From assembly GCA_016188475.1 (NCBI GenBank), contig JACPHT010000008.1, forward strand, positions 150,192 through 214,191: DNA of 64,000 nt, read 5' to 3'. Numbering within the stretch: position 1 is the stretch's first letter; every line of letters starts with the position of its first letter. The notes beneath the pieces were generated by a model, which made no database searches, was not told the origin of the DNA, and was given only the letters and a program-made list of their open reading frames with translations. This stretch comes from Candidatus Uhrbacteria bacterium. GTDB lineage: Bacteria; Patescibacteriota; Patescibacteriia; UBA9934; GWF2-40-263. Made by a program: the position numbers and the translations under genes. Positions 1 to 64,000 of the stretch are shown one piece after another.

Positions 1-231
1 AGTTTGAGAAAAAACTGGAATTTTTTTTTTATCAATCAATAAAAAATCTTTGCCGGCTTTGACTGAAACATTCCACTCGCGAAATACAGAATCGTATTTG
101 AGCAAATGCGCGAGAATTTTTGGTTCGGTTAAATCATTGATCGCGACAAACTCGATACCTTTTCTTTTCCAACCGACTTTAAGTGTTGTGCGGCCAATTC
201 GGCCAAAACCATTGATTGCGATGCGGAGCAT
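1..231 (-). CDS. gap: glyceraldehyde-3-phosphate dehydrogenase, N-terminal part; the gene runs off the window start
   Basis: Reverse-strand translation from ATG at 231 gives MLRIAINGFGRIGRTTLKVGWKRKGIEFVAINDL...LAHLLKYDS, the GAPDH NAD-binding N-terminus. It is missing from the ORF track because there is no in-window stop. Confidence 0.8.
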   Translation of the reverse strand, partial: MLRIAINGFGRIGRTTLKVGWKRKGIEFVAINDLTEPKILAHLLKYDSVFREWNVSVKAGKDFLLIDKKKIPVFSQT

Positions 232-235
232 AAAG

Positions 236-290
236 AAAGAAGCTGAAGAAGTTAGAGAAGTTAAAGAAGCTGAAGAAGTTAAAGATATTT
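236..290. repeat. Copy of the acidic EAEEV/EAGEA 15-nt periodic DNA motif (GAAGCTGAAGAAGTT...), just upstream of the gap start
   Basis: Seen directly; the same nucleotide motif recurs at 10988-11050, 12065-12098, 32941-32995, 33172-33212, 33655-33690 and 63598-63655. Confidence 0.5.
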
Positions 291-302
291 TAACATAAGC
301 AA

Positions 303-326
303 TAAAAAAAGACCCGAGATTGGGTC
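303..326 (-). terminator. Intrinsic terminator for the minus-strand hypothetical gene
   Basis: Hairpin GACCC-gagatt-GGGTC at 311-326 with an A-run at 303-310, which is a U-run on the minus transcript. It lies immediately downstream of the stop at 335. Confidence 0.4.
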
Positions 327-334
327 CAAGTGCC

Positions 335-958
335 TTACTTGCGAATGAACAGGAACCTGCGGTCAGCGCGCCACCCGTAGCCGAACCAGTTGTTGTTGAA
401 GATCCGCCTGTTAGAGTCGCCGCACAGCTCCGCAACACACTGAGCGCCACCACTCGTCGCGAACGAACCTAGAGCTAAGATGGAGAACTTACGCTGAAGA
501 TCAGGATGTTCCTTCTGGAATGCGTATGCCTCGATGTGAGTTGCGGGACGATAGCCAAGATTGTCCATCTCTGCGATTGCTTCCTCGGATTCGACCTTCT
601 TGTTGAAGTGCTGTACAAGGAAAACTTTCCCACCAGAGACTTCAGCGATGTTGAGATACGATGGGTGCTTCCTAAACTCTATGTCGTCGAAGATTCTTGA
701 AACGTTCCCTTTTCCGAACTCATTCTCAAGCTCGGAGAAAGACGGAAGTGGAGCGTAGGAGACATGGACAAAATACTCATTTACGCCGAGTGACTTTTTC
801 TGAGCGACTTCTGGTTTCTCGTATCGCACAAGAAAAGCCTCAAGCTCTGTCAGAAATCCGTCTTTGTTTACAAGAACTCCTGCACGATTGAACAGAGCGA
901 AGTTTTGAACTATTCCAGGCATGCCTTCACCGCCTGTCGCGTTCACACGTTCCTGCAA
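335..958 (-). CDS. Hypothetical protein (GC-richer than its surroundings). Its original 5' end (RBS, ATG and first 4 codons) is separated from the body by the IS insertion.
   Basis: 207-aa ORF. If the IS is deleted, the reading frame continues to ATG at 1975-1977 (M-S-R-Y-S-Y-P-A-W-D-K-D-L-Q-E-R-V...), preceded by GGAGG. Confidence 0.45.
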   Translation of the reverse strand: MQERVNATGGEGMPGIVQNFALFNRAGVLVNKDGFLTELEAFLVRYEKPEVAQKKSLGVNEYFVHVSYAPLPSFSELENEFGKGNVSRIFDDIEFRKHPSYLNIAEVSGGKVFLVQHFNKKVESEEAIAEMDNLGYRPATHIEAYAFQKEHPDLQRKFSILALGSFATSGGAQCVAELCGDSNRRIFNNNWFGYGWRADRRFLFIRK

Positions 959-987
959 ATCCTTGTCCCATGCAGGATAACTGTACC

Positions 988-1965
988 TGTACAGTAACCC
1001 TTCAAGGGTGACAGTTTAGTGGGTTAGGGAGAGATATTTCTCATAAGGAGTAAGACCGTCCATGCCTTTTCCAAGGTGTGGTCTTTGGTTGTTATACCAA
1101 TTTGTATATTGAGAAATGGTTTTCCAAGGACGGTTGAAGTTTAGATAGAACTCATCATCAACGGAACGATTAGCACGTTCAACCTTTCCATTCCATGGAG
1201 CAGAACGTTTAGGAATATAACGATGAGGAATGTTTCGTTTTGTGAGGTAGTTATGGAAACATCCTCGAAACTCTCCTCCGTTATCTGTTTGAATCCATGT
1301 AATGGAGAAAGGTAGTGAACGCTCGGCTCTAAGTAGCGCCTGAATACTCATCTGTGCTGTCTTAAGTGGAAGTGTCACAGAATACTGCATGTTTGTAACA
1401 GTATCTACAAAACGGAACTGATAGTTCCACCATCCTTCACCATCTGGCACATATTTCACATCTAATTGCACGTTTTCTCCTGGATTTGTTGCTTTGTATG
1501 GTTTCTCCATTGGGTTATACCAAATCTGCTTCTTTTGAGGCTTACGGATGAGATGTTTCTTTTTCATGAACCTGTAAATGTTCTTGGCAGATATCTCGAC
1601 TCCTGTTTCACGCTTAAGGTACACACGCATCTTCTCTGGACCATAATTGTACTTCTCTTTAGCCTCAACAAGCAGAACACGAACTCTGTCTTTAATCTTT
1701 GTGTGTGGATGTTCTCTTCTGTTCTTATATCTGTTTCCAAGAAAACCGTGATCACGCTTGTACCATTTGTAATAGGTCTTTCTTGAGATCCCATAAATAT
1801 CGCATACTTCAGGAACATTCATTCCTTTTACTTCTACCTGACGGTACCAACGGAATCTAAACTCACGAGGAGCTGCTGGGGTATGATTTTTAGGCATATT
1901 TCAAGGGAGTTACCCTTTGTTACCCCTAACCTAGCAGATTGTCACCTCATAAGGGTAACTGTACA
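988..1965 (-). mobile_element. Complete IS481-family insertion sequence, 978 bp
   Basis: 15-bp terminal inverted repeats TGTACAGT(A/T)ACCCTT at 988-1002 and 1951-1965; 5-bp direct duplication GTACC at 983-987 and 1966-1970; single DDE transposase ORF inside. Confidence 0.8.
1016..1897 (-). CDS. IS481-family DDE transposase (HTH plus rve integrase core)
   Basis: 293 aa with an N-terminal HTH region and the motifs WQTDNGGEF and NGKVERANRSV typical of the rve core. Confidence 0.85.
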   Translation of the reverse strand: MPKNHTPAAPREFRFRWYRQVEVKGMNVPEVCDIYGISRKTYYKWYKRDHGFLGNRYKNRREHPHTKIKDRVRVLLVEAKEKYNYGPEKMRVYLKRETGVEISAKNIYRFMKKKHLIRKPQKKQIWYNPMEKPYKATNPGENVQLDVKYVPDGEGWWNYQFRFVDTVTNMQYSVTLPLKTAQMSIQALLRAERSLPFSITWIQTDNGGEFRGCFHNYLTKRNIPHRYIPKRSAPWNGKVERANRSVDDEFYLNFNRPWKTISQYTNWYNNQRPHLGKGMDGLTPYEKYLSLTH

Positions 1966-2171
1966 GTACCTTGACATTTTCGATCCTCCGTATTGCCGGT
2001 TATCTTTGGATTAACAACTGCAAATCAGCCGTCTCTCCTATCCCGACAAACAAAGCACACGTCGCGCGCTGTGGCACAATACCCCAGCCAAACGACAATT
2101 AAAAATAACAAAAACCGACTGTTTTGTCAACAGCCGATCATCCAAATTTTATACCCTGAGCTGGTCTCCCG

Positions 2172-2215
2172 TGAGCTTGTCCAGTTAGAAGCGTCGCTTC
2201 TAACTGGACTTGTCG
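2172..2215 (-). terminator. 14-bp perfect hairpin downstream of tsf; probable terminator of the rpsB-tsf unit
   Basis: gtccagttagaagc-gtc-gcttctaactggac seen directly; only a weak U-run follows. Confidence 0.3.
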
Positions 2216-2286
2216 AACGGTCGAAGGGATAAAATTTGGTTTATCCGTTTACAGCCTTCGACTGGCTCAGGCAATAATTACCGAAG

Positions 2287-2874
2287 TCAAATACTCAACC
2301 TGCAAAACCTCTTAATCTGCATGTTCTCTCCAAGAGATGCGATTTTTTCTTTCAAATATTCTTCAATGGTTTTTTCCTCATCTTTGATAAACGGCTGTTC
2401 CAAAAGCGCGATCTCTGAAAACCATTTGTTCAATTTTCCTTCAATTATTTTTTCCATCACGTCTTTCGGCTTTGACTGGCCTGCCATTTCTTCAAGATAA
2501 ATTTGTTTTTCTTTTTCAACCATATCAACTGGAACATCGGCGCGCGAAACATACAACGGATCGCTCGCGCTCACATGCATTGCTATATCATTGCAAAAAT
2601 CAACGAACACTTCATTGCGCGCGACAAAATCCGTTTCACACAAAACCTCAACAAGCGCGCCGAGTTTTCCATTTGAATGAATGTAAGCATGCACTCGCCC
2701 TTCGTGAGTTTCGCGTTCAGATTTTTTCGCGGCTTTCACAACACCTTTTTTACGCAATATCTCTGCGGCTTTTTCTAAATCCCCGCCAGACTCTTCAAGA
2801 GAAGTTTTGGCATCCATCATTCCAGCGCCTGTTTGCGCGCGAAGTTGAGCTACAAGTTTGGCATCGATTGACAT
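2287..2874 (-). CDS. tsf: elongation factor Ts (short form)
   Basis: N-terminal UBA-like MSIDAKLVAQLRAQTGAGMMDAKTSLEESGGDLEKAAEILRKKG; sits downstream of rpsB as usual. Confidence 0.9.
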   Translation of the reverse strand: MSIDAKLVAQLRAQTGAGMMDAKTSLEESGGDLEKAAEILRKKGVVKAAKKSERETHEGRVHAYIHSNGKLGALVEVLCETDFVARNEVFVDFCNDIAMHVSASDPLYVSRADVPVDMVEKEKQIYLEEMAGQSKPKDVMEKIIEGKLNKWFSEIALLEQPFIKDEEKTIEEYLKEKIASLGENMQIKRFCRLSI

Positions 2875-2890
2875 ATAGAGAAATGTCTAA

Positions 2891-2914
2891 AAGGTCCGAA
2901 AGGACCGAGAGGTC
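2891..2914. repeat. 9-bp repeat-family copy (GGTCCGAAAGGACCGAGAGGTC) in the rpsB-tsf intergenic region; it forms GNRA mini-hairpins
   Basis: Seen directly. Confidence 0.5.
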
Positions 2915-2937
2915 AAAAAAACTAAGAAGACAAAAAA

Positions 2938-3660
2938 TTAAACTTCGATTGGTTTTGCTTTTGGAGCCATAACTGTTGCTGTTGCTTTTCCTTCTTTCAC
3001 AGCTTCGCACACAGCTTTACACAAAAGTTCGATTCCTTTTACCGAATCATCGTTTGCAGGAATAATGTAATCAACGCCTTCAGGATTTACATTTGTGTCG
3101 CAAACAGCAAAAACTTTAGTTCCTGTGTCGTTTGCTTCACGGATTGATGTCCGTTCAGTGCGAATATCAATCACGAACAAAGCCTCTGGAATTTTCGTAA
3201 GCGACTCGATTCCTCCGATTCGTTTTTCCATGTCAGCAATTTCCCACTGAATCATGAGTTGTTCTTTCTTTGTATATTTTCGAAGTTCACCTTTGTCGCG
3301 TTGATCTTTCAAAGACTTAAAACGCTTAAGCGTTTCTTTGATTTGCCTAAAGTTAGTGAGTGTTCCGCCAAGCCATCGTTCAGTTACAAACGGCATTCCA
3401 CAGCTTTCCGCGTATTTTCGAACGATCGGAGCGGCTTGAGTTTTTGTTCCGACAAATAAAACGATTCCACCGCGAGAAACAATTTGCTTCATCTGTTCCA
3501 AAGCTTGATCAAGAAGTTTTTGAGTTTCTTCAAGATTAATAATATGCACACCACTGCGTTCACCAAAAATGAACGGTTTCATTTTCGGATGCCAACGTGA
3601 AGTGCTATGACCAAAGTGCATGCCCGCTTTGAGCATGTCGATGAGTGAAGGTTTGTTCAT
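2938..3660 (-). CDS. rpsB: 30S ribosomal protein S2
   Basis: MNKPSLIDMLKAGMHFGHSTSRWHPKMKPFIFGERSGVHIINL... Confidence 0.95.
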   Translation of the reverse strand: MNKPSLIDMLKAGMHFGHSTSRWHPKMKPFIFGERSGVHIINLEETQKLLDQALEQMKQIVSRGGIVLFVGTKTQAAPIVRKYAESCGMPFVTERWLGGTLTNFRQIKETLKRFKSLKDQRDKGELRKYTKKEQLMIQWEIADMEKRIGGIESLTKIPEALFVIDIRTERTSIREANDTGTKVFAVCDTNVNPEGVDYIIPANDDSVKGIELLCKAVCEAVKEGKATATVMAPKAKPIEV

Positions 3661-4021
3661 AAAATTTCTCCTTTTAGCTTTGATGGATAGATACGCGCCC
3701 GTTATTTACGGGAGGAGGCATACCCATTTATTCCACCTGTTTATATAGACATCACATCCAAAATCGTACTTAATAACCCATTAAAATTGCGACTGGCTTG
3801 TGTTTCACTTAGAAAAATCCTCAATGTATCTACAGATACATTTGCGGTTTTTCTAAGTTGCAAAACCGCGCCATTCATCAATTTTTCTTGTGTTCTAAGT
3901 ATGATTTTGGAATGTGATGTCTATAGTTGATTAATGCCGGCAGTGTAGTGATTTTTGAAAAAAGTGTCAAGGGAAAAGCCAAAAGTCAGAAACTCAAAAA
4001 TTTGATATACTATTTTCATAT

Positions 4022-4787
4022 GATTACAAACTTAAACGAACACAAATTTCTTCGTGTATTAAGCGCGCTTGTTCTTGTCATGCTATCTTTGTTTCTTATT
4101 TTCAAAACTTGGCAAACACTACGCGAGGCAATACAGGTTGGCAAACCAACACCGAACGAGTTCACAATCAGCGTTGATGGTGTTGGTAGAGCAGAAATAA
4201 AACCTGATATTGCAAAGGTTACGTTTTCTGTTGAAACAAGAGAAAAAACCCTTGAAGTTGCGCAAAACAAAAATTCAGAAAATATGAATGCTCTGATTGA
4301 AAAAGTTAAATCACTCGATATTGACAAAAAAGATATTCAAACAAGCACCTACAACGCTTACGAAGAAAAAAAATACGATCCGCAAACTGGAACTTATGGG
4401 AACACAATCAATTGGGTCGTTAATCAAAGTATCGATTTGACAATCCGTGATCTTGAAAAAGTTTCGTCCGTTTTAGAAATAGTGGGACAAAACGGCGCAA
4501 CAAATATCTCTGGACCAAATTTTGCTGTTGAAAACGATCAGACTGCTCTTGATGAAGCGCGTCTTGCCGCAATCGCTGACGCAAAATCACGCGCACAAAC
4601 AATCGCCGAACAACTAGGTGTCAAACTGCGATCACCAATAAGTTACACTGAATGGAAAGATGGGGGCGGAATAATTTATTCCAACACTGCAAAAGCAGAA
4701 AGCGTGTCTGCCACACCACCTACAATTGAAGAAGGCCAAGAACAAGTCACGGTTCACGTTAGTATTAGTTACGCGATCAAACAATAA
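4022..4787 (+). CDS. SIMPL-domain (DUF541) protein with an N-terminal TM anchor
   Basis: Good overall resemblance to SIMPL/26 kDa periplasmic immunogenic proteins; the start was chosen at the internal M ahead of the hydrophobic segment (the track ORF starts at 3927). Confidence 0.55.
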
Positions 4788-5877
4788 ACATCGCGTCGCC
4801 AAAGGAAAAAAATCTGTATTTTTGAGCGACCGCTTCTTTGTACGCGCGCAAAACATTTTCTCTTCCAACAAAAGCTGAAACCAAAACCAACAATGTTGAT
4901 TTTGGTAAATGAAAATTCGTGATAAGTCCATCAATTATTTTGAAATCAAAACCTGGTTTGATAAATAAATTAACGTCACCTGTAAATGCGATAAAAGATC
5001 CTTCGCGGAGCTTACCCTGAGCAAAGTCGAAGGGCTCAGGATGACAACAAGAGGAAGCAACACCTTCAAGAGTCCGAACCGTTGTCGTTCCAACCGCGAT
5101 CACACGCCGTTTTTCTTTTTTTGCTTGATTGATTCGATCTGCAGTTTCTTTTGAAATCGAAACAAACTCGCTGTGCATTTCATGTTCTTCGATCGTTGCT
5201 GTTTTCATTGGACGAAAAGTTCCGATTCCAACATGAAGCGTTACAAATTCAAACTGAACGCCTTTTGATTTTAATTTTTCCATGAGATTTTCAGTGAAAT
5301 GAAACCCGGCTGTTGGCGCAGCAACAGAACCTGCCTCTTTTGCGTAAATGGTTTGATAATCTTCCAATCGCTCCGGCTTATTTTTGACGTAAGGAGGAAT
5401 CGGAATTTCGCCGTACTCATTTGCAAAAACGATAACGTCTTCTGGCGCGCGATCAAACTTCACTAAAACTATTCCGTCTGACTTTTTTTCAAAAACTTCA
5501 CAACAAAGTTTTTTAATCCCGTATTCGAGACAAATTGTCTGGCCGACTTGCACTTTTCTTCCTGGCCGCGCCATTGTTTCCCAAACATTATTTTCCCGAG
5601 CGCGCAACAAAAATATCTCAATCTCTGCTTTGACCTTTCCGACCTCTCGGTCATTTCCGACCTTTCCAATCATTCTTGCTCGAAAAACTTTCGTATCATT
5701 AAACACAAGTACGTCGCCTTCTTTAAGTTCATCAACAATCTCAAAAAATTTCTTGTGCTTCAACTTCCCTGTTTGCCTATCTAAAACCATTAGACGAGAA
5801 TGGTCGCGCGGCAAAATCGAATGTTGAGCAATCAATTCTTTTGGAAGATGATAATTGAATTCTTCAATTTGAGTCAT
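4777..5877 (-). CDS. queA: S-adenosylmethionine:tRNA ribosyltransferase-isomerase
   Basis: MTQIEEFNYHLPKELIAQHSILPRDHSRLMVLDR...VGTTTVRTLE; it carries an in-frame 9-bp repeat insertion at 5632-5667. Confidence 0.85.
   Translation of the reverse strand: MTQIEEFNYHLPKELIAQHSILPRDHSRLMVLDRQTGKLKHKKFFEIVDELKEGDVLVFNDTKVFRARMIGKVGNDREVGKVKAEIEIFLLRARENNVWETMARPGRKVQVGQTICLEYGIKKLCCEVFEKKSDGIVLVKFDRAPEDVIVFANEYGEIPIPPYVKNKPERLEDYQTIYAKEAGSVAAPTAGFHFTENLMEKLKSKGVQFEFVTLHVGIGTFRPMKTATIEEHEMHSEFVSISKETADRINQAKKEKRRVIAVGTTTVRTLEGVASSCCHPEPFDFAQGKLREGSFIAFTGDVNLFIKPGFDFKIIDGLITNFHLPKSTLLVLVSAFVGRENVLRAYKEAVAQKYRFFSFGDAMFIV
5632..5667. repeat. (GGTCGGAAA)n-family tandem repeat, in frame inside queA (encodes GKVGNDREVGKV)
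   Basis: Seen directly. Confidence 0.6.
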
Positions 5878-5938
5878 AATATGATGAATTTTCAAACTAT
5901 TGACAATCTTAGCCTGTATTGTTAATCTGCGCACGGAT

Positions 5939-6220
5939 ATGAAAAAAGCCATTCACCCAGAATTTTACGATGATGCGAAAATAACTTGCGCATGCGGAAC
6001 TGTCTACGAGGTCGGCTCAACAGAGCAAGAGATTGATGTTGAATTGTGCGCGGCATGTCATCCATTCTACACTGGAGAACAAAAGATCATTGACACAGCT
6101 CGACGTGTTGAGAAATACAAAGCACGTTCAGCGCTAAAAACAACAAAAACAACCGGAAAGAAAGTGAAGCGTGAAAAACGAGCAACTCAAAAAACAGCAA
6201 AACGAGCAAAAGAAGCTTAA
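5939..6220 (+). CDS. rpmE: 50S ribosomal protein L31 with a Lys-rich C-terminal tail
   Basis: MKKAIHPEFYDDAKITCACGTVYEVGSTEQEIDVELCAACHPFYTG. Confidence 0.9.
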   Translation: MKKAIHPEFYDDAKITCACGTVYEVGSTEQEIDVELCAACHPFYTGEQKIIDTARRVEKYKARSALKTTKTTGKKVKREKRATQKTAKRAKEA

Positions 6221-6330
6221 CAAAACCAAAAGCGTCTCTCACTTTGTGAAAGGCGCTTTTATGTTATTATTAAAATAATAAAATCCCTTACCACTCGCCC
6301 CTTTTCACTCGCCCACTGTCTTCAAAAACT

Positions 6331-7398
6331 ATGTCCCTACTCGATAAACTACAATCTACAAAAAACCGATTTCAAGAACTCGAATCGCAACTCTCTGCGC
6401 CCGAGATTCTTTCAAATCCAAAAAAACTGCGTGAGGTTAATGAAGAATACTCGGATCTAAAAGAAGTTATTGACATTGCAAAGCGGTATGAAAAAGTGCT
6501 GGCGGATTTAAACGGAGCAAAAGAAACTCTCAAAGAATCAACAGACGAACAAATGCGCGAATTAGCTCAAACTGAAATCGAAACCTTGGAGGCCAGACTT
6601 CCATCGCTTGAAAGAGAGCTCCTGTATTCTCTTATTTCACCTGATCCAATGGATAAAAAAAATACGATTGTTGAAATTCGAGCTGGCGCAGGAGGAGATG
6701 AGGCCTCGCTTTTTGCGGCAGAACTTATGCGTATGTATATGCTCTACGCAGAGCAACAAGGATGGAAAACAGAACTCATTTCCTCAAATAGAAACGAAAT
6801 CGGGGGATTTAAAGAAATCATTTTGACAATCAAAGGTCACAATGTTTATAGCCGGCTCAAATACGAAAGCGGAGTACATAGAGTTCAACGAGTGCCAGAA
6901 ACCGAAAAACAAGGTCGTGTGCATACTTCAACTGTAACAGTCGCAATCTTGCCTGAAGCGGAAGAAATAGATGTACAAATCAAACCTGAAGATTTAAACA
7001 TTGAAGCAACAACAGCAGGTGGCCATGGCGGACAAAGCGTTAACACAACCTACTCGGCAATACGCATCACTCACATTCCAACTGGAATAATGGCGTCTTG
7101 CCAAGAAGAACGTTCACAAAAACAAAACAAAGAACGCGCTCTTTCAATTATTCGCGCGCGTGTGTTTGCTTTTGAACAAGAAAAAGCTCACAAGGAACGC
7201 GTAGAAGCGAGAAAAGGACAAATCGGAACCGGAGACAGATCAGAAAAAATCCGAACATATAATTTTCCGCAAGATCGAATTACAGACCATCGAATAAATG
7301 AAAACTTTCACAATATCACCGCTTTTATGAACGGCGGACTTGATGAATTGTTCGCGGCGTTGAAAGAAGCCGAGGTTGCGGAACAATTAGATCAATAA
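6331..7398 (+). CDS. prfA: peptide chain release factor 1
   Basis: GGQ motif (GGHGGQSVNTT) and RVPETE (the RF1 PxT region). Confidence 0.9.
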   Translation: MSLLDKLQSTKNRFQELESQLSAPEILSNPKKLREVNEEYSDLKEVIDIAKRYEKVLADLNGAKETLKESTDEQMRELAQTEIETLEARLPSLERELLYSLISPDPMDKKNTIVEIRAGAGGDEASLFAAELMRMYMLYAEQQGWKTELISSNRNEIGGFKEIILTIKGHNVYSRLKYESGVHRVQRVPETEKQGRVHTSTVTVAILPEAEEIDVQIKPEDLNIEATTAGGHGGQSVNTTYSAIRITHIPTGIMASCQEERSQKQNKERALSIIRARVFAFEQEKAHKERVEARKGQIGTGDRSEKIRTYNFPQDRITDHRINENFHNITAFMNGGLDELFAALKEAEVAEQLDQ

Positions 7399-7436
7399 AG
7401 AGCGTGTTTTGAAGAAACAGACTGACGACTTCTACA

Positions 7437-7518
7437 AAAGAGCGGTTGTATCGTGTCGTAGGGAACAACGGCGACAGTCCGATGGCCCGGAGACACGATA
7501 CAACCGCTCTTTTTTAAC
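7437..7518 (+). repeat. Long-stem hairpin element, copy 1, with conserved core GTCGTAGGGAACAACGGCGACAGTCCGATGGCCCGGAGAC; followed by a T-run, so it is a likely prfA terminator
   Basis: A ~20-bp stem (aagagcggttgtatcgtgtc / gacacgatacaaccgctctt) encloses the conserved core, then ttttttaacc. Confidence 0.6.
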
Positions 7519-7519
7519 C

Positions 7520-7541
7520 TTATCCACTGAATTGTGGATAA
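7520..7541. promoter_or_regulatory. Inverted pair of DnaA-box-like 9-mers (TTATCCAC-tgaatt-GTGGATAA), immediately upstream of the ncRNA promoter
   Basis: The minus strand reads TTATCCACA, a perfect DnaA-box consensus; the plus-strand half matches 8/9. Confidence 0.35.
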
Positions 7542-7549
7542 CTCAACTC

Positions 7550-7578
7550 TTGACATGTATTTTAAGTGGTAGTAAATT
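7550..7578 (+). promoter_or_regulatory. Sigma70-like promoter (TTGACA, 17 bp spacer, TAAATT) driving the GC-rich noncoding region
   Basis: Seen directly. Confidence 0.45.
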
Positions 7579-7584
7579 AGACGT

Positions 7585-8736
7585 TACCGTCAGTCAAGGC
7601 AACGCAAGTTGCAATGGCAGACAAGGCCTTCTTCGGAAGGCTGAGCCCCCCTTCGGGGAGATCGCGAAAAGGGCTGTACCGGTGCAAACTGGTCAAACCC
7701 TTCAAGCAAACGGCTCAAAAGAGCCGGCCGGCCTAAAACCGGATCATCCAGCGGAAACTTCGTCGCAAACACGTCTTTAAAAGATCCCGAAAGGGATTGA
7801 GATTCCAAGTAAAGATCCAGACTCCGAAAGGGGAAAAGATCTCAAAAAGGATCAAATAAGAATGTGGATGCGAAAAGCAAACAAAGCTGGACAAGTTGCG
7901 AAGCCCAAATGCTGGACAGAGGTTGGTCTTTCATCAGCCAAACGGAGCAACGGGTAACTCAAGCTCAAATGGCTGTTGATAGCCGATCGAAAACACATAA
8001 AAGGCTTCAAAAACTTGCGACTCGGTATATAAACCGGCGAAGGTCAGTGGTCCTCTTATCAGAGGATATCACTCAGCGAAAACCAGTGGTTCTTCGGAAC
8101 TCTAACGGTCGTAGCGTCTCAACGGGAAACCAATGAGAAGGAATAAATAGAGATAAGTCCTGTAAAAAGGATAAACTCTCCACCTGAGTGAGAAAAGAGC
8201 TTCGGCTCAACACCAGTGATCAGTCCATCTGAGGTTGAATTCCGCGTGTCTACTACTACTTGAATGCGCAAGCAAACAAGGAGCAGTGACAAAGGCGGAC
8301 TCCAGAGTAATCTGGATGTAGTGTCGAGAAATCGACATATATCAACACAGAGCCAATTCGACAACCGTTACAAGGTCTGGAGTCAAGGTGAAAACCTGAA
8401 ACTCAAGCCTAACAACCAGTTTTTTGGAGAAGCTCTTCGGGGCATCACCTTTAAACCAGTTGTGAAAGCAACAGCACCCTAGACGGAGCAACAAACGAAA
8501 GCGCGTTGTATGTCGAAAAGGAGTGGCCCGGGAGTAGGAATTAACTTGAAGTGATATATTGCGAAGTGTTTGGTGAGCGCCTTAACGGAGTTCCTGAACG
8601 CTGAACAGTGTTTCATCAATGGTTGATCCCTTCTCCCTGCCACTGGGCAAACCACATCTTCATGTCACTCTGATGGTCTCTACCATCTCTCCACCTCTTA
8701 ACGGCGCTCGGCTCCTCCGACGCCGTTCTTTTTTTA
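7585..8736 (+). ncRNA. Candidate large (~1.15 kb) highly structured ncRNA of unknown family
   Basis: No ORF longer than ~120 aa in any frame and markedly higher GC than its neighbours. Many short perfect stems are capped by UUCG or GNRA tetraloops (ccttcTTCGgaagg, ccccCTTCGgggg, gagcTTCGgctc, gttcTTCGgaac, atcccGAAAgggat, tgtcgaGAAAtcgaca, ggctcAAAAgagcc). It has its own promoter and ends at a strong intrinsic terminator. Confidence 0.55.
8700..8736 (+). terminator. Intrinsic terminator (aacggcgc-tcgg-ctcct-ccga-cgccgtt followed by T8)
   Basis: Seen directly. Confidence 0.6.
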
Positions 8737-9086
8737 TAACAACACTTAACTGATTATGTTATTATCAAATATGTCTCTGTTCGCCGACATCCGCAGACTG
8801 CTTGCGTAACCGTTTGGTTTACAACGTCGCCTCACACAGTCGAGGAGTCGAAGAGCTGTGAGAAGCCAACTGCTTGGCTTCGAACCTCTGAGACGGGCTT
8901 TGTCCGATGTTCGACATAGTTGTCGAACAGGACAGCCCCTAAGCCGCCACCACTCACACTGGCTATCATTTTCGACACACGGCGGCGGTCAAGAACAGAG
9001 ATATATTTGATAATAACAATCTGTCCATTCTCGAAGCCCTTCAATGGGCGAACAACAAACTCAAAAAAGCTGGCATTGAGTCTCCA

Positions 9087-9932
9087 ATGCTTGATGCGGA
9101 AGTTATCCTTTCGTATATTTTGGATTTGTCACGCGCTAGATTATTTGCTCACGGAAATGACATTCTAAAACCGCATCAACAAGAACGACTGTTGTCACTC
9201 ATTGAGCGTCGGTGTTCTTTTGAACCTGTCGCATACATAATTGGAGAAAAAGAATTTTATAATAGAAAATTCTTTGTTAATTCGTTCGTTCTTATTCCTC
9301 GCCCAGCAACAGAAACGCTTGTTCAAGAAGCTTTGGATATATCTAAAAATATCAACGACATAGAACACACATTGTTTGCTGACATAGGAACTGGTTCAGG
9401 AGCAATCGCGATCACACTTACATCTGAAACAAAAATTCCAGTTGTTGCGATAGACATAAGCTCTCGCGCACTTTCTGTCGCAAGAACAAACGCAAGAAAT
9501 CATAATGTTGAAGAACTCATTGACTTTAGAGAAGGCGACCTAATGATGCCGGTTGTTGATTTATTTGAATCAATGCGAGCGTCTTCAACACAACAGGTCT
9601 CATCGGTTTTTCCGTTCAAACATCTAATAATCTGCGCAAACTTGCCTTATCTAACCAATAACCAGATGGAGATACTTCAAAAAGACGTACGTTACGAACC
9701 AAAAGACGCACTGCAAGCAGGTCCGGATGGACTTGAGGCATATTGGCGGTTGTTTAAACAAATAAAGAAAATACGTGATTTTTTACCAAGATACATTTAC
9801 ACGCTAATTGAAATTGATCCATCACAATCCACTCGCGCTGTTGAACTTATCTCACATCAATTTCCACATGCAAAAACACAAATCAAAAAAGACCTTCAAG
9901 GTCTTGATCGAATTATTATTAGCGAGATCTAA
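9087..9932 (+). CDS. prmC: release-factor glutamine N5-methyltransferase
   Basis: SAM-binding motif DIGTGSGAIAI and NLPYL (an NPPY variant); it is the conserved partner of prfA. Confidence 0.85.
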   Translation: MLDAEVILSYILDLSRARLFAHGNDILKPHQQERLLSLIERRCSFEPVAYIIGEKEFYNRKFFVNSFVLIPRPATETLVQEALDISKNINDIEHTLFADIGTGSGAIAITLTSETKIPVVAIDISSRALSVARTNARNHNVEELIDFREGDLMMPVVDLFESMRASSTQQVSSVFPFKHLIICANLPYLTNNQMEILQKDVRYEPKDALQAGPDGLEAYWRLFKQIKKIRDFLPRYIYTLIEIDPSQSTRAVELISHQFPHAKTQIKKDLQGLDRIIISEI

Positions 9933-10984
9933 TTTTCGATTTTCAAATCCGAATCATCAGCGATCACTTCTATCCATGTTACTCCGGCGTTCAATTCAAA
10001 TTCATTTCCGTCCGTACCATAGAACCTTAGCCTGTTGCTTTCCGATTCTTTTTTCCAAATTCCTTCAAACTGTTTTCCATCGCGAAACAAAAACGCCTTC
10101 CCTTCTCCTATTGTTCGAACACTTCGACGGCCTACTGAATCTAAAATTTCAACATCCGTTACAATTACGACTATGTTATCAGACGCGATTTGTGATCCAT
10201 CTTCCGTAAGATGAACCGACCCGCTTTGTGAACGCAAATACCGGAGTGTTTTTGAATCAAAAATCCATTGTGTCACATAAGAAGGCTTGTCGAACGTAAC
10301 AGATATTTTTTTTACTTCTGGATCACCAGACAAATCCGCGTCTTTGAACTTCCAAATATCGTACAATCTTTTAGGCACGACTCCTGCCTGTTCTTTTGTT
10401 CCAATATACCGCTTCAGCAACTTTGTTGACGTATAAACATTGTGTGGCGCGTAACGATTAAGCGCGCGCCAAAAATATAAATCAAACCAATACTGATTCA
10501 AATCAAAAGTCCCGCCAGAGGAAATTTGATCAAGAGCTGAATCAGAACCTCCAACATGAACATATAGCCCATCAAGTTCGTTGTTCCAATCCAAAAAATA
10601 CGGACGCGCTGAACGAACCGGACCGATCTTATCCACATCTTGATCGTCTGAATAAAACGCAAGAAAACGAGAAATTCCAGCTTCAACTGGCGCTTCAATC
10701 ACAAGAAACGCCTTATCAATACCAGCTTGCGGCCAAGCGTCAATGTGATTATCTATCATTACACCAAAAACTTGTGGCAACTCCATTTGTTCGTAGATAG
10801 GAAATCCAGTTAAAGGATGACGACCTACTGAAACTTTAGACGAGCTATTGCCAGACGGTGTTGATGATGAAACTTTTTCAACAAGCCCAGGCAAACGCGC
10901 CGCAAACAAAAACGCAATCGCGATGGCAATTGCCACGATTGCGTAATATGTTCTTGTATTCAAATTAAGCTTTAACTTTTTCAT
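9929..10984 (-). CDS. DUF3048 (YerB-like) secreted/anchored protein
   Basis: Signal/TM segment MKKLKLNLNTRTYYAIVAIAIAIAFLF followed by a DUF3048-like core; its start codon overlaps the last codons of rplY by 20 nt. Confidence 0.55.
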   Translation of the reverse strand: MKKLKLNLNTRTYYAIVAIAIAIAFLFAARLPGLVEKVSSSTPSGNSSSKVSVGRHPLTGFPIYEQMELPQVFGVMIDNHIDAWPQAGIDKAFLVIEAPVEAGISRFLAFYSDDQDVDKIGPVRSARPYFLDWNNELDGLYVHVGGSDSALDQISSGGTFDLNQYWFDLYFWRALNRYAPHNVYTSTKLLKRYIGTKEQAGVVPKRLYDIWKFKDADLSGDPEVKKISVTFDKPSYVTQWIFDSKTLRYLRSQSGSVHLTEDGSQIASDNIVVIVTDVEILDSVGRRSVRTIGEGKAFLFRDGKQFEGIWKKESESNRLRFYGTDGNEFELNAGVTWIEVIADDSDLKIEN

Positions 10985-11684
10985 TTGAAGGTTGAGCGGC
11001 CTTTCCTGCCTCTCCAACTTCTCCAGCCTCTCCAGCTTCTTCCTCTTCATCCTTCTTCTTGCCAGCCATTTCCACTGCACTGACATCGACATCAACAGCC
11101 TTGTCAAGTTCCGCCATCTCTTCCTCTGAACGAGGAGCCTCGACTCCAGCGATTGAAAGTGTTGGTTGGTCAAGGATCGTCATGCCTTCTGGAATAACTA
11201 AATCTTTAACGCGAATTGTATCTTCAAAAGTTGCCAAACCAGAAATATCAACAGCTAAACTTCGAACAAGTTTGGCAGGCAGACATCGAACAGTCACATA
11301 ATCTCGTGAAAGAACAAGTGTTCCGCCAAGAGCTTTGACAGCAGGAGATTCCCCAACAACTTCAAGATCAACATCGGCTTCAATTTCCTTGTTCATATCA
11401 ATCGATCGAAAGTCAACGTGAGTAACTTCGTTAAGAAGTGGATCGATTTGAGTGTCCTGAATCAAAACATGGAGAGGTTCGCTTTCTCCTATTGAAAGTT
11501 CAACAATCGAACTTTCTCCAGCTTGACCGTAGGTCTTCAAAAAAGCATTTCGATTGATCGTTATTGATGAAGGCTGAATGCCTGAACCGTACACGACCGC
11601 CGGAATCGCTCCAGAGGCTCGTAATTGTCGAGTCTTTCTTCCAACAAGATTTCTTTGTTGTGCTTGTAAAATATGTTCTGACAT
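10965..11684 (-). CDS. rplY: 50S ribosomal protein L25/Ctc with an acidic EAGEAGEVGEAG C-terminal tail
   Basis: MSEHILQAQQRNLVGRKTRQLRASGAIPAVVYG...; the tail is encoded by the EAGEA DNA motif. Confidence 0.8.
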   Translation of the reverse strand: MSEHILQAQQRNLVGRKTRQLRASGAIPAVVYGSGIQPSSITINRNAFLKTYGQAGESSIVELSIGESEPLHVLIQDTQIDPLLNEVTHVDFRSIDMNKEIEADVDLEVVGESPAVKALGGTLVLSRDYVTVRCLPAKLVRSLAVDISGLATFEDTIRVKDLVIPEGMTILDQPTLSIAGVEAPRSEEEMAELDKAVDVDVSAVEMAGKKKDEEEEAGEAGEVGEAGKAAQPSNEKVKA

Positions 11685-11689
11685 ATGTG

Positions 11690-12049
11690 TTATGCGCGCG
11701 CATTGTGCCTTGCCTTGCAAAAAAGGTCAAGTCCACTTATTCCGGCCTCGAGCGAGGTGTGTATTTCGATCACATCATTCACTGTCACACGACGATTTGC
11801 TCGAAATTTCAAAACATCATCAAAAACAAGATCGGTTAAAAGTCCGATTGAGCTTGCCCCAACTTTATTAATAAGAACAAGCGCAAGAACCGAGTGCTTG
11901 CATTTGCTACATTGAACATGGAGCAGACGTGTTTGATCATCTTCATTAAGAGTCTTCGTTTCAGATGGTTTGTATCGAGTTTCACAAACAGGACAAAAAG
12001 AAATGAGTCGAAGTCCTTCATTCCATTGTTCAGAAGATGTTGATGACAT
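11690..12049 (-). CDS. hypothetical zinc-ribbon protein (CPxC...CxxC)
   Basis: Cys pairs CPVC and CSKC; no further assignment. Confidence 0.35.
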   Translation of the reverse strand: MSSTSSEQWNEGLRLISFCPVCETRYKPSETKTLNEDDQTRLLHVQCSKCKHSVLALVLINKVGASSIGLLTDLVFDDVLKFRANRRVTVNDVIEIHTSLEAGISGLDLFCKARHNARA

Positions 12050-12093
12050 AGTTGTTTTACATTATCACACACGCTTCAGCTTCTTCAACCTCT

Positions 12094-13215
12094 TCAGCTT
12101 CTCTTTTCATGAATAACAATGCTCTGAACGATCCCAAGCAAGATCAAAAATAATGCCGCTGAACTTCCGCCATAACTCACAAGAGGCAAACCAATTCCAG
12201 TAACTGGAAAAAGACCAAGATTCATTCCAATGTTCACAAGTATTTGAAGAAAAAAAGTGCTTGCAATACCAATAACCAAAAAAGCGGAAAAATTATCTCT
12301 TGAAGTTCGAATAATAAAAGCAAATCTCAAAAAAAGCAAAGCAAACGCTCCTAAAACCAAAATAACTCCTAGTAAACCTAATTCTTCTGCTATAACAGCA
12401 AAAATAAAATCATTCTGACTTTCTGGAAGAAATTTCAACTGACTTTGCGATCCAAATCCAAGCCCGCGCCCGAACCAACCACCAGCTCCTATTGCAATTA
12501 TCGCTTGACTTACGTTGTATCCTTGACCAAGAGGATCAAAAGTTGGATTAAAAAAGGTTAGAATACGAGCTTTTTGATATGCGGCAAAAAGAAACTTCCA
12601 TGAAAATAGAAACAATACTGAAAAAATTCCCGTAAGCGATGCAATAAACCTAAAACGCATACCAGCAAACAATGTAAAACAAAACCATATACCTGCCAAA
12701 ATAAGCGCGGAACCAAAGTCTGGCTGGAGTAAAGTCAAAACAATTGGAACAAAAGAAATCAATGCGCTTTCCAGACATTCGCGCAAACCAAATAACGGCC
12801 GTGCCCTTTGACTAAAATAAGAAGCCAGAGAAAGAATTAAAACAAGTTTCATGTATTCGACCGGCTGAACGCTCACAAGATCAAACACAAACCAACCTCG
12901 CGCACCACGAACAGTTGTTCCAAAAAATAAAACAGCGACAAGAATCACTACTCCAAAAATATAAAGTATCAAACTGTAATTACGAAGAAGTTTGTAATTT
13001 GATGTTGCAACAAAAAATGCCAAAATTCCTGCCGCAACAATGGCAAAAAGTTGTTTCTTTATGTTAAAAAGTTCTGCGCCACGCGAAAGATCAACAGAAT
13101 AAATAGCGGCAAGGCCAAACAAAACAAAAACAAAACCCGCAAGTACAATCAACCAATCAGCGCCTCTCAATTTTCTAACTTTAAGACTTATTAGCCGAAA
13201 AATGGACGTTATCAT
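12094..13215 (-). CDS. SEDS-family cell-wall polymerase (FtsW/RodA)
   Basis: Ten-TM profile with family motifs. Confidence 0.8.
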   Translation of the reverse strand: MITSIFRLISLKVRKLRGADWLIVLAGFVFVLFGLAAIYSVDLSRGAELFNIKKQLFAIVAAGILAFFVATSNYKLLRNYSLILYIFGVVILVAVLFFGTTVRGARGWFVFDLVSVQPVEYMKLVLILSLASYFSQRARPLFGLRECLESALISFVPIVLTLLQPDFGSALILAGIWFCFTLFAGMRFRFIASLTGIFSVLFLFSWKFLFAAYQKARILTFFNPTFDPLGQGYNVSQAIIAIGAGGWFGRGLGFGSQSQLKFLPESQNDFIFAVIAEELGLLGVILVLGAFALLFLRFAFIIRTSRDNFSAFLVIGIASTFFLQILVNIGMNLGLFPVTGIGLPLVSYGGSSAALFLILLGIVQSIVIHEKRS

Positions 13216-13231
13216 AACCGGATAATCTTAC

Positions 13232-16227
<2,996 letters not shown>

Positions 16228-16231
16228 AAAG

Positions 16232-16266
16232 TTGACAATAAACAACGGCCAGTGTATTGTCTTTTC
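16232..16266 (+). promoter_or_regulatory. Putative promoter for secE-nusG-rplK (TTGACA, 17 bp spacer, TATTGT)
   Basis: Seen directly. Confidence 0.3.
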
Positions 16267-16302
16267 AGATGGCCGAACAGGCCATTTTAAAAAACCCAAA
16301 AT

Positions 16303-16503
16303 ATGAAGTCTCTAAGACTTTTCCAATATTTTAAAGAGTCAAAAGAAGAGCTCAAAAAGGTCACATGGCCTTCAAGGCAAGAAATCAACAAGTATTCATT
16401 GATTATAATTCTCCTAAGTCTTATAATAGCTGGTTTCTTCGGTGGGCTTGATTGGCTACTTAATCTTGGACTTGAAAAACTCATTGAGATTACAGCAAAA
16501 TAA
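16303..16503 (+). CDS. secE: preprotein translocase subunit SecE
   Basis: Single C-terminal TM segment; sits upstream of nusG. Confidence 0.75.
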   Translation: MKSLRLFQYFKESKEELKKVTWPSRQEINKYSLIIILLSLIIAGFFGGLDWLLNLGLEKLIEITAK

Positions 16504-16547
16504 CTCCATTGACTCCAAAACTTCATTGACTACATTGACTCTCCTCT

Positions 16548-17093
16548 ATGGCCAAACAAACCGCCAAACTAGGTCGACGTTGGTACGCTATTCATACTTA
16601 TTCCGGTTATGAAGAAAACGTCGCGGAAAATTTGAAACAGCGTATCGAAACAATGGATATGGAAGAAAAAATTTTCCATGTTCTTGTTCCAAAAGAAAAA
16701 AAAATTAAAATCAAAAACGGTAAACGCAGAACAATAGAGGAAAAGATCTTTCCAGGTTATGTTCTTGTGGAAATGGTAGTAACCGACGACTCGTGGTATG
16801 TCGTGCGTAATACTCCAAGCGTGACTGGATTTATAGGAACAGGAACAACTCCGACTCCGATCGCGCCAGAAGAAATGGAAGCTTTGCAAAAAAGAATGGG
16901 TATCGATGAACCAGAATATAAACTTGATGTTGAAAAAGGCTCGCCTGTTACAATTACAGATGGGCCGTTCAAAGGCCAGGAAGGAAAAGTCTCAGACTTG
17001 GACGAAGAACGAGGAAAAGTCAAAGTTTTGGTGTCATTGTTTGGACGTGAAACCCCTGTTGAGCTCGATTTCTTGCAAATAAAGAAGATTTAA
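16548..17093 (+). CDS. nusG: transcription antiterminator NusG
   Basis: NGN domain ([14 protein letters not shown]) plus KOW domain ([10 protein letters not shown]). Confidence 0.9.
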
Positions 17094-17118
17094 GTTAAGG
17101 TTACGCGCGCAAAAATAT

Positions 17119-17541
17119 ATGGCAAAAAAACTCAAAACCCAAATTAAACTCCAAATACCTGGTGGAGCAGCAACTCCTGCGCCACCAGTTGGTCCTGCGC
17201 TTGGTCAACACGGATTACCAATCGGCGAATTTGTCAAAAAATTCAATGACGCAAGCCAAGACCGACGCGGCGAGATCGTTCCGATCATCATCAATGTTTA
17301 TGACGATCGAACGTTTGACTTTATAATGAAAACCGCGCCAGCTTCTGACATGATCAAAAAAGCTGCAAAAATCCAAAAAGGTTCTGGCAAGCCTCTTACT
17401 GATAAAGTTGGTTCAATAACCAAAGCACAGCTCCGTGAGATCGCTGAAAAAAAACTTCCCGATCTCAACACAAAGGATGTTGAACAAGCAATGAAGATTG
17501 TTGCCGGAACAGCTCAACAAATGGGAGTGGAGATAAAGTAA
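17119..17541 (+). CDS. rplK: 50S ribosomal protein L11
   Basis: [19 protein letters not shown]. Confidence 0.95.
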
Positions 17542-17638
17542 AAAAGTTAATAATCACAACTCTTAAAGTCAGAAGTCAAAGTCTTGGAGTCACAAAATGT
17601 ATCACTCCACGACTCAATGACTATATGACTCAAAATAT

Positions 17639-18016
17639 ATGTCCACAAAAGGAGGCTCGGTCATTTTGCGAATTTATTTCGCGCTTGTATCGTTCGTGAC
17701 ACTTATGATGCTCGTTTTTTCAGTGTCAGATTTAATAAACGTTGCTCTTAAAACTTACGTGTTCAAATTTGCTGACGCGCCAGAATACCCGATGTACTGT
17801 GAACCGCAATTCATAAAAGAGAATGTCAAAGAAACGGCTGAAGAAACGGAAGCGCGTTGCGCCCGTAACAAAGAACAAGAGAAACAATCGGCGATCGTAC
17901 GCAAGCAACAGTCTCTTGTGCGTGATATCTCGATGCTGATTGTCAGCCTCCCGTTGTTCTTCATTCATTTCCGAATTGTGCTAAGAGACTGGAAAGAGAT
18001 GAAAAAAGAAGTGTAA
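17639..18016 (+). CDS. hypothetical small 2-TM membrane protein inserted between rplK and rplA
   Basis: ORF plus TM segments. Confidence 0.35.
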   Translation: MSTKGGSVILRIYFALVSFVTLMMLVFSVSDLINVALKTYVFKFADAPEYPMYCEPQFIKENVKETAEETEARCARNKEQEKQSAIVRKQQSLVRDISMLIVSLPLFFIHFRIVLRDWKEMKKEV

Positions 18017-18028
18017 AATATAGCATTG

Positions 18029-18118
18029 CCTGAGCCTGTCGAAGGCAGTAAAGATTATAGCCTGAGCCTGTCGAAGGCAGTAAAGATTATAGCCTGAGCC
18101 TGTCGAAGGCAGTAAAAA
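18029..18118. repeat. Three tandem copies of a 32-bp unit (CCTGAGCCTGTCGAAGGCAGTAAAGATTATAG); a related single copy lies at 58731-58751
   Basis: Seen directly; the copies are contiguous with no spacers. Confidence 0.7.
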
Positions 18119-18172
18119 ATACTTTAATTAAAAATAGTGGGAGTCTAAAAGACGCCAATACCACAAACTAAT

Positions 18173-18853
18173 ATGCCAAGCAAAAGATTACAGGAAGCCA
18201 GAAAGTTAGTTGATAAATCAAAAGTTTATCCTATTGACGAAGCAATTGCGCTCGTTAAAAAAACAGCGACAGCAAAATACGATGAGGCGGTTGAATTGCA
18301 CATTCATCTTGGAATTGATCCGAGCAAATCCGATCAACAAGTTCGCGGAACAATCGCGCTTCCACATGGGGTCGGTAAAACAAAACGTGTTGCCGCGTTT
18401 GTAGAACCTGCAAAAGAAGCAGAAGCAACAAAAGCTGGAGCAGATATAGTCGGCAACGAAGAGTTGATTGAAAAAATTCTGCAAAAAGGTCAAATCGATT
18501 TCGATGTCGCAGTCGCAACTCCAGCCATGATGCCTAAAATTGCAAAGCTCGCTCGTTTGCTCGGTCCGCGTGGACTAATGCCAAACCCGAAAACCGATAC
18601 TGTTGGACCAAACATCACAAAGATGATTCAAGAACAAAAAGCTGGAAAACAAAGTTTTAAAAACGACACAACCGGAAACATTCACCAAATCTTCGGACGC
18701 GCGTCATTCACCGAAGATCAACTTAAAGAAAATTTGAAAGTCTTGTTGGAAGCAATCAAACGTTTAAAACCAGTCTCCTCAAAAGGAATCTTTCTAAAAA
18801 GTTCAACCATTACATCAACAGTAGGTCCTGGAATCAAAATCGAAGTAAATTAA
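18173..18853 (+). CDS. rplA: 50S ribosomal protein L1
   Basis: Full-length L1 similarity. Confidence 0.95.
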
Positions 18854-18962
18854 GAAAACGGCCTGTTGGCCGCTTTTCTTTTTCTCTTCTTCCGTATACC
18901 CTATTTCTATCTTTCTTTATTTCCTTACCACTCACCCCCTATCTCCCTTCCATCCTTTCCAT

Positions 18963-19619
18963 ATGTCCGTTCTCACTCGACACGAAATCCTTAAAGCAAT
19001 TTCCTCTGGCGATATTCATTTCACGCCGGAGATTGATAAATTCCAACTGCAACCGCACGCGGTTGATTTGCGGCTTGGATACAAATTTTTAATTCCACGC
19101 AATTGGACAGTTGATGAAAAAGGACGTCGCGCAATCAAAGTCGCGATAGACGACGCGAGCACACATCAGGAACAGTTTGATGAGGTTCAACTTAAAGACG
19201 GACAATATTTTGATCTGCTTCCGAATGAATTTGTAATTGGAACATCACTTGAACGAATCGAAATCAACGCAATGAACCTCATGGCTGTTTTATTTCCTCG
19301 AACTTCAACAAACCGTCGTGGAATTGATCTGTCTCTTTCAGGAATAATTGATACTGGTTACAAAGGCAATCTTATTTTTCCAATGCAAAACGAGGCTGGA
19401 GATCAAGTCATTCGTATTTATCCTGGCGAACGTGTTTGCCAAGTTATTTTTCAAGAATTAAACATGTCTCTAACTCCTGAAGAAGCAAACATGCACGGGA
19501 TAACAGCTTCAAAATATACAGACTCAAATTCACAAAATTTCGTTTTGGATAAAGAAGAAGAACGTCAATTTTTAACATCAGGAAAATTGGAAGAATTGAA
19601 AAAGAAATTTGAGATATAA
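18963..19619 (+). CDS. dcd: dCTP deaminase (dUTPase superfamily), standard size
   Basis: HAVDLRLGYKF...GIIDTGYKGNLIF pattern. Confidence 0.7.
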   Translation: MSVLTRHEILKAISSGDIHFTPEIDKFQLQPHAVDLRLGYKFLIPRNWTVDEKGRRAIKVAIDDASTHQEQFDEVQLKDGQYFDLLPNEFVIGTSLERIEINAMNLMAVLFPRTSTNRRGIDLSLSGIIDTGYKGNLIFPMQNEAGDQVIRIYPGERVCQVIFQELNMSLTPEEANMHGITASKYTDSNSQNFVLDKEEERQFLTSGKLEELKKKFEI

Positions 19620-19642
19620 AAAAACGGAGCGATGAAGATTCA

Positions 19643-20098
19643 TCAAGCTCCGTAAGAACTGGTTTCAAGGTCGAGACATTCGAGTTTTTGTCTGCACAAG
19701 CCGCAAGTTTCGAGGTGCTCGAACGCGCGATCCAGAAATCCAAGATTTTCTGGATTTTCAGACATAGTGACTCTGCACTCACGTTTCTCGTCGTCAAAGA
19801 CGGCTTGAAACTGAAAGTATGGAACATACAAATGGTATGCAAGCGAACAATCCACACAAAGACGACCGTCCCAAACGATCCATTGTTTTCTGCCTTCTAT
19901 ATGATGCATATGACGTGGATCGATCGAAGCCATAATCGGCAAACGTCCTCGATCAGGAACCAACAAAGTGAAACGGATACTGTACAGTTGCGTTCGACAC
20001 TCGAAGTTGTGTATTAGGTCCAAATTCCTAGACTTGAGCCTTATCGGGCATGCCGGGACATTTTCCCAGAACCGAATGTGTTGAGTTGAAAAAGTCAT
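19643..20098 (-). CDS. hypothetical protein; third gene of a GC-rich 3-gene cassette
   Basis: ORF, co-oriented with and tightly spaced to its neighbours. Confidence 0.35.
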   Translation of the reverse strand: MTFSTQHIRFWENVPACPIRLKSRNLDLIHNFECRTQLYSIRFTLLVPDRGRLPIMASIDPRHMHHIEGRKQWIVWDGRLCVDCSLAYHLYVPYFQFQAVFDDEKRECRVTMSENPENLGFLDRAFEHLETCGLCRQKLECLDLETSSYGA

Positions 20099-20113
20099 CT
20101 ACCTTTCCTCACT

Positions 20114-20566
20114 TTACTCGTCTACTTCGACGAGCCAGCGCCAGTTGTTATTGAATCCGCCTTCTGACAAGTCAAAAAATGGAACGCAGGTCTGTCCACT
20201 GTCAGCCCGAATGCACGGAAACAGGAAATAGCTGTACTGATCCCTCCATGAATCATCAGCGATTCCGACTGTTCCACCGCCATCAGCACTCTGGAACTTT
20301 GTGATCAATACCTCACGCCATTGACCTTCTGGAATTTTGCCGTGTTCTTTTAGAATTGCTACGACCGTACTGAAATGATCGCAACATCCAATTGTAATGA
20401 GCTTGAAACGGCGCGTTTGAACGCCTTTCACGAGTTTGCCTCTGTGTCGCCATTTCTCAAACCCGACTTCCCCGCTCCTATGAACCATTTCTATCGGGTC
20501 GTTATCTGGAGCGCTTCCGTCAAGTGTAAGTTCAAAGACCTCACCAAGAGCTGGAAAACATGCCAT
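20114..20566 (-). CDS. hypothetical protein; second gene of the GC-rich cassette
   Basis: ORF. Confidence 0.35.
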   Translation of the reverse strand: MACFPALGEVFELTLDGSAPDNDPIEMVHRSGEVGFEKWRHRGKLVKGVQTRRFKLITIGCCDHFSTVVAILKEHGKIPEGQWREVLITKFQSADGGGTVGIADDSWRDQYSYFLFPCIRADSGQTCVPFFDLSEGGFNNNWRWLVEVDE

Positions 20567-20674
20567 GAGTCATTTCCCTTTAACTCACTGCTTGATTGCA
20601 GCTTTCAAAAGACGTTCTTGCCATCTTCTCAAAGCCACGATAAAACCAATAAAAGAAGCCAAAAGATTACTTGA

Positions 20675-21046
20675 TTATGACGAATCTGTCAATGTTGGCT
20701 TGACAAAAACAAGATCATCACTCGCACCAAACGTGAGGCCGGATCTGGAATCAATCCGATCAAAATTTCGAGCAACGAGTGGGCAGTAATGCTCAAATTC
20801 ACATTCGCCTTGTGGCTCGACTCCGCTGAAGGACAGAAGTACACGACGGTCGGAGATTCCAACCGACACCTCGACAATGGCCAGATCGGAACAATAAATG
20901 GCGTCCCGGTCATTGTCGTCCCAAATCTTGAGGATCGTCTGCCAACCCCACCATCTGGTGTTAGGTAGCCGTTCTTTCTCCACCCATGTCCGACTAGGGC
21001 GTGGGTGCTTTTTATTTTCGATAAAAAAACTTAATTCATATTTCAC
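20675..21046 (-). CDS. hypothetical protein; first gene of the GC-rich cassette
   Basis: ORF. Confidence 0.35.
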   Translation of the reverse strand: MKYELSFFIENKKHPRPSRTWVEKERLPNTRWWGWQTILKIWDDNDRDAIYCSDLAIVEVSVGISDRRVLLSFSGVEPQGECEFEHYCPLVARNFDRIDSRSGLTFGASDDLVFVKPTLTDSS

Positions 21047-21077
21047 TTAACTACCGATCGGGAGTTAAGTGTGATAA
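21044..21077. repeat. Palindromic element, copy A (CACTTAACT(A/C)CCGATCGGGAGTTAAGTGTGAT)
   Basis: 28-bp hairpin with one mismatch plus a TGTGAT extension. Confidence 0.7.
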
Positions 21078-21086
21078 AGTTTAATT

Positions 21087-21662
21087 ATGTCTAAAAACAT
21101 CTCTTCAAATTCTGTTCCATCTAGAATCTTCGATGTGCTCTTATCAGAAGCCGATGATCTTCTATTTTTATTTCATCATCCTCATGCAGTGTTACGAACA
21201 GTAGGAAATATTGAATCTGCACGTAACATGCTCGCACGAAAAGAACGAAATCTTCAACGAATTAAAAAAACAGAAATCAACCAGGCCTTGCAACGACTCA
21301 ATTCGCAAAAATTACTGCGGATAAGTAAAAAGGGTAATGAAATTTACTTCTTTTTGACTGAAAATGGCATAAAAGAGGGTTTGAAACGTACAATTCAAAA
21401 GAAGAAACAACGTCTTGCAGGCAAACGACGTTGTTACGTGAGTTTTGATATTCCTGAACAAGCAAGTTCTACACGGTGGGCATTAAGAAAACTTTTGAAA
21501 GATTCACACTTCAAAATGATTCATCTTAGTTTATGGAGTTCTGAATTCGACGTTGGAAAAGAAATGGCGGCGTTGATAAAAATAATGAGAGCCGAAACAT
21601 GGGTACACGTTTTCGAAGCAAGGGCTCTAACTTCCATTAACAAAAAAAGCAAAAACTCGTAA
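21087..21662 (+). CDS. hypothetical protein: an N-terminal winged-HTH-like region plus a C-terminal region with a Cas2/VapD-like sequence pattern
   Basis: C-terminal RRCYVSFDIPEQASSTRWALRKLLKDSHFKMIHLSLWSS resembles the Cas2 beta1-alpha1-beta2 core (YD[IV]...R.LRK.L...G.R.Q.SVFEC). It is flanked on both sides by the 38-bp palindrome. There is no cas1 or CRISPR array nearby. Confidence 0.45.
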   Translation: MSKNISSNSVPSRIFDVLLSEADDLLFLFHHPHAVLRTVGNIESARNMLARKERNLQRIKKTEINQALQRLNSQKLLRISKKGNEIYFFLTENGIKEGLKRTIQKKKQRLAGKRRCYVSFDIPEQASSTRWALRKLLKDSHFKMIHLSLWSSEFDVGKEMAALIKIMRAETWVHVFEARALTSINKKSKNS

Positions 21663-21693
21663 TCACACTTAACTCCCGATCGGGAGTTAAGTG
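21661..21693. repeat. Palindromic element, copy B (AATCACACTTAACTCCCGATCGGGAGTTAAGTG), between convergent gene ends
   Basis: Perfect palindrome seen directly. Confidence 0.7.
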
Positions 21694-21694
21694 T

Positions 21695-22609
21695 TTACAG
21701 TTGTCTCAAAACGTTCTTCAACATACGACATGCTTCTTCTGTGGTTTCGTATTTGATGTGATAAACAATTGCTGGATTTCCAAGCGCAAAATTTGAAATC
21801 ACTGAATCTTTTTTTGAAATAAGCACGATTGGTTTTTCAAACATGTAAGCGAGAACGAGTTCGCCACCAGCTCCCAAAGATGGATTTGAAACATCAGCTA
21901 TGAGCACATCACAATTTTTGATTTTATTTTCAGTCCAATCATAAACCGCGCGAACGTCACGCTCTTCGCGTGGTTTTTTATTTTCAGGATTATCACGAAA
22001 TGGAATTATTGGTTCACAACCTAATTCATCACACACACGACCAAGCGCTTCGTGAACAACTTTATCATCAGCCAAACCATTATTGTTTGTATACGATCCA
22101 GCTATGTAGGCTGATTTTACAGTTGGTTTAAGTGTTTTTGAATACACTCTATCGCGATTAAACTCAACATGTGCGTTTGCTAGTAAATACACATTGCGAA
22201 TTCCATTTTCAATCATCACGTTCCAACATTGCTCGCAACACCACCAATGGCCGTACAAATAAATATCCGATCCTGACGGATCAATTCCCGACTCATTTGC
22301 AACAGCAATTACCATTTGTTCTGCATGTCCTGGAGCGTCGTGTAAATGACACAAATCATATCCTGTTCCACTAGGACACTCCAACACAACTCGAGGACAA
22401 ACATGTCTCGTGCCAGAACCTTTATTAAACCCATTTCCGGCTCGAGTGAAAATTTTTCCGTCTCTAACTAACACTGCTCCAACTGGATACAACCTGTCGC
22501 CTGCACAATCCTCGCGTGCGCGCGCCGCTTCTTGCATGAATGGATCGTCCGCACTGACAAAATAAAAAACTTTTCCATCAGGCAAAAATGGATACTCTAT
22601 TTCTGGCAT
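21695..22609 (-). CDS. Fusion protein: dCMP (cytidine/deoxycytidylate) deaminase domain plus a nucleoside 2-deoxyribosyltransferase-like (Rcl/DNPH1-like) domain
   Basis: Zinc motifs HAEQMVI and PCxxC-type WWCCEQC in the N-terminal half. The C-terminal half has AYIAGSY...SLGAGGELVLAYMFEKPIVLI, matching the NDT-family Rossmann signature. Confidence 0.65.
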   Translation of the reverse strand: MPEIEYPFLPDGKVFYFVSADDPFMQEAARAREDCAGDRLYPVGAVLVRDGKIFTRAGNGFNKGSGTRHVCPRVVLECPSGTGYDLCHLHDAPGHAEQMVIAVANESGIDPSGSDIYLYGHWWCCEQCWNVMIENGIRNVYLLANAHVEFNRDRVYSKTLKPTVKSAYIAGSYTNNNGLADDKVVHEALGRVCDELGCEPIIPFRDNPENKKPREERDVRAVYDWTENKIKNCDVLIADVSNPSLGAGGELVLAYMFEKPIVLISKKDSVISNFALGNPAIVYHIKYETTEEACRMLKNVLRQL

Positions 22610-23117
22610 AAAAAATGTAGCAAAACTGCTTGATCACCAAGTTGAGTAACTTCATCCAATTTCAAATTTATTCTTCCAAATCCTGACGCAAGTGGCACGC
22701 CATCGCCAAACAAAACCGGCTCAACTGTAAGATAAATTTCGGTAACAAGCTTCTCTTTCAGAAACTGACTGTAAATTGACGACCCACCTGCGATCACAAC
22801 ATTTTCAACACCTTCTTTTTGCAAACGTTCAAGTAGTTTGCACGGTTGTTCGCTCGTAAATTCAACCTTCCCGCTTTCTTCCTTTGTCTCCAGCTGTCTT
22901 CCATTGTCCTCCCTTGTCATCACTATCGTCTTCCTCCCCTTCAACGGCTTTCCAATTGTCTCAAAAGTCTTTCGACCCATAATCAAAACTCCTATCTCTT
23001 TTGTTTTTTCAATAAAAAAACGCAAATCTTCTTTCGATGTCCAATCAAGTGACGTCTGACATTCATGCTCTGCTATTTTTCCGTTTGCAGAAATCGCGGC
23101 AAGTAAAATAATTTTCA
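22597..23117 (-). CDS. dihydrofolate reductase-like (RibD C-terminal/DHFR family)
   Basis: MKIILLAAISANGKI...IAGGSSIYSQFL...VTEIYLTVEPVLFGDG. Confidence 0.65.
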
Positions 23118-23161
23118 TAAAGATATTCTTCGTCGCTTCGCTCCTCAGAATGACGAAAAGA

Positions 23162-23996
23162 CTAATAAACATTCACCGTGATCTCCATTCCACTAATCGA
23201 CTCAAGTGGTTGATACTGTGATTTAAGCGAGGTAAAAATTTCGTTCACAAGTTCTAAATCTCCGTTCATGGCGCGCTCGTAACTTCCAACAGGAACTCTC
23301 AAAGAAACAGGTCCATGATCATTCGTGCGGGAAATAAGTTCGCGTGCCGCAGTGAAATGATTGTCGTAAATATGCGCGTTACTGATCGAATGCGTGTAAA
23401 TTCCTGGTTGAACTTCAAGCCTGTCCGCCAAAATACATTGCAAAAGCGCAAATCCAGCCGCGTCATGAGGACATCCAAGCATCATGTCATTGCTTCTGAT
23501 AATATTGTGCAAATGCAATTTTCCACCAGCGATGTTTACAGTAAATGTATATGGACATGGGAGATTTTTCTTTGAATCAACACCGAGTCCGTCATCAGCC
23601 GGATCCCATGTGATCACAACCGCATGTCGAGAATGCGGATTTTGTGTGAGATGATTTACAAGACAATCAATTTGATCGCGTCCGAAATGATGACGCCAAC
23701 GATGGCCATACGCGGCTTTTACTGTTCCGTCTTCTTCCAAAAAATCATCCCAAATTTTTGTAAACTGTTGAAGCCAAGTTGGATTGTTCTGTCCCATCAA
23801 ATACCAAATTTGTTCAGCAATAAAAATCTTAAGAGGAATCTTTCGCAAAGTGAGAAGCGGAAAACTTTCCTGAACATCAACGCGCAACGTGACTCCAGGC
23901 AACATTCTCGTTATGCGGCCAGACCATGGATTTGGAATTTCATATCCATTTTCCATGATGTCGGAAATTGCGCTTTTGTATTGAACATCAAATGGG
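23162..23996 (-). CDS. thyA: thymidylate synthase ThyA family
   Basis: Catalytic-Cys region LPCPYTFTVNIAGGKLHLHNIIRSNDMMLGCPHDAAGFALL. The track's N-terminal extension (FPHFRPFGPF) is encoded by a 9-bp repeat copy and is probably 5' UTR. Confidence 0.8.
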
Positions 23997-24006
23997 GTCA
24001 TATTGT

Positions 24007-24038
24007 GGAAAGGTCTGAAAGGACCAAAAGGTCGAAAA
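24007..24038. repeat. 9-bp repeat-family copy (GGAAAGGTCTGAAAGGACCAAAAGGTCGAAAA) in the thyA 5' region
   Basis: Seen directly. Confidence 0.5.
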
Positions 24039-24126
24039 TGTGGAAACAATTTAATTTGACCCCCATAATGTACCAGACATGAGACCAGTTTCCAACATCC
24101 TATCTTTCGGATAAAATGCCTACATT

Positions 24127-24561
24127 ATGATTTTACCTGTGGAAATCTTCAAATGCCATCCTGACGCTGTTATTCCGGTCTATTATTCAACTGGCGCTTG
24201 CGCTTTTGATTTGTCCACAATCGAAGACGTTATTATCCAACCTGGCGAAATAGTACGCTTACGCACAGGCCTTGTAATATGTGTCCCTGAAAATTATGTA
24301 ATGATTGTTGTCGCACGATCGTCATTGCCAAAAAAATACGGTCTGTGTTTTCCACAAGGCATAGGAATAGTTGACAATGACTATTGCGGACCAACGGATG
24401 AAGCTCAACTGCAGTTACTTAATTTTACAGATCAACCAGTGGAAATTAGAAAAGGTGATAGACTCGCGCAAGCAATGCTTGTCCCGTTTGCTAAAGCTGA
24501 ATTTAAGGAAGTTATAAAACTGACAAATCCAAACCGCGGAGGCTTTGGTTCAACAGGTTAA
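24127..24561 (+). CDS. dut: dUTP diphosphatase
   Basis: Motifs ARSSLPKKYG, GIVDNDYCG, GDRLAQAMLVP, RGGFGSTG. Confidence 0.85.
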   Translation: MILPVEIFKCHPDAVIPVYYSTGACAFDLSTIEDVIIQPGEIVRLRTGLVICVPENYVMIVVARSSLPKKYGLCFPQGIGIVDNDYCGPTDEAQLQLLNFTDQPVEIRKGDRLAQAMLVPFAKAEFKEVIKLTNPNRGGFGSTG

Positions 24562-24576
24562 TCTGCTATAATTATT

Positions 24577-25290
24577 ATGACATTAGGACGATTCATTATG
24601 ATTGACGGAATCGCCGGCAGTGGCAAATCCACTGTTTTGCGTGCTGTCCAAACTTGGGCAGAATCTTGTCATCACAAAATCTTTCGTCTTTCACAATGGG
24701 AAGATGTTGAACCACCAAAGTTTGAACAAATCTCAAACTACGATGTTTATTTCACATACGAGCCAACACGCACTTGGATTGGTCGCGCGATAAGATACGA
24801 ACTTTCAAGAGAAGATAAGCCATACGATGGCGAGACGCTGGCACACGCATTCGCGCTTGATCGACAAATAATGTACAGGCGTTTAATAATACCTGCGATA
24901 AAAGCTGGAAAAACAATCATTCAAGATCGCGGAGTTTCAACTTCGCTTGTGTATCAGCCAATCATGCAAAACAGTTTGCCTCTTGAAACTGTAAAAAATC
25001 TCCCAGGAAACAAACTTTCTTTGGAATACGCGCCTAACGCTCTGATTCTAACAAAACTTTCTGCTGAAACAGCGGCTGAACGAATTGCGAAGCGAGACGA
25101 CGATTCAAAAGGTGTTTTTGGACAATTAGAATTTCTCAAAATACTAGAACAAAGATTTGAAGAACGGTGGCTAAAAGAATTGTTTGAATCACATGGAACT
25201 CACATATATTCACTTGACATGTCGGGAACCATTGAAGAAACTTCAGATCGGGCACAAAAACTCATTACAATAATTCTCTCTACATGTTAA
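24577..25290 (+). CDS. tmk: thymidylate (dNMP) kinase-like P-loop kinase
   Basis: IDGIAGSGKST P-loop; FTYEPT and DRGVSTSLVYQ resemble the Tmk motifs. Confidence 0.65.
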   Translation: MTLGRFIMIDGIAGSGKSTVLRAVQTWAESCHHKIFRLSQWEDVEPPKFEQISNYDVYFTYEPTRTWIGRAIRYELSREDKPYDGETLAHAFALDRQIMYRRLIIPAIKAGKTIIQDRGVSTSLVYQPIMQNSLPLETVKNLPGNKLSLEYAPNALILTKLSAETAAERIAKRDDDSKGVFGQLEFLKILEQRFEERWLKELFESHGTHIYSLDMSGTIEETSDRAQKLITIILSTC

Positions 25291-25324
25291 TTAAAAGCTC
25301 TGCTACTTTTCTACTTCATTCTCT

Positions 25325-26206
25325 ATGCCAAAACTTATTTCGATCGGAAGAATTATTGATGAATCTTGGGAGTTATATCGCGCACGTTTCAGTGAATTCA
25401 TGAGCGTTGCAAGCTGGCTTCTTTTGCTTGCCATTCTTTATATTATTTCGCTTGCACTCTACCCTTCCGCAAGCACACTTTGGTTTTCAAACGATCTGTC
25501 AACTTCAGAAAACATCGGCATACTTCTTTTTGCATTTACAAATTACGTTGTTGCTCCTTTGCTCGGGCTTTGGGTTCTCATTGCTCTTTCAAGGCTTACA
25601 CAAGGATATTTGCAAGGAAAAAATGTGGGTATCAAACTGGCCCATGAAGAAACAAAACCTCTGTTCTTCCCCACTCTTGTTGTATCGTTAATGGTTGCTT
25701 TTCTTTTGGTAGTTGCAATGCTCATAGGTTTTGGTCCTCCGATAATTTTAGCCTCGCTTGGCGCATTGTTTAATAATGTCACTCTGATTGGAATTGGCGA
25801 CATGTTGCTCGTTATAGGAATTTTTGTCGCGCTCATTCTCTCTTTCAAATGGATGATCGAATACTATTTTTCTCCAATAGCAACAGTTTTAGATGGAATA
25901 CAAGGAAAAAAAGCTCTAATCCAAAGCCGCAAACTTATTCAGGGTCGTTTCTGGAGAACATTTCTACGATTGGTCGTTCCAAAACTTGTTTTCATTATAT
26001 TCGGAGTATTTATTATGTTTATTGTTGCGACTGTGACAGAAGTATTGCTTGGTGTCGCAAGCGGCCTTAGTCTTGATCTGCATCTACGAATTAAAACACT
26101 TGTGGAATCAATATTTCCTATTTTGATCGCTGTGCTTATAAACCCACTGATTATAAACGCGGATATTCTTCTTTATCGAGCGCTAAAAGGTGAAGATGTG
26201 TTATGA
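25325..26206 (+). CDS. polytopic membrane protein (DUF975 / GP-PDE-membrane-domain-like)
   Basis: Multi-TM; paralogous to the next ORF (GRFWRTFLRLV vs GKFWKVFLLVF); 4-nt overlap with the next gene. Confidence 0.45.
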   Translation: MPKLISIGRIIDESWELYRARFSEFMSVASWLLLLAILYIISLALYPSASTLWFSNDLSTSENIGILLFAFTNYVVAPLLGLWVLIALSRLTQGYLQGKNVGIKLAHEETKPLFFPTLVVSLMVAFLLVVAMLIGFGPPIILASLGALFNNVTLIGIGDMLLVIGIFVALILSFKWMIEYYFSPIATVLDGIQGKKALIQSRKLIQGRFWRTFLRLVVPKLVFIIFGVFIMFIVATVTEVLLGVASGLSLDLHLRIKTLVESIFPILIAVLINPLIINADILLYRALKGEDVL

Positions 26207-26952
26207 GTTCGCCGTTTGAAATAATCGCAAAAAGCGTCCGTTTATATAAAACGAACGCTTATACATTTCTAGGATATTCATCTTGGATGTTGTTAACTTT
26301 CGCGGCTTTTGTTTTACTTGGTTTTTTCCCACTTACTCCATTTGTAAAATTTTTAGCATTTGTCCTTTCCATTTTTGAAATTCTTGTTTCTCTTTGGGTT
26401 TTTATTTCGCTAGTGTTGTGTTCAAAGGCAATCCTATCAAACCAAACAAATGAAATAAAAAAAATCGGACAAACAGCAAAGTCACTGATACAACCAGTTT
26501 TAACTGTCGCGCTTTTACAAATACTTATGTTAATTGGTGGAGTGTTGTTGATTATAGTTCCTTCGTTTATCTTCATGGTGTGGTTTTGTTTCGCGCAATT
26601 AAATGTCATATTCGATGGAAAGCGAGGAATTGACGCTCTTCAAACAAGCAGAGAGCTTGTCAAAGGTAAATTCTGGAAAGTTTTTCTATTGGTTTTCGGA
26701 GGAACTTTCATTTTATTTTTTATTTATTCTGTAATCCTGTCTATATTAATGGGTGTGATAGCTGCTGCTCAAGGGGTCGACATTATAGATTTGCTAAATG
26801 GAACATTGCCGCTTTGGATTCAAGTGCTAGAAGCAATTGGAGAGGTTCTCCTACTGCCGTTGATTGTTATATATTTGACATCTGTGTATTTGGAGGTAAG
26901 AAATGAAAAAGTCATTGAGTCAAAATCACATAGTCGCGGAGAAAGCAATTAA
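26203..26952 (+). CDS. polytopic membrane protein, paralog of the preceding gene
   Basis: As above. Confidence 0.45.
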   Translation: MSSPFEIIAKSVRLYKTNAYTFLGYSSWMLLTFAAFVLLGFFPLTPFVKFLAFVLSIFEILVSLWVFISLVLCSKAILSNQTNEIKKIGQTAKSLIQPVLTVALLQILMLIGGVLLIIVPSFIFMVWFCFAQLNVIFDGKRGIDALQTSRELVKGKFWKVFLLVFGGTFILFFIYSVILSILMGVIAAAQGVDIIDLLNGTLPLWIQVLEAIGEVLLLPLIVIYLTSVYLEVRNEKVIESKSHSRGESN

Positions 26953-26993
26953 TAACTCAAAGACTTTAAATTTCGACTCCAAGACTTTCCACT

Positions 26994-28502
26994 ATGCCAA
27001 TCTACGAACCAATCATTGGTCTTGAAATTCACATCCAGCTCAAAACAAAAACAAAAATGTTTTGTGGATGTTCAGCACACGAAACAGACGTTCAACCAAA
27101 CACAAACGTCTGCCCAATTTGTCTTGGACAGCCAGGGGCGCTTCCTGTCCCAAACGAACAAGCGATTCGTTTTGGAATTCTCATGGGTCTTGCTTTGAAC
27201 TGCACGATTGCTGAGCGATCAAAATTTGATAGAAAAAATTATTTTTATCCTGATCTTCCAAAAGCATATCAGATTTCACAATTCGATTTTCCAATTGCTA
27301 AAAACGGATTTTTGGATATTGAAATTCCAAACAGTGAACGAAAACAAGCACACATCGGAATTACACGCGCTCACTTGGAAGAAGACGCCGCAAAGTCGTT
27401 TCATACAGAAAACGGAAAAACATGTGTTGACTTTAATCGCGGAGGAACGCCTTTGGTAGAAATTGTAACAGAGCCTGATTTTCGTTCACCACAAGAAGCA
27501 AAAATTTTTCTTCAAGAGCTTCGTTTAATAGCACGTTATCTTGGCGTGTCTGATGCTGATATGGAAAAGGGACATTTGCGCTGTGACGCGAACGTTTCGC
27601 TTCGCAAACTCAATAAAGACGGAACTGTAGATGGCGCAATGTTCAATCCAAAAACAGAAATCAAAAACATGAACTCGTTTCGCCATGTTGAACGTGCGCT
27701 TGAATATGAAATAGAACGCCAAACTCAATTATGGGAAGAAGAAAATCCGCCAAAAATTTCAACAACACGTGGGTGGAATGACGGAAAACAAATCACAGAA
27801 GAACAACGATCAAAAGAAGACGCGGCAGATTATCGATATTTTCCAGAACCTGACATTCCATCTCTTGAGCTTAAGGAAATCGCAGAAGAAATGCGAAAAG
27901 AGTTACCTGAACTTCCGTCCGCGCGACGCGTTCGCGTGCAAGAAGAATATGGTTTGAAATTGTCTGACGCTCGACAAATCTGCGATGATCCGGCTCTTGC
28001 AGACTTTACAGAACGGACGTTTTCAGAATTGCTTGAGTGGGTTGGAAACACTTCAGAAGTTGAAGGGTTGAAAGGTTTAGCGCGTCTTGTTTCTGGTTGG
28101 CTTTTGTCAAAACTCACAGGGCTTATGTCTGAACGAGGTATTGATATCAGGACGATAAAAATTACACCGGAAAATTTTGCGGAATTTATAACTTTGATCG
28201 CAACAAAAAAACTCAACAACACAACAGGACTAAAAGTCCTAAACTCAATGCTTGATGATGGAAATGATCCGACTCACATAATGGAGGATCAAAGGCTTGG
28301 TCAAATGGATGATGAAGGAGAATTAGCAGAAATTGTTGATCGGGTTCTATCCGCACATCCAGTTGAGGTTGTGAGATACCAAGCTGGCGAGGAACAACTG
28401 CTAACATTTTTGATTGGAATGGTTATGAAAGAAACGGAAGGGGCAGCCGAACCAGGACTCACTCGCAACATGTTGCTGGTTAAGCTAAAAAATCTGAAAT
28501 AA
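26994..28502 (+). CDS. gatB: Asp/Glu-tRNA amidotransferase subunit B
   Basis: MPIYEPIIGLEIHIQLKTKTKMFCGCS... Confidence 0.9.
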   Translation: MPIYEPIIGLEIHIQLKTKTKMFCGCSAHETDVQPNTNVCPICLGQPGALPVPNEQAIRFGILMGLALNCTIAERSKFDRKNYFYPDLPKAYQISQFDFPIAKNGFLDIEIPNSERKQAHIGITRAHLEEDAAKSFHTENGKTCVDFNRGGTPLVEIVTEPDFRSPQEAKIFLQELRLIARYLGVSDADMEKGHLRCDANVSLRKLNKDGTVDGAMFNPKTEIKNMNSFRHVERALEYEIERQTQLWEEENPPKISTTRGWNDGKQITEEQRSKEDAADYRYFPEPDIPSLELKEIAEEMRKELPELPSARRVRVQEEYGLKLSDARQICDDPALADFTERTFSELLEWVGNTSEVEGLKGLARLVSGWLLSKLTGLMSERGIDIRTIKITPENFAEFITLIATKKLNNTTGLKVLNSMLDDGNDPTHIMEDQRLGQMDDEGELAEIVDRVLSAHPVEVVRYQAGEEQLLTFLIGMVMKETEGAAEPGLTRNMLLVKLKNLK

Positions 28503-29418
28503 ATTGAAACGCTTCATCAGAACTCGAAATCCACTTAATTCTCGGGTCGCGTTTAAACCAAGTCATCTGGCGCTTCGCATAGTGTCTGGTGGCTTTTTTG
28601 GTTTCTTCGATCGCTTCATCAAGTGCAGTCTCGCCTTTGAGAAATGAACAAATCTGCCGATATCCAATTCCTGACATTGAATAAATTTCACATCCGTATT
28701 TGTCATTAAGTGAACGAACCTCATCCACAAGTCCGTTTTCGACCATTTCATCTACGCGCAAATCAATCCGCGCATTCAACTCTTGTCTGTCAACAAGAAG
28801 TCCGATTTGCAAAACATCATATCTTGGATTTCCTTTTGTTTGTTTTTCAAAAAACGTCTTGCCAGACAATTTCGTAACCTCAAGCGCGCGCACGATTCGA
28901 CGTTTGTTGTCTTTATCAATAACTTCAGCGCCTTTTGGATCGAGTTGCTTATACTCGGCGAACAAATCATCAAGCGAACGCGATTCCAATTCAACGCGAA
29001 GTTTGAAATCTGCCGGAATGTTTGTTAAATCAAAATTATCGATCAAAGATGAAACCCAAAGCCCTGTTCCACCAACAAGTATTGGAATACGTTTCCGTTG
29101 AATTATCTCGTCAATTTTCTGTTCAGAATATTTTTTGAAATCTGCAACTGAATAATCTTCATCAGGATCAACAAGATCAATCCCCCAATGTAGAATTCCA
29201 TCAACTGTCTTTTCCTCTCGGTCATATCCGACCTTTCCGACCTTTCGTTCCTTTCCGACCTTTGCCGTTCCAATATCCATTCCTCGATACACCTGCCGTG
29301 AATCTACACTTACCACTTCCCCGCTGAACTTTTTTGCAATTTCAATTCCAAGTCCGGTTTTTCCTGACGCTGTTTGCCCGACGATTGCGATAAGTTTAGG
29401 TAGCATACTTGTTGACAT
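28480..29418 (-). CDS. miaA: tRNA dimethylallyltransferase
   Basis: LIAIVGQTASGKT...VSVDSRQVYRGMDIGTAK; contains an in-frame 9-bp repeat insertion (KERKVGKVGYDRE). Confidence 0.9.
   Translation of the reverse strand: MSTSMLPKLIAIVGQTASGKTGLGIEIAKKFSGEVVSVDSRQVYRGMDIGTAKVGKERKVGKVGYDREEKTVDGILHWGIDLVDPDEDYSVADFKKYSEQKIDEIIQRKRIPILVGGTGLWVSSLIDNFDLTNIPADFKLRVELESRSLDDLFAEYKQLDPKGAEVIDKDNKRRIVRALEVTKLSGKTFFEKQTKGNPRYDVLQIGLLVDRQELNARIDLRVDEMVENGLVDEVRSLNDKYGCEIYSMSGIGYRQICSFLKGETALDEAIEETKKATRHYAKRQMTWFKRDPRIKWISSSDEAFQFISDFLA
29228..29266. repeat. (CCGACCTTT)n tandem 9-mer repeat, in frame inside miaA
   Basis: Seen directly. Confidence 0.6.
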
Positions 29419-29422
29419 TTTT

Positions 29423-30769
29423 TCACCCCTGTGAAATTTTATCAACATTCATATTCTCTCCCTCGAGTAGCCAAATGTCGGATTGAGTTACTGACACATC
29501 AACTATTCGTCCAACCAGTTCTTGATTTCCCAAAAATCGCACAAGTTTCATTTCTCTTGAATTTCCATAACAAAATCCTGATTCAAATCTATCAACCAAA
29601 ACAGAAACAATTTGACCAACAAACTTTTGATTTTTTTCAAACACAATTTTTTCCATGAGCGATTGCAAAACTTTCCAACGACGTTTCTTTTCTTCTGGTA
29701 AGACATCATCTTTGAACGCTCGAAAAGCGGCGGTCCCAGAGCGAACAGAATATTGCGCGATATACGCGATGTCAAAATTAACTTTTTTATAAAGCTCAAC
29801 TGTTTTTTCAAATGCTTCCTTACTCTCACCAGAAAAACCAACAATAATATCTGTGCCAATCGCGATATCTGGAATTCGTTTTTTGACTTTATCAATTACG
29901 TTCAAAAATTGTTCTGACGAGTAACGACGATTCATCTTTCTCAAAACTAAATCATCACCAGATTGAACTGGCAAATGCAAAAAATTTACATGAGCAGGAA
30001 GCGCCATTGCATCTATCACCTCATCTGTCATATGAACTGGATGTGGAGCCGTGAAATGCATTCGTTTAATTTCTGGAATCTGATTTATCTCCCAAAGCAA
30101 AGCGGCAAAATGATCGCCGTACGGATTATCATCAGAAAAAATTTGAGAATCTGGCGCGCGATAACTGTTTACTGTTTGTCCAAGAAGCGTAATTTCAACA
30201 CATCCTTTTGAAACAAGCTCTTTGATCTCTGACAAAATATCTTCAACAGAGCGATTTTTTTCAAGACCTCGCGCAAACGGCACAACACAATATGAACAAA
30301 ATTTATTGCATCCTGTTTGAATACTTACATACGCTTGTCGAGTCGTTTCTCTATGCGGCATGATTTTTGTGTAATCATCAACAATGTCAGCGCTATTAAC
30401 AAGGTCAGGTCGCAATTCCGCGATCCATCTCGGTAATTGCCCCATTTGAGATGTTGGAAAATATAAATCAACAACTGGCATTTTCTTTTTAAACTCAAAA
30501 TTCCGATCGCGTCCTGGCATACATCCTGTAATTCCAATAATTAGATTTGGACGTTTTTCTTTCATCTTTGAAAAATCACTCATGTGGCCATACACACGAT
30601 TTTCAGCGCTTTGTCTAACCGAACAAGTGTTGAGTAAAATGATATCAGCTTGCTCTTTTTCAGAAGTTGGTTCAAAACCCAAACCACGAAGCAAACCGGA
30701 AAGTCGCTCTGAATCATTTTTATTCATCTGACAGCCGTAAGTGATAAGGTGGTATTTGGGAGAAGGCAT
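29423..30769 (-). CDS. miaB: tRNA-i6A37 methylthiotransferase (radical SAM)
   Basis: YHLITYGCQMN...; CxxxCxxC radical-SAM cluster and TRAM domain. Confidence 0.9.
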   Translation of the reverse strand: MPSPKYHLITYGCQMNKNDSERLSGLLRGLGFEPTSEKEQADIILLNTCSVRQSAENRVYGHMSDFSKMKEKRPNLIIGITGCMPGRDRNFEFKKKMPVVDLYFPTSQMGQLPRWIAELRPDLVNSADIVDDYTKIMPHRETTRQAYVSIQTGCNKFCSYCVVPFARGLEKNRSVEDILSEIKELVSKGCVEITLLGQTVNSYRAPDSQIFSDDNPYGDHFAALLWEINQIPEIKRMHFTAPHPVHMTDEVIDAMALPAHVNFLHLPVQSGDDLVLRKMNRRYSSEQFLNVIDKVKKRIPDIAIGTDIIVGFSGESKEAFEKTVELYKKVNFDIAYIAQYSVRSGTAAFRAFKDDVLPEEKKRRWKVLQSLMEKIVFEKNQKFVGQIVSVLVDRFESGFCYGNSREMKLVRFLGNQELVGRIVDVSVTQSDIWLLEGENMNVDKISQG

Positions 30770-30893
30770 AGGAAAAGTCAGAAGCGCAAAGTGATGAAGT
30801 CGAAACACAAAGTGACGGAGTTATTGTTTATCTACTCCATCACTTTCAAATACTCTGACAGACAATAACAAAAAAGAGGCTGATCGACCAGAC

Positions 30894-31457
30894 CTAGCCC
30901 CCAGAAGACACTGCAACAGCCTGTTTCGGCTGACGCGGGTCAAGTTCAAGTCTTTTGCACATTGCAAAAGCGCAAAGGAAAATGCGAAGGTACATCTTAT
31001 GATCTTCTGAATCTTCACTCACAGCAGAACGGCGCGGTAGGTGATGTGTTTGTGTGTCTGTGTCAGACGAAACACCAACAGGATCATAGGACAGACTGTA
31101 TTCAAGGTCGCGCGAAAGAGCTATGTAGTTGGGCTCAACCGCCTTCAATGCAAGGCTCAAGCGTTCGACTACAGCCTCGCTTTGGTAATGAACCCCCAAA
31201 CGAGCCACGTCATTTCTTCCAATTGTCCAGCCCGCTGTATGCAAGTACGGGGTTAGAGCACCGACAATGAGCCGAGCAACCATCAGAGTCCCGCTGTTTT
31301 CTCGCAGAGCATCAGTCAAATACTCTGCCAACATTGGACTCTTAACGATTTCTCGAACCATTTGACCGATTCGGCTGTCGTATAAGCACAGTTCGACTAC
31401 TTCAGCTTCCCTTTCCATAACAAGGAACAACCTTTCCGCGGCATTGCCGCCATCCAC
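30894..31457 (-). CDS. hypothetical protein in a GC-richer islet
   Basis: ORF with distinct composition. Confidence 0.3.
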   Translation of the reverse strand: MDGGNAAERLFLVMEREAEVVELCLYDSRIGQMVREIVKSPMLAEYLTDALRENSGTLMVARLIVGALTPYLHTAGWTIGRNDVARLGVHYQSEAVVERLSLALKAVEPNYIALSRDLEYSLSYDPVGVSSDTDTQTHHLPRRSAVSEDSEDHKMYLRIFLCAFAMCKRLELDPRQPKQAVAVSSGG

Positions 31458-31521
31458 TTGTATAGTGGAGAAAAAAACAATATCATATAGACATCTTTTG
31501 TCAATAGATTAAATTCAAAAT

Positions 31522-33618
31522 ATGCCAAAAAAACAAGAAAACCCAGTTAAAGAGGCTCGTGAGGAATCATCAAAGAGCCCGATGTTCACAAACATTGAAA
31601 CCGCTGAAGTTGAGATGACAACGTATGAATTCGGATCGGAAGTCGAATCAACTCGTTCAGATGGAGAACTTGTTCAGGAGATTGTAATTGGAAATTCTGG
31701 ATCAAAAGAAAACGCAACTGTCGTTCTTGCGCGAAAAAGTGAAGCTGGACCACTTTTGCGTGTTGTAGGCAGCGATGAACTTGCATCAAGTGTAAGGACT
31801 GATCATCAACTTGAATTATATTCTGATGCTGTCATTTCAGCGGCTGAGTCTGCTGTGAAAGCGGCTGGTTTGAAAGGCAATGAAGCAAAAGAAGCATTGG
31901 CGCTTCTTGCTGAAGAAGCTCCAAAAGTTATTGCAAAAGCAATGGGAGAAAAAAATCCTGAGAAAGCTCTTTCTGACTTTGTCCTTGAAGAAGCGCGGGC
32001 CGTTGCTAGTGGTAAGAGTGAAAAATCTGTTTTGAGTCTTGAAGCTCTCACAGAACAATTGGCTCATGCTAGACAAAAAGCCGATACTGCAAAAAATGAT
32101 CGAGAATATAAAGCGGCGCTTGTTGAAATTCATGCTGTTGAAAAAGCCGTTTATGAAACGCGCGTCGCCTTAAATCCTGACGCTTCAAAAAAAGAAAAAA
32201 TCGAAATCGCAAATCAGGTTGATGGAGCTGTTGAATTAATTCCAGATCCACTTTACGAAGATGGTTATAAGGCTGTTAAAAATCGAATTGTTGAACTTGA
32301 AAAAATAATGAAAGATGCAGATAAAAACAAGGACGGAGTTGCGTGGACTGTTGCGCGAAACGAATACGATCGTCATCGCGCAATATTGCCAGTCCTAGAA
32401 AAAGTTGAAATGGTATTGGATGTGAAAGCTCAAATTGATGCAATGATCGCAGAAAAAATCTGGGAACAAAACGAGTACTCTTCCAAAAAACGAGAAAAAG
32501 GAACAATGCAAAAAAAGTTCTGGAAAGGAGTTATTGAAAGACAAGAAAAGCTTCAGAGAACAATTGAGGATGGAATCATGGTGTTAACTCAAAAACAAAA
32601 TGAAGATACTGGCAAAGACATAGAAAAACTTGAAGCAAAACGGCTTGAATCTCTTGAATTTCTTCAAACAGCACAAAAAAACATCCAAAAAGTTGAAAAA
32701 GAAATGGAAGAACTTGAAAACATGGGTGTGCTTATTGATTTTGATACTGAAGAAAAACCAAACGAAGCTCGATCAGCTCTTTATTTCCAACTGATGGATA
32801 CATACAAAGAAAATCCAAAAGAAGTGATGAATTACATTGACGGAATGATCAAGAGTAAAAAAGTTAACACGTCAACTCTCGGAATACTGAAGGCGGTCAA
32901 GGAAGTTATAAGAGTGATGGAATCACAGCCAAAAGTAGAACAGAAAAAAGAAGCTGAAGAGGCTAAAAAAGTTGGAGAGGCTGGAGAAGTTAAAGAAATT
33001 CCAAAAACAAAACAAGAAGCAAAAGTAATTCCAATAGAACCAAGATTGCGAAAAACAAGAAAAGAAACTTTGAAACCTGGTACTGTGATCGAATCAGTGT
33101 TTGAAACAAAACAAGCTGAAAAAACCGGCCTTAAACCAGGAGACATTGTTGAATCTGTGATGGAACCAGAAGAAGTTGAAGAAGTTAGAGAAGCTGAAGT
33201 GGTTGGAAAAGAGAACAGTCAGGAACGTAACACTGACGAGATTAAAATAATTGATTATTCAAATGAAAAAGTCCAAGATCTCATAAACGCAGGAATCGTA
33301 GAGAACGCTGGCGAATTGGAACTTTATGAGCGTTTATACATTGAACTATATATTGCGCTTGATTCACTTGGACTAAAACCACAAGACGAAGGTTTGCCTT
33401 CGAGTTTTGAAGAAATGGTAAACACAAAAGATTCACGAGGAATTTTTGGAAAAATGTTTGGCGCAAAAACAGAGCGAGTCAAGCTGTTCAACAAACTTAA
33501 AGAAGCTCACTACACATATATAGATTCTGGAAAAGTTGATATTGGAAGCGTTCTAAAAAGACAACACAGACGCTATGAAGATTACGAAAGTTCGATGAGA
33601 AGCGCTGGAAAATTCTAA
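31522..33618 (+). CDS. large hypothetical coiled-coil protein; its C-terminal third carries two copies of the EAEEV/EAGEA DNA motif
   Basis: 698-aa ORF, K/E-rich and helical. Confidence 0.5.
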   Translation: MPKKQENPVKEAREESSKSPMFTNIETAEVEMTTYEFGSEVESTRSDGELVQEIVIGNSGSKENATVVLARKSEAGPLLRVVGSDELASSVRTDHQLELYSDAVISAAESAVKAAGLKGNEAKEALALLAEEAPKVIAKAMGEKNPEKALSDFVLEEARAVASGKSEKSVLSLEALTEQLAHARQKADTAKNDREYKAALVEIHAVEKAVYETRVALNPDASKKEKIEIANQVDGAVELIPDPLYEDGYKAVKNRIVELEKIMKDADKNKDGVAWTVARNEYDRHRAILPVLEKVEMVLDVKAQIDAMIAEKIWEQNEYSSKKREKGTMQKKFWKGVIERQEKLQRTIEDGIMVLTQKQNEDTGKDIEKLEAKRLESLEFLQTAQKNIQKVEKEMEELENMGVLIDFDTEEKPNEARSALYFQLMDTYKENPKEVMNYIDGMIKSKKVNTSTLGILKAVKEVIRVMESQPKVEQKKEAEEAKKVGEAGEVKEIPKTKQEAKVIPIEPRLRKTRKETLKPGTVIESVFETKQAEKTGLKPGDIVESVMEPEEVEEVREAEVVGKENSQERNTDEIKIIDYSNEKVQDLINAGIVENAGELELYERLYIELYIALDSLGLKPQDEGLPSSFEEMVNTKDSRGIFGKMFGAKTERVKLFNKLKEAHYTYIDSGKVDIGSVLKRQHRRYEDYESSMRSAGKF

Positions 33619-33651
33619 ATAAAGAACGGGCAATTGCCCGTTCTTTTATGT

Positions 33652-35457
33652 TCAAGCTTCTTTAGCCTCTCCAGCTTTTTGAACTTCTTTAATAAGCTGA
33701 TCCTGCGCGATTGTCAAATGTTCTTCTTGTCCGAAAACATTCACATCAAACGCACTGCCTTGCGTTTCCTTTTCACCGATTACAATCGTCCATGGAATTT
33801 TCATCATTGCCGCATTTCTAATTTTCTTTCCGACTTTCACATCAGAAAAATCTGATTCTACTCGAACACCAGCATCAAAAAGTTCTGTTTTTAACTTTTG
33901 CGCAAATGCAACAAAATCTTCACTCACAGTCGCAAGACGAATCTGTACTGGCGCAAGCCACATTGGAAACGCTCCACCGTAATGTTCAATCAAAATTCCC
34001 ATAAACCGTTCTGTTGAACCAAGAATCGCTCGGTGAATAACAACTGGACGTTTTACTTTCCCATCACTATCCGCATATTCGAGTTCAAACCGTTCAGGCA
34101 AATTCATGTCAAGTTGAATTGTGGACAGTTGCCACTGTCTTCCAATTACGTCGCGTACCATAAAATCGAGCTTTGGACCATAAAACGCGGCTTCGCCAAC
34201 ACCAACTTCCTTTTTCCAACCTCGACCCTCAACAAGACGTGCAAGCGCGGCCTCTGACTCTTCCCAAATTTGTGGATCGCCAATATATTTTTCACGATTA
34301 TTTGGATCGCTTGTTGAAACGCGAACCCAAAAATCTTTGAAACCAAAAGCGCGATATGTTTCATCGATCATGTCCAACATCAAATTTATTTCTTGTTCAA
34401 TCTGATCCGATTTCAAAAATACATGACAATCATCTTGAGTTAGCGAACGAACGCGTGTGAGCCCTGACAATTCCCCGCTTTTTTCATAGCGATAACATGA
34501 AGTTGTGCAAGTCCAACGCATTGGCATATCGCGATATGAATGCGCAGTGGATTTATAAAGCATCATGAAGTGCGGACAATTCATTGGCTTGAGATAATAT
34601 TGTGCTTCAGCAGGCAAATCCATTGGAGGATACATTGCGTCATACTTTTGCAAATGCCCTGAAATTTCGTACAACTTTCCTTTTGTAATATGCGGAATCC
34701 AAATCGGGACATATCCTCTTTTCTCTTGCTGTTCCATAATAAAATTCTCGATTAGCCGGCGAAGAACAGCGCCTTTTGGATAAAAAAGTGGAAGACCTGG
34801 CCCGACTTCATCAATAATTGTAAATAGTTCCAGATCTGTTCCGAGTTTTCTGTGATCTCGTTTTTTAGCTTCTTCAAGCATTATGAGATACTCGTCGAGT
34901 TCTTTTTGTGTTTCAAAAGCAAGACCATACACGCGTTGCATTTGAGGATTTTTTTCATTACCTCGCCAATAGGCTCCTGCAATTTTCCAAAGTTTAAACA
35001 CACCAATGTCTTTCACGTTTTCGATGTGCGGACCGCGACAAAGATCTGTAAACGATCCTGTGTGATAAAGAGTCGCGACATCTGGTTTGGAAATATCAAG
35101 ATCTTGCGCTTCGTCTGTTTGAATTTTTGTCGTGCCTTTTTCTTTCAAATCCTTCAACAACTCAACTTTGAAATCCTGTCCGCGTTCTTTGAAAAACGAA
35201 ACGGCTTTGTCGAGCGAAATCTCCTCGCGAACCATCTCGTGTTTTTCCGAGATAATTTTTTTCATTTCTTTTTCAATCACGGCCAGCCCTTCGTCAGAAA
35301 TCGGTTCTGGAAACAAAATGTCATAATAAAACCCGTTTTCAACAACAGGTCCAACACCAAATTTTGCTCCTGGATAAAGCCGCTCAACAGCCGCGGCCAA
35401 AACGTGCGCGGCAGTATGTCGCATTGTGTGAAGATTGTCATTCATATTATTAAACAA
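33652..35457 (-). CDS. thrS: threonyl-tRNA synthetase with a short acidic C-terminal tail (QKAGEAKEA) from the repeat motif
   Basis: MRHTAAHVLAAAVERLYPG... and class-II synthetase motifs. Confidence 0.9.
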   Translation of the reverse strand: MFNNMNDNLHTMRHTAAHVLAAAVERLYPGAKFGVGPVVENGFYYDILFPEPISDEGLAVIEKEMKKIISEKHEMVREEISLDKAVSFFKERGQDFKVELLKDLKEKGTTKIQTDEAQDLDISKPDVATLYHTGSFTDLCRGPHIENVKDIGVFKLWKIAGAYWRGNEKNPQMQRVYGLAFETQKELDEYLIMLEEAKKRDHRKLGTDLELFTIIDEVGPGLPLFYPKGAVLRRLIENFIMEQQEKRGYVPIWIPHITKGKLYEISGHLQKYDAMYPPMDLPAEAQYYLKPMNCPHFMMLYKSTAHSYRDMPMRWTCTTSCYRYEKSGELSGLTRVRSLTQDDCHVFLKSDQIEQEINLMLDMIDETYRAFGFKDFWVRVSTSDPNNREKYIGDPQIWEESEAALARLVEGRGWKKEVGVGEAAFYGPKLDFMVRDVIGRQWQLSTIQLDMNLPERFELEYADSDGKVKRPVVIHRAILGSTERFMGILIEHYGGAFPMWLAPVQIRLATVSEDFVAFAQKLKTELFDAGVRVESDFSDVKVGKKIRNAAMMKIPWTIVIGEKETQGSAFDVNVFGQEEHLTIAQDQLIKEVQKAGEAKEA

Positions 35458-35540
35458 ACAAGGAGATAAGGGGTGAGTGGTAAGAAGATAAAGAGAAGTT
35501 TATCGTAAATAGCGTAATAAACGCAAGATGCAAAATATGT

Positions 35541-35623
35541 AAACAGAAGCGATAGCGTCATGTCGTAGGGAACAGCGGCGAGGAGTCCGCTGGCCCGTAG
35601 ACATGGCATGTCGCTTCTGTTTG
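35541..35623 (+). repeat. Long-stem hairpin element, copy 2 (core GTCGTAGGGAACAGCGGCGAGGAGTCCGCTGGCCCGTAGAC)
   Basis: Same core as copy 1 in a different, self-complementary stem. Confidence 0.6.
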
Positions 35624-35639
35624 AAACATTCAAACCATT

Positions 35640-36833
35640 CTATTGTATTTCAATATAAACATGATCCTTCAGACGCGGTATCGTGCGAACCCAAAATGGG
35701 AAAAATTGAACTTCAACTTTTGTTGCAATACCTTCTTTTGTGAGTAGCGAGTCAACATCTTTCTCTCTCATCCCAACAAATCTTCCAACGTCAAGCGCGT
35801 TATTAACGCGCGACGGGATCGCATTCCCAGTTTGCGTTATATGCAATCGCGCAACGCCTTGTTGTGAATTGACTTGCTCAACAACAATTTTCCGATTTGC
35901 TGTTCCAAGATCAATAAATTCCTGACCTTGTTCAATTCCTTCATACAGCTTCTTTTCCGTTATCTTTGAAAGAGCGGCATTGTCAAAAAATACTCCCGAC
36001 ACTTCAACATTAAGCGACACATCAAATGCCGCAACTTTGTCGCCGGCTTTTGCTCCAACTTTCTCGTCTTTAATATCGACAGAAAATTCCTCACCAGTGT
36101 ACTTGCTTGTTAGTTGACTTCTCAATGTTGATTTTGCTTCTTCAAAAAGTTCTGCCTTGAACGAAGCAACAGCTTGATCAATTTCTTCCTGAGACAAAAC
36201 GGATTCATATCGAATTCCATCAATAAACGCCTCATTTGATTTTGCGCTCACCAACTTCTGCTTTGCTGGAGTCAAACCAGGGATCGTAAAATTTGTTGGC
36301 GCGATATTTCCACTCACACCTTTTTGATCAGCATAAACTTCGGCTGTGACACTTCCATTTGCCGGAACAGTAACTCCTTTTTTCAAACGAAACAAAACTC
36401 CATCTTGTGAAAGCAAACGTGTTGTCGCGACAAGCGGTTGGGCTGAAGACATTGTATTTGTGATTGTGACGAGCCCTGTTGCTTGATCTTCAATTTCTGT
36501 TTTTGATGTTCCAGTTGGTGTAAATGATTCAGTCTTACCAACAGTTACATTTTTAACTTCACCCTGTACTTCTCCGTCAGATGTTGCGATGCGTGTTGTG
36601 CGAACAATAAAATCTGCAACAATTTCTTTTGGAACTGCAGTGACACGTATAACAGCTTGCATTGTTGAAAGATACAAAACAACAACAAGCGAAGCGGCAA
36701 CAAGAATAACAAATGTCAAAGCAATTCTACGATATAATAAAATCGGAATCGCGTTTGTGACCTGAGTTTTTTGAACAATCGGTGCTTTCTTCACTTCAAT
36801 TCGTCGAGAAGTGACAGTTTTTTTCGTGGGCAT
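35640..36833 (-). CDS. hypothetical N-terminally anchored surface protein
   Basis: ORF with a TM anchor. Confidence 0.4.
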   Translation of the reverse strand: MPTKKTVTSRRIEVKKAPIVQKTQVTNAIPILLYRRIALTFVILVAASLVVVLYLSTMQAVIRVTAVPKEIVADFIVRTTRIATSDGEVQGEVKNVTVGKTESFTPTGTSKTEIEDQATGLVTITNTMSSAQPLVATTRLLSQDGVLFRLKKGVTVPANGSVTAEVYADQKGVSGNIAPTNFTIPGLTPAKQKLVSAKSNEAFIDGIRYESVLSQEEIDQAVASFKAELFEEAKSTLRSQLTSKYTGEEFSVDIKDEKVGAKAGDKVAAFDVSLNVEVSGVFFDNAALSKITEKKLYEGIEQGQEFIDLGTANRKIVVEQVNSQQGVARLHITQTGNAIPSRVNNALDVGRFVGMREKDVDSLLTKEGIATKVEVQFFPFWVRTIPRLKDHVYIEIQ

Positions 36834-36925
36834 ACAAAGTTATTATACCACGCATTTACATCACTTTCGCATTGTAAAAAATTTAGCCATGTTTTGACGC
36901 CGGAAGCCGTGGTCACACAACATTC

Positions 36926-36955
36926 AGCAAGGAAAACATCCTTGCTGTTTTTTGT
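36926..36955 (+). terminator. Orphan terminator-like hairpin (cagcaagg-aaaacat-ccttgctg followed by T6) with no plus-strand gene upstream
   Basis: Seen directly. Confidence 0.3.
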
Positions 36956-37017
36956 GTCATTGCGAGGAGGAGTAAAGCGACGACGAAGCAATCTGACCCA
37001 TTGGGTCATTAGATTAA
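36956..37017. repeat. Partial copy of the GTCATTGCGAGG...GCGACGAAGCAATCT nested-palindrome family
   Basis: Matches the copies at 45530-45612 and 55811-55891. Confidence 0.5.
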
Positions 37018-37096
37018 AAAAGAGCAGTTTGTACTATGTCGAAGGGAACAACGGCGAAGAGTCCGTTGGCCCGGAGACATGGTACAAACTGCTCGA
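37015..37096 (+). repeat. Long-stem hairpin element, copy 3 (core GTCGAAGGGAACAACGGCGAAGAGTCCGTTGGCCCGGAGAC); acts as a terminator for the minus-strand gene 37204-37815
   Basis: 20-bp stem; the A-run on the plus side is a U-run on the minus transcript. Confidence 0.6.
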
Positions 37097-37203
37097 GAGA
37101 CCCCTCGGCTCAACGCTAAACTCGCTCGGGATGACAAAATAAAAAAAGAACTCTGCTAAATGACCCAATGAAGGATCAAAGACACAAAGTCCAAAGAGTG
37201 AAC

Positions 37204-37815
37204 TCATTTGGGAACAACGAACACGAACCGATGGTCGAAACCCCAGCGATCGCCAGGGAGATCCTCGAATGTGTCGAGCCAGAGACCATCCTTGTCGTGG
37301 TCGATGTCGAACACGTTGAGAGCACCGCGCGAATCGGAAATTGCTTCCATGGCAATCTGGAACCACTCTCCTTTGGTCTGATCCTTGTAAAACAAACGAA
37401 GAGCGGGACCAACTTCTGCAGGACAGAGCTGGCCACCTTGAGCCAGAATAGCAGAATAGACTTCCTTTGTAGTTCCACCGTTTGGAAGCCCAAGCTCCGC
37501 AATAGTTGCGGAAGTAAGGTTAACCTCGACCTCCTTTTTTGAACACGTAATCTTCTTCAGAAGGTTCCTTGCCCAATCACTGATCTTAAATCCAGCTGAC
37601 TCAAGCGCCTTTTCGTAAGCCTCTGGGGTTTCGTGAAGACCGAGAGTCACTGTCCGGATAACACGGAACTTCGACGACGCCCACGGATTCTCCTTGCGAA
37701 GAAACCGTTTGAAGGCTGTTAGCCACATTGTTCCATCAGAACCAGCGAGCTTTGTCCAGAAATCTTTCATGGGTCCGGCCACTTCGGCAAGAGTACCACC
37801 GAGCATTTCAGACAT
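37204..37815 (-). CDS. hypothetical protein in a GC-richer islet
   Basis: ORF. Confidence 0.35.
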   Translation of the reverse strand: MSEMLGGTLAEVAGPMKDFWTKLAGSDGTMWLTAFKRFLRKENPWASSKFRVIRTVTLGLHETPEAYEKALESAGFKISDWARNLLKKITCSKKEVEVNLTSATIAELGLPNGGTTKEVYSAILAQGGQLCPAEVGPALRLFYKDQTKGEWFQIAMEAISDSRGALNVFDIDHDKDGLWLDTFEDLPGDRWGFDHRFVFVVPK

Positions 37816-38022
37816 GGTCGGTCTCCTTTTGACGCGCGAGGCGTCTATTTTGCCAGCGGGCTTCTGAACATTTACTTGCCGATAGGCAGGCTTGTCAGAT
37901 TTACCATGGCAAGGAATCGCCCTTTTTAGAGCAACTTTTTGCCAGAGTCAATCTGATTTTGATAGTCAAGTCTAGCATAAAATAGCCAGTTTGTCAAGAA
38001 AAAAAGACCAAAATTACCACTT

Positions 38023-41000
38023 TTACGTCACTTTCACATTTTGCCGTCCAACAAGCGATGCGATCTCGTCCACAATCTCATCAGAAATAAAAACAGAATA
38101 ATCAGTTTCGATTTGTCTAACCCGTCCACCGGATTCAACAAGCAAACAAACTGAAGTTTGACCGGGCGATCTTTGTAATATCTCGCGCAATCGTGACACT
38201 AACTCCGGAGCCGGATTTCCTTGAAGCGCGATTGAAAGTGTTCCAGTTATTACAGGAACTTGAGCAACAACTGTTTTTGGATCAGCCCATTGACCTCGAG
38301 AAAGCATTTGGACAAGCTGTGGAAGTTGATCCTCCGTGTATCCAATAAGTCCATTTGCCAATAAACTCAATTCACCATTGCGTCTAGACACTTTCGCGGA
38401 AACAAGTGTTAGTTGATCGAGTTGTAATGAAAATTTTGATCGAGTAAAAACTTCAGGGAAAAGCACAAGTTCCACAACACCTGTTGCATCTTCAACACTT
38501 ACAAATGCCATTGGTTCTCCTTTTTTTGTAATTATTTCTTTTATTGCTGTTATAACTCCACCACAATGAATCAACTTACTGCTTGGGTGATCTTTAACTT
38601 TCGCACACGGAACAATTAGCGGCCCCAAAACACTAGCGCTTTGTTCAAATGGATGCGCGCTAAGATAAAGACCTAACAATTCTTTTTCCCATGCAAGAAG
38701 TTCTTGGATTCCTGCCGGTTCTGTTTCACGAAGTGTGATTGCAGAGTCCATCACGGTCGGCGATGATGAAAACAAACTTTGTTGGTTTGATGAAATCTCT
38801 TTTTGAATAGATTTATTGTGCATCAAAATTCTATCAACGTTTTCAAAAAGTTGGCGTCTCTCACCAAAACGATCAAGCGCTCCGGATTTTATAAGAGCCT
38901 CAAGAGATTTTTTATTAAACGCGTGATGGGAGATGCGTCCTGCAAAATCAGATAAATCTTTGAACGGCCCATTGTTTTTTCTTTCTGTAATAATTGACGC
39001 GACAACTTCTTCTCCTAAATTTTTTACAACAAGCAAACCAAAACGAATCTGTTTATCATTCATGAAAGTAAAATCCTTTCTTGATTCATTTATATCAGGA
39101 GACAAAACCTCAATTCCGAGGCGTTCGCATTCGTGAACTGCTTCAGCAATTTTTTCTAAATCACCAGCCTCTGCTGTCATAAGCGCTGTCATGTATTCGG
39201 CTGGAAAATTCGCTTTCATGTACGCGGTTTGATAAGCAACCATCCCGTAACTCGCGGCGTGACTTTTATTAAACCCATAAGCGGCAAACGGTTCAATAAG
39301 CTTCCAAAGTTGACGCGCTTTGTCGTCCGTAAGTCCGTGCGCGATAAATCCTTCAAGCAACTTGATTTTTTGCAATGCCATCTCTGCTGGAATTTTCTTT
39401 CCCATGGCTTTTCGAAGTTTGTCAGCTTCAAGCCACGAGTAACCGCCCAAATGAATGGCTGTCAACATAACGTCATCTTGATAAACAATAACTCCGTATG
39501 ACATTTTCAAAATCGGTTCCATGCGCGGATCAAGATATGAAATAAGCGACGTGTCGTGTTTACGTTTGATGTATTCAGGAATTGATTCAATCGGACCAGG
39601 ACGATAAAGAGCGACCATTGCCATAAGATCCTCAACGCGCTCTGGCTTCAAATCCATGAGATATTTTGTCATTCCTTCTCCGTTCAACTGAAACACGCCC
39701 ATTGTGTGGCCTTTTGCAAGAAGTGAAAAAGTTTTTTTGTCATTGATTGGAATGCGCTCAATATCAATCTCAATTCCTTTCAGTTTTTTCACAAGAGCAA
39801 CAGCGTCTCCCAAAATCGACAAATTGCGAATTCCAAGAAAATCCATTTTAACAAGACCTGCTGTTTCAACAGCGTGCATTTCATATTGAGTAATAACTTT
39901 TCCTTCACGAGTATCAATTTGAAGCGGAGTAAAATCCGTAAGATCAGTTGGCGCAATAACTGCTCCTGCCGCGTGAATTGAAACATGACGAGCGCATCCT
40001 TCAATTTGTTTTGCAAGATCAATAATGCGTCGCACGTTTGCGTCGGTATCAAATTTCTTTTTTAAATCCGGCGCTTCATTAAGAGCGCGAGTGAGTGTCA
40101 TTGGAAATCCTTGCGAACCCATTGGGACAAGTTTCGCGATCTCATCTACCATTGGATATGGAAACCCAAGCGCTCGTCCGACATCGCGAACAGAACCACG
40201 CGCAAGCATTGTTCCAAAAGTACAAATCTGTGAAACTTTTTCTTGTCCATATTTTCCTCGAACATAATCCAAAACTTCATCACGGCGGTTGTCGGCAAAA
40301 TCAGTATCAATATCAGGAGCTGACGGACGTTCTGGATTTAAAAAACGTTCAAACGGCAATTCATAAGTCAAAGGATTGATTGATGAAATTCCGATTCCGT
40401 AACTCACAAGCGATCCTGCGGCTGAACCGCGCGTTGTTGTGACAATCCCGTTTGATCTTGCCCAATTGATAAAATCAGAGACAATCAAAAAGTATGGACA
40501 AAAGCCTTTTTGATCGATAATTTCCAACTCATACGCGAGACGTTGTTCCATTACGTCTGTTAACGGGCCTTCTTTCTCAGCAAGTTGTTGTTCAGCGCGT
40601 TGTGTTAAAACCTGACGAAAAGTTTGCCCTTCTGGAATTTCAAATTTTGGAAAATTCCATTTTCCAAGTTCGAGCTCAAGCAAACAACGATCCGCAATGC
40701 GACGCGTGTTTTCAATCGCTTCCGGAACATCAGCAAAACGTTCTTCCATATACTGCGCGCTCACCATTGACGCGTCATAATCGTATGGATTGATTCTCTC
40801 AAAATGTTCAAGTGTTTTTCCGCCTTTAATGCAATTCAAAATTTTCCAAGCTTCTGCGTCTTGCGGCTTGAGATATAAAGTATTTTTCGTCGCAACAATC
40901 GGCACATTCATTTTTTTCCCAAGCTCAATCAGTTGCGCGTTTGTGCTTTCTTGTTCTGCGATTTCTGGACGATCAACAAGTTCTAAGAAAAAATTTCCAT

Positions 41001-41517
41001 CACCAAATATCTCTACATACTCGCGAACAATTTCTTCAACCCTTTCCGACTTTTCAGACCTTTCCGATCTTGCTCTTATTGCTTCATCAATCTCACCTTG
41101 ATATCCACCTGAAAGCGCGATCAATCCTTTTGAATACTGACGTAAAACTTCCAAATCAATTCTTGGCTTGTAATAAAATCCTTCGAGAAATCCGACTGAG
41201 GAAAGATGGATCAAGTTTCGATAACCTTCTTCATTTTGCGCAAGACAAACAAGATGAAATGGTTTTGTATCAATGTGCGCGCGTTTCAAATAACGTCCTT
41301 CGCGCGAAAGATAAAAATCAACTCCGATGATTGGTTTGATTCCTGCGTCTTTTGCTTTTTGATAAAATTCCATCGCACCATACATCGCGCCATTATCAGT
41401 AAGCGCCACAGAATCCATACCGCAATTTTTGACATGCGAAATAATCTCTTTGATTTTCGGAAGAGCCTCGAGAAGCGAATAGTGTGAATGGGTGTGAAGG
41501 TGGACGAAAGAGGACAT
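38023..41517 (-). CDS. dnaE: DNA polymerase III alpha subunit, with an in-frame 9-bp repeat insertion (RARSERSEKSERV)
   Basis: PHP domain MSSFVHLHTHSHYSLLEA...; length 1164 aa. Confidence 0.95.
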   Translation of the reverse strand: MSSFVHLHTHSHYSLLEALPKIKEIISHVKNCGMDSVALTDNGAMYGAMEFYQKAKDAGIKPIIGVDFYLSREGRYLKRAHIDTKPFHLVCLAQNEEGYRNLIHLSSVGFLEGFYYKPRIDLEVLRQYSKGLIALSGGYQGEIDEAIRARSERSEKSERVEEIVREYVEIFGDGNFFLELVDRPEIAEQESTNAQLIELGKKMNVPIVATKNTLYLKPQDAEAWKILNCIKGGKTLEHFERINPYDYDASMVSAQYMEERFADVPEAIENTRRIADRCLLELELGKWNFPKFEIPEGQTFRQVLTQRAEQQLAEKEGPLTDVMEQRLAYELEIIDQKGFCPYFLIVSDFINWARSNGIVTTTRGSAAGSLVSYGIGISSINPLTYELPFERFLNPERPSAPDIDTDFADNRRDEVLDYVRGKYGQEKVSQICTFGTMLARGSVRDVGRALGFPYPMVDEIAKLVPMGSQGFPMTLTRALNEAPDLKKKFDTDANVRRIIDLAKQIEGCARHVSIHAAGAVIAPTDLTDFTPLQIDTREGKVITQYEMHAVETAGLVKMDFLGIRNLSILGDAVALVKKLKGIEIDIERIPINDKKTFSLLAKGHTMGVFQLNGEGMTKYLMDLKPERVEDLMAMVALYRPGPIESIPEYIKRKHDTSLISYLDPRMEPILKMSYGVIVYQDDVMLTAIHLGGYSWLEADKLRKAMGKKIPAEMALQKIKLLEGFIAHGLTDDKARQLWKLIEPFAAYGFNKSHAASYGMVAYQTAYMKANFPAEYMTALMTAEAGDLEKIAEAVHECERLGIEVLSPDINESRKDFTFMNDKQIRFGLLVVKNLGEEVVASIITERKNNGPFKDLSDFAGRISHHAFNKKSLEALIKSGALDRFGERRQLFENVDRILMHNKSIQKEISSNQQSLFSSSPTVMDSAITLRETEPAGIQELLAWEKELLGLYLSAHPFEQSASVLGPLIVPCAKVKDHPSSKLIHCGGVITAIKEIITKKGEPMAFVSVEDATGVVELVLFPEVFTRSKFSLQLDQLTLVSAKVSRRNGELSLLANGLIGYTEDQLPQLVQMLSRGQWADPKTVVAQVPVITGTLSIALQGNPAPELVSRLREILQRSPGQTSVCLLVESGGRVRQIETDYSVFISDEIVDEIASLVGRQNVKVT
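41041..41069. repeat. 9-bp tandem repeat, in frame inside dnaE
   Basis: Seen directly. Confidence 0.6.
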
Positions 41518-41525
41518 ATGTGTAC

Positions 41526-41577
41526 TTCCGACTTCTGATTTCTGATTTCTGATCTCTGATCTCCGATCTCTGATTTA
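41526..41577. repeat. 7-bp tandem repeat (TCTGATT-like, about 7 units) in the dnaE 5' leader
   Basis: Seen directly. Confidence 0.6.
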
Positions 41578-41661
41578 AGAGATTACCATTTCCGAGTCCA
41601 TGAATCAAAAAAACGCAGGTCGAAGCCTGCGCCACCATACAACGCAGGCTAAAGCCTGCGG

Positions 41662-41961
41662 CTACTTACTTTTTTTCTTACTCTTTTTTGTCTTTTCCAA
41701 CCGTTTATCAACAATATACTCCATTCCTTTTGCCGCTAATTGAACCACAACTCCCAAAGACGAAGTGGCTGTTTCAAATTTAGATTGAATTCCTGAAAGC
41801 GCTGATTCAACTTTGTGCATCACTTCTTTTCCTTCATTCATCGTTTCATTCACGTTTCTCAACATTGATGCCATCTGCCACAAAAGCCAAAAAATTGCGG
41901 CCGTAAGCCAAAGCGCGCAGAAAGCAAGTACAATGTACAAAATATCAAGTGGGGAAAACAT
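41662..41961 (-). CDS. small hypothetical membrane/coiled-coil protein (DUF948-like)
   Basis: ORF. Confidence 0.35.
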   Translation of the reverse strand: MFSPLDILYIVLAFCALWLTAAIFWLLWQMASMLRNVNETMNEGKEVMHKVESALSGIQSKFETATSSLGVVVQLAAKGMEYIVDKRLEKTKKSKKKSK

Positions 41962-41967
41962 AGAAAA

Positions 41968-42006
41968 AAGGTCTGAGAGGACGGAAAGGACGGAAAGGAC
42001 GGAAAT
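41968..42006. repeat. (GGACGGAAA)n tandem 9-mer repeat, abutting the pheT stop codon
   Basis: Seen directly. Confidence 0.6.
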
Positions 42007-42007
42007 G

Positions 42008-44470
42008 TTACGATCTTAGTATAGCATGAAATTCTTCTTCCAGCACATGACGAATTTTTTCAACTTCTTGATCAACTTCTTTTGATTCTAACGTTCGTTC
42101 ATCAGATCTAAATGACAAATGAATCGCGAGAGATTTTTTTCCTTCTTCAACCCCTTTGCCGCGATAAACATCAAACAATTCAATTCGTTCAAGAAGTGTT
42201 GAAGTTTTTCCTAACTTCTCTTCGATTGTTTCGTATTCAGAACGTTCATCAAGAACAAACGCTAAATCGCGTTTCACTTCTGGAAATTGTGGAAGCTGTT
42301 TGAATGATTTAATCGATGTGCATTTCGAAAAAAATTCTGGCTCATGAATGTCAATCAAAACGCAAACAGGATCCAAACCAAAATTTTTCACGAACATGTC
42401 GCTCACTTGCCCAATTTCGCCAACATAATTTTTGCCAATATAAATTGCTGCGAGACGGCCGTCGTGATAATGCGCGATGTAGTCAGCCGGATCGCGTGAA
42501 CGTTCGAGTGACCAGTCGTTGATTCCTAGTTCTCGCATCAATCGCGCAAGCGCGCCTTTTGCACGCAAAAATAATTCACGTCCATCTTTTCCATAGCAAG
42601 CAATCACAAGATGTAATGGTTCATCAGGCAGATTGCCTTTTTTTGGAATGTAAACTGGAGCAATTTCAAACAAATCCGCTTCTGGAAAACGATGCTGATT
42701 CTGTTCGACTGTTGTGAGCATGCTCGGAACAAGAGACGGACGCATAAATTCAAATTCACTACTTAATGGATTGCGCAAAAAAACCGCATAATCTTTTTTC
42801 ATTCCGTACGCAGTGAGCTGTTTTTCGGAAATGAACGAATACGAATATATTTCTGTAAAACCAGCGCCTTTAAGAACTTCTTTTGTTCGACGCTGAAACT
42901 TTATCGCTTGATCTTCTTGAATCAACTGAATTTCGCCAGCCGGAAAAACCGACGGAAAATTCGCATACCCATACACGCGAGCGATCTCTTCAACAAAATC
43001 AACTGATGCTTCAATATCATGGTCGCGCCAGTATGGGACAGTAATCTGAAAATATTTATTCACTGAGCGAAGGCCTGTTACCCCTTCTACAAGCTCAGGG
43101 AGTAACTGGCCTGAGTCGAAGGGTCCTTTTACAACAAATCCGAGTCGCTCCAGAATTTCAACCATCTTTTTGTCTTCCATTTCAATTCCCATGAGTGCGC
43201 GTGCTTTTTGCGGATCAAAATCAAACACGCGTGATTCGTAAGACTTTGCTTGTTCTGTCATAACTGACGAAGCGGTTTTTCCACCAGTGAGTTCAGTAAT
43301 GAGTTCCACAGCTCGCGCAAGCGCCGGCTCGGTAGATTCTGTTGAAAGACCTTTCTCAAATAACAATTGCGAATCAGAATACAAATTCAGCGCGCGCGCT
43401 GTGCGTCGAACAGAAACAGGATCAAACGTCGCGCTCTCAATCAAAACACGCGTTGTATTTTCGGTTGTCGCTGTTGCTTCCCCTCCCATTACTCCTGCGA
43501 CCGCAACAACTTTTTTCGCATCAGCAATCACAAGCATATCATCTGAAAATTCATAATCCTTTCCATCAAGCGCTTTCATTTTTTCACCTTTTTTTGCTTT
43601 GCGAACAATAATTTTTTCACCATCAAGTTTGTCAGCGTCAAACGCATGAAGCGGCTGGCCGTATTCGTGTAAAACGTAATTTGTAATATCAACGACATTA
43701 TTTATCGGACGATGGCCAGCAAGCAGTAAACGTTTTTGCAACCACCACGGCGACGGCCCGACTTTTACGTTTTCAATCAAAATGGCGGAATATTTCGGAC
43801 AAAGTCTTGGTTCTTTAACTTCAATCGTAAACCTATCATCATCTTCTTTCAGACCTTTCAGACCTTTCAGTCCTTTCAGACCTTGTTCTGTAACAACCGC
43901 CCCTTCCCTCGCCTGCCCAACAATACTCATGCAATCAACACGATTACTCGTTACTTCAATATCAAAAATAGTGTCGTCAAGTTCAAGCGCTTTCGCAATT
44001 GACGTTCCGGGTTTTGCAGAAGTAAGTTCTGTTATATCCCAAATCTCATGATATCCATGTGGCAACTTTTCAAAACCGATTTCTTCAACAGCGCAAATCA
44101 TACCATGACTTTCTACTCCACGAATTTTTGTTTTTGCAAGTTCAACCAAATCCCCTTCTCCGTGCCATTTAACTTTTGCCCCAGGAAGTCCCACAACCAC
44201 TCGTTGTCCTTGCGACAAGTTCACACCTCCGCAAACAATTTCAACAGTCCCATGTCCAACATCAGTTAGAGCGATCTTTAGCTTGTCAGCGTTTGGATGC
44301 GGCTTCACTTCTTTTACAAAACCAACGACTATTTTTTCAAATCGCTCTGAAAGTTGATCCATCCGCTCAACAGAATTTCCGACAGCAGTTGTTTTCTTCG
44401 CAAATTCTTCCGGCGAAAGATCAGTGTCAAGATATTCTTTAATCCAATTGTAGGAAGTAAGAATGTTCAT
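42008..44470 (-). CDS. pheT: phenylalanyl-tRNA synthetase beta subunit, with an in-frame GLKGLKGLKGLK insertion
   Basis: tRNA-binding domain, B3/4, B5 and FDX-ACB architecture. Confidence 0.9.
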   Translation of the reverse strand: MNILTSYNWIKEYLDTDLSPEEFAKKTTAVGNSVERMDQLSERFEKIVVGFVKEVKPHPNADKLKIALTDVGHGTVEIVCGGVNLSQGQRVVVGLPGAKVKWHGEGDLVELAKTKIRGVESHGMICAVEEIGFEKLPHGYHEIWDITELTSAKPGTSIAKALELDDTIFDIEVTSNRVDCMSIVGQAREGAVVTEQGLKGLKGLKGLKEDDDRFTIEVKEPRLCPKYSAILIENVKVGPSPWWLQKRLLLAGHRPINNVVDITNYVLHEYGQPLHAFDADKLDGEKIIVRKAKKGEKMKALDGKDYEFSDDMLVIADAKKVVAVAGVMGGEATATTENTTRVLIESATFDPVSVRRTARALNLYSDSQLLFEKGLSTESTEPALARAVELITELTGGKTASSVMTEQAKSYESRVFDFDPQKARALMGIEMEDKKMVEILERLGFVVKGPFDSGQLLPELVEGVTGLRSVNKYFQITVPYWRDHDIEASVDFVEEIARVYGYANFPSVFPAGEIQLIQEDQAIKFQRRTKEVLKGAGFTEIYSYSFISEKQLTAYGMKKDYAVFLRNPLSSEFEFMRPSLVPSMLTTVEQNQHRFPEADLFEIAPVYIPKKGNLPDEPLHLVIACYGKDGRELFLRAKGALARLMRELGINDWSLERSRDPADYIAHYHDGRLAAIYIGKNYVGEIGQVSDMFVKNFGLDPVCVLIDIHEPEFFSKCTSIKSFKQLPQFPEVKRDLAFVLDERSEYETIEEKLGKTSTLLERIELFDVYRGKGVEEGKKSLAIHLSFRSDERTLESKEVDQEVEKIRHVLEEEFHAILRS
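43848..43884. repeat. (CAGACCTTT)n tandem 9-mer repeat, in frame inside pheT
   Basis: Seen directly. Confidence 0.6.
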
Positions 44471-44473
44471 AAT

Positions 44474-45520
44474 TTAAAACTGCTTCACAAATCTCAAATC
44501 ATTTTTATATAACACACGAATGTCATCGATTTTAATTCCTTCACGCATCATGAGTGTTCGCTCAACTCCCCAACCAAAAGCGAATCCGGAATAAACTTCA
44601 GGATCATGTCCGCCGGCTTTGATTACATTTGGATGAACCATTCCGGCGCCTCCAAGTTCAAGCCAACCACCTTTGCATAAACGGCAATTTCCATTTTCAT
44701 TTCCACCGCAGACTCCACATGTGATATCAACTTCGAAACTCGGTTCTGTGAATCTAAAGTGATGCGGGCGCAAACGCGTGCGTCTATTGGGTCCAAAAAA
44801 TGTCTTTGCAAAATAATCTAGAATTCCTTTCAAATGAACAACCGAGATATTTTTATCAATCATCAATCCTTCAAACTGATGAAACATCGGGATATGGCTT
44901 ATATCAATCTGACGACGATACGTCCGATTGATATTTATAATGCGAATCGGCGGCTTTGTAGTTTCCATCACACGCACTTGGGAATTTGAAGTGTGAGGTG
45001 TTAAAACTATTTTCCCTTTCTTTCCTTCAGGCAAATCAACAAAAAACGTTTCCCAATCATCGCGAGCTGGATGATCTTTCGGCATGTTAAGAGATTCGAA
45101 AACGTAATAATCCCAATCTATCTCTGGAGCGCGCACTGAAGTAAAACCTACACGCGCGAAAATGTCAGTGATCTCCGAGATGGCTTGTGTAACAGGATGA
45201 AGATGACCTTCGGATGGAAATTTTCCAGGCTCTGTTACGTCAATCCATTCTTGGTCAAGACGAGAACCAGGATGTCTCATATCAAGCTCCGATTCTTTTT
45301 GTCCGTAAGCGGTTTCTAGCGCGTCTTTTATTTCATTAGCCAACTTGCCGATTGCTTTTCGTTCTTCATCAGCAAGAGTAGCAACATCTTTGAGAAGCGT
45401 TTTGAGTTTTCCTTTGCGTCCCAAAAATTCATTTTTTACTTCTTCAAGCGCAACATGATCTTTCACATCGCGTAAAGTGTTTTCAAAATCTTTTTTTAAT
45501 TGCTCCAATTCAATTTTCAT
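44474..45520 (-). CDS. pheS: phenylalanyl-tRNA synthetase alpha subunit
   Basis: Class-II motifs. Confidence 0.9.
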   Translation of the reverse strand: MKIELEQLKKDFENTLRDVKDHVALEEVKNEFLGRKGKLKTLLKDVATLADEERKAIGKLANEIKDALETAYGQKESELDMRHPGSRLDQEWIDVTEPGKFPSEGHLHPVTQAISEITDIFARVGFTSVRAPEIDWDYYVFESLNMPKDHPARDDWETFFVDLPEGKKGKIVLTPHTSNSQVRVMETTKPPIRIININRTYRRQIDISHIPMFHQFEGLMIDKNISVVHLKGILDYFAKTFFGPNRRTRLRPHHFRFTEPSFEVDITCGVCGGNENGNCRLCKGGWLELGGAGMVHPNVIKAGGHDPEVYSGFAFGWGVERTLMMREGIKIDDIRVLYKNDLRFVKQF

Positions 45521-45529
45521 ATTATTTTT

Positions 45530-45612
45530 GTCATTGCGAGAGAGCGCCAGCGACCGAAGCAATCTCTTTGCTTAGATTGCTTCGTCGTCACTACGTTCCT
45601 CCTCGCAATGAC
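45530..45612. repeat. Nested palindromic element GTCATTGCGAG...cgaagcaatct-loop-agattgcttcg...CTCGCAATGAC, between pheS and rseP
   Basis: Seen directly. Confidence 0.65.
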
Positions 45613-45617
45613 GCGGA

Positions 45618-46727
45618 CTAAATGAGTGATTTAATCGCTCCTAATATCTCATCTCCAAAATTTACAAAATCTTTATAAGTCACAAGAACAACAAGAACCA
45701 TAAGCAACAGGAATCCTAAATTGTGAACTGCTGTTTCTATTTTCACATTGACGTTTCTTCCGCGCAACTTTTCGATAATCAAAAACATCAAGCGTCCGCC
45801 ATCAAGCGCCGGAAACGGCAGAACATTTATTACAGCAAGATTGATTGACAAAAGCGCTGTGAATTGTAAAAGATGAATAATTCCAAGCGCCGCAACTTGT
45901 CCTGTTAAAACAGCAATACCGACAGGACCTGAGAGATCGACTCCAACGCCTTTTCCAGCAATTAAACTTCCAATAATTCCAATAAACGCCGCGACAATCG
46001 CATATGTTAACTCCACGGTCGTTGTAACTCCTTGCCAGATTGCCTGAAAAAAAGGATACGACACAAAACCTGTTAGCTCAAATCCAAGTCCTACGCCAAC
46101 AAGATCTGTTCCTTCAAGCGGCTTGGAAGTCAAAACAAAAGTTTTACTAGGTTCGTCTTTTGCTTGAGTGGCAAGTTTTATTTCGCCCAATCCTTTTTCT
46201 AAAATATAATCTCGCGCGTCTTGAGCTGAATTGAAAACTTGTCCGTCAATAGAAACAATACGATCGCCTTCGTTCACACCGGCTTCAAAAGCCGGAGATT
46301 TTTCCAAAACTGTCATGATTGTAAGTTCTGGTTGATTAACTCGAGCAGACTTTGGCAAGTTGTTATCAACAACGCTCGGCAAACCAACCATAAATCCGAT
46401 TGAAAAAAGAACTGCCGCAAGAACTAAATTCATTGCAACACCAGCTATCAAAACAGAGAAACGTTGCCAGATTTTTTTTGACGAAAAACTGTCCGGATCT
46501 TCTTTGTGATCGCCAGACTCGCCTTTGATTCGCACAAACCCGCCAAGCGGAATCCAATTGATCGAATATATTGTTTCTCCGCGTTTTATTCCAAATAATT
46601 TTGGCGGAAATCCAAATCCAAATTCTTCAACTTTCATTCCAGTTTTTTTAGCAACCAAAAAATGTCCGAGTTCGTGGACAAAAACGAGCAAAGATAAAAC
46701 GATGATGAAAATCAATAATGTCAGCAT
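45618..46727 (-). CDS. rseP: RIP site-2 metalloprotease (RseP family) with PDZ domain
   Basis: HELGHFLVAKK HExxH motif. Confidence 0.85.
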   Translation of the reverse strand: MLTLLIFIIVLSLLVFVHELGHFLVAKKTGMKVEEFGFGFPPKLFGIKRGETIYSINWIPLGGFVRIKGESGDHKEDPDSFSSKKIWQRFSVLIAGVAMNLVLAAVLFSIGFMVGLPSVVDNNLPKSARVNQPELTIMTVLEKSPAFEAGVNEGDRIVSIDGQVFNSAQDARDYILEKGLGEIKLATQAKDEPSKTFVLTSKPLEGTDLVGVGLGFELTGFVSYPFFQAIWQGVTTTVELTYAIVAAFIGIIGSLIAGKGVGVDLSGPVGIAVLTGQVAALGIIHLLQFTALLSINLAVINVLPFPALDGGRLMFLIIEKLRGRNVNVKIETAVHNLGFLLLMVLVVLVTYKDFVNFGDEILGAIKSLI

Positions 46728-46733
46728 ATCATT

Positions 46734-47942
46734 TTACGAAATCACTCTAACAAAATGTCTTTTTCCTTTTTGGATTAGAACACCTTCTTTTGTTGGTTTA
46801 ATAATCTGTTCCAAATCTTCAACAATTTTTCCATCCAATTTAACTCCACCGCCTTCGATCAATCGCCGCGCGTCGGACTTTGATTTTGCAATTCCTGAAT
46901 CAACCAAAACATCAACCAAAGACATCGCCGATGTAATTTTGTGTTCTAGAATATTCTCTGGCGTTTCATGTTCCTTAAACATCTGGTCGAACCGATCGCT
47001 CGCCTCTTGAGCTTCTTTTTCTCCAAAGTATTGCGAAACAATTTCTCGAGCAAGTCGCGCTTTCAAATCGCGCGGATTTATTCCGTTTTTCATTTCTTTT
47101 TTAATCGGTTCAAGTTCAATGTCAGTTAAAATTTCAAACCCCGGTAAAATCATCCCGTCAGTCCAACTCATAATCTTTCCAAACATATCATCGCTCGAAT
47201 CAGACAGTCGGATTATGTTTCCTTCGCTCTTTCCCATTTTTTTGCCAGTTGGATCTTCAAGAAGTTTATTTGCGATCACAAACTTTTCTTTTCCTTTCAT
47301 CGCTTTCATGAGCGTGCGTCCAGCGAGCATGTTAAATGTTTGATCATTTCCACCGACTTCTCCGTCAACATCCATTGCAACACAATCATAACCTTGCATG
47401 AGAGGATAGAGAAACTCGTGCATGTAAATATCTTTACCGTCTTTTATCCTTTGTTTGAACATATCTCGCGCTAACATTTGTGGAACAGTAAAATGTGCCG
47501 CGAGTTCGATTACCTCAGCAAAACTCATTTTCCCAAGCCACTCACTATTGTATTTGAGTTCAACCGAATTTTTTCCACCAAAATCCAAAATTTTTCCGGC
47601 TTGTTCTTTATATTTTTCTGCATTTTTCAAAACCTGCTCGCGAGTTAGTCGAACACGCGTTGCTGATTTGTCAGTTGGATCGCCAATCATTCCTGTAAAA
47701 TCTCCGATGAGTAGAATAATTTTATGGCCAAGATCTTGAAACTGACGCAATTTTCGAAGTTGTATTGAATGACCGATATGTAAATCCGGTCCTGTTGGAT
47801 CAATTCCAAGATAAAGCGAAAGTTGCTTCCCTTCTTTCAAGCGCGTTTCCAAAAATTCGCGAGAAGGAAAAATATTTTCCACTCCACGCGTCAGAAGCGT
47901 TTCGATTTTTTTTGGATCTGTGTCAATAGTCATACGGTTCAA
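46734..47942 (-). CDS. tyrS: tyrosyl-tRNA synthetase
   Basis: HIGH and KMSKS motifs (HIGHSIQ, KMGKS). Confidence 0.9.
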   Translation of the reverse strand: MNRMTIDTDPKKIETLLTRGVENIFPSREFLETRLKEGKQLSLYLGIDPTGPDLHIGHSIQLRKLRQFQDLGHKIILLIGDFTGMIGDPTDKSATRVRLTREQVLKNAEKYKEQAGKILDFGGKNSVELKYNSEWLGKMSFAEVIELAAHFTVPQMLARDMFKQRIKDGKDIYMHEFLYPLMQGYDCVAMDVDGEVGGNDQTFNMLAGRTLMKAMKGKEKFVIANKLLEDPTGKKMGKSEGNIIRLSDSSDDMFGKIMSWTDGMILPGFEILTDIELEPIKKEMKNGINPRDLKARLAREIVSQYFGEKEAQEASDRFDQMFKEHETPENILEHKITSAMSLVDVLVDSGIAKSKSDARRLIEGGGVKLDGKIVEDLEQIIKPTKEGVLIQKGKRHFVRVIS

Positions 47943-47944
47943 TT

Positions 47945-49312
47945 CTATTCATTTTCTTTGATAAAAGCAATCAACTCGTCACGCTTTTCTTTCATCAACT
48001 CATCGCTGGTTGCTTCGACAATTAATCGCAAAAGCGGTTCTGTATTCGACGGACGAATAATAAACCACCAATCACGATCAAACTCACAGCGAATTCCATC
48101 GAGTTTATTCACAAAACTTGCGCGATTCACGTAATTTTTTTCGATCGCTGAAATCGCTTTTGCTTTATCACGAACTTCTAAATTCACTTCCCAGCTATTT
48201 GAATAATTGTGAAAATCTTTTGTCAGATCAGAAAATGTTTTTCCAGATCGTCTCCAAATTCCAAGAACATTTACAAAGGCAAAATCAACTGATTCAAGCC
48301 CGCCAAATTCTTTGAAAAAAAAGTGACCGGAAACTTCGCCGCTAAGCGATGCGCCAAAATCATGCATCGCGCCTATCACAAACGTTCGTCCAATTCGAAT
48401 CTCAATTATTTCTCCGCCATTCTCGCGAATTGTGTCGCTTGAAATCCAACTCTGATTTGGTGAAACAACAACTTTCGCTCCGGGTTCGCGTAAAAGTAAA
48501 TCTTTAGAGAGCAAAGCCAACATCTGATCACCGCGCAAAGTGTTCCCTTCGTTATCAACAAACCCAATGCGATCAGAATCACCGTCGAGTGCGATCCCAA
48601 AATCAGCACGCTCTGCAACAACAACTTTTCTCAACACTAACATATTCTCCTCAATCGCGGGATTCGGTTCGTGATTTGGAAAACTTGCATCTGGTTCTGG
48701 AAATAATTCAATCAAATTTATTCCAAGCCCAGCCGCAAGTGGCCTAATGCTCAAAGATCCCATTCCATTTCCATAATCAACAACAATCTTGACTCCTGAA
48801 ACATCTGGAATGCTTACGGTTGTTATGCATTTATCTAAATACAAAGGCAAAATATTTTGTTTTGAAACAGAACCAGAGGTTTCAGCATGCGAAATTCCGG
48901 ATTTTATCAACTGTAAAATCTCTTGGCCCGAAATTGGAACTCCAGTATTATAAGCCATCTTTATTCCATTATACTTCGAGGGATTGTGAGAGGCTGTTAC
49001 CATGAGGCCAGCATCTACATTTTCTTGAGATGAAACCGCGAAGTTATACATTGAAGTCGAACACAAACCAATATCAATTACATTTGCTCCCATTGACGCG
49101 ATTCCTTCAATCGCGGCGTGAGAAAGTTCCTGACTTGTGGATCGCATATCTCTTCCAACAATAACAGTTTTTGCTGAAGTTTTAACAACAAGTGCCATAC
49201 CGACTTGTCTTGCAATTTCTGGCGTAACCTCTTCAAGCAGACCTCGAATGTCATAAGCCTTAAAAATATGGTCTGGAAGTGTGTTCATAATTGACGATTT
49301 TGGCTTATTCAC
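47945..49312 (-). CDS. phosphoglucomutase/phosphomannomutase family protein
   Basis: TASHNPSKYNGIK active-site loop. Confidence 0.8.
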   Translation of the reverse strand: MNKPKSSIMNTLPDHIFKAYDIRGLLEEVTPEIARQVGMALVVKTSAKTVIVGRDMRSTSQELSHAAIEGIASMGANVIDIGLCSTSMYNFAVSSQENVDAGLMVTASHNPSKYNGIKMAYNTGVPISGQEILQLIKSGISHAETSGSVSKQNILPLYLDKCITTVSIPDVSGVKIVVDYGNGMGSLSIRPLAAGLGINLIELFPEPDASFPNHEPNPAIEENMLVLRKVVVAERADFGIALDGDSDRIGFVDNEGNTLRGDQMLALLSKDLLLREPGAKVVVSPNQSWISSDTIRENGGEIIEIRIGRTFVIGAMHDFGASLSGEVSGHFFFKEFGGLESVDFAFVNVLGIWRRSGKTFSDLTKDFHNYSNSWEVNLEVRDKAKAISAIEKNYVNRASFVNKLDGIRCEFDRDWWFIIRPSNTEPLLRLIVEATSDELMKEKRDELIAFIKENE

Positions 49313-49896
49313 GTAAGATTTACTTAGAATTAACCTACAAAAATATGGAACTTATTTGGGTCCTTGTAATTATAGTTGTCCTGCTCGCGCTTTGGCTTAT
49401 TCTAACATATAACGGCCTAATCAGCTCAAGAAATAGAGTGGATGAAGCCTGGTCGGATATTGAAGTTCAGCTCAAGCGCAGATACGACTTGATTCCAAAC
49501 ATCGTAAATACGGTGAAGGGATACGCAACACACGAAGAAAGCGTGTTTAGCAAAGTAACAGAAGCGCGCTCGGCCGCAATGGGAGCTCACACAATGAAAG
49601 ATCACGCGAAAGCGGAAAACATGTTGAGCGAAACGCTTAAGTCTCTTTTTGCTGTTGCTGAAAGCTATCCGCAATTGCAAGCTTCGCAAAACTTCCTTCA
49701 ACTTCAACACGAACTCACAGATGCGGAAGACAAAATCCAGGCCGCGCGACGTTTCTACAACGCAAATACTCGCGACTTCAATACAAAGCTCGAAGTCTTC
49801 CCAACAAATTTAATTGCTGGAACATTTGGATTTACGCGTCGAGAATTTTTTGACGCGCCTGATGTTGAACTTGAAAAACCGGTGGTTCAGTTCTAA
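49291..49896 (+). CDS. lemA: LemA family protein
   Basis: Good resemblance to the LemA family. Confidence 0.7.
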   Translation: MTILAYSRKIYLELTYKNMELIWVLVIIVVLLALWLILTYNGLISSRNRVDEAWSDIEVQLKRRYDLIPNIVNTVKGYATHEESVFSKVTEARSAAMGAHTMKDHAKAENMLSETLKSLFAVAESYPQLQASQNFLQLQHELTDAEDKIQAARRFYNANTRDFNTKLEVFPTNLIAGTFGFTRREFFDAPDVELEKPVVQF

Positions 49897-49898
49897 AT

Positions 49899-50777
49899 AT
49901 GTATTCGCAAATAACTGCGAACAAAAGAAAGACTTGGATTTTAATTTTTGCGTTCGTTGTAGTCATCGTATTGCTCGGATGGATTTTCGGAGCTTGGGCT
50001 GGTGATGGGCGATTTGGAATTATCGCGGCTGTCATTATTGCGACAATCATGACACTTGTTGGATATTACAAAGGTGATTCAGTTGCACTAGCGGTTTCTG
50101 GCGCAAAAGAAATTAAAAAACAAGATAGTCCTGAACTTTATCGGCTGGTTGAAAACTTAAGTATCGCTTCTGGCCTTCAAACACCAAAAGTTTTCATCAT
50201 TCAAGACAGATCAGCAAATGCGTTTGCAACTGGTCGCGATCCACAACATGCGTCAGTTGCGGTTACAACAGGACTTTTACAAATCATGGACAAACAAGAA
50301 CTCGAAGGTGTTCTCGCGCACGAACTTTCACACATTAAAAATTACGACATCCGTGTAATGACAATAGTCGTTGTGCTCGTTGGAGTGATAATGCTTTTGT
50401 CAGACTGGATGTTGCGCTCGATGTTTCATTCCGATCGCGACAACAAAGCCGCTGGAATTCTAGTAATTGTCGGAATTGTTTTAGCGATTTTGTCTCCACT
50501 GTTTGCAGAACTTATCAAACTGGCGGTTTCACGTTCGCGAGAATACTTGGCAGACGCGTCCGGTGCGCTTCTCACTCGTTATCCTGAAGGTCTTGCGCGA
50601 GCTTTGGAAAAAATCGCAATCCACGATAAACCAATGCGAAAAGCGAATCACGCGACAGCACATTTATTTCTCGCCAATCCATTTGATCCACATGTTACAA
50701 AAAAATTTGAACATTTGTTTTCAACTCACCCGCCGATTGAGGAAAGAATAGCGAAACTAAAAAAAATGGCTATTTGA
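49899..50777 (+). CDS. htpX: M48 protease HtpX
   Basis: HELSHIKNYD. Confidence 0.85.
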   Translation: MYSQITANKRKTWILIFAFVVVIVLLGWIFGAWAGDGRFGIIAAVIIATIMTLVGYYKGDSVALAVSGAKEIKKQDSPELYRLVENLSIASGLQTPKVFIIQDRSANAFATGRDPQHASVAVTTGLLQIMDKQELEGVLAHELSHIKNYDIRVMTIVVVLVGVIMLLSDWMLRSMFHSDRDNKAAGILVIVGIVLAILSPLFAELIKLAVSRSREYLADASGALLTRYPEGLARALEKIAIHDKPMRKANHATAHLFLANPFDPHVTKKFEHLFSTHPPIEERIAKLKKMAI

Positions 50778-50778
50778 T

Positions 50779-53223
50779 ATGCCCTTCGACATCATCGATA
50801 AATTTTCAACCCACCTCAAAAACGTGCTTACTCGCGCGCTTTGTTTTGCTGTTGAAATGAATGAAAAAACAATCGAACCTGAGCATTTGTTTTGGGCGCT
50901 CGGAACTCAAAAAGGAAGTATCGGCGCTGAACTTCTAAAAAAAGCAGGTATTAAACAACAGGAATTGCGTATGCTTGTTGGAGCAACACAACGCACAAAA
51001 ACAAAACCAACACTTATAGGCGATTCAACTCTCAATCTTTCAAGTGACTCAAAACGAATAGTTGAAAAAGCGGTGCTCACTGCGAATATCTACGGGCATA
51101 GATATGTTGGAACAGAACATTTACTTTCAGGAATTATTCAAATCGGATGTCCAGTAATCGATCAATTTTTTCTTTCACAACAAACAGATATTAAATCATT
51201 AAAACAACAACTGTCTGTTGTTTTGAAAAACACTTCAAAATTTCCAGACATCGCAGGTTCGCCAACTACAACAACCGAGGAAGAACTAAATAAAATCCCT
51301 GCTCTTGAATTTTTCGGACGTGAATTAACAAATCCAGAAATTCAAAAAACTATTGATCCTGTAATCGGTCGTGAGCAAGAAATCGAACGGCTCATGCAGA
51401 TTCTATGTCGTCGAACAAAAAACAACCCCCTTCTTCTTGGCGCGCCTGGAGTTGGTAAAACCGCAATCGTTGAAGGACTGGCAAAAAAAATTGTTGAAGG
51501 AAACGCGCCGTCAGAACTTCTTGATCGAAGAATTTTTTGCATTGACATGGCTCTTATGATCGCTGGCACAATGTATCGAGGGGAGTTTGAGGGTCGACTG
51601 CGACAAGTGATTGATGAAGTAAAAAAGAACAGCGACATTATTTTGTTCATTGATGAATTGCACACAATAATCGGAGCAGGAGCCACGTCAGGATCAATGG
51701 ACGCCGCAAATATATTAAAACCGGCACTTGCTCGCGGAGAAATTCGCTGTATTGGCGCGACAACTCAAGATGAATACAAAAAACATCTTGAATCAGACAG
51801 CGCGCTTGAACGCCGCTTCCAAACAATCTTCGTCGAAGAACCATCTATTGATGAAGCGCAAACTATTCTTCAAGGCTTGGCTCCATATTACGAAACGTTT
51901 CACAATGTGCGGATTAGTCCTGACGCGCTCATTCAAGCTGTCAAACTTTCCGCTCGATATCTACAAGATCGCCAGCTTCCAGATAAAGCAATCGATTTGG
52001 TTGATGAAGCCGCATCAGCATCGCGATTAAACAGTATTCCATCTGCTTTGTCGCAAACTCGCCGACGTTTGGAAAAAGAATTGAAAGCTATTCTCGAGAC
52101 AAAACGCCAGGCAGTGGTTGATGAACGATTTTTGGACGCGATCGAACTAAAAGAACGTGAAGACCACATAAAATTTATAATTGAAACAGCGGAAACCGAA
52201 AATAACAATAACCAGATTCCAATTATCACTGGAAAAGATGTAGCAAAAATTATAAGCCGCATGACAGGAATTCCGATTGGAGAATTAACGGATTCGACAT
52301 CGTCAAACGCAAAAGAAATTGAACTTCGACTTTCAGAACGAATACTTGGACAAAATCAGGTGGTTGCTTCCGTGGCTGGGGCTCTGGCTCGCGCCAAAAC
52401 CGGAATTGTGCATCCAAAACGCCCGCTTGGTTCTTTTCTGTTTTTAGGTCCGTCAGGAGTTGGAAAAACAGAACTCGCAAAAGCGATCGCACGTGAATTC
52501 TTTCATGATGAAAAAAATTTCGTGCGACTTGACATGTCGGAATACGCGGAAGGTTTCACAGTATCAAAGCTGATCGGCGCGCCAGCTGGTTATGTTGGAT
52601 ATAAAGACCAAGCCAATCTCACAGATCGTGTAAAACAACGACCGTATTCAGTTGTTCTTTTTGATGAAATGGAAAAAGCGCATCATGATGTTCAAAATTT
52701 GCTTCTCCAAATCCTTGAAGAAGGAGAATTGACTGACGCGACAGGAAGAAAAGTGAATTTCAAAAACACAATTATCGTAATGACATCAAACGTTGGAATG
52801 GAAAAATTTGCTAACGGCTCGATCGGATTTGAAGGATCGGGAGAAAACACAAAAATATCTCTGCACGAAGACATTAGAAAAGAATTGGATGACAGATTCC
52901 GTCCTGAACTTATTAATCGAATAGAAATGCTGTGTATTTTTGATTCACTTTCAAACTCTGTTTTAACACAAATTATTGAAAAGGAATTAAAAGAACTTGT
53001 TGCAAGAGTCAAAGAACAACAAGCGATAAGCCTGTCTTTTAACACAAGACTTGCGGAACATTTATCACAAAATTTGGACGCACGTCTTGGGGCAAGAAGT
53101 GTTCGACAAAAAATCCAAACAGAAGTGGAAACAAAGATAGCTGAACGACTAATCAAAAAAGATCGTCCAGAACGTTTGCACATTGATGTAAAAAATGAGA
53201 AAATTATTGTGAAAAAAGTTTAA
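50779..53223 (+). CDS. clpC: Clp ATPase, ClpC-like (two Clp_N repeats, two AAA+ modules)
   Basis: Walker motifs GAPGVGKTAIV and GPSGVGKTELAK. Confidence 0.85.
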   Translation: MPFDIIDKFSTHLKNVLTRALCFAVEMNEKTIEPEHLFWALGTQKGSIGAELLKKAGIKQQELRMLVGATQRTKTKPTLIGDSTLNLSSDSKRIVEKAVLTANIYGHRYVGTEHLLSGIIQIGCPVIDQFFLSQQTDIKSLKQQLSVVLKNTSKFPDIAGSPTTTTEEELNKIPALEFFGRELTNPEIQKTIDPVIGREQEIERLMQILCRRTKNNPLLLGAPGVGKTAIVEGLAKKIVEGNAPSELLDRRIFCIDMALMIAGTMYRGEFEGRLRQVIDEVKKNSDIILFIDELHTIIGAGATSGSMDAANILKPALARGEIRCIGATTQDEYKKHLESDSALERRFQTIFVEEPSIDEAQTILQGLAPYYETFHNVRISPDALIQAVKLSARYLQDRQLPDKAIDLVDEAASASRLNSIPSALSQTRRRLEKELKAILETKRQAVVDERFLDAIELKEREDHIKFIIETAETENNNNQIPIITGKDVAKIISRMTGIPIGELTDSTSSNAKEIELRLSERILGQNQVVASVAGALARAKTGIVHPKRPLGSFLFLGPSGVGKTELAKAIAREFFHDEKNFVRLDMSEYAEGFTVSKLIGAPAGYVGYKDQANLTDRVKQRPYSVVLFDEMEKAHHDVQNLLLQILEEGELTDATGRKVNFKNTIIVMTSNVGMEKFANGSIGFEGSGENTKISLHEDIRKELDDRFRPELINRIEMLCIFDSLSNSVLTQIIEKELKELVARVKEQQAISLSFNTRLAEHLSQNLDARLGARSVRQKIQTEVETKIAERLIKKDRPERLHIDVKNEKIIVKKV

Positions 53224-53234
53224 TCTCTGTTTAC

Positions 53235-53909
53235 ATGGTTCTACCTGCAATAGCCGCAACTGCCGAACGCTTTGCCGCCGGTGCCGGACGCGCGGTTGCT
53301 TCGGCTTCTTCAAAAGGTGCTAAGATTAGTTCTGTTGCTCAAATGAAAAGTCAATTTCAAAAAAACAAAAAACAACAAGAAAATGGCGAGCAACTAAATT
53401 CAGCACTTGAGCAAACAACAATGGCATCAAGCCCGACACAGCAATTCAAACAAACAATGGCAATGGCTCGAAGATTAAATTCATCAAAGACTGATGCTGA
53501 AGATACAGAACAGGAATCGGATCATGGAGATGAACAAGCGTTAAAACAAGCCGCGATAAAAAAAGTGATACCAAGAGGAGTCGCATTTCTGGCAAATCAA
53601 ATCGCAACGGCGCTTGAACTTAGCACAGCCGGAACTGCGTTTATATTTACTTGGTTTATACGACTGTTCTCACTTGGTTGGCTTAACGTTGAAATGGTTT
53701 ACGGGCGTTGGATCGCAAAAGGAAAAAGCAAAGCGGTCCCCCCGCTTGATTGGGCTCCAATTCCAATGCCGATTGATAAAGACGCAAAAATACTTCAAGC
53801 GATTGTTATTTTGGCGGATGTTTTCTGTATCGTACTTCTTCTTCTGGTATTTGCTTTGCCAATAATTTTATTAACAGCTCTTTTTGGAAGCATCTCATCT
53901 ATACTGTAA
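53235..53909 (+). CDS. hypothetical protein with C-terminal TM helices
   Basis: ORF. Confidence 0.35.
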   Translation: MVLPAIAATAERFAAGAGRAVASASSKGAKISSVAQMKSQFQKNKKQQENGEQLNSALEQTTMASSPTQQFKQTMAMARRLNSSKTDAEDTEQESDHGDEQALKQAAIKKVIPRGVAFLANQIATALELSTAGTAFIFTWFIRLFSLGWLNVEMVYGRWIAKGKSKAVPPLDWAPIPMPIDKDAKILQAIVILADVFCIVLLLLVFALPIILLTALFGSISSIL

Positions 53910-53915
53910 ATTAAT

Positions 53916-55139
53916 ATGTCAGAAAAAATTAAACGCGTTCTTCTAATAGTCGGCTTCGTCGCCTCGACCATAATAATTGTATATGGAATTTATTTTGCAT
54001 TCTTCAAAACAAAACCAATAGTTGAACAAGAAACAAAACCGACAATAACAGAAGAAGTAGGAGCGCTTCCAAGCGCGCAAGAAGGCGCGCCAAGTGTTGT
54101 TGAAGAAGGAGTAGGCGGAACCGAAGGTTTACAAACAGCTGACCAAATCGCGAAAGGCGGTGTAACAGTAGCAACAGAATTAACGCAAGCATCAGTTTTC
54201 AACACAACTATTTCATCAGAAGGCAGTGGAGTAAATTTTTACGATAATTCTGATGGAAAATTTTATAGCATAGACTCAACTGGAAAAGTTGTAGAACTTT
54301 CTGAACAGAAATTTCCATCTGTAAAAAAAGCGACTTGGAACAAAGACTCGAAAAAAGCTGTTTTGGAATTTCCAGATGGATCAAATATCGTTTACGACTT
54401 TGACGCTGAAACTCAAGTAACATTGCCAAAACATTGGGAAGACTTTGATTTCTCTCCGACAACAGATGAACTGGCAGCAAAAAGCCTCGGACTTGACCCA
54501 GATAACAGATGGCTCGTGCTTGCCAATTCGGACGGATCAAACGTGAAAAGCATTCAAGCGCTTGGTGACAACGAAAGCAAAGTTCAAGTGAACTGGTCAC
54601 CAAATGATCAAGTTGTCGCGTTTTCAGATACAGCAGAAGGACAAGGAAGTTTTGATCGAAAACTAATTGTTCCACTTGGAAAAAACCATGAAAATTTCAA
54701 AGGACTTGAAGTTGAAGGTCTTGGTTTTTCTTCAAAATGGTCTCCAAACGGAAAACAACTTCTATATTCAGTTTCAGGATCGTACAGTAATTACCGTCCG
54801 TTGTTATGGATTGTTGACGGAACAAGCGCGAGTATGGGAAAAAATCGCAAGAGCCTTTCTGTAAATACATGGGTGGAAAAATGCACATGGTCTACAACCG
54901 ATTCGATCTATTGCGCAGTACCTCGCGACCTTCCACCAAACGCAGGCTTTCAACCAGCCGCATTTAATGACCTTGCGGATTCACTCTATAAAATCGATCT
55001 CACAACAGGAACTTCATCGTTGATAGCAATTCCGGAAGGAGAAAAAACAATGACAAATTTGGTTGTGACAAGCGATCAGTCACTTCTTTATTACACAAAC
55101 GCGCTTAGTGGCCGTTTGGAATATATTAAATTGAAATAG
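53916..55139 (+). CDS. TM-anchored TolB-like beta-propeller protein
   Basis: PD40-like WSPN repeats (WSPNDQVVAFS, WSPNGKQLLYS). Confidence 0.45.
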   Translation: MSEKIKRVLLIVGFVASTIIIVYGIYFAFFKTKPIVEQETKPTITEEVGALPSAQEGAPSVVEEGVGGTEGLQTADQIAKGGVTVATELTQASVFNTTISSEGSGVNFYDNSDGKFYSIDSTGKVVELSEQKFPSVKKATWNKDSKKAVLEFPDGSNIVYDFDAETQVTLPKHWEDFDFSPTTDELAAKSLGLDPDNRWLVLANSDGSNVKSIQALGDNESKVQVNWSPNDQVVAFSDTAEGQGSFDRKLIVPLGKNHENFKGLEVEGLGFSSKWSPNGKQLLYSVSGSYSNYRPLLWIVDGTSASMGKNRKSLSVNTWVEKCTWSTTDSIYCAVPRDLPPNAGFQPAAFNDLADSLYKIDLTTGTSSLIAIPEGEKTMTNLVVTSDQSLLYYTNALSGRLEYIKLK

Positions 55140-55140
55140 T

Positions 55141-55785
55141 ATGAATCGCTGGCTCCCTTTTATCTTTATTGGTTTTTTTACTATCATAATTTTTCTTTTC
55201 TATTCTGTTTTCCTTAGCCCAGTTGATCTGGAAAGACTTCAAAAAGAACAACAACAAATATCCCTGACAGAACCGACAACAACATTTGTGAATCCTTCAC
55301 GTGGCGCAAACGATGCTAAAATCACAATCATTGAATTTGGCGATTTTGAATGCAGTGCGTGTCGCGATCTGATGCCGGCCTTGGAAACAGTTTTGAAAAC
55401 TTATCCAAACGACGTTCGACTTGTTTGGAAAGATTTACCAAATGATTCGGCTCATAAGCAAGCAATTCCGTCTGCCATTGCCGCGCATTGCGCTGATAGA
55501 CAGGGCGGATTTTGGCAATATCACGATGTGTTGTTCCAACGACAAGGATACCTGTCAGAAGATCAATACACACAAATTGCAAGCGAACTTAAACTCGACA
55601 CTGGACGATTTTCCACATGCATTCAAAATCAAGACACGCTTCCGATCGTACAAAAAGACAAAGAAGAAGGCCTCGCGCTTGGGCTTGTCGCAACTCCAAC
55701 AATTTTTGTGAATAAAGAAAAATTCGTCGGAGCAGTAAGTGTAGACGAATTACTACAAGTGATTCAACAAGAACTTTCAAAATAA
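55141..55785 (+). CDS. DsbA-like thiol:disulfide oxidoreductase
   Basis: CxxC motif (FGDFECSACRD). Confidence 0.65.
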   Translation: MNRWLPFIFIGFFTIIIFLFYSVFLSPVDLERLQKEQQQISLTEPTTTFVNPSRGANDAKITIIEFGDFECSACRDLMPALETVLKTYPNDVRLVWKDLPNDSAHKQAIPSAIAAHCADRQGGFWQYHDVLFQRQGYLSEDQYTQIASELKLDTGRFSTCIQNQDTLPIVQKDKEEGLALGLVATPTIFVNKEKFVGAVSVDELLQVIQQELSK

Positions 55786-55810
55786 TGATTATGAAACAGT
55801 CGCAAAATAT

Positions 55811-55891
55811 GTCATTGCGAGGAGCGAAGCGACGAAGCAATCTATGCGAATTAAGAGATTGCTTCGCTCCCTTTTGGTCGCTCGCAATGAC
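55811..55891. repeat. Nested palindromic element (GTCATTGCGAG family); it overlaps the 5' end of the track ORF for the pilin gene
   Basis: Seen directly. Confidence 0.65.
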
Positions 55892-57410
55892 AAATAGGAT
55901 TATTTTTTTATTTCTTTCTTTGTTCATAATTTTCGCACCGATTAGAACTTTCGCGGCTTCGACTTGCTATTGTTATTTCGGAGAAAAAAATGATTGCGCA
56001 CAAACATCTGTAGATGAAAATGCGATTATTGATGAATGTCAGCTCACATGCGAAACAAAATATCAAGACACTTTCAAAAGTGTAGATTTCACTGACGAAG
56101 CAGGTGGAGCAAACGATGTATTGGCACTAATGGATTGTTCATCAGCTCACGCAGACGCAAATGAAGCAGCAACAAAACCTTTCCAAGGAGGCGTTATTCC
56201 AAAATTGAACGTGGATATTCCAACAGTCACCTTTACTCCAGTTCTTCAAAAAGGCGGAAACTTATCAATCAATTTTTTAGCTGACTACATTCAGGGCGTT
56301 TATATTTATCTTTTATCAATAGCGGCAATCATCGCCGTAGTTTATATGATGATTGGAGGTTTGAGGTGGGTGCTTGCGGCTGGAGGCGCATCAAACATTG
56401 GCGAAGCAAAAACAATGATAAAAAATGCTGTGATCGGACTTGTTTTATTATTAAGCGTTGTTCTTATTTTAGAAACCGTAAACCCGCAACTCGCAACATT
56501 TAACCCATTTACAATTGAACGAATTCAAGAAGTAACAATTGATGAACAACAACATGCGCAAGATGCTGAAGAAGAATCTCAAGAACCTACAACACCTACT
56601 CAAGTACCAGCACCTTCAGGAACAGAAGGAACAAAAGTTTCTCTTGCATATTCAGATGGTGGAAGATTAAAAATGGAATATATCCAATTACCGCTTGATG
56701 CTGGCGATGAATATATCACTCCGCCACGCGTTTGCACTGTTCCTGTCCCTTCTGAACCAGCTTCATTGAGTGGTGTTGAAATAAATACAAAGTTTCTTGG
56801 TAATCTAGATTGTAATATCTCAAAACAAACGAAAAATAAAAAACGACCAGATAGTCAGATCAAGATGGTTATTCTACATCAAGGTTTTAAAAGCGATGGA
56901 GGACAAAATGGAAGTATGTGGTTCCAAAATTATGTTTATGGAACAACTGTGGTGTGCAAAAAAGAAAAATCTGGTGTGTTTAATTACAAAGCCTGCCAAC
57001 GAAACGGACAAAAATTGGTAAAACAGCCGACATTAAACCAAACGCCAATCGGAAGTCATTTTGCTGTAACTTTAGGTGGAACGATCTATCAATTAGCTGA
57101 TGTTGGACATATAATGAACCATTGCTGCGCGGAAAACAAAATTTCGGTTGGAATCGATTTGCAGTACGACATCGAAGGTGGAAAAAATGTATATTCAGAT
57201 TCTCAATATAAAAGTCTAGCAAAACTTATCAAAGGACTTAGTGAAAAATATAAATTTCCAATTGACGACAGCACGATAAAAGGCCATTGCGAACTTGGGA
57301 AGCATTCTGATCCTCCAAATTTCGATCTTAAAAAACTCGGAAACTTAATGGGCGTAACATTGGACCCAGGTCAGCATGGGAATGCAAAATGCAGCTGGGT
57401 CGCCTCATAA
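55887..57410 (+). CDS. TrbC/VirB2-like pilin domain protein fused to a C-terminal N-acetylmuramoyl-L-alanine amidase (amidase_2/PGRP-like) domain
   Basis: Signal peptide MTNRIIFLFLSLFIIFAPIRTFAAS; hydrophobic pilin-like segment (YIYLLSIAAIIAVVYMMIGGLRWVLAAGG); C-terminal ISVGIDLQYD and KGHCELGKHSDPPNFD amidase-like motifs. Confidence 0.55.
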   Translation: MTNRIIFLFLSLFIIFAPIRTFAASTCYCYFGEKNDCAQTSVDENAIIDECQLTCETKYQDTFKSVDFTDEAGGANDVLALMDCSSAHADANEAATKPFQGGVIPKLNVDIPTVTFTPVLQKGGNLSINFLADYIQGVYIYLLSIAAIIAVVYMMIGGLRWVLAAGGASNIGEAKTMIKNAVIGLVLLLSVVLILETVNPQLATFNPFTIERIQEVTIDEQQHAQDAEEESQEPTTPTQVPAPSGTEGTKVSLAYSDGGRLKMEYIQLPLDAGDEYITPPRVCTVPVPSEPASLSGVEINTKFLGNLDCNISKQTKNKKRPDSQIKMVILHQGFKSDGGQNGSMWFQNYVYGTTVVCKKEKSGVFNYKACQRNGQKLVKQPTLNQTPIGSHFAVTLGGTIYQLADVGHIMNHCCAENKISVGIDLQYDIEGGKNVYSDSQYKSLAKLIKGLSEKYKFPIDDSTIKGHCELGKHSDPPNFDLKKLGNLMGVTLDPGQHGNAKCSWVAS

Positions 57411-57413
57411 TCT

Positions 57414-58706
57414 ATGTTCATCTGCACTCACTGCGACGCGCAATCCCAAAAATGGGCCGGACGGTGTTTTGAATGTCAGAAATGGGGAACGCTTGTTGAG
57501 CAAGAAACATCAATTAAAAAAACATCATCAGTTTCAAACGCTCGCGCAAAAGAATCAAAAAAACTTTCGGAACTTTCCGGGCAAAACGAGCACGAACGAA
57601 TTCAAACACTCGAACCTGAAATAGATCGTGTGCTTGGAGGAGGGATTGTAAAAGGATCTCTTGTTCTTTTATCTGGAGAACCCGGAATCGGTAAGTCAAC
57701 GCTTGTGGCTGAAATTGCAAAACGTTTTGTTGAACAAGGAAATCCTGTTTTGTACATCTCTGGAGAAGAGTCAGCGCCACAGCTCAAAACAAGATTTGAT
57801 CGCTTGAACACAAAATTAGATCAACTTTTTTTTCTAGAAGCAGGTTCTGTCGAAGCAATCGTTCAAACTATTGAAAAAGAAAAACCAAAAGTTGTTGTGA
57901 TTGATTCAATTCAAACATTATTTTCAGATGGAATCGACAGCACTGCCGGAAGCCCGACAACAGTTCGCTACGCGACTTCCCTTTTGCTTGAACTTGCAAA
58001 ACGAACTCATGTTTCAATTTTTCTGATCGGCCAAGTTACAAAAGACGGCATGGTCGCAGGCCCAAAAACTCTTGAACATTTGGTTGATGTTGTTTTATCG
58101 CTTGACGGAGATTCATCGCATTCATATCGCTGGCTCTCATGTTCCAAAAATCGTTTTGGAGCAATAGAAGAAGTCGGAGTTTTTGAAATGACATCTCATG
58201 GCCTTGAGCCGGTCACAAATCCATCAGCAAAATTTTTAGAAGAACGAGTTGCGGTGCCTGGTTCTGTAATTGCCGCGACAGTTGAAGGTTCGCGAGTATT
58301 TTTGGTTGAAATTCAAGCGCTTGTTGAAAAAACCGCTTATGGAATTCCGGTTAGGCGCGCGTCTGGATTTGATCAAAACCGTCTGCAAATGTTAATTGCA
58401 ATACTTTCAAAACGAGCAGGGCTCAAACTCGGAGAACAAGATATTTATGTAAACGTGATAGGCGGAATGAAAGTTACAGAACCGGCTGTTGATCTTGCGG
58501 TTTGCGCGGCTATTGTGAGCGCGTCAAAAAATATCGCGTTCGCAGATCCAGTGGTTTTCTTCGGCGAAGTCGGACTCGGTGGAGAAGTTAGACGTGTGAC
58601 AGCATCTGAAAAACGAAATGCTGAATCAAAACGTCTTGGAATCAAAAAAATCTTTGGTCCAGAGATTGAAAATGTAAAGCACATCGTTTCATTGCTGTCA
58701 TCATAA
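57414..58706 (+). CDS. radA: DNA repair protein RadA/Sms
   Basis: Zn finger (CTHCDAQSQKWAGRCFEC), RecA-like GEPGIGKST, and Lon-like C-terminus. Confidence 0.9.
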   Translation: MFICTHCDAQSQKWAGRCFECQKWGTLVEQETSIKKTSSVSNARAKESKKLSELSGQNEHERIQTLEPEIDRVLGGGIVKGSLVLLSGEPGIGKSTLVAEIAKRFVEQGNPVLYISGEESAPQLKTRFDRLNTKLDQLFFLEAGSVEAIVQTIEKEKPKVVVIDSIQTLFSDGIDSTAGSPTTVRYATSLLLELAKRTHVSIFLIGQVTKDGMVAGPKTLEHLVDVVLSLDGDSSHSYRWLSCSKNRFGAIEEVGVFEMTSHGLEPVTNPSAKFLEERVAVPGSVIAATVEGSRVFLVEIQALVEKTAYGIPVRRASGFDQNRLQMLIAILSKRAGLKLGEQDIYVNVIGGMKVTEPAVDLAVCAAIVSASKNIAFADPVVFFGEVGLGGEVRRVTASEKRNAESKRLGIKKIFGPEIENVKHIVSLLSS

Positions 58707-58760
58707 GCCCTTCGACTTCGGTAAAGTTATTGCCTGAGCCTGTCGAAGGCCATAACTTTA
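58707..58760 (+). terminator. Hairpin containing the TTGCCTGAGCCTGTCGAAGGC repeat unit, downstream of radA
   Basis: agcccttcgac ... gtcgaaggcc inverted repeat. Confidence 0.35.
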
Positions 58761-58787
58761 ACTGCGCTCGAGATGACGCGATGTATA

Positions 58788-60839
58788 TCATTCCAAATGT
58801 GCTTCCTCAAAAGTTGCACGGATTTTTTCTAAAATGAGTGGATACTTTTCAAGTTCTGGATCCTCATTGAGCAATTTTGTTGTCCAATCAAAAGTCATTT
58901 TCATAATATCAACATCAGCCGGTGTCGCAAATTGAAAATCTGGAAAACCTGATTGAGCATTTCCAAATATATTCCCTGCTCCGCGAAGTTCCAGATCTTT
59001 TTCTGCGAGTTCGAATCCGTTTTGTGTTTGTTCAAGTGTTCGCAAACGCTCAAGTGCGATCTCGCTTGCATCATCCGACAGTAAATAACAATATGATCTT
59101 AGATCGCTTCTCCCAACACGACCACGAAGTTGATGGAGTTGCGCCAAACCAAATCGTTCTGCCCCAAAAATTACCATAACAGTTGCGTTAGGAACATCAA
59201 CTCCAACTTCCACAACAGTTGTTGAAACAAGAACATTTGTTTTTCCATCTTTGAATTTTTGTATAGCTTCTTGTTTTTCATCAGACTTTAATCTTCCATG
59301 CAAAATACCAATCTTGTAATCTTTAAGAGGACCTTTTTTAAGTTGTTCGCTAACATCGGTAACACTTTTCGCTCCTTGTTTATCAGATGGATCAATAAGC
59401 GGACACACTATATAAACCTGTTGCCCAAGCTTTATTTGACCCTTCACATGTTGCCACATTCCAGTACGGTGATTAGATGAAACAATCGCAGTTCCGATTG
59501 GTTTTCTGCCTTTTGGAAGCTGTGAGATAGCTGAAATATCTAAATCTCCATAAACAGTAAGGGCAAGCGAACGCGGAATTGGAGTGGCTGTCATTGATAG
59601 AAGATGTGCTGAAATTTGTCTCCCCTTCTCTAAGAGAGCATGACGTTGAGCCACACCAAAACGGTGTTGTTCGTCCACAATTACAAATGCAAGATTTGGA
59701 ATCTCGACCATCTCATCAAGCAAAGCGTGCGTGCCGACAACACAACGAACGTCACCGTTTTTTAATTTTTGCAAAAGTTCATCTTTTTTAACATCTTCAT
59801 CTCCAATCCGTTTTTGTGAACGAGTAAAAAGCGCTACTTTATACAATGGTAAAAATTTAGAAAAAACCGCTTGTTGTTGCGCCGCAAGAATTTCAGTTGG
59901 CGCAAGATATACAACCGCAAGATTATTTGAAAGAACGCTGTTTGCCGCGATTGCCGCAACAACAGTTTTTCCAGAGCCAACGTCCCCATGAAGCAAACGA
60001 TTCATAGGATTAGGTTTTGCAAGATCCTGAACAATCTCCCATGCGGCTTTTCGTTGGGCTGATGTAAGTTCAAACGGCAGTTGAGCAACAAATGTCTTCA
60101 AGACTTGTTCATTGATAGGAATTGTATGCGACTTACGTTTTTTGCGATCTTGTCTTGAACGCGCAAACATAAGTTGATGTAAAAATAATTCATCAAACTT
60201 TAAACGCTCGATCGCTTGGGTTAAATCTTTTTGATTTTCAGGAAAATGCACACTTTGGATTGCTTGCGACAAATCTGTATAAGCCGCTCTTTCTCTAATT
60301 GATTCTGGAATCCAATCAACTAGCTCATTTGAAGCTGAAAGAGCCGCGTTGATTGCTGTACGCAAGCGCTTCATTGTAAGCGAACCGGATAAACCATAAA
60401 CAGGAACGATCCTGCCTGTATGAACCCGCTTTCCCTCCGCCTCAAACACAGGATTTACGAGTGCTTTTCCAAAACGAAAATCTACTCGTCCAGAAAACGA
60501 AAGTCGTATGCCAGGACGTATGGTTTCGGTTAGATATTTTTGATTGAACCAAATGATCGGCAGTGTCCCGGTTTCATCTTCGATCACCGCGTCAACAATA
60601 GTCATTCTGCGACTTTTTGCTGGTCGTGAGTTAATAGAAACTATTACCCCACTCACTGTTACTGTTTCACCAGCTTTTACTTTTACGATTGGTTTGATAT
60701 TTGAAAAATCGTCATAGCGAAACGGAACATAAAACAAAAGATCATAAACAGAAAGAACCCCCATGTTTTTGAGGTCTTTAACTGCTTTTCCTCCAATTCC
60801 TGGGAGTTCAGAAACAGATGAGGATAAATGAAGCGCCAT
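58788..60839 (-). CDS. recG: ATP-dependent DNA helicase RecG
   Basis: Wedge domain plus helicase motifs (GDVGSGKTVVA). Confidence 0.9.
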   Translation of the reverse strand: MALHLSSSVSELPGIGGKAVKDLKNMGVLSVYDLLFYVPFRYDDFSNIKPIVKVKAGETVTVSGVIVSINSRPAKSRRMTIVDAVIEDETGTLPIIWFNQKYLTETIRPGIRLSFSGRVDFRFGKALVNPVFEAEGKRVHTGRIVPVYGLSGSLTMKRLRTAINAALSASNELVDWIPESIRERAAYTDLSQAIQSVHFPENQKDLTQAIERLKFDELFLHQLMFARSRQDRKKRKSHTIPINEQVLKTFVAQLPFELTSAQRKAAWEIVQDLAKPNPMNRLLHGDVGSGKTVVAAIAANSVLSNNLAVVYLAPTEILAAQQQAVFSKFLPLYKVALFTRSQKRIGDEDVKKDELLQKLKNGDVRCVVGTHALLDEMVEIPNLAFVIVDEQHRFGVAQRHALLEKGRQISAHLLSMTATPIPRSLALTVYGDLDISAISQLPKGRKPIGTAIVSSNHRTGMWQHVKGQIKLGQQVYIVCPLIDPSDKQGAKSVTDVSEQLKKGPLKDYKIGILHGRLKSDEKQEAIQKFKDGKTNVLVSTTVVEVGVDVPNATVMVIFGAERFGLAQLHQLRGRVGRSDLRSYCYLLSDDASEIALERLRTLEQTQNGFELAEKDLELRGAGNIFGNAQSGFPDFQFATPADVDIMKMTFDWTTKLLNEDPELEKYPLILEKIRATFEEAHLE

Positions 60840-60967
60840 AATTTTAATTATGGTAGTCGTTTGTTTCAGTCAATGCAAGGTTCATCAATCAAAAATTTTT
60901 AACTTTTTCCGTATTTGAATGAGTAGAATTATACTAAACAAAATAAGAATCCTTAAAAAAGTTCAAA

Positions 60968-61000
60968 CACTTAACTCCCGATCGGGAGTTAAGTGTGATT
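60968..61000. repeat. Palindromic element, copy C (CACTTAACTCCCGATCGGGAGTTAAGTGTGATT), upstream of recG and downstream of the tRNA cluster
   Basis: Seen directly. Confidence 0.7.
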
Positions 61001-61183
61001 TAATAATTTCAATTTTTAATGTGTTAAATTTTAAATTAGCTAATAAATTTTTCACGGATTTCGTCTACTAAGTTATCAGTTCAATTATTGTTAAATTTTA
61101 ACTGGGGTGAATAAATGTCAACAAACTCTCACATTATTCCATGCACAAAAAACAGCTCTCGCTGTTTTTCCTGTAATCAAATT

Positions 61184-61260
61184 CTGGTGCGCCCGACAGG
61201 GTTCGAACCTGTGGCCTACAGCTCCGCAAGCTGTCGCTCTATCCAGCTGAGCTACGGGCG
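61184..61260 (-). tRNA. tRNA-Arg, anticodon read as GCG
   Basis: Cloverleaf GCGCCCG-TAGCTCAGCTGGATAGAGC-ACAGC/TTGCGGA/GCTGT-AGGCC-ACAGGTTCGAACCCTGT-CGGGCGC-ACCA, with an encoded CCA end. Confidence 0.75.
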
Positions 61261-61322
61261 CAGATATTAGCCAAAGAATGGACATTTTATTTCCGAGCGA
61301 GGCGACGTGATTTGATTCCATC

Positions 61323-61344
61323 AGATCCAGCTGAGCTACGAGCG
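61323..61344 (-). other. 22-nt duplicate of the 5' end of the tRNA-Arg (one mismatch); a pseudo-tRNA or att-like remnant
   Basis: tccagctgagctacgagcgc vs tccagctgagctacgggcgc, 62 bp apart. Confidence 0.5.
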
Positions 61345-61384
61345 CAGACACAAGCCAACAGATCGCCAATTTTGGAGGTTTTGC

Positions 61385-61900
61385 CTAAAGTTTATACATG
61401 CGACGAGCTATATCTGTCAACCGCTCTTCCTTTCGATTCAAATTTTCTGCACAAAACGGCAGTAAAGATGTACGAACCTGGTTTGGATCCATTTCCTCAA
61501 GAGGAATTGAAAGCATGGGATGCCATCTGTTTTGAAAATCAACGTATAAAATCTTCGTAACTGGCGGATCGTAGATAATAGAAAAATCACGAATCGCATC
61601 AAAGTCATAGTATGTATCATCAATCAAAACACCTGTTGAAGTAATCATGACAGGCACTCGGTCTGGTTCTTTGAAACTTGAAATAAGCATTATCACTCCG
61701 ACCATCAGAATAATCACGGCAAATAAAAAGTTAGCTGTTGCAATCGCATATACAATAAGGGCCACCCCAACTAAAACAGCAACAATATACCAAGTCCTAG
61801 AGCGCTCATGTCGTGGATATTCATCAACTTCCCACTCAAGGATCGGTTCACCGATATCAAAGCTTTGTTCTGTTTGTGATGTTATATTTTGTTCTTCCAT
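61385..61900 (-). CDS. hypothetical 2-TM membrane protein
   Basis: ORF. Confidence 0.4.
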   Translation of the reverse strand: MEEQNITSQTEQSFDIGEPILEWEVDEYPRHERSRTWYIVAVLVGVALIVYAIATANFLFAVIILMVGVIMLISSFKEPDRVPVMITSTGVLIDDTYYDFDAIRDFSIIYDPPVTKILYVDFQNRWHPMLSIPLEEMDPNQVRTSLLPFCAENLNRKEERLTDIARRMYKL

Positions 61901-61984
61901 ACAAAAGATATTTTATCACAAATAAGAAAGAATGAAAAAACATCTTTATCAAAAAACCCGGAACTAATCCGAGTATATTTTATG

Positions 61985-62073
61985 TGGCGGAGAGGGCGAG
62001 ATTCGAACTCGCGAGGGCTATTAACCCTGACAGTTTTCAAGACTGTTGCCGTAAACCGCTTGGCTACCTCTCC
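61985..62073 (-). tRNA. tRNA-Ser (anticodon TGA), type II with a long variable arm
   Basis: GGAGAGG...ACAGT/CTTGAAA/ACTGT...GAGTTCGAATCTCGCCCTCTCCGCCA. Confidence 0.85.
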
Positions 62074-62149
62074 GTGTTTGATAAGTGTTCGAGTTAACTG
62101 ACGGATCTGTATCCAGTTCAATCAAGCCAAGCAGTTGGCTTCATTGAAC

Positions 62150-62244
62150 TGGCGGAGAGGGAGGGATTTGAACCCTCGCGCCGGTTTTAACACCGACCTA
62201 GGAGATTAGCAATCTCCCCCCTTCAGCCTCTTGGGTACCTCTCC
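62150..62244 (-). tRNA. tRNA-Ser (anticodon GCT), type II
   Basis: GGAGAGGTACCCAAGAGGC...GGAGA/TTGCTAA/TCTCC...GGGTTCAAATCCCTCCCTCTCCGCCA. Confidence 0.85.
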
Positions 62245-62289
62245 AAATGTGTGAGCAAGATACATTATTTAGAGAATAAAATCAAGGTT

Positions 62290-63036
62290 TTACATATTCC
62301 CTTTCGCGATCACGAGTCCCCACACGCTTTTCACACCATTCTCTTTCAAACATCGAGCCGCGGAATCCATTGTCGCACCGGATGTAAAAACATCATCGCA
62401 CAACACAACTTTTTCTGGTAACGAAGAGATCCTTCGGCCTTCGGCCTCAGGATGACAATCGGATGTATTTGTCACGTTAGGATTAATCGCAAACAATCCA
62501 TCAAGCTCGCCTAGTTTTCTTACTTCGTGAGATTTTTGCGCCTGTGAAGATGTCTGGCGAGTTCGAACCAATAAATCGTAAACGGGTTGATTATAAATCT
62601 GTCCGCACCAATCTGCCAAAACTCCTGCCTGATCAAAACCACGTGATCGTGTTTTGAAACGGTGAAGAGGAACCGGCGCAAAAACAAAATTTGAAAACGG
62701 TGGTTGAAGCGCTGGAGCTGCTCGAATAATCCATCGAAACAAAACATCGTTCACTGTTTTGTCGCAGATATATTTCCATTGATGAATCGCTTCGCGCACG
62801 ACCGGATTTCCGTAATGAGCAAAAACAGAAAGCCCATCTAAAAAACTTTCGCTTCGACAATCTGAACAAACAAACGACATCGAACCTTTTCCGCAAAACG
62901 GACAACCAAATCGAACTGGTGCCGGCCACCAAGTTGTCGAACATGTTAAACACCAAAGGGTGCCCTCAGTGTGGCACCCTAAACAAAAACGCGGAAATAG
63001 AGAATTTATTGCCAGTTGGCCGATGTGACTTTCCAT
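62290..63036 (-). CDS. comFC: ComF family phosphoribosyltransferase-like competence protein
   Basis: N-terminal Cys-rich zinc finger; C-terminal PRTase motif VVLCDDVFTSGAT. Confidence 0.75.
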   Translation of the reverse strand: MESHIGQLAINSLFPRFCLGCHTEGTLWCLTCSTTWWPAPVRFGCPFCGKGSMSFVCSDCRSESFLDGLSVFAHYGNPVVREAIHQWKYICDKTVNDVLFRWIIRAAPALQPPFSNFVFAPVPLHRFKTRSRGFDQAGVLADWCGQIYNQPVYDLLVRTRQTSSQAQKSHEVRKLGELDGLFAINPNVTNTSDCHPEAEGRRISSLPEKVVLCDDVFTSGATMDSAARCLKENGVKSVWGLVIAKGNM

Positions 63037-63584
63037 ACACCTTCAAGCCTAACAAGTTCAAGCAAGATTTCTTGATTTTCAACATTTGTGTTTTGTGGGG
63101 AATCTTTTGAAATTTGTCTCTGTGTGTTTAATCGAATCGTTGCAAAACCTTTTGTTTCATCAATATTTTCAACAGTGATAATCAGGACCTTCGTAGTCAC
63201 TCCATAATATGTTTCAGGAATAGTGGATTTTGAAATTATATTTTTCGTTTCTTCCGCAAAAGCAGGAGTCATAAGCGGAAGTACATCTATCAAATTCTGA
63301 AAATTAGCTTCGTTTGAATAACTCCCGTATCGCTCAACGAACATCTTTGCAACAGAAGTGACTCCGGCGGCCTGATTTCGAGTGTCTTGTTCTTGTTTGA
63401 GTTGCTGTTCTTTAAGAGTTGGTTGTGTTGTTGTTTCTTCATTCGTTTGAGAAGTTTCAACTGTTTTTTCAACTGTAACTGGTTTTTCAGGACGAGACAA
63501 AAACCACAAAAACCACAAAATCAACAATAAAAGAACGAGCACAATCAAACCGATAATTGTTAATCGCATTTTACGTGTTGTCAT
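63006..63584 (-). CDS. hypothetical TM-anchored, Thr/Gln-rich protein
   Basis: ORF. Confidence 0.35.
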   Translation of the reverse strand: MTTRKMRLTIIGLIVLVLLLLILWFLWFLSRPEKPVTVEKTVETSQTNEETTTQPTLKEQQLKQEQDTRNQAAGVTSVAKMFVERYGSYSNEANFQNLIDVLPLMTPAFAEETKNIISKSTIPETYYGVTTKVLIITVENIDETKGFATIRLNTQRQISKDSPQNTNVENQEILLELVRLEGVWKVTSANWQ

Positions 63585-64000
63585 AATGTTTCTTTAGCTT
63601 CTGCAACTTCTTTAGCTTCTCCAGCTTCTTGAGCTTCTTCGCTCTCCTCGAATTCTTTCTTCGCTCGTTCTATTTCGAGTAGTTGCTGTGGACTCGTTGT
63701 GACAAGCTGATCTTCTGTGTACGAAGCTACAACTTTAATTGCCGCGTGTTTTTGTCCTGCAAAGAAAATCCCTTCTCCAACACCGGATTCAAGCAATAAA
63801 TATTTTTCACCATCTGTAAGATTAAAAGTTTTTTGAATAAGATCAATCGATGATGGCGATTGTTTTAATAAGAGTTGCAAAGCGGAGTTAGTTACAATCG
63901 CCTGCCCATACGGCGAGCGCAAAAAGTCATTCACGTCTTGGGTGATAGTCGTAACTCCAAGCCAATACTTTCGCGCGCGTTTAACAAGCGCGAAAATAAA
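63581..64000 (-). CDS. Probable C-terminal part of a larger protein running off the window end; its tail is reminiscent of VirB4/TrbE-like transfer ATPase C-termini; acidic EAGEA tail
   Basis: TFNLTDGEKYLLLESGVGEGIFFAGQKHAAIKVVASYTEDQLVTTSPQQL; the frame may stay open to the window edge. Confidence 0.3.
   Translation of the reverse strand, partial: FIFALVKRARKYWLGVTTITQDVNDFLRSPYGQAIVTNSALQLLLKQSPSSIDLIQKTFNLTDGEKYLLLESGVGEGIFFAGQKHAAIKVVASYTEDQLVTTSPQQLLEIERAKKEFEESEEAQEAGEAKEVAEAKETL

Follow-up and report, generated by a model that had tools for sequence, protein, structure and literature searches.

A short PaaX-like gene between two copies of its putative operator in a candidate-phyla-radiation bacterium

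Why should the gene of a small protein lie tightly between two copies of one palindrome, with a third copy close to recG? This arrangement occurs in a stretch of 64,000 nt (here called the window) from Candidatus Uhrbacteria bacterium, an uncultured groundwater bacterium of the candidate phyla radiation (assembly GCA_016188475.1, contig JACPHT010000008.1, positions 150,192 to 214,191). An earlier note, made from the sequence alone, offered two readings of the 191-aa open reading frame, which is present as it described: a transcription factor controlling itself and recG through the palindrome, or a minimal mobile cassette in which a Cas2-like nuclease mobilises a hairpin-flanked unit. We favour, with a probability of roughly 0.6, the view that the protein, called mini-PaaX here, is an autorepressor with cognate sites at both ends of its gene. 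The features concerned are as follows.

21087 to 21662, plus strand: mini-PaaX gene, 191 aa; winged HTH and Cas2-like domain, without the PaaX C-terminal domain
21044 to 21075, no strand assigned: copy 1; core 21044-21071 with one mismatch (C>A), plus gene-proximal TGAT; proposed operator
21661 to 21693, no strand assigned: copy 2; perfect core 21666-21693 plus gene-proximal AATCA, whose TAA is the stop codon
60965 to 61000, no strand assigned: copy 3; perfect core 60968-60995; solitary, in the 345-nt tRNA-Arg/recG spacer
58788 to 60839, minus strand: recG; Pfam RecG_wedge and helicase domains
61185 to 61261: tRNA-Arg

The repeat is a 28-bp palindromic core (CACTTAACTCCCGATCGGGAGTTAAGTG), and a chance origin was rejected since no occurrence is expected from 100 shuffles. 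All three copies that had been listed are real, the third lying between recG and tRNA-Arg as placed; for the 38-bp perfect palindrome quoted with them, a search of the window that allowed up to 3 mismatches found nothing. The TGAT(T/A) extension of the core is one-sided in each copy (right for copies 1 and 3, left for copy 2), and a sister genome (JACQXU01) does have the full palindrome of 36-38 bp. Copies 2 and 3, which are inverted relative to each other, agree at every position over 36 bp. Copy 1 lies 15 nt before the start codon, and copy 2, 3 nt after the stop codon, separates the convergent 3' ends of the mini-PaaX gene and a deaminase gene. Site quality in the window is all-or-none, with three copies at no more than 1 mismatch and zero at 2-10 mismatches, and viral contigs lack the pattern. 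The window also has other families of small dispersed repeats.

The neighbouring genes are those that had been named, namely dcd, a dCMP-deaminase/nucleoside deoxyribosyltransferase fusion, DHFR, thyA and dut; no paa genes lie nearby, the neighbours being dTMP-synthesis genes. The dCMP-deaminase/DHFR/thyA operon runs toward the 3' end of mini-PaaX. This dTMP-synthesis island had been taken for accessory DNA, but the cluster is conserved and only the stretch from dcd to the upstream palindrome varies between relatives. A GC-rich block of three genes, also proposed, held up in part: the open reading frame at 20114-20566 (minus strand) diverges from an orthologue mainly at third codon positions, with 50 mismatches there against 20 and 20 at the other two, whereas that at 20675-21046 (minus strand) shows no third-position divergence, and this stretch is a truncated remnant of a plus-strand gene that relatives keep intact. 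The only Rfam matches in the window are three tRNAs, and 19600-21100 gave none even with the threshold relaxed to E<=1; the moderately GC-rich block was rejected as a known RNA. The claim that there is no CRISPR array was correct, since the 64 kb window holds no CRISPR-like spaced repeats. In scanning a few window ORFs we noticed no cas1, ten flanking genes that were scanned have functions other than cas, and PADLOC found no cas among five proteins (the mini-PaaX ORF, two adjacent window ORFs and two ORFs of related loci); the PADLOC and PHROGs searches gave nothing meaningful. With no array in the window and no cas gene noticed among the scanned ORFs, a CRISPR/Cas role was rejected.

What kind of protein is encoded? 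The central Cas2-like domain of PaaX (Pfam PF20803) matches residues 117-186 at 39.2 bits (cutoff 24, E 7.4e-10). A winged HTH at about residues 42-105 is contiguous with this domain, as in PaaX structures, and the Cas2-like beta-alpha-beta-beta-alpha-beta domain itself occupies residues 114-179 (nt 21426-21623). An AlphaFold (AF2) model from 8 sequences was unusable (pLDDT 45.9); one from a 61-sequence alignment is confident and shows both domains. Among known structures E. coli PaaX matches this model best, and its C-terminal half is matched by Cas2 chains (5xvn_F, 8q2n_A, 5zyf, 3exc, 8ia4). The family profile matches ArsR-type winged HTH repressors (E 2e-4) and Cas2 (E 9e-3). These results bear out the fold first suggested for the protein, an N-terminal winged HTH followed by a Cas2-like domain. 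A PaaX-type regulator and a Cas2-like fold had been set against each other as alternatives; since winged HTH plus Cas2-like domain make up the N-terminal two thirds of PaaX, both descriptions are true at once.

The effector domain of PaaX, which binds the inducer phenylacetyl-CoA, is missing, hence the name mini-PaaX: PaaX_C gave no match at E<=10, and the protein stops 5 residues past the PF20803 match. Without a recognisable effector domain there is no evident signal for de-repression. The paaX-type N-terminal Pfam model does not match the 191-aa protein either, and the PaaX equivalog model TIGR02277 scores 22.5 bits, below its cutoff of 264.55. The homologues, all with a precomputed PF20803 match, form a family of ~700 clusters at 50% identity, nearly all of 160-200 aa, and our literature search found no mention of PaaX together with Cas2 or Patescibacteria. 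The PaaX of E. coli binds an inverted repeat of 39 bp, TGATTC-N27-GAATCA, and acts as a repressor at its own promoter; its Cas2-like domain is a dimerisation motif (PMC9493321). Such a role for the domain argues against the cassette reading, in which it would cut or join DNA. The Cas2-type Asp after beta-1 (D121) is nevertheless invariant across the 61-sequence family alignment, which favours that reading, and the domain may have a catalytic role as a metal-dependent nuclease of the Cas2 type. Searches with Pfam, NCBIfam and fold comparison returned PaaX, winged HTH and Cas2 only, and no Y1 (HUH) transposase of the IS200/IS605 kind.

The sequence around copy 1 suggests how the protein might control its own gene. 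Two further features are relevant.

20981 to 21017, plus strand: terminator-like hairpin and T-run; 11-pair stem with 7 G-C pairs, tail CTTTTTATTT
21072 to 21080, plus strand: putative extended -10 box, TGaTAAAGT, 6 nt before the ATG, assigned from sequence

The hairpin, to judge from its position, would end the upstream transcription unit just before copy 1, and an equivalent one precedes the palindrome in lineages L012 and L015. A -10 box only 6 nt from the ATG implies a leaderless or near-leaderless mRNA. Orthologues have a box at the same position (TGaTATACT in L027, TGtTACACT in L004), and in L011, L012, L013 and L015 a perfect TATAAT lies within the right arm of the upstream copy. In L012, L013 and L015 the downstream copy departs from the upstream copy exactly at this TATAAT (GTTTTTTG, GTTTAATG, GTCTTATG). 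In all lineages 7-31 nt separate the end of the upstream copy from the start codon, and this copy abuts or contains a -10-like box. Against this, a consensus promoter scan called no promoter at copy 1 or its putative -10 box. We propose that mini-PaaX binds the 28-38-bp palindrome as a symmetric dimer. Copy 1 would cover the -35/spacer region and abut the extended -10 box, and its occupancy would thereby exclude RNA polymerase and repress the gene's own, probably leaderless, transcript. Copy 2, 3 nt past the stop codon, would be a second cognate site, most likely with one of two roles: it may pair with the upstream site, so that the gene lies within a loop of ~620 bp, or it may act, as a protein roadblock combined with a hairpin, against read-through from the convergent dCMP-deaminase/DHFR/thyA operon.

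A comparison of lineages supports this proposal. A related-locus search with a 14-sequence alignment gave 5 metagenome loci. Both flanks of the gene share one motif in 9 of the 10 lineages with readable flanks, across protein identities from about 31% to 100%, and in 9/10 lineages the downstream copy lies 3-70 nt past the stop codon. The motif itself is lineage-specific (CACTTAACTCCCGATCGGGAGTTAAGTG in the window, CATTATACTTCCGATCGGAAGTATAATG in L015, CATTAAACTTCCAATTGGAAGTTTAATG in L013, AAAATACTTCGCAGCTGCGAAGTATTTT in L017, and still others in L024, L025 and L026) and co-varies with the protein. The upstream position of copy 1 is filled by a site of the same type in the orthologues L004 and L027, and by another sequence in L011, L012, L013, L015, L017, L020, L021, L024, L025 and L026. 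That a gene between two sites recurs in distant relatives points to self-regulation over a mobile or CRISPR-related element. For autoregulation, the regulatory reading of the earlier note is supported by where copy 1 lies, in the promoter region, and by the way motif and protein vary together; its extension to recG is taken up below.

Could the palindromes simply act as RNA or DNA hairpins, as bidirectional terminators or stabilisers of mRNA ends, the protein being unrelated or using its Cas2-like domain to bind the RNA hairpin? Stem energies are high (-21 to -24 kcal/mol, z about -6), copy 2 folds as a 13-pair hairpin of -23.7 kcal/mol between convergent genes, and the downstream copy of L012 has A- and T-runs resembling a bidirectional terminator; the other small repeat families of the window also fit. 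The downstream copy in JACQXU01 carries a symmetric double change (CACATAAC...GTTATGTG) that preserves pairing, which suggests a constraint on arm-to-arm pairing beyond protein half-sites. Copy 1, however, has a separate terminator before it and a start codon after it, and upstream copies would be untranscribed wherever the -10 box lies within or after them; scans for the hairpin-plus-T-run terminator consensus flagged none of the three copies. Two lineages have non-palindromic direct repeats as flanks, of 41 bp in L020 and 28 bp in L018; the L020 repeat is self-complementary at 4/41 positions and folds no better than shuffles (z -0.05). Hairpin formation is not a feature common to all lineages, and co-variation with one protein across 9 lineages would not be expected of generic terminators. 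These were rejected at the level of the family on the grounds just given, and we regard the hairpin explanation as a whole as very unlikely.

The recG-proximal copy had been read as a sign of recG control, which our results do not support: the core of copy 3 lies 128 nt upstream of the recG start, the pattern scan gave no match at that locus in the two closest genomes (JACQXU01 and JAGVFR01), and the syntenic tRNA-Arg/recG spacer of L023, 59 nt long, is palindrome-free. The absence in the two closest genomes rests on an exact-pattern scan, which missed the downstream copy in JACQXU01. A protein search with the RecG N-terminus returned only partial proteins of <=64% identity, and one more distant lineage was comparable. 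By pattern scan, DeMMO2_27 has 0 solitary copies, with the two bracket copies only, while this genome has at least 1 and JACQXU01 has 7; none occur in the 9-20 kb flanks of seven other lineages. The JACQXU01 assembly has about 9 copies in all, near-identical over 34-38 bp, as if copied recently. A GT4 glycosyltransferase gene contains one copy in frame, which is lacking from the closest homologue (P0012) as well as from P0013 and P0014. It is kept in orthologues only 64-66% identical, with 35 identical bases between flanks that are roughly three-quarters identical (an estimate from the alignment), and the linker is not lengthened; retention at this distance and the unchanged linker indicate an old, conserved site, not a fresh insertion. 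We propose that copy 3 and the seven solitary JACQXU01 copies are lineage-specific additional sites.

Do such dispersed copies speak for mobility? The gene and both sites are syntenic in the window, DeMMO2_27, JACQXU01, L015 and L012, and in those lineages with proteins of 63-100% identity the bracketed gene keeps its place between dcd and the deaminase gene. Neither a transposase nor a recombinase accompanies it, and no paralogous gene copies or pseudogenes of mini-PaaX were found. The locus, fixed within a conserved dTMP gene cluster, shows no sign of mobility, and the cassette reading of the earlier note is unsupported to that extent. It is kept alive by the near-identical dispersed copies in one sister genome. 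A minimal mobile or recombining cassette analogous to REP/RAYT systems would have its winged HTH target the palindrome and its Cas2-like domain cut or join DNA, either spreading solitary palindromes or moving a circle of gene plus site between palindromic landing pads. The repeats set tight against the gene, the direct repeats flanking it in L018 and L020 (as after integration of a circle), the uneven counts of solitary copies, the lack of degenerate copies, the patchy presence of the GT4 site and the variable stretch beside copy 1 would all suit such an element. Its fixed position, the age of the GT4 copy, the lack of visible target-site duplications around solitary copies and the flanks of other lineages that hold none tell against it, and we think it improbable. 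Equally doubtful is the more specific idea that protein and palindrome together make up a minimal unit, selfish or recombining and not described before, that nicks or joins DNA through the invariant Asp. If true, a Cas2 fold would here be the basis of a REP/RAYT-like system, one that seeds palindrome copies, in-frame ones too, or shuttles a circle between solitary sites, and that may be related to the ancestor of the CRISPR adaptation machinery.

A handful of near-perfect sites per genome, some intragenic and one pair nucleating at the protein's own gene, might instead belong to a binder concerned with chromosome architecture or segregation, following parS/ParB-, AspA- or matS-like logic, and not to a gene regulator. 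The number and likeness of the JACQXU01 sites, the all-or-none site quality and the conservation of the intragenic site at the DNA level agree with this. DeMMO2_27, though, has its bracket only, as do other lineages within 9-20 kb; the winged HTH matches are generic and no partner ATPase gene is adjacent. We therefore hold such a role to be unlikely. Several of the same observations weigh on the autorepressor, which we still prefer: beside the blank promoter scan, its all-or-none sites are unlike the graded sites of an ordinary regulon, and the near-identical JACQXU01 copies, the in-frame GT4 copy, the invariant D121, the JACQXU01 double change and the missing effector domain also count against it.

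To our knowledge almost nothing is known of gene regulation in candidate-phyla-radiation bacteria. By comparative genomics alone, a testable pairing of protein and operator is obtained for the short PaaX-like proteins, a large family (about 700 clusters at 50% identity) that is otherwise uncharacterised. The layout, in which the regulator gene has a cognate site at either end, is unusual and conserved. Were looping or a roadblock to prove true, autoregulation would here take a compact form that suits very dense genomes. How binding sites multiply could be studied on the near-identical operator copies, which have spread in a lineage-specific way and of which one lies within coding sequence. A Cas2-like pattern outside CRISPR loci can simply be a PaaX dimerisation domain.

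Among known systems, PaaX itself is nearest (E. coli W, PDB 8A39; TIGR02277; Pfam PaaX/PaaX_M/PaaX_C). This phenylacetyl-CoA-responsive repressor of the paa genes has about 305-316 aa compared with 191 here; the two share the winged HTH and the Cas2-like domain, PaaX_C is lacking in mini-PaaX, and the host of the latter is a candidate-phyla-radiation bacterium. The 39-bp span of the PaaX operator is similar to the 36-38-bp palindrome. We also considered the outer AATCA/TGATT as the E. coli PaaX half-sites TGATTC/GAATCA, and gave this resemblance no weight because the orientation is everted. We know of no description for PaaX of a second cognate site directly after the stop codon, which is conserved in the mini-PaaX family. 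Compared with Cas2 and VapD, mini-PaaX has the ferredoxin-like Cas2 fold, but its domain is fused to a winged HTH, its sequence likeness to Cas2 is marginal (profile E 9e-3), and its setting differs from that of Cas2 in the points on array and cas1 given above. REP/RAYT systems (REPINs) likewise have a gene flanked by inverted palindromes, near-identical copies dispersed between genes and copy numbers that vary among relatives; they differ in having tens to hundreds of copies compared with about 3-9 per genome here, in forming inverted doublets where we see singlets, and in encoding a Y1/HUH transposase, which mini-PaaX is not, whereas here the flanked gene is syntenic and the motif lies in the gene's own promoter. 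Phage lambda CI acts through OR and OL, operators on both sides of its own gene between which the DNA forms a loop. CI and mini-PaaX have unrelated folds, and mini-PaaX is proposed to bind as a dimer, with looping only one of two roles suggested for copy 2, but in both systems two cognate operator clusters bracket the regulator's unit, one of them overlapping the promoter.

The 191-aa ORF called in the earlier note (21087..21662, + strand) is present, and its flanking repeat has a 28-bp palindromic core, CACTTAACTCCCGATCGGGAGTTAAGTG, which occurs three times in the window where shuffled sequences predict no occurrence:

21044-21071, copy 1, upstream of the 191-aa ORF, core with one mismatch
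21666-21693, copy 2, downstream of the ORF
60968-60995, copy 3, in the spacer between tRNA-Arg and recG

The 38-bp perfect palindrome described previously has no match in the window even at 3 mismatches; the TGAT(T/A) extension is single-sided in every window copy, copies 2 and 3 are the same 36 bp in inverted orientation, and the full 36-38-bp palindrome, aATCACACTTAACTACCGATCGGTAGTTAAGTGTGATt, is present in a sister genome. The window copies are all-or-none, three with no more than 1 mismatch and zero with 2-10 mismatches.

Residues 117-186 of the ORF product match the Pfam family PF20803, 'PaaX protein central Cas2-like domain' (39.2 bits against a cutoff of 24), and the PaaX equivalog TIGR02277 aligns over residues 60-183 with a score far under its cutoff. 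Structure prediction from an alignment of 61 family members gave a confident model (pLDDT 86.5, pTM 0.79) with an N-terminal winged HTH (recognition helix 61-73, wing 77-90) and, C-terminal to it, a beta-alpha-beta-beta-alpha-beta arrangement at residues 114-179. The sole Foldseek match below E 1e-3 was PaaX of E. coli W (8a39, probability 1.0, 179 columns), with PaaX-like 3kfw and 3l09 as runners-up; by half, Cas2 chains resembled the C-terminal and ArsR/SmtB repressors the N-terminal part, and at the sequence level the family profile retrieved ArsR-type repressors (E 2e-4) and Cas2 (E 9e-3). On all these lines of evidence the winged HTH and Cas2-like fold proposed at first reading is right. 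We conclude that the protein, here called mini-PaaX, is a truncated PaaX-type protein with predicted DNA binding, and that its 'Cas2-like' half is the domain through which PaaX dimerises. An exhaustive search (E<=1e-3) returned 695 family clusters at 50% identity; members are 160-200 aa long in almost all of the best 150 of these 695, and one was already annotated by JGI as 'DNA-binding transcriptional regulator PaaX'.

Both flanks of the mini-PaaX gene were readable in ten lineages, and in nine of them the same motif stands on either side, with 7-31 nt from the end of the upstream copy to the start codon, 3-70 nt from the stop codon to the start of the downstream copy, and 611-679 bp between the two centres. 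The sole exception, L021 (L-numbers denote related loci or lineages), has a palindrome upstream and no detectable downstream copy.

Flanking motifs, with identity of the mini-PaaX protein to that of the window
Window clade: 88-100%; CACTTAACTCCCGATCGGGAGTTAAGTG
L015 and L012: 63-65%; CATTATACTTCCGATCGGAAGTATAATG
L013: 53%; CATTAAACTTCCAATTGGAAGTTTAATG
L017: 35%; AAAATACTTCGCAGCTGCGAAGTATTTT
L024, L025 and L026: about 33-37%; other motif variants
L020: 37%; 41-bp direct repeat, 41/41 identical
L018: about 31%; 28-bp direct repeat

The L020 repeat has a self-complementarity of only 4/41 and folds no better than shuffles (z -0.05). Across these lineages the flanking motif co-varies with the mini-PaaX protein and the bracket is a family trait; coupling of motif and protein over such divergence is expected of a cognate protein-DNA site pair. 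Generic terminators would not predict this coupling across divergent lineages, and we reject them as the family-level account of the flanking motifs.

The palindrome is most likely the mini-PaaX operator. The upstream unit ends at a terminator-like hairpin and T-run of its own (20981-21017, + strand), so copy 1 is unnecessary as a terminator. The core of copy 1 is followed by TGaTAAAGT, 6 nt and the ATG, and orthologues have TGaTATACT or TGtTACACT at this position. We infer that TGaTAAAGT is an extended -10 box and the mRNA leaderless; a strict consensus promoter scan did not flag the site. In L012, L013 and L015 the upstream copy has a perfect TATAAT in its right arm, and the downstream copies deviate precisely in this hexamer; the upstream copy of L011 also has TATAAT, its downstream flank being lost at a contig end. 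A mini-PaaX dimer on the upstream palindrome would occlude its own promoter, much as PaaX occludes its own Px promoter (PMC9493321).

The gene beyond the downstream copy is convergent in 7 of 9 lineages, so this site is no promoter operator for the neighbour. Most likely its role, in our prediction, is either that of a partner operator, with a DNA loop around the gene, or that of a barrier to read-through out of the convergent operon, as a protein roadblock or as a hairpin. The downstream copy could form a strong hairpin in palindromic lineages (-23.7 kcal/mol), and that of L012 resembles a bidirectional terminator. In JACQXU01, the genome of a close Uhrbacteria relative, it carries a symmetric double change that leaves the arms complementary (CACATAAC...GTTATGTG), which hints at a pairing constraint.

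When species-representative genomes were scanned for the pattern, only two Uhrbacteria MAGs had the palindrome. The same scan detected only the bracket copies (n=2) in DeMMO2_27, another close relative; JACQXU01 has seven copies beyond its bracket, nearly identical over 34-38 bp:

14 nt upstream of the enolase start
between alr and a cytidylyltransferase-like gene
between two GT2 glycosyltransferase genes
3' of a Wzy-like gene
5' of a leucyl aminopeptidase gene
L005 (JACQXU010000003.1) 1205-1232, 68 nt 3' of a large serine recombinase gene
in frame within a GT4 glycosyltransferase gene

The recombinase gene (L005 58-1137) encodes Recombinase and Zn_ribbon_recom domains. The GT4 copy codes for SHLTTDRELSV in a variable linker and is common to three orthologues (L014 and P0011 included) that are mutually only 64-66% identical, with 35 identical bases in flanks that are, as estimated from the alignment, about three-quarters identical. 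P0012, the closest homologue, lacks the copy, as do P0013 and P0014; their linkers are equally long. A single polysaccharide operon (Wzx - GT4 - GT2 - GT2; L008+L006, JACQXU010000031.1) carries both the GT4 and the GT2 copy, at a spacing of 1305 bp (joined coordinates 7235-7262 and 8540-8567). A classical graded regulon does not fit these solitary copies: they are near-identical, their number differs from one close relative to the next, and the intragenic one is old and conserved. They keep alive the readings as a mobile element or as sites of an architectural protein. A unit that mobilises palindromes by means of the Cas2 fold seems to us improbable.

Copy 3 lies in a tRNA-Arg/recG spacer of 345 nt. 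At the syntenic locus of a lineage with 64% RecG identity the spacer is 59 nt long, with an ordinary terminator and no palindrome, so the suggested control of recG through copy 3 is, on this one lineage, unsupported. Close to the expanded spacer the 5' part of tRNA-Arg (GCG; minus strand) is duplicated (61241-61288 and 61325-61372, 84 nt away, 79% identity), which may represent a tRNA remnant or integration scar. In a related Hainich groundwater lineage (L022/L023) the syntenic tRNA/recG locus has upstream of it a conjugation/type IV secretion-like block (240-7497), with PrgI, TraC-like and TraG P-loop ATPase domains.

The neighbouring genes named in the earlier note (dcd, the dCMP-deaminase/deoxyribosyltransferase fusion, DHFR, thyA, dut and recG) are all present, and the tRNA genes of the window are tRNA-Arg and two tRNA-Ser. 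In the window, DeMMO2_27, JACQXU01 and L015 the mini-PaaX gene and both sites have dcd on one side and the deaminase gene on the other; L012 shows the same placement at least on the deaminase side. Since the dTMP cluster is conserved, it is not the accessory island it was taken for; the variable part of the locus is the stretch from dcd to copy 1. Here a 455-bp segment (19657-20111; GC 45% vs 41% for the window) is window-only among the relatives compared, and its 151-aa ORF (19643..20098, minus strand) has no match in Pfam, PADLOC or PHROG; DeMMO2_27 and L015 lack the segment and have a 150-aa gene directly after dcd. A + strand gene of 170-175 aa and unknown function, intact in DeMMO2_27 and L015 (9406..9918), has as its window counterpart a 59-aa C-terminal remnant (20789..20968, + strand) followed by a terminator, and about 340 bp have been lost from the window in 20567-21040. 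JACQXU01 has a 478-aa ORF in this stretch instead. Of two minus-strand ORFs called previously, 20114..20566 is borne out by codon-position divergence and 20675..21046 is not a gene. The dCMP deaminase and nucleoside 2-deoxyribosyltransferase form one 304-aa fusion in the window (21695..22609), L015 and DeMMO2_27; in JACQXU01 (L027 10608..11484) the two domains are called as overlapping genes of 173 and 120 aa.

Other repeats are dispersed in the window:

23128-23154, 36956-36994, 45527-45568, 45574-45612, 55811-55837 and 55853-55894, second family, GTCATTGCGAGGAG...CGACGAAGCAATCT, 27-42 nt, both orientations
18025-18120, 58727-58760 and 2248-2277 (inverted), third family, ATTGCCTGAGCCTGTCGAAGGCAGTAAAGATT; related 5013-5050 and 58692-58729
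7433-7516, 35548-35611 and 37024-37087, a unit of about 60-85 nt

One second-family copy lies within the 5' end of the called DHFR ORF (translation ...VILRSEATKNI...), which suggests that the true DHFR start is downstream of the called one. The third family has three tandem copies between rplA and a 125-aa gene, and singles just 3' of recG and elsewhere. The 60-85-nt unit, whose first copy contains a 25-nt inverted repeat (96% complementary), reached the gathering score of no Rfam family; it may represent a small structured RNA or a further repeat element.

What is new is the conservation of predicted cognate sites at both ends of a regulator gene, in a large, uncharacterised, mostly candidate-phyla-radiation family, and also the lineage-specific spread of predicted operator copies. 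Set against PaaX, the mini-PaaX fold corresponds to domains one and two and lacks the third, effector-binding domain; the PaaX operator, TGATTC-N27-GAATCA, has a span comparable to that of the mini-PaaX palindrome (PMC9493321).

Follow-up and report, generated by a model that had tools for sequence, protein, structure and literature searches.

The window, a 64,000-nucleotide stretch of a Candidatus Uhrbacteria contig, carries a single intact open reading frame at 21695..22609 on the minus strand, which begins with ATG, has no internal stop and encodes 304 amino acids plus the stop codon. Two Pfam domains exceed their gathering thresholds on this protein: PF00383 (dCMP_cyt_deam_1) on residues 21–143, with 44.5 bits against 25, and PF05014 (Nuc_deoxyrib_tr) on residues 168–269, with 36.2 bits against 28.8. 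The first marks an N-terminal zinc deaminase domain of the CDA fold, belonging to a 'GHWW' subfamily of dCMP deaminases (residues 1–160; 22130..22609, minus strand). The second marks a C-terminal domain of the NDT superfamily that is DNPH1/MilB-like (residues 160–304; 21698..22132, minus strand). AlphaFold2 models the fusion as one two-domain chain with a pLDDT of 94.3 and a pTM of 0.87. A preliminary description of this DNA had proposed the fusion of a dCMP deaminase with an NDT/DNPH1-like domain, and this is borne out by the Pfam matches in both halves, the one intact frame and the one predicted chain. The motifs it quoted, HAE, WWCCEQC and AYIAGSY, are all present at verified codons.

On the same strand is a DHFR-family gene at 22597..23118 (PF00186, 9e-21; PF01872, 1e-17; boundaries following the gene call of L001), the stop of which overlaps the fusion start codon by 13 nt, and a ThyA-family gene of 279 amino acids at 23162..24001 (PF00303, 2e-54). 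The gene order of this ThyA-DHFR-fusion operon, in which stop and start codons overlap, is conserved across loci. Divergent from this operon, on the plus strand, are a dUTPase gene at 24127..24561 (PF00692, 2.9e-20) and a thymidylate kinase gene at 24577..25290 (PF02223, 1.3e-22). A dCTP deaminase-like (DCD) gene is found at 18963..19619, also on the plus strand (PF22769, 1.6e-26; TIGR02274, 91.2 bits with the cut-off at 92.8). A perfect 30-nt palindrome, read from the sequence and verified as self-complementary, occupies 21665..21694 between two convergent stop codons and is likely to be a bidirectional terminator hairpin. It is not among the sites listed by a consensus terminator scan because it has no T-run.

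The zinc site of the deaminase half is made up of H95-A96-E97 (22319..22327, minus strand), with the zinc ligand His and the catalytic Glu, and C125-E-Q-C128 (22226..22237, minus strand), with the zinc-ligand cysteines. The latter is the equivalent of PCxxC, here CCEQC, and is part of the WWCCEQC motif. H95, E97, C125 and C128 do not vary among 69 sequences, and their codons were verified. In a sequence-profile search against the PDB the N-terminal domain matches the dCMP deaminase 2hvv (2e-7), and the nearest solved structures are dCMP deaminases, not tRNA, cytidine or guanine deaminases. The cut-off of the NCBIfam ComEB equivalog (TIGR02571) is missed by a wide margin, at 22.5 bits against 219.45. 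In sequence and fold the domain is a zinc deaminase of the dCMP family with an intact catalytic site, and as judged from its sequence it is a member of a divergent subfamily of these enzymes.

The ThyA homologue passes TIGR03284 (127.6 against 108.35). It has Cys149, followed by Pro150 at the position of E. coli His147, and Asp180 at that of E. coli Asn177 (codon 23462..23464), all at verified codons; residue numbering follows the E. coli ThyA sequence. Other catalytic residues of thymidylate synthase are kept (E58, W80, Y94, R126, C146, R166, D169, H207 and Y209). The Asn-to-Asp column is independently visible in HMMER alignments to the PDB thymidylate synthases 6auj and 3ix6, the window sequence 'gcphdaagf' standing against 'gvpfniasy' of 6auj. 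Asp occupies this position in all 60 linked ThyA proteins and all 120 homologues, and His147 is missing in all but one. Positions Asn177 and His147 are those that best separate cytosine-modifying enzymes from canonical thymidylate synthases (PMC8670742). The pair of Asn177 and His147, by which canonical ThyA recognises uracil, is lacking in the window protein, and its signature looks cytosine-specific rather than of the uracil type. This bears on the deaminase, for which conversion of dCMP to dUMP had been proposed. That conversion may not be the one it performs. Since the translationally coupled ThyA has the Asp177/non-His147 signature, the deaminase may act on 5-methyl-dCMP.

For the C-terminal domain, the best match in the sequence-profile search against the PDB is DNPH1 (2.5e-9), in addition to the NDT profile PF05014. 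The closest solved relatives by sequence profile are hydrolases (DNPH1, BcmB, BlsM and MilB), not transferases. Conservation was counted in 68 or 69 aligned homologues with 43–86% overall identity to the window protein, and the roles of the equivalent residues are those described for DNPH1 (PMC10603095, PMC10483697). The AYIAGSY motif starts at residue 167 and includes Y168 (22106..22108, minus strand), the equivalent of DNPH1 Tyr24, which is Tyr in 63 and Phe in 5 of 68 sequences. Tyr in this position selects 2'-deoxyribose, whereas MilB has Phe for ribose (PMC10603095). The segment PSLGAGGE, P243 to E250 (21860..21883, minus strand), aligns to DNPH1 PSLGVGYE (S98, E104) and has the phosphate-binding Ser244, kept in 67 of 68 sequences, and the nucleophile Glu250. 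The latter is invariant (68/68, and likewise in the set of 69), as are only two other residues of the domain. S272 (21794..21796, minus strand; 62/68) is the equivalent of DNPH1 Ser128', with 'vSrf' aligned to DNPH1 'LSAM'; Ser128' binds the 5'-phosphate and is given in trans by the dimer partner (PMC10603095). With the deoxyribose Tyr, the nucleophile Glu and both phosphate Ser, the domain is, on these alignments, of the DNPH1/MilB type of NDT fold.

The match to DNPH1 is not complete. In the profile alignment the position of the general acid Asp80 is taken by T226 (21932..21934, minus strand), which is not an acid, and in the family this column is D in 21, A in 14, S in 13, T in 11 and G in 6. 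The equivalent of DNPH1 His56 is Phe204, with His in 48 of 68 family members, and the DNPH1 Arg30 position is T174/N175, although the loop alignments for both are uncertain by about 2 residues. Phe204 is part of F204-R205-D206 (21992..22000, minus strand), in the 'helical element' that corresponds to the E55/H56 region of DNPH1, where the window protein reads P203-F-R-D206. D206 is a candidate relocated acid. Acids at 206 and 226 are nearly mutually exclusive among 69 sequences (35 at 206, 21 at 226, both in 1, neither in 12), such that 57 have an acid at one or the other position and almost none at both. This covariation, which is confounded by phylogeny, suggests that the catalytic acid may have been relocated to D206 in place of Asp80. 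With Thr226 standing for Asp80 and Phe204 for His56, the canonical DNPH1 catalytic triad is incomplete in the window protein, and catalysis by it is plausible but uncertain.

More than 60 full-length two-domain homologues were recovered. The full two-domain gene is present in 40 of 74 species-level genome loci, 30 others have a stub in place of the C-terminal domain, and in 4 the core of this domain is absent. In the stubs the PSLGxGxE core is gone, while the first strand and the final helix ('LRNVLRQL') are retained. The fusion is ancestral in a clade of the Patescibacteria; its description as unusual holds globally but not within this clade. Loss of the C-terminal core has occurred even between pairs with deaminase domains that are 89–92% identical. 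The many independent reductions of the catalytic core to a stub make the domain look accessory and its function dispensable.

The partners of the NDT domain are varied. Triple fusions are found in the orders DHFR-deaminase-NDT (P0068) and DCD-deaminase-NDT (L085), and the reverse order, NDT-deaminase, in P0155. The domain is fused to DCD in P0221 and P0246 and to thymidylate kinase in P0257. In the Kerfeldbacteria (L092) the corresponding operon slot holds the same NDT domain fused to a non-homologous deaminase of the amidohydrolase type. Both stand-alone relatives that were examined (L089 and L093/L094) adjoin a dCMP deaminase, DCD or ThyA gene and have the full Y/D/E and S/S residue set. A word-indexed search with the C-terminal domain alone gave only P0074, and an exhaustive search of representatives was used in its place. 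A phage origin was considered and dropped, with no viral relatives found in a scan of IMG/VR, no match for the C-terminal domain in PHROGs, and genes for ribosomal protein L1, GatB and tRNAs in the window. In the literature searched, no report was found of the fusion, nor of thymidylate synthase plus dCMP deaminase in the Patescibacteria.

The best explanation of these features, with about an even chance of being correct, is a bifunctional enzyme that would deaminate dCMP or 5-substituted dCMP for thymidylate supply and would hydrolyse unwanted deaminated dNMPs, as a fused analogue of DCTD followed by DNPH1. Acting on dCMP and/or 5-substituted dCMP, the deaminase half would feed or complete the synthesis of dTMP together with the ThyA homologue and DHFR that are translated alongside it. 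The glycosidase half would dimerise as DNPH1 does and would cleave the N-glycosidic bond of a 2'-deoxypyrimidine 5'-monophosphate via a Glu250-deoxyribosyl-5-phosphate intermediate, releasing the free base and deoxyribose-5-phosphate. Its substrate would most likely be a deaminase product of the uracil type whose further phosphorylation has to be prevented, for example 5-hydroxymethyl-dUMP, some other aberrant 5-substituted dUMP, or dUMP in excess. In humans, DCTD deaminates hmdCMP to hmdUMP, which DNPH1 then hydrolyses (PMC13184875). The fusion may be the bacterial, fused counterpart of this pool-sanitising pair, with the glycosidase half as the accessory part. The clearing of noncanonical dNMPs, one of the roles raised in the preliminary description, is still the best supported.

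A more tentative proposal concerns the pathway as a whole. Uhrbacteria and related Patescibacteria might make dTMP without the textbook dUMP route, by methylation of dCMP and deamination of the product, while the DNPH1-like domain polices monophosphates. The Asp177/non-His147 ThyA would reductively methylate dCMP to 5-methyl-dCMP, which would account for the presence of a DHFR gene coupled to it. The 'GHWW' deaminase, or in the Kerfeldbacteria the amidohydrolase deaminase, would turn 5-methyl-dCMP into dTMP, and the fused domain would hydrolyse hydroxymethyl side-products or otherwise useless dUMP.

Other readings of the C-terminal domain are less likely. It is rather unlikely that it is not a working glycosidase, being instead a nucleotide-binding regulatory and/or oligomerisation module that senses a dNMP (dTMP or dUMP, for example) or holds the oligomer. 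Non-acid T226 in the subclade of the window and Phe at the His56 position are consistent with this, and stubs with the first strand and last helix but no core are as expected from a lasting structural role. Classical dCMP deaminases are, in addition, under allosteric control by dCTP and dTTP. A scaffold, however, would not hold the Glu invariant and the Tyr and both serines near-invariant at this range of overall identity. The acid at 206 or 226 also looks maintained, and the complete residue set of the stand-alone relatives is a further argument against a purely regulatory module.

It is improbable that the domain is a phosphodeoxyribosyltransferase, exchanging the base of one dNMP for another to rebalance the pool of a scavenger, while the deaminase provides or removes one of the partners. 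The NDT fold, the covalent Glu nucleophile, the phosphate-binding serines and a host that is a reduced-genome Patescibacterium would all suit such an enzyme. NDTs have reportedly been engineered into phosphodeoxyribosyltransferases by Asp-to-Ser and Asn-to-Ser changes at the two 5'-OH-binding positions, the same two that are serines here. Against this, the nearest solved relatives by profile are hydrolases, no sign of water exclusion is seen in the sequence, and the frequent loss of the domain speaks against a core role in salvage.

Less probable still is a system like MilA and MilB, in which the ThyA homologue would modify (d)CMP at C5, the C-terminal domain would free 5-methyl- or 5-hydroxymethyl-cytosine, and the deaminase would act on the base or nucleotide, the product of the operon being a modified pyrimidine base and not dTMP. 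The Asp at the ThyA Asn177 position, as in cytosine-specific members, and the Kerfeldbacteria partner, which belongs to the base/nucleoside deaminase group of amidohydrolases, would be in keeping with it. However, Tyr168 in place of the Phe of MilB and BcmB points to deoxyribose, MilB Arg23 is not conserved (T174/N175 in the family), and coupling to DHFR implies a reductive methylation. The setting is one of housekeeping genes beside Tmk, Dut and DCD, and many lineages with ThyA(D), DHFR and the deaminase do without the NDT core.

The weakest alternative, a merging of two adjoining genes by a sequencing or assembly frameshift, recalls one close MAG (L007/L035) in which the region is split into frames of 120 and 173 amino acids, probably through a frameshift in that assembly, but it is ruled out by the identical 304-amino-acid protein called in two independent assemblies (SRR12113419 and SRR12113422), the single frame shared by dozens of species, the absence of a stop or change of frame in the window, and the confident packing of both domains by AlphaFold2.

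Taken with its reverse-order, DCD-, Tmk-, DHFR- and amidohydrolase-linked versions, the fusion is comparative-genomic (Rosetta-stone) evidence that DNPH1-type glycosidases act on the products of cytosine-nucleotide deamination, a link that previously came from human cancer-cell genetics (DCTD to hmdUMP to DNPH1). Bacterial DNPH1-like proteins would gain a physiological setting, and substrate selection in an anticancer drug target family would have a compact natural system. Should dCMP be the true substrate of the ThyA homologue, thymidylate would be made throughout a bacterial lineage by a previously undescribed methylate-then-deaminate route; the annotation of thyA in metagenomes and the reconstruction of nucleotide metabolism in ultra-small symbionts would then change. 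Even if neither holds, a new domain architecture is well documented here for an uncultured phylum.

The window protein shares the HAE and CxxC zinc site with the dCMP deaminases ComEB, S. mutans dCD (2HVW), T4 Cd and human DCTD, as well as an operon with ThyA and DHFR, and its Cys-rich insert ahead of HAE aligns to a dCMP-deaminase segment. It differs in belonging to the divergent 'GHWW[AC]CEPCW' subfamily, far under the ComEB cut-off, which bears a C-terminal NDT domain or NDT stub and is always linked to an Asp177-type ThyA in the loci examined. In L089 and L093 the canonical deaminases fall outside the GHWW type. The ThyA homologue in turn has Asp at Asn177 and the lack of His147 in common with the cytosine-specific ThyA family (T4 dCMP hydroxymethylase, Asp179; N177D/N229D thymidylate synthase, a dCMP methylase). 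In contrast to the phage enzymes, it is encoded by a chromosomal, lineage-wide bacterial housekeeping gene, retains all the remaining catalytic residues of thymidylate synthase and has DHFR and the deaminase as coupled partners.

With the Lactobacillus NDT/PDT enzymes the C-terminal domain has in common the fold, PF05014, the covalent Glu nucleophile and the deoxyribose-selecting Tyr. The 5'-OH-binding Asp92 and Asn123 of the L. leichmannii enzyme correspond to Ser244 (six before the nucleophile) and Ser272 (on the trans helix). Ser/Ser at these positions makes this a DNPH1/MilB-like domain with a predicted nucleotide (5'-phosphate) substrate, and a true nucleoside NDT was rejected on this phosphate signature; the deoxyribosyl transfer between nucleosides that was suggested at the outset is therefore disfavoured.

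MilB, BcmB and BlsM are N-glycosidases that act on CMP and hydroxymethyl-CMP in nucleoside-antibiotic pathways, in which their partners are MilA and BcmA, CMP hydroxymethylases of the ThyA family. A nucleotide 5'-monophosphate substrate (predicted for the window domain) and genetic pairing with a ThyA-family enzyme bearing Asp at the Asn177 position are common features. The window protein has Tyr168 where MilB and BcmB have the ribose-selecting Phe17, lacks MilB Arg23, and has its gene in a housekeeping operon for dTMP, along with DHFR, Tmk, Dut and DCD, instead of an antibiotic cluster. Tyr168 and the missing Arg23 speak against a MilB-type ribonucleotide glycosidase, a reading that was rejected (criteria of PMC10603095).

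The closest comparison is with DNPH1/Rcl, a 2'-deoxynucleoside 5'-phosphate N-hydrolase with 5-hydroxymethyl-dUMP as its physiological substrate. The fold is the same, as are the PSLGxGxE motif with E104 as E250, Tyr24 as Y168, Ser98 as S244 and the trans Ser128' as S272, at an identity of about 20–24% in Foldseek alignments. The differences are Thr226 for Asp80 (Asp in 21 of 68 in the family), Phe204 for His56, the lack of conservation of Arg30, and the fusion to a deaminase. Human DNPH1 acts right after DCTD as a separate enzyme, whereas both predicted activities are here on one chain.

The fusion gene (21695..22609, minus strand) has an ATG start and encodes 304 amino acids in one reading frame. 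PF00383 (cytidine/deoxycytidylate deaminase zinc-binding region) matches residues 21-143 at 44.5 bits and PF05014 (nucleoside 2-deoxyribosyltransferase, NDT) matches residues 168-269 at 36.2 bits, each exceeding its curated Pfam gathering score, used here as threshold (25 and 28.8). The single fused protein of the preliminary description is therefore borne out, and the motif positions given there proved correct when the codons were checked: H95-A96-E97, C125-E-Q-C128 within GHWWCCEQCW, AYIAGSY with Y168, and PSLGAGGE leading to E250. An AlphaFold2 model made with 69 homologues is confident over the whole chain (pLDDT 94.3, pTM 0.87) and has two α/β domains with a junction at about residue 160. 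Structures of dCD lead the comparison list for the N-terminal half (2hvv from S. mutans, 12.8; Cyanophage S-TIM5 dCD, 11.6; T4 Cd, 11.5; TadA, 11.1), therefore this half is a dCMP-type deaminase. It scores far under the cut-off of the NCBIfam ComEB model and belongs to a divergent subfamily recognisable by GHWW[AC]CEPCW.

One chain carries two intact conserved active-site signatures and is genetically coupled to thymidylate synthesis. By analogy with human enzymes it may be a bifunctional deaminase and dNMP glycosidase, a reading given about an even chance. The N-terminal domain would deaminate dCMP or a 5-substituted dCMP. The C-terminal domain would dimerise in the fashion of the dNMP N-hydrolase DNPH1, since its conserved Ser272 corresponds to the serine that acts in trans. 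Glu250 would attack C1' of a 2'-deoxypyrimidine 5'-monophosphate, the base would leave, and hydrolysis would then free deoxyribose-5-phosphate. In humans, the dCMP deaminase DCTD converts hmdCMP to hmdUMP (PMC13184875), which DNPH1 destroys prior to phosphorylation and incorporation (PMC13184875, PMC10603095). Such a pair would be of obvious use to a scavenging episymbiont importing breakdown products of foreign modified DNA, or to one with a leaky ThyA-type enzyme that yields hydroxymethyl side-products.

Scanning 185,579 species, each represented by a single genome, gave 173 relatives, from which 80 loci were kept, essentially all of Uhrbacteria or other Patescibacteria; no fusion relatives were found in IMG/VR viral contigs. 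Many TPA_asm MAG records whose gene clusters are clearly those of Patescibacteria bear the title 'uncultured Gammaproteobacteria bacterium', and these titles look mislabelled (L010, L012, L016, L020 and others). The database search for the same architecture, proposed in advance, found a full NDT domain in 40 of 74 loci, counted by species, whose deaminase gene was usable. Full-length fusions of 32-37% identity are also present in deep branches, among them Moraniibacteriota (L077, L080-L083). Thirty of the 74 have a stub form of 200-260 aa (L006, L045-L076 and others; P0088, for example, is 236 aa and P0117 207 aa), in which the PSLGxGxE core is gone and the first strand and terminal helix LRNVLRQL are kept. 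In the remaining four the C-terminal extension is absent altogether. A rough neighbour-joining tree has only full-length proteins on its deep branches, with stubs dispersed beside full-length sisters; some pairs differ in C-domain state despite deaminase domains that are 89–92% identical. It follows that the fusion is ancestral in this deaminase family and that its catalytic core has been lost repeatedly, the losses being recent. The function of the C-domain is real enough to hold the nucleophile Glu invariant where it is present, yet it is dispensable. A non-catalytic C-domain with a regulatory or scaffold role is considered unlikely.

The NDT-like domain family (2,740 cluster representatives at E ≤ 1e-3, 684 at E ≤ 1e-10) is mostly stand-alone, at about 145 aa. 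Both stand-alone relatives that could be placed lie in pyrimidine clusters of the same kind, ordered DHFR, dCMP deaminase, dCTP deaminase (DCD), ThyA, NDT-like gene in L089 and dCMP deaminase, NDT-like gene, DCD in L093/L094. Other fusions are NDT-deaminase in reverse order (P0155, L090:98-979, 293 aa), NDT-DCD (P0221 and P0246, 401 and 410 aa), NDT-thymidylate kinase (P0257, 367 aa), DHFR-deaminase-NDT (P0068, 481 aa) and DCD-deaminase-NDT (L085:897-2531, 544 aa). What these partners share is the pool of deaminated pyrimidine deoxynucleotides (dUMP, 5-substituted dUMP). A Kerfeldbacteria MAG (GCA_016182525.1, L092:9569-11314) encodes a 581-aa protein in which the NDT-like domain is joined to an amidohydrolase-superfamily deaminase of the MTA/SAH/5'-deoxyadenosine/8-oxoguanine deaminase group; its gene stands in the slot behind ThyA(Asp)-DHFR that the CDA-fold deaminase fusion takes in Uhrbacteria. 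A non-homologous deaminase with the same slot and partner is strong evidence that deaminase plus DNPH1-like domain is a unit under selection.

In the window and every related locus the fusion comes last in a translationally coupled set (ThyA homologue, DHFR, fusion), with stop/start codon overlaps of 13 nt in the window and 4 nt elsewhere. The set adjoins genes for dUTPase, thymidylate kinase and a dCTP-deaminase-like protein, and the secE-nusG-rplK-rplA cluster. The dCTP-deaminase-like gene (18963..19619, plus strand) scores 91.2 bits with TIGR02274, just below the 92.8 cut-off. Between it and a PaaX-like gene lie three consecutive ORFs (19643..21046, minus strand; 151, 150 and 123 aa) without a Pfam match, at a G+C of 0.474 against about 0.40 in the flanks. 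This stretch is a possible insertion; other genes stand here in related loci. The PaaX-like gene (21087..21662, plus strand, 191 aa) has a single domain match, to the central Cas2-like domain of PaaX (PF20803, 7e-10), and the closest MAG (L007) has a comparable gene next to its fusion. A perfect 30-nt palindrome, ACACTTAACTCCCGATCGGGAGTTAAGTGT (21665..21694), sits exactly between the convergent stops of the PaaX-like and fusion genes and is probably a bidirectional terminator, though without a T-run.

The ThyA homologue (23162..24001, minus strand) has Asp180 (codon 23462-23464) at the position of E. coli Asn177 and Pro150 (codon 23552-23554) at that of His147; the HMMER alignment to PDB thymidylate synthases sets gcphdaagf against gvpfniasy, and further alignments agree. 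These two positions best separate cytosine-modifying from canonical thymidylate synthases (PMC8670742), and Asn177Asp turns the enzyme into a dCMP methylase (PMC8670742 and work cited there). Asp is found in 60/60 ThyA genes that accompany the deaminase family; these have His147 in 0/60 (54 Pro, 6 Tyr) and retain all remaining catalytic residues, and also in 120/120 best ThyA homologues. All are publicly annotated 'thymidylate synthase', and TIGR03284 passes. Locus L089 has a canonical Asn177/His147 ThyA together with a canonical ComEB-type deaminase; L093 has such a deaminase and no ThyA on its short contig. The coupled DHFR favours reductive methylation, which makes DHF, over hydroxymethylation. 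A tentative and somewhat doubtful possibility is a dTMP route in this lineage that runs from dCMP to 5-methyl-dCMP to dTMP, the deaminase half of the fusion performing the second step. Two points speak against it: DCD and dUTPase, which make dUMP, are kept in these genomes (in the window the dUTPase gene, 24127..24561, plus strand, lies next to the ThyA that looks cytosine-specific), and uracil binding by a protonated Asp is conceivable. No description of this fusion architecture was found within the literature sources searchable, and existing annotation is piecemeal ('hypothetical', 'deaminase', 'deoxycytidylate deaminase' or 'DNPH1'). Both domains are of known kinds; what is new is their fusion, conserved across the lineage and with partners that recur. 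It ties a deaminase to a DNPH1-type glycosidase in Rosetta-stone fashion, with a cytosine-type ThyA in the same operon.

Published DNPH1 residues (PMC10603095, PMC10483697) were placed onto the family alignment. Tyr24 corresponds to Y168 (63 Tyr, 5 Phe), the nucleophile Glu104 to the invariant E250, Ser98 to S244 (67/68) and the trans-donated Ser128' to S272 (62/68). This pattern at Y168, S244 and S272 predicts binding of a 2'-deoxynucleoside 5'-monophosphate. The two serines stand where true NDTs have an Asp/Asn pair, and on this the C-half as a true nucleoside NDT was rejected; a natural phosphodeoxyribosyltransferase is improbable. The earlier interpretation is partly supported: both domain types and a dNMP-type enzyme stand, and a nucleoside transferase is disfavoured at these phosphate positions. 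The ribonucleotide-preferring MilB and BcmB have Phe at the Tyr24 position (PMC10603095); with Tyr168 there, a CMP glycosidase of their type was also rejected, and MilA/MilB-like making of a free modified base is very improbable.

That wrongly joined genes produced the fusion can be dismissed: the closest named Uhrbacteria MAG (GCA_016208545.1, L007:5646-6522, equal to L035) has overlapping 120-aa and 173-aa ORFs, the second named 'nucleoside 2-deoxyribosyltransferase' by NCBI, but this split is probably an assembly frameshift or error or a pseudogene, and contigs of two independent sequencing runs encode the identical protein in an uninterrupted ORF. Together with the confident two-domain model, this answers the frameshift concern raised earlier.

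Profile comparison of the C-half gives its lowest E-value with human DNPH1 (2.5e-9), followed by BcmB (8e-7), BlsM (8e-6), MilB (1e-4) and a true NDT (7m5h, 4e-3). Of the catalytic Glu and Asp singled out for checking, the Glu is present; the DNPH1 Asp80 position holds Thr226, with Asp in only 21/68 of the family. Phe204 falls at the position of DNPH1 His56 (His in 48/68 of the family), in a loop whose alignment is uncertain by about 2 residues. Acids at 206 and 226 are nearly mutually exclusive in the family alignment (35 sequences carry one at 206 alone, 21 at 226 alone, 1 at both and 12 at neither), and position 206 belongs to the 'helical element', the site of catalytic Glu55/His56 in DNPH1 (PMC10603095, PMC10483697). 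The swap fits a relocated catalytic acid, in a pattern that phylogeny confounds. The C-half is thus predicted to be DNPH1-like, having equivalents of Tyr24, Glu104, Ser98 and Ser128' and differing at Asp80 and probably His56, whereas MilB and BcmB differ from it at Tyr168 and true NDTs at Ser244 and Ser272.

Follow-up and report, generated by a model that had tools for sequence, protein, structure and literature searches.

The window, the whole 64 kb stretch of DNA that was analysed, belongs to the genome of a groundwater Candidatus Uhrbacteria bacterium (CPR), and contains seven loci at which a 9 nt unit is repeated in tandem. Four of these arrays lie in frame within queA, miaA, dnaE and pheT, as the original prediction had held, and the other three in tiny intergenic spacers next to rpsB, tsf, thyA and pheT, all of these genes having been identified through Pfam (Table 1). 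Three of the seven arrays fall within the approximately 3% of the window that is non-coding (coding fraction 0.967). The unit in this genome is AAGGTC[G/T]GA, and the consensus of the wider family is RAGGNCNNA. Searching for GAAAGGWCNGARAGG with at most one mismatch gave 19 matches, all at these seven loci, as opposed to 0.05±0.22 in 100 dinucleotide shuffles of the window; a looser scan for three units recovered the identical seven loci, with 0–1 in shuffles. TRF reported a period of 9 and 2.6–4.3 copies per locus. The arrays span 27–51 nt and are composed only of head-to-tail 9-mers, with open ends and a variable number of units.

Table 1. Repeat arrays in the window, with strand, genetic context and, for coding arrays, the encoded peptide and reading frame.
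Feature	Position	Strand	Context	Encoded peptide	Frame
rpsB–tsf spacer array	2882..2917	+ (purine strand)	between rpsB 2938-3660 (-) and tsf 2287-2874 (-)		
queA array	5629..5667	-	in queA 4777-5877 (-)	GKVGNDREVGKV(K)	AAG GTC GGA
thyA leader array	24007..24045	+ (purine strand)	thyA 23162-24001 (-); pyrimidine in mRNA; ends 5 nt before ATG		
miaA array	29216..29266	-	in miaA 28480-29406 (-)	(A)KVGKERKVGKVGYDRE	AAG GTC GGA
dnaE array	41036..41071	-	PHP domain of dnaE 38023-41517 (-)	RSERSEKSERV	TCG GAA AGG
dnaE leader 7-mer array	41526..41577	-	ATCAGAA/ATCGGAG, ~6–7 units; ends 9 nt before dnaE ATG		
pheT-downstream spacer array	41966..42007	+ (purine strand)	fills 46-nt spacer; pyrimidine strand in mRNA		
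pheT array	43840..43884	-	pheT 42008-44470 (-), linker before B3/4 domain	GLKGLKGLKGLK	GGT CTG AAA

Repeats, and the peptides quoted for them, were seen at every site originally proposed. The array in the dnaE leader is a separate 7-mer repeat; it is purine-rich, related to but distinct from the 9-mer, with a core only partly similar. The miaA array, placed at 29228-29266, continues to about 29216, and the copy described as lying at the pheT stop codon (42008-42010) fills the whole spacer between it and the start (41961) of a conserved 99 aa membrane-like ORF (41662-41961, minus strand). Neither do all copies share an orientation, as had been thought: the purine strand of the coding arrays is on the minus strand and is the sense strand, but at the three intergenic loci it is on the plus strand, opposite in sense to the neighbouring genes.

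The part of the miaA array between 29228 and 29266 alone encodes AKVGKERKVGKVG, and the first unit of the array shares sequence with the conserved GTAK(V) motif. Aligning the protein with B. halodurans MiaA (2qgn) leaves a 13 aa gap at the array, and this loop is hypervariable amongst relatives with 73–82% identity, which have between 0 and 26 extra residues. In the AlphaFold model of MiaA, the pLDDT is below 50 only at residues 53-63 (ERKVGKVGYDR), corresponding to the array segment. The queA array adds seven residues relative to T. maritima QueA (1vky) and, in the model, lengthens a β-hairpin, with a pLDDT of about 80. Five close relatives have nothing in the same loop ('KTQHG'), and L206 and L208 have arrays with units of other flavours (relatives are referred to by the labels of their loci). 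The more distant L209, whose QueA is 60% identical, reads GKVGDRE at the equivalent place, but different codons specify it and the DNA there is not repetitive. Some of the queA segment may hence have been inherited as protein sequence from an ancestor, and certain apparent 'units' may be native sequence from which an array was seeded. This goes part of the way towards the observation originally said to refute the idea, namely orthologues with the same peptide encoded by unrelated DNA.

In dnaE, the array constitutes an additional 5 aa relative to all 39 other orthologues listed from the alignment. It is identical in L124, and has the same length in L210 but only 58% nucleotide identity, compared with 96% and 87% in the flanking sequences. 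The pheT array occupies a hypervariable linker, which is of similar length in Staphylococcus PheT and contains other short peptide repeats in other lineages. The L210 PheT, with 86% amino acid identity, has GLKGPKGPRGPRGRD at this position, which is equal in length but encoded by an array with 61% nucleotide identity, compared with 84–85% in the flanks. The pheT gene of the window also has a separate GC-rich, inserted-looking element of approximately 69 bp (23 codons), which is absent from this 86%-identical orthologue.

Orthologue alignments bear out the expectation that the repeats are lineage-specific, the segments in all four proteins being variable or absent in relatives, and most are found in variable regions or loops, as anticipated, with that of MiaA the only part of its model to have so low a pLDDT. 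The claim that all three reading frames of one 9-mer are used also holds, the resulting peptides being based on KVG in MiaA and QueA, SER in DnaE and GLK in PheT. Additionally, the ksgA gene of L025 contains a 9-mer array read in an antisense frame (SDVLSDLSVLSDLSDLS), giving an SDL peptide. This supports the original view that the repeat is a property of the DNA and not of a peptide.

The pyrimidine strand is found in the mRNA at every intergenic array, both in the window and in the relatives, and for 11 of these 13 arrays a well-supported ATG follows within 0–8 nt of the end; in the exceptions (L003 8460-8504 and L206 3436-3480), the called start codon is 45–160 nt away. The tsf leader mRNA carries GACCUCUCGGUCCUUUCGGACCUUUUAGACAUUUCU, which stops 4 nt short of the ATG; leaving out its degenerate final unit, GACAUUUCU, increases this distance to 13 nt. 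The equivalent spacers in L206, L207 and L208 have arrays of 5–6 different units, such that the unit numbers in the four genomes are 3–4, 5, 6 and 5–6; hence an array is kept at this site despite the turnover of its sequence. At the thyA site, L003 has inverted 9-mer arrays and L004 inverted 8-mer arrays. The spacer between pheT and the 99 aa ORF contains a 3-unit array in L210, but L124 instead has a canonical Shine-Dalgarno (SD) sequence, TAGGAGAT-ATG, and no array. In L124 and L210, 9-mer arrays in the pyrimidine sense take the position held by the 7-mer in the window dnaE leader. The 7- and 8-mer families of these genomes were seen in intergenic DNA only, and coding arrays usually have the purine strand as the sense strand. 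An SD-like core precedes only 16 of the 64 genes in the window, and the leaders of 11 of the 64 are at least 75% pyrimidine.

Mini-hairpins had been noted within some units, and do exist in some of the arrays, but folding is not clearly stronger than that of shuffled sequences: the seven arrays have z scores of −0.02 to −2.4, with no folding of the array at 41966 (z −0.02) and values between −1.1 and −2.4 for the remainder. Hairpins were rejected as a defining feature of the family on this basis. The inverted pairs of arrays in the L003 and L004 thyA leaders fold as long hairpins (z −3.5 and −4.0).

Comparisons covered the 64 kb of the window genome and pieces of 1.5–21 kb from relatives. Arrays of the form (RAGGNCNNA)n are present in the close relatives L001, L003, L004, L025, L124, L206, L207, L208 and L210, and were not found in the more distant Uhrbacteria loci examined (L125–L202 and L209); to judge from these sequences, the family would appear to occur only amongst close relatives, with roughly 73% protein identity or more. 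Scanning public genomes with GGWCNGARAGGWCNGARAGGWC returned at least 118 stretches, and the matches listed are mostly single 9-mer arrays in high-GC genomes, with L025 the sole Uhrbacteria locus among them. Searching the window with Rfam at gathering thresholds identified three tRNAs only, and assigned no repeat to a known RNA family; nothing relevant was found in the literature on tandem or in-frame repeats in CPR bacteria or Uhrbacteria. An assembly artefact was ruled out, the arrays being identical in the NCBI MAG and in independent Logan assemblies. No length polymorphism within the population was seen, either in thyA, the array of which is identical in the independent assembly L203, or in the three Logan contigs (L203–L205), which were retrieved through an exact match to the MiaA protein and so cannot exhibit variation in miaA. 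At 90% identity, the QueA protein cluster contains start-codon variants only, and the DnaE cluster has members from other lineages.

At orthologous sites in relatives, the array may be absent, different in length, or retained at the same length with a changed sequence, and arrays change far faster than their flanks. The unit 'flavour' is common to all loci of one genome and different between genomes. Sharing of 6-mers is 0.33 between different loci of the same genome, 0.26 between the same locus in different clades and 0.14 between different loci in different clades, a statistic that is based on few genomes, with the grouping of contigs into one genome itself inferred (L003 with L206). The gap between the same-genome and orthologous values is modest overall; orthologous queA and thyA arrays share 0.00–0.07. 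Because these flavours are specific to genomes across loci, they indicate concerted evolution of the arrays, as far as comparison of the sequences can reveal. In L124, the arrays in the dnaE leader and in the dnaE coding sequence, approximately 490 nt apart, are linked by a 27 nt perfect reverse complement.

We consider it probable that these arrays represent a clade-specific, dispersed 9 nt microsatellite, spread by slippage and by copying between arrays and then filtered by selection, as opposed to a transposing element. Slipped-strand mispairing would alter the number of units, and arrays would both seed new sites and homogenise one another through template switching or ectopic gene conversion. 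This copying may include nearby inverted events, which we propose because of the 27 nt reverse complement in L124 and the inverted thyA pairs of L003 and L004. Within ORFs, selection would then retain only a 9 nt period, equivalent to three codons, and would do so in variable loops and linkers alone; it is this period that would enable arrays to persist in genes. The strand used as coding sense lacks stop codons and specifies hydrophilic K, G, E, R, S and V residues, and in leaders only the pyrimidine orientation, which does not resemble an SD sequence, would persist. The leader arrays probably serve as an SD-less translation initiation region, or are at least tolerated as one. A more speculative extension, which we regard as possible but rather unlikely, is that CU-rich arrays of 9-mers (and 7- and 8-mers) act as the translation-initiation leaders of many SD-less genes in this clade, as modular 'landing pads' able to replace the SD sequence, with unit number tuning expression and templated copying maintaining their uniformity within a genome, and that occasional inverted copies in nearby coding loops give essential proteins rapidly changing, genome-specific loops.

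The alternative that fares best places selection first: the pyrimidine leader array would be a lineage-specific, modular element for SD-independent ribosome loading or regulation, with its copy number tuning expression, and inverted copying from leaders would have produced the coding arrays incidentally. The consistent pyrimidine orientation and the proximity of most intergenic arrays to an ATG are in keeping with this, as are the retention of the tsf array in four genomes, the alternation of array and canonical SD at a single start codon (that of the 99 aa ORF, in comparison with L124), the three quarters of genes that lack an SD-like core, the pyrimidine-rich leaders and the L124 inverted copy linking the leader and coding arrays of dnaE. 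However, with so little non-coding DNA, any intergenic array falls near a start codon; the dnaE leader of the window has a purine-rich 7-mer instead, and the thyA leader of L004 has 8-mers; the unit sequence is not conserved, unlike a specific binding site; and an equal strand bias is exhibited by heptamer repeats with no identified role in gene regulation (PMC4692102). We think this explanation rather unlikely.

Far less plausible is that the arrays are decayed copies of a miniature mobile element, inserted into genes and spacers by an enzyme in the manner of a Rickettsia palindromic element (RPE) or MITE, which is close to the proliferating micro-insertion element first suggested. One sequence family does occur at many unrelated sites, including in frame within essential genes, some units form GGWCC–GNRA–GGWCC hairpins, and the window has other small elements that look inserted, such as that in pheT. 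Nevertheless, the seven loci and the comparisons of empty and filled sites reveal no defined length, terminal inverted repeats or target-site duplication; none of the last was visible between the empty queA site of L207 and the filled sites of the window, L206 and L208, nor at the other loci. This absence of termini and duplications indicates that the arrays are not MITE- or RPE-like. They are instead pure runs of head-to-tail 9-mers of variable number, their orthologous sites stay occupied as the sequence changes, and their folding is not significantly better than that of shuffles. Least credible of all, and for the most part contradicted already by the frames in use and the intergenic copies, is convergence at the protein level, by which selection for flexible K/G/E/R/S-rich linkers and codon bias would mimic similarity of DNA: the GKVGDRE of L209 and the PheT linkers of Staphylococcus and other lineages are consistent with it, but one 9-mer gives unrelated peptides in three frames and antisense, identical units are found in non-coding spacers, and close relatives lack the segments in miaA, queA and dnaE.

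Tandem heptamers known as STRRs were reportedly described in cyanobacteria by Mazel et al. in 1990. Judged by analogy, the families of heptamer repeats in cyanobacteria and Xanthomonas appear to be the closest to the dispersed microsatellite proposed here. The GGGNATC families dispersed in Xanthomonas and Nostoc (Rehm et al. 2015, PMC4692102) display strand and position biases and vary between relatives, with no function demonstrated (PMC4692102). As in those families, a single short unit is found in tandem at many genomic loci, with a strong excess of arrays in non-coding DNA; in the 50 bp upstream of ORFs, the purine- or G-rich strand tends to be the antisense one; and relatives have arrays between the same genes, with widely differing length and sequence. 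The differences are the unit of 9 nt, permitting in-frame persistence in ORFs, with four of the seven arrays in essential genes, and the host, a CPR bacterium with a small genome; genome-specific flavours, in coding and non-coding loci alike, are also documented for the present family. Compared with G-quadruplex simple sequence repeats of the type discussed by Rehm et al., characterised by at least four consecutive G-tracts and a preference for four units, the arrays have GG tracts only, and the intergenic transcripts are C/U-rich.

RPEs are in-frame MITE insertions, discrete elements of approximately 100–150 bp in families that each encode a conserved peptide (PMC10969869). The arrays resemble them in placing repetitive DNA in frame within unrelated housekeeping genes, at positions compatible with fold and function, but are open-ended runs with no termini, read in several frames with a changing number of units and hence no single conserved peptide. 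Microsatellites at contingency loci are likewise tandem repeats in or near genes, and change unit number by slippage; however, a 9 nt unit never shifts the frame, and the hosts here are core translation, replication and tRNA-modification genes rather than surface antigens, which sets the arrays apart from phase variation. REP and BIME sequences are similarly short, dispersed and intergenic, and some of the arrays also form hairpins or inverted pairs (as in the thyA leaders of L003 and L004), but these are tandem direct repeats, and hairpin potential is inconsistent between them.

The family may offer a tractable case of a short repeat being dispersed and kept uniform, with no transposase, in a bacterial genome of very small size, and as empty, filled and 'recoded' orthologous sites all exist, the mechanism is directly testable. 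It suggests that lengthening a 7 or 8 nt period to 9 nt suffices for a microsatellite to persist in essential genes, where it would continually generate variation in the loops of DnaE, PheT, MiaA and QueA. The strict placement and orientation of intergenic arrays upstream of start codons, in a mostly SD-less lineage, also provides a concrete hypothesis regarding the initiation of translation in CPR bacteria.

Arrays were also found to coincide with breaks in metagenome contigs, those of the closest PheT relatives in the metagenome set (L124 and L177) ending at or near the pheT array. They coincide as well with extended or misplaced starts of ORF calls in thyA, miaA and queA; the miaA ORF as called is 322 aa, and the database protein begins 14 residues later.

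A tandem repeat of 9 nt was found to form seven arrays in the window, with the unit AAGGTC[G/T]GA on the purine strand and variants that include AAGGACCGA and GAGGTCGGA. Matches to GAAAGGWCNGARAGG with up to one mismatch numbered 19, at seven loci, compared with 0.05±0.22 (maximum 1) in dinucleotide-preserving shuffles; when the search was relaxed to any three RAGGNCNNA units in a row (up to three mismatches), it recovered the identical seven loci, against 0–1 in shuffles, and a two-unit scan added one further marginal match only. TRF assigned period 9 and 2.6–4.3 copies to the arrays with a start listed in the table. The host genes were identified through Pfam as queA, miaA, pheT and dnaE for the coding arrays, and rpsB, tsf and thyA. 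The repeat is read as AAG GTC GGA in miaA and queA, as TCG GAA AGG in dnaE and as GGT CTG AAA in pheT, hence each of the three purine-strand frames is used. The original prediction was thus right about the presence of the family, about the peptides quoted for the four genes and about frame usage. It was mistaken in giving every copy a single orientation, as the four coding arrays run one way and the three intergenic ones the other, and in treating mini-hairpins as a family trait: the seven arrays fold at z −0.02 to −2.4 only, which rejects a hairpin as the defining property. The miaA array exists but is longer than predicted; the copy assigned to the pheT stop is present, but occupies the 46-nt spacer between that stop and a conserved 99-aa ORF; and a supposed variant in the dnaE leader is a 7-mer repeat distinct from the 9-mer family. 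Within the 64 kb of the window and the short stretches of related genomes that were covered, the repeat is a family at the level of the DNA that occupies two niches, coding and intergenic, and it probably represents a clade-specific, dispersed microsatellite.

Repeat arrays and other small elements in the window
Feature	Position	Strand	TRF start
9-mer array, rpsB–tsf spacer	2882-2917	+	2890
9-mer array, queA		-	
9-mer array, thyA leader	24007-24045	+	24009
9-mer array, miaA	29228-29266, reaching ~29216	-	29227
9-mer array, dnaE		-	41041
9-mer array, spacer after pheT	41966-42007	+	41967
9-mer array, pheT		-	43846
7-mer repeat	41526-41577		
99-aa ORF	41662-41961	-	
GC-rich hairpin element, pheT	43046-43129		
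GC-rich hairpin element, queA	5013-5050		
32-bp unit, three tandem copies	18025-18120		
32-bp unit, single copies	58729-58760, 58692-58729		
32-bp unit, single copy	2248-2277	reverse complement	
~75-nt hairpin	7441-7503, 35548-35611, 37024-37087		
~183-bp element	3744-3925		
GAAGAAGYT family	224-298, 32926-33018, 33157-33222	+	
GAAGAAGYT family	10998-11059, 12074-12111, 63590-63666	reverse complement	
698-aa ORF	31522-33618		
GTCATTGCGAGGAGCGAAGCGACGAAGCAATCT inverted repeats	23128-23154, 36956-36994, 45527-45612, 55811-55894	both orientations	
CACTTAACTCCCGATCGGGAGTTAAGTG palindrome	21044-21075, 21662-21697, 60965-61000		
ORF between palindromes	21087-21662		

A 234-kb contig of a Candidatus Uhrbacteria MAG (Patescibacteria/CPR) encodes proteins identical to MiaA, QueA and DnaE. 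The miaA array is identical in independent Logan assemblies of three sequencing runs, as is the thyA array in one of these (L203), which excludes an assembly artefact. Syntenic DNA from relatives was compared for the miaA region (loci L001, L003 and L004), queA–rpsB–tsf (L206, L207 and L208) and pheT–dnaE (L124 and L210), together with L025, from a pattern scan, and the distant L209. The three-unit scan detected the 9-mer family in all close relatives (about 73–90% protein identity), but in neither 80 more distant PheT loci nor L209; among the loci compared, it appears confined to this clade. The metagenome contigs of the closest PheT relatives (the start of L124 and the end of L177) stop at or beside the PheT array position, one of these ends being a palindromic artefact, which suggests that the arrays break short-read assemblies. 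The matches listed from a pattern scan of public genomes include at least several Gemmatimonadales MAG loci with GGACGGAGA 9-mer arrays (L012, L015, L019, L031, L036, L045, L054 and L056), often as inverted pairs, several of which form long hairpins, and Acidobacteriota MAG loci with GGTCCGARA arrays that reach about 15 units (L016, L040, L041, L067 and L078). The units in these other phyla closely resemble that of the window, but as the search was biased toward this unit, the resemblance may be one of ascertainment.

Since the coding density of the window is about 97%, three of the seven arrays lie within about 3% of the DNA. This enrichment in intergenic DNA comes with a rule of orientation and position: the pyrimidine strand is the mRNA sense at every intergenic locus, in the window and relatives alike, and 11 of the 13 intergenic arrays stop 0–8 nt upstream of a well-supported start codon, the two exceptions, both in relatives, being 45–160 nt from the called start. 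Arrays precede tsf in four genomes (3–6 units, of differing sequence), thyA, the small ORF that follows pheT (window and L210), dnaE in L124 and L210, and one gene in L003. Where the window and L210 carry the array before the small ORF, L124 has a canonical Shine-Dalgarno (SD) sequence, TAGGAGAT-ATG. This 99-aa ORF, situated between pheT and dnaE, just under the 100-aa cut-off of the ORF list, and kept in both relatives, has an N-terminal hydrophobic segment (MFSPLDILYIVLAFCALWLTAAIFWLLWQ…) and scores above threshold for no Pfam family. Of 64 genes called in the clade, only 16 show an SD-like core; the leaders of 11 are at least 75% pyrimidine, and many of these leaders consist of 7- or 8-mer arrays, for instance (TTGCTACT)n, from families found in intergenic DNA only. 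Dispersed spacer-only 7-/8-mer arrays (AGTAGCAA, GTAGTAA, AATGACA and others) were seen in L003, L004, L206, L207, L124 and L210, often as inverted pairs or directly upstream of starts with the pyrimidine strand in the mRNA. Selection in leaders would retain only the orientation that is not SD-like. The main rival explanation, for which we see perhaps an outside chance, is that the leader arrays are themselves selected, as a putative SD-independent initiation or regulatory element; it is compatible with the microsatellite reading.

At fixed sites, the arrays change much faster than their flanks, as judged from sequence comparison. Between the window and L210, in which DnaE is >90% and PheT 86% identical in amino acid sequence, the dnaE and pheT arrays have the same length, yet the former is 58% identical in nucleotides (flanks 96% and 87%) and the latter 61% (flanks 84% and 85%); the window reads AGATCGGAA AGGTCTGAA AAGTCGGAA versus ATGACCGAG ATGACCAAG AAGGCCGAG in L210, and the PheT array peptides compared are GLKGLKGLKGLK and GLKGPKGPRGPRGRD. 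The flavour of the unit is specific to the lineage and alike at coding and non-coding loci: AAGGTC[G/T]GA in the window group, GAGGGCCCA / GAAGGCCCA / GAGGACCAA in L003 and L206, and AAGGACCAA / GAGGTCTAA in L207, L208 and L210. Mean 6-mer sharing was 0.33 between different loci of the same genome, 0.26 between clades at the same locus and 0.14 between clades at different loci, with orthologous queA and thyA arrays sharing only 0.00–0.07. Such an excess within genomes would be the signature of copying or conversion among the arrays of one genome. Inverted local copies also exist: the dnaE leader array of L124 is matched, some 490 nt downstream in the coding array of dnaE, by a 27-nt perfect reverse complement that takes in an unusual AAAGTCGGA unit, apparently a direct footprint of copying between arrays. 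Inverted pairs in the thyA leader fold into long hairpins in L003 (9-mers, z −3.5) and L004 (8-mers, z −4.0). Under the microsatellite explanation, slippage would alter unit number, while template switching or ectopic conversion would seed and homogenise the arrays.

The closest known class seems to be the genome-wide heptamer families, with GGGNATC of Xanthomonas and Nostoc as one example and the STRR repeats of cyanobacteria as another. The GGGNATC heptamers are over-represented in non-coding DNA, carry the G-rich strand as antisense in the 50 bp that precede ORFs, and vary extensively in length and sequence at the same intergenic sites of close relatives; their authors were unable to identify a role in gene regulation, and described work on repeats with 5–9-nt units as rare (PMC4692102). 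The Uhrbacteria arrays differ in their host, a CPR bacterium, a group for which we found no literature on such repeats, in the concerted evolution documented across coding and non-coding arrays, and in their 9-nt period, which makes persistence in essential ORFs possible. The in-frame outcome does resemble that of Rickettsia palindromic elements (RPE; PMC10969869), as originally proposed, but the arrays lack termini, fixed length and target-site duplications, and orthologous sites remain occupied, hence a mobile element of the MITE or RPE type is unlikely.

Within genes, the predicted lineage-specific insertions into variable regions were borne out by alignment. The miaA array follows the invariant GTAK motif and adds 13 residues relative to B. 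halodurans MiaA (2qgn); relatives at 73–82% identity have from 0 to 26 extra residues there (EET, VDC, GEVGKDREGKT, GKDEEGPEGREVGKGLEGPEVLEGKT), and most other Uhrbacteria a different, conserved insertion of ~25 aa. In queA, 7 residues are added relative to T. maritima QueA (1vky) in a loop that is empty (KTQHG and similar) in five close relatives and holds GKVLEGLEGPEG in L206 and GRVEKDQEDQKDQDE in L208, both from other 9-mer variants. The dnaE array adds 5 residues relative to Taq DnaE and to every one of the 39 further orthologues shown from the alignment, whilst that of pheT lies in a linker of hypervariable sequence and roughly constant length, which carries unrelated short repeats in other lineages. 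Of the proposed surface loops, that of MiaA is predicted to be disordered, the array exactly matching the sole segment below 50 pLDDT (residues 53–63, ERKVGKVGYDR) in an AlphaFold model of mean pLDDT 89.8; the QueA segment is modelled as lengthening a β-hairpin, at pLDDT about 80. In ksgA of L025 the repeat lies in the opposite orientation and encodes SDVLSDLSVLSDLSDLS, hence a fourth frame is in use, in keeping with a repeat that is a feature of the DNA and not of the peptide. Selection would retain only in-frame, stop-free arrays encoding hydrophilic residues, where loops or linkers are variable. At the array position, the distant L209 QueA reads GKVGDRE (GGG AAA GTT GGT GAT CGA GAG) with no DNA repeat behind it, so that some of the queA segment may be ancestral and have seeded the array. 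Convergence at the protein level is contradicted by the use of several frames and by the copies outside genes, and is largely excluded.

Several other small repeats were observed. Both pheT and queA contain, in frame, a GC-rich hairpin element (core like CCTGAGC..GTCGAAGG), which resembles a true RPE-style insertion more closely than the 9-mer arrays do. The PheT copy contributes ~23 aa (GPFDSGQLLPELVEGVTGLRSVNKYFQ), wholly missing from the L210 orthologue (86% identical); the QueA copy contributes ~13 aa (HPEPFDFAQGKLREGS), at a site where the model has its lowest pLDDT and other Uhrbacteria have different peptides from GC-rich elements. A 32-bp unit, GCCTGAGCCTGTCGAAGGCAGTAAAGATTATA, contains the core of this element and is present as three near-perfect tandem copies and as single copies. 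An intergenic hairpin of ~75 nt, found also at L025 5425-5494 and partially in L207 and L003, combines an apical part that is invariant (GUCGNAGGGAACARCGGCGA…AGUCCGNUGRCCCGNAGAC) with a lower stem of 19 bp, the sequence of which varies between copies with compensatory changes (9 pairs altered on both sides across 4 copies); it matches nothing in Rfam and is a candidate for a structured RNA or a REP-like element. A self-complementary element of ~183 bp (RNA fold −76 kcal/mol), situated between a SIMPL/DUF541 gene and rpsB, looks MITE-like, given a 91% identical copy in an unrelated context of another Uhrbacteria genome (L025 5216-5398). A second 9-nt family, GAAGAAGYT / GAGGCTGGA, encodes E/K/A/V/G-rich C-terminal tails of several proteins, is also found inside a 698-aa ORF, and may repeat the same phenomenon with a different unit. 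The dispersed inverted repeats GTCATTGCGAGGAGCGAAGCGACGAAGCAATCT lie mostly at gene ends, and a perfect palindrome of 28–36 nt, CACTTAACTCCCGATCGGGAGTTAAGTG, has three copies, two of which flank an ORF; in L004 it lies just upstream of a called start.

Follow-up and report, generated by a model that had tools for sequence, protein, structure and literature searches.

In a 64,000-nucleotide stretch of an Uhrbacteria genome (the window), a nested palindromic element recurs that is probably a selfish, non-coding repeat of the REP type, built as an inverted pair of CGTC/TGTC-tagged units and inserted at gene junctions. Judged by comparison with related genomes, copies 1 and 2 are insertions into gene junctions in this Uhrbacteria lineage: the site of copy 1 is empty in relatives, and orthologous sites of copy 2 exist in both empty and filled form. 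Presence or absence between species is the evidence of mobility used here. The N-terminal extensions that the element supplies to two reading frames are very probably artefacts of gene calling.

The outer arm of the element, GTCATTGCGAG, is found exactly at five places in the window (36956, 45530 and 55811 on the plus strand, 45612 and 55891 on the minus strand) compared with 0.04 expected, and none of 100 shuffled sequences contained five or more. These matches and the stable folds described below bear out the sequence-only reading, which had proposed a family of nested palindromic repeats. The inner arm, CGAAGCAATCT, likewise has five exact matches, at 36984, 45555 and 55833 on the plus strand and at 45574 and 55856 on the minus strand. 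Copy 1 (83 nt, 45530–45612) is an inverted dimer of arms at 45530–45565 and 45574–45612 around an 8-nt loop, lies between rseP (Peptidase_M50) and pheS, and is transcribed on the minus strand. Copy 2 (81 nt, 55811–55891) has arms at 55811–55843 and 55856–55891 around a 12-nt loop of different sequence, is flanked by a DsbA-like gene and an Amidase_2/T4SS_pilin gene, and is transcribed on the plus strand; both gene contexts are as first described. The two copies called full in that reading are indeed full, but the third, called partial, is better described as one complete arm. This copy 3 (type II, 36956–36997, plus strand) reads GTCATTGCGAG-GAGGAGTAAAGCGACGA-CGAAGCAATCT, with outer and inner arm both exact, and sits between dnaE and the next gene, in a stretch of 1.17 kb that is missing in relatives; the distance from the dnaE stop to the next start is 1189 nt here vs. 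12–23 nt in two of them (L126 and L127). A search with the generic head GTCATNNNGAG, which occurs 12 times in the window against 1.27 expected, located another head, GTCATCCCGAG, at 37135–37125 on the minus strand. It belongs to a degenerate arm of a sister family (37097–37135, minus strand, GTCATCCCGAG...CGAGGGGTCTC), separated from copy 3 by a hairpin repeat at 37022–37094. This degenerate arm may be the partner of copy 3, and dimers mixing families in the same way occur at other loci.

At the junction of rseP and pheS, two close relatives (L121 and L122, with PheS 83% and 80% identical) read CTCATATGAAA, an empty site in which the rseP stop and the pheS start overlap by 4 nt. Alignment with these relatives delimits an extra block of 101 nt in the window (45521–45621, minus strand), composed of TTAGTCCGC, the 83-nt core and AAAAATAAT, which gives rseP a new TAG stop (45620–45618) and parts it from pheS. 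Copy 1 begins 5 nt past the rseP stop codon, and the true pheS start, an ATG at 45518–45520 on the minus strand (MKIELEQ...), is 9 nt downstream of the element and aligns with the starts in L121, L122 and L124. Of the 120 best PheS homologues, the majority have a length of 348 aa, and nearly all cover 96% of the 362-aa open reading frame, starting at MKIELEQ. Relatives with 89% PheS identity carry another palindromic insert of ~100 nt, with GTAG heads, at the same junction. As these alignments read, the rseP–pheS junction has thus been struck independently by two different palindromic repeats.

The site of copy 2 is filled in two relatives (L128 and L131) and empty in two others (L129 and L130). 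Empty sites read TAACTATGCGGCGAGCG (MRRALL...), while filled sites retain the ATG and then continue into the element. The inserted block spans approximately 55794–55895 on the plus strand, comprising 17 nt (AAACAGTCGCAAAATAT), the core and ~4 nt, with a right boundary that is inferred from protein alignment and inexact. It directly follows the ancestral start ATG (55791–55793) and brings a net gain of ~99–102 nt, in frame and stop-free. The annotated amidase start is a different ATG (55887–55889, plus strand) within the right outer arm (CTCGCAATGAC), and it opens the predicted signal peptide MTNRIIFLFLSLFIIFAPIRTFAAS. In the 100% identical NCBI protein from the same genome (P0121, 507 aa), the amidase is annotated from Met35, which is the ATG at 55887; P0125 starts at the identical MTNRI, and orthologues lacking the element have their start at the corresponding position, the signal peptide. 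In P0122 (550 aa) the gene call reads through the element. The sequence-only reading had held that the element is non-coding, that it inflates longest-ORF start calls and that the real starts are probably downstream methionines, and the starts at MKIELEQ of PheS and at Met35 of the amidase support all of this. Its figure of ~35 added codons in two cases fits the amidase (34 codons) but not pheS, where the extension is 14 codons (MLRSLALSRNDKNN). Conservation of the extensions at the protein level, named beforehand as the observation that would count against it, was not seen, and the extension of P0122 recurs since the DNA element is present there.

The orthologous copies of copy 2 allowed us to ask what is conserved in the element. 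Their arms are at least 98.5% identical, whereas the loop and the flanking genes diverge. Over 69 arm nucleotides in three genomes there are no synonymous differences, and the loop codons change amino acids; arms are conserved as sequence, with no compensatory changes. Arms that are frozen beside loop codons that are free indicate constraint on nucleic acid rather than on protein. A purely selfish, decaying insertion does not predict frozen arms, so their conservation calls for gene conversion by other copies or for host selection, and the comparison suggests that a sequence-specific process is at work.

Each arm follows the pattern (C/T)GTC-AT-NNN-GAG-[small hairpin]-CGA-N'N'N'-AT-C. In this family the unit is (C/T)GTC-AT-TGC-GAG-[small variable hairpin, often GCGAAGC-like]-CGAA-GCA-AT-C(C/T), and the nested palindrome consists of two such units with their tails facing. 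Across sister families, the NNN and N'N'N' triplets covary within the arm (TGC/GCA, CGC/GCG, CCT/AGG, TCT/AGA, TAC/GTA and GGC/GCC), and a complementary 5-mer was present no more than 45 nt away for 23 of 59 non-TGC heads, compared with ~4% by chance. The variable middle takes many different sequences, and in 26% of arms, vs. 7% of shuffles, it forms a stem of 4 bp or more. An inverted partner is present for 98 of 147 arms; single arms and head-to-tail arm arrays also exist. Among 60 dimers, with spacers of 10–83 nt, 43 pair a type I with a type II arm and only two have identical middles.

The symmetry ends 1 nt beyond the 11-mer. Of 144 ends, 98 have C and 37 have T at the position preceding it, which gives the CGTC/TGTC tag (T, C, T, T and T before GTCATTGCGAG in the five arms of the window), and in 72% of copies this outermost base is paired with its counterpart across the element. 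After GCAAT, the tail begins with C in 97% of copies, followed by C/T and then A/C; in the window it reads CTC, CTA or CTG. Direct repeats of 2–8 bp, as expected of a target duplication, are at or below expectation in 116 copies, and the flanks of copy 1 show at most an ambiguous 2-bp AT. The extra blocks found by comparison with empty sites (101 and ~99–102 nt) exceed the palindromic core by 18–21 nt, and the extra bases are not common to the copies. A flank motif AGTC(C)GC with an A-rich run is shared by copies 1 and 2, and we rejected it as a feature of the family, as it is missing in copy 3 and in other Patescibacteria copies. Insertion into pre-existing hairpins was likewise rejected as a general rule: beyond the core, complementarity between the flanks is limited to the first position, although a few loci (L005 and L079) resemble such an arrangement.

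Fold prediction gave very stable hairpins for the full copies, both as RNA (-40 to -48 kcal/mol, z -6.6 to -8.1) and as DNA (-26 to -27 kcal/mol, z -5.7 to -6.6). Copy 1 has a predicted RNA fold of -44/-48 kcal/mol (z -7 to -8) and a DNA fold of -27 kcal/mol (z -5.7), and copy 2 an RNA fold of -42.9 kcal/mol (z -6.6). Single arms of the window fold weakly in nearest-neighbour calculations (-1.6 to -5.6 kcal/mol), no better than shuffles. The long hairpin between arms is therefore the only clearly stable form for these copies, and the view of the arm as the unit depends on covariation at the level of the family. When the window was searched with Rfam 15, three tRNAs passed and nothing else; the best matches at the element reached no more than 19 bits with E >1, so it corresponds to no curated RNA family. 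An intrinsic terminator, in which a T run comes directly after a G+C-rich hairpin, was rejected for copies 1 and 2: neither shows a terminator-like site, and what follows the hairpin is AAAAATAAT and AAATAGGA, respectively. Promoter and terminator scans gave no signal above chance. An integron attC site is ruled out by the absence of GTTRRRY/RYYYAAC ends, and a hammerhead or twister ribozyme by the absence of the core motifs and of an Rfam match.

The 21 specified bases of the element were found at at least 120 genome loci in more than 20 phyla, including Pseudomonadota, Chloroflexota, Bacteroidota, Patescibacteria, Planctomycetota, Verrucomicrobiota, Omnitrophota, Cyanobacteria, Spirochaetota and Campylobacterota. 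At least 120 predicted viral contigs in IMG/VR carry the same 21 bases, and six weak partial matches came from plasmids and three from GenBank phages, none of them annotated. No protein family recurs as a neighbor in 120 loci, the largest cluster being an ABC/UvrA-type ATPase at 7 of them. No Y1/HUH domain was detected among the ~46 window ORFs scanned, no RAYT-like gene was seen in the 64-kb window or the 8-kb loci, and none of the loci examined showed a parent insertion sequence sharing the element's ends. In the published literature, both 11-mers returned unrelated primer matches only, the translated peptides returned no match, and queries on CGTC-1/-3 peptides, dRS3 and AntiFam added nothing specific.

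How else might these observations be explained? The sequence-only reading took the position in 5' leaders as a hint of a regulatory or RNA-stability role, and a dedicated cis-acting hairpin in the leaders of pheS and the amidase gene, controlling translation initiation or mRNA decay of the downstream gene, would account for the stability of the hairpins, for the annotated amidase ATG being buried in the outer stem of copy 2, and for the conservation of the arms in three orthologous copies. Copy 1, 5 nt past the rseP stop, also lies where REPs affect translation in E. coli (PMC12306157). However, close relatives have the same junctions without the element, with the genes simply overlapping or adjacent; identical sequence adjoins unrelated genes in more than 20 phyla; and the orientation of arms relative to gene direction is unbiased (9 vs. 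13, from crude ORF calls and so only indicative). The element is as near to the upstream stop as to the downstream start, no Rfam family covers it, and conservation of sequence without compensatory changes is unlike that of an RNA element maintained for its structure. A dedicated leader function is thus unlikely, and that part of the sequence-only reading is not supported, whereas some effect on mRNA, as for any REP, is plausible by analogy. For copy 2 alone, a coding insertion can be considered, comparable to the Rickettsia palindromic elements that are tolerated within reading frames. Translation from the ATG at 55791 would place an N-terminal extension, basic and 32 aa long (34 aa if initiation is at the ATG at 55785), before the signal peptide. 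The retained ancestral ATG overlaps or abuts the dsbA stop, making translational coupling possible. In each of the three genomes with the insert, its length is a multiple of three and it contains no stop, and in P0122 the gene call runs on through it. The ATG of the annotation is hidden within an 11-bp stem, and pheT of this Uhrbacteria genome contains an in-frame sister palindromic element of 20–24 aa that relatives lack. We nevertheless consider translation of copy 2 quite improbable. Its arms show the absence of synonymous differences described above while the loop codons change amino acids, its conservation does not require translation, and five of the six frames of the conserved arms lack stops in any case; element-free orthologues start at the signal peptide, and signal peptides are normally N-terminal. 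Copies 1 and 3, unlike the Rickettsia elements, are intergenic.

Two further explanations concern the DNA itself. A classical MITE, derived by deletion from an insertion sequence and mobilized by a DDE transposase that binds the 11-bp terminal inverted repeats, would be small and numerous with perfect terminal inverted repeats, as is seen here, and would give insertion polymorphism between species; the window even contains a DDE (rve-type) transposase-like ORF at 1016–1897. In size, terminal inverted repeats, copy number, co-transcription and long RNA hairpins, the element resembles Correia/Nemis, ERIC and RUP. This origin is very unlikely, since target-site duplications are missing in the 116 copies, no transposase recurs beside the elements in 120 loci, the covarying internal palindrome in each arm fits recognition of a hairpin rather than of a plain double-stranded end, and the modular dimer coexists with single arms and head-to-tail arrays. 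E. coli BIMEs bind gyrase, IHF and Pol I, and by analogy the element might be a double-stranded DNA site for a conserved host protein, such as a nucleoid or topoisomerase factor, kept by host selection. Four ATTGC/GCAAT half-sites in alternating orientation, conservation of sequence across phyla and in orthologous copies, and the lack of orientation bias are all consistent with such a site. Its patchy presence among genomes and the orthologous sites without it speak against this explanation, as do the complementary changes of the half-site triplet in sister families, which point to intrastrand base pairing rather than a fixed contact with a protein. We know of no candidate host protein for the element, and we regard a host-protein site as highly improbable.

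A REP-type repeat has close parallels in the literature. CGTC-tagged REPs (Di Nocera, De Gregorio & Rocco 2013, BMC Genomics 14:522; PMC3733652) include Neisseria dRS3 and Rickettsia RPE-4/RPE-6, and have a CGTC/TGTC (or CCTC) tag unpaired at one end of the unit, AT-flanked stems and a CCA tail. They are mostly inverted dimers, mostly of unlike units, with a variable spacer and no linked transposase, were reported from five phyla (including alpha-proteobacteria, Bacteroidetes, Spirochaetes and Rickettsiales), and lie mainly between co-directional or convergent genes; copies at the N-termini of ORFs were judged non-coding. The element described here shares the C/TGTC tag, the AT...AT stem ends and a C(C/T)A tail, and it too forms mostly unlike inverted dimers in several phyla with no linked transposase, occupies the same kinds of gene junction and has non-coding copies at ORF N-termini. 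In contrast to families CGTC-1 to -4, described there with an 8–9 bp stem and a 4–5 nt loop, its arm has five Watson-Crick pairs (ATTGC/GCAAT) around a 12–25 nt interior. That interior holds a conserved GAG/CGA(A), which could form G.A pairs, and a second, variable hairpin. The range of more than 20 phyla, with Patescibacteria and predicted viral contigs among the carriers, is also much wider than the five phyla given in that account. Neither ATTGCGAG nor the peptides VIARSEATKQS and DCFA..LAMT appear in the Di Nocera 2013 supplements, and the intragenic-REP table of that study lacks these peptides. Since the arm departs from that stem and loop geometry, we file the element as a probable distinct family within the CGTC-tagged REP superfamily, set apart from CGTC-1 to -4 by the stem and loop sizes published for them.

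With the REP/BIME and REPIN-RAYT systems of E. coli and Pseudomonas, the element shares short inverted palindromic units that lie within operons, are co-transcribed and create no target duplication. It also has a hairpin with a 5' tetranucleotide, the architecture recognized by Y1/HUH transposases. A given REP sequence is normally confined to one species or genus and evolves together with a RAYT gene that has REPs on its flanks. The element differs in being nearly fixed across phyla, with no RAYT-like gene beside 120 loci or among the window ORFs scanned.

For a selfish REP-type repeat, copies would be made or mobilized in trans by a sequence-specific enzyme that recognizes the folded single-stranded arms and the CGTC tag. 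The best model would be an HUH/Y1 transposase, RAYT-like or IS200/IS605-like, acting on single-stranded DNA, and phages and other transferred DNA may carry the element between lineages. Once inserted, it would be co-transcribed with the operon and form the hairpin of -40 to -48 kcal/mol. E. coli REPs can protect upstream mRNA, and the hairpin might do the same here. E. coli REPs no more than 15 nt from a stop codon down-regulate translation (PMC12306157), and by analogy an element starting within that distance, as copy 1 does after rseP, could depress translation of the gene before it and uncouple the gene after it. Such effects on mRNA and translation would be by-products and not a dedicated leader function. 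A bolder reading, which we think rather unlikely, is that the element is a pan-bacterial, gene-less mobile hairpin whose arms are kept letter-perfect by a widely distributed sequence-specific enzyme, or because hosts have adopted it as a recognition site. In this case the enzyme could be an HUH/Y1-type nuclease of the host, a factor for replication or repair, or an enzyme carried by phages. If true, it would explain near-identical 33-nt arms across more than 20 phyla, tiny CPR genomes and viral contigs, as well as orthologous arms that stay put while their loops drift.

Repeats of this kind distort the calling of start codons and give rise to spurious 'hypothetical proteins' in metagenome-assembled genomes. 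Here the false codons number 14 in pheS and 34 in the amidase gene, and the arm pattern could be used for masking. The junctions described above provide clean filled and empty sites in a candidate-phyla-radiation lineage, and they sharpen a question left since 2013: what moves CGTC-type repeats that lack a transposase, and why are they so constant across bacteria? If a sequence-specific process does act on the arms, this question becomes testable by correlating the presence of the element with protein families across genomes.

The window has five exact matches to GTCATTGCGAG (36956 +, 45530 +, 45612 −, 55811 + and 55891 −), against a shuffle mean of 0.04 copies, and no shuffle reached five; the search was also made with one mismatch allowed. 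The inner arm CGAAGCAATCT is exact at all five places. Copy 1 (45530-45612, 83 nt) lies between rseP (Peptidase_M50) and pheS, and copy 2 (55811-55891, 81 nt) separates a DsbA-like thioredoxin gene from an Amidase_2/T4SS_pilin gene, neighbors that agree with the sequence-only reading. Its proposal of a repeat family with shared arms and variable loops also holds; the loops of the two full copies are unrelated to each other. By its protein matches the window belongs to Candidatus Uhrbacteria (Patescibacteria). Fold prediction, one of the checks that the sequence-only reading had suggested, gives stable structures for the full copies, both as RNA (−40 to −48 kcal/mol, z −6.6 to −8.1) and as DNA (−26 to −27 kcal/mol, z −5.7 to −6.6).

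Comparison with relatives shows that the element is an insertion at gene junctions. Two loci whose PheS is 83% and 80% identical (L121 and L122) have the same gene order as the window, tyrS, rseP, pheS, pheT, small ORF, dnaE, and both have a 4-nt overlap of the rseP stop with the pheS start (...CTCATATGAAA...). At this junction the window has 101 additional bases (45521-45621), in − strand order TTAGTCCGC, the 83-nt core and AAAAATAAT. The block supplies its own TAG stop to rseP and leaves the pheS ATG (45520-45518) undamaged, and a 95-nt structured spacer now stands where the overlap was. The site of copy 2 is empty in L129 and L130 (amidase 77% and 75% identical), where TAACTATGCGGCGAGCG encodes MRRALL..., while in two other loci, L128 and L131, the element sits where it does in the window, immediately 3' of the ancestral ATG. 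Copy 3, a single arm, lies within the 1189 nt separating dnaE from the next gene, a distance of 12-23 nt in relatives. The closest PheS relatives (89% identical; L132 608-706, L133 334-432) have another ~100-nt palindromic insert at the rseP/pheS junction, made of GTAG-headed units (GTAGCCGCAGGC...GCAAGCTTGCGGCTAC; also listed as GTAGCCGCAGGCTTTAGCCTGCG ... CGCAAGCTGAAGCTTGCGGCTAC), so this junction has been struck at least two times by different palindromic repeats. In these relatives the insert alters the RseP C-terminus.

Homologs bear out the earlier claim that the element masquerades as N-terminal coding sequence and inflates start calls, the real starts being downstream Met residues. Most of the best 120 PheS homologs are 348 aa long, and their coverage of the 362-aa ORF is in nearly all cases 96%, from MKIELEQ on. 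The NCBI annotation of this genome's own amidase, P0121 (an Uhrbacteria protein on a 234-kb contig, 100% identical, 507 aa), begins at Met35 (MTNRIIFLF...), and amidase orthologs without the element start at the equivalent signal peptide (MRRALLIF...). The N-terminal ORF extensions appear to be artefacts; the ~35 false codons proposed for both ORFs apply to the amidase and shrink to 14 for pheS. A public gene call, P0122 (550 aa), runs straight across the element as MKLSQNMSLRGAKRRSNL..., and the annotated amidase ATG (55887-55889) is itself within the right outer arm, CTCGCAATGAC.

The element is not specific to the rseP, pheS and amidase genes or to the Uhrbacteria lineage. Scanning one genome per species with the pattern GTCATTGCGAG-N(8-24)-CGAAGCAATC (21 specified bases) returned at least 120 loci. 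The matches listed include Pseudomonadota (many Bradyrhizobium, Sphingomonadales, Rhodospirillales, Rickettsia/Tisiphia and several Gammaproteobacteria), Desulfobacterota, Campylobacterota (Helicobacter rodentium), Chloroflexota, Bacteroidota, Ignavibacteriota, Patescibacteria, Planctomycetota, Verrucomicrobiota, Omnitrophota, Nostoc, Spirochaetota, Gemmatimonadota, Armatimonadota, Zixibacteria, Latescibacterota, Atribacterota and Bacillota. At least 120 predicted viral contigs in IMG/VR also have the pattern, and copies are very rare in curated records of phages and plasmids.

Family anatomy was derived from 72 full elements, 70-139 nt in length, extracted from the window as well as from the genome loci. 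Symmetry of the ends extends just one base past the 11-mer: position −1 is C at 98 and T at 37 of 144 ends, giving CGTC or TGTC, and pairs across the element in 72% of 116 copies (viral included), with farther positions at chance. No direct repeats of 2-8 bp were found at the ends of these 116 copies. Each arm is a small palindrome, GTC-AT-NNN-GAG-[variable]-CGA(A)-N'N'N'-AT-C, whose triplets are complementary within the arm and covary across sister families in the same loci and the window (TGC/GCA, CGC/GCG, CCT/AGG, TCT/AGA, TAC/GTA, GGC/GCC); non-TGC heads have a complementary 5-mer within 45 nt in 23 of 59 cases (chance ~4%). The variable middle usually forms another small hairpin, with no fixed sequence and often a GAA loop; a middle stem of at least 4 bp occurs in 26% of arms vs. 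7% of shuffles. The commonest such hairpin, GCGAAGC, is described in PMC13037366 as a DNA mini-hairpin motif of extreme stability. The tail 3' of GCAAT, C, then C/T, then A/C, tends to match between both arms.

Arms come in two types, type I (GAG-hairpin-CGAA) and type II (GAG-GA-hairpin-GA-CGAA). An inverted partner is present for 98 of 147 arms, and type I is joined to type II in 43 of 60 dimers, identical middles being found in only two of the 60. Mixed dimers with a sister family also occur (e.g. ATTGC + ATCGC). Since each arm is itself palindromic and arms are mostly paired inverted, the "nested palindrome" is best read as an inverted dimer of REP-like units, for which two folds are predicted, a single long hairpin or two hairpins side by side. 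By nearest-neighbor energies only the long hairpin is favored for the window copies, and the window's single arms (−1.6 to −5.6 kcal/mol) are not beyond shuffles. It is family-level covariation that argues for the arm as the unit. Some loci have head-to-tail arm arrays with stuttered heads: in Chloroflexus (L006, 1300-1960) and Sphingobacterium (L092, 2729-2849) whole left arms repeat with a 50-nt period before one closing right arm, alongside partial heads, GTCATTGCGA four times at 17-18 nt spacing. Such arrays and stutters suggest that copying slips or aborts at the tagged end.

The closest description is that of the CGTC-tagged REP superfamily (Di Nocera et al., PMC3733652). Both groups share the CGTC/TGTC tag, A-T pairs opening the stems and a CCA tail; occur mainly as dimers, often of unlike units; have no dedicated transposase; are found in several phyla (theirs mainly alpha-proteobacteria), mostly between co-directional and convergent ORFs; and include copies at ORF N-termini that are probably non-coding. 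Peptides encoded by the families described there are, for example, VIPAKAGIQ/LDSRLRGND for CGTC-1 (with Neisseria dRS3 and Rickettsia RPE-6 among its members) and VIPGLDPGIH/DGRVKPGHD for CGTC-3. Unlike CGTC-1 to -4 as described there, the ATTGCGAG...CGAAGCAAT unit has just five Watson-Crick pairs, conserved GAG/CGA positions and an additional inner hairpin, and it is absent from the paper's supplementary tables. On these grounds we assign it to the CGTC superfamily as a separate family. The kind of element is thus already known; new are the family anatomy, the occurrence in a CPR lineage, together with clean empty sites, and the breadth of more than 20 phyla among the matches listed, plus viral contigs.

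Other repeats crowd the same window. The generic head GTCATNNNGAG occurs 12 times vs. 1.27 expected, two of these (13799 and 39492) looking like chance. Sister-family arms with the same plan and other triplets (GTCATCCTGAG...CGAAGGATC, GTCATTCTGAG...CGAAGAAT, GTCATCCCGAG, GTCATCTCGAG) lie on the − strand at 5035-5045, 23144-23154, 37125-37135, 58767-58777 and 62446-62456; the arm at 23111-23154 is again at an operon junction, with the thyA stop on one side and the DHFR start on the other. In pheT (42008-44470, −), an in-frame insertion of 20-24 aa, KGPFDSGQLLPELVEGVTGLRSVN (43058-43129), is lacking in two orthologs; its DNA consists of palindromic units of CCCTGAGC...GTCGAAGGG type, so that an essential gene carries a coding insertion like the Rickettsia RPEs. 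Its core CCTGAGC...GTCGAAGG is shared with a 32-nt unit, ATTGCCTGAGCCTGTCGAAGGCAGTAAAGATT, present as three tandem copies and as dispersed and inverted ones (18025-18120, 58729-58760, 2248-2277, 5013-5050), and is the inner hairpin of one ATTGCGAG arm at another locus, L069.

A second repeat family (7441-7503, 35548-35611 and 37022-37094; also loci L254-L293) forms a ~70-nt hairpin with the conserved apex GTCG(N)AGGGAACA(A/G)CGGCGA(NN)AGTCCG(N)TGGCCCGGAGAC. Its lower stem shows compensatory variation at four pairs among the three window copies, and its apex stem one A-T to G-C switch. The 20-base core pattern matched 40 metagenome contigs, from which, counting the window copies, 47 distinct sequences were extracted; IMG/VR had none, and no Rfam family matched. 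Some copies sit within GTCAT-headed arms (L262, L279), and A/T runs lie alongside, on a side that varies relative to the apex. A 203-aa ORF (37204-37815, −), by eye richer in G+C than its surroundings and with no Pfam match, is preceded by promoter-like TTGACA...TAGACT and AAGGAG (37816-38022); as it lies in the 1.17-kb dnaE-downstream stretch missing from relatives, it is probably an acquired gene beside the repeat cluster. The perfect palindrome CACTTAACTCCCGATCGGGAGTTAAGTG occurs three times (21044-21075, 21662-21697, 60965-61000), two copies bracketing an ORF with a PaaX_M (Cas2-like) domain (21087-21662). Runs of 9-nt period, (GACCTTTCC)n and its complement, are found at 5626-5674, 24006-24048, 29203-29263, 41039-41072, 41967-42005 and 43843-43885, some of them intragenic (GLKGLKGLKGLK in PheT, ERSERSEKSER in DnaE).

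The element is a non-coding palindromic repeat of CGTC/TGTC-tagged hairpin units, inserted at gene junctions without target duplication, found across phyla and in predicted viral contigs with no linked transposase gene. It would be propagated in trans, by a sequence-specific enzyme that works on folded single-stranded DNA, with the Y1/HUH transposases of REP/RAYT and IS200/IS605 as models; a hairpin design with a tag, ends free of target duplications and DNA mini-hairpin motifs of high stability all fit this. Among ~46 window ORFs scanned with Pfam there were housekeeping genes and a single transposase-like ORF, of rve type, and no Y1/HUH transposase; a DDE-type MITE is a rival to Y1/HUH-like mobilization. 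The rve-type ORF (1016-1897, −) has HTH_32/HTH_23 and a weak rve_3 integrase core, and is the sole transposase-type gene among those scanned. No protein family recurs beside the elements, the biggest cluster being an ABC/UvrA-type ATPase at 7 of 120 listed loci. A dedicated leader element, the regulatory or RNA-stability role first proposed, is not supported: the pattern is not tied to these genes or this lineage, and by crude ORF calls the type II arm lies upstream with respect to transcription in 9 cases and downstream in 13, hence no orientation bias. By the same calls, type I + II dimers lie between co-directional genes in 22 cases, convergent in 9 and divergent in 3. Both full window copies lack a terminator-like T run and any promoter above chance level, and no Rfam family matches the element. 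A hairpin in an operon would be transcribed and, from E. coli work, may shield upstream mRNA. Copy 1 begins 5 nt past the rseP stop, and for REPs within 15 nt of a stop codon, reduced translation of the preceding gene has been shown (PMC12306157, citing its ref. 17). We treat such effects of the inserted hairpin as side effects.

Copy 2 could instead be a translated in-frame insertion, as the ancestral ATG (55791) is still upstream of the amidase, in frame and with no intervening stop. Its conservation argues otherwise. Among three orthologous copies (window, L128, L131), pairwise identity is 98.5-100% over the 69 nt of both arms, including the family-variable middles, vs. 50-75% in the 12-nt loop, 66-75% over 64 nt of the amidase 5' end and 68-88% over 41 nt of the dsbA 3' end. 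This arm/loop pattern places the constraint on the nucleic acid rather than on a peptide. Time was long enough for the loop to drift, and yet the arms did not. No synonymous-type or compensatory changes occur in the arms of these copies, which speaks against protein-level and structure-only constraint alike. Repeated correction from other copies (gene conversion, a long-standing idea for REPs) or selection for the exact sequence would then remain as explanations; a protein-binding DNA site is a further rival to the mobile-repeat reading. For a specialist, one point may come as a surprise, namely that the arms are frozen in orthologous copies.
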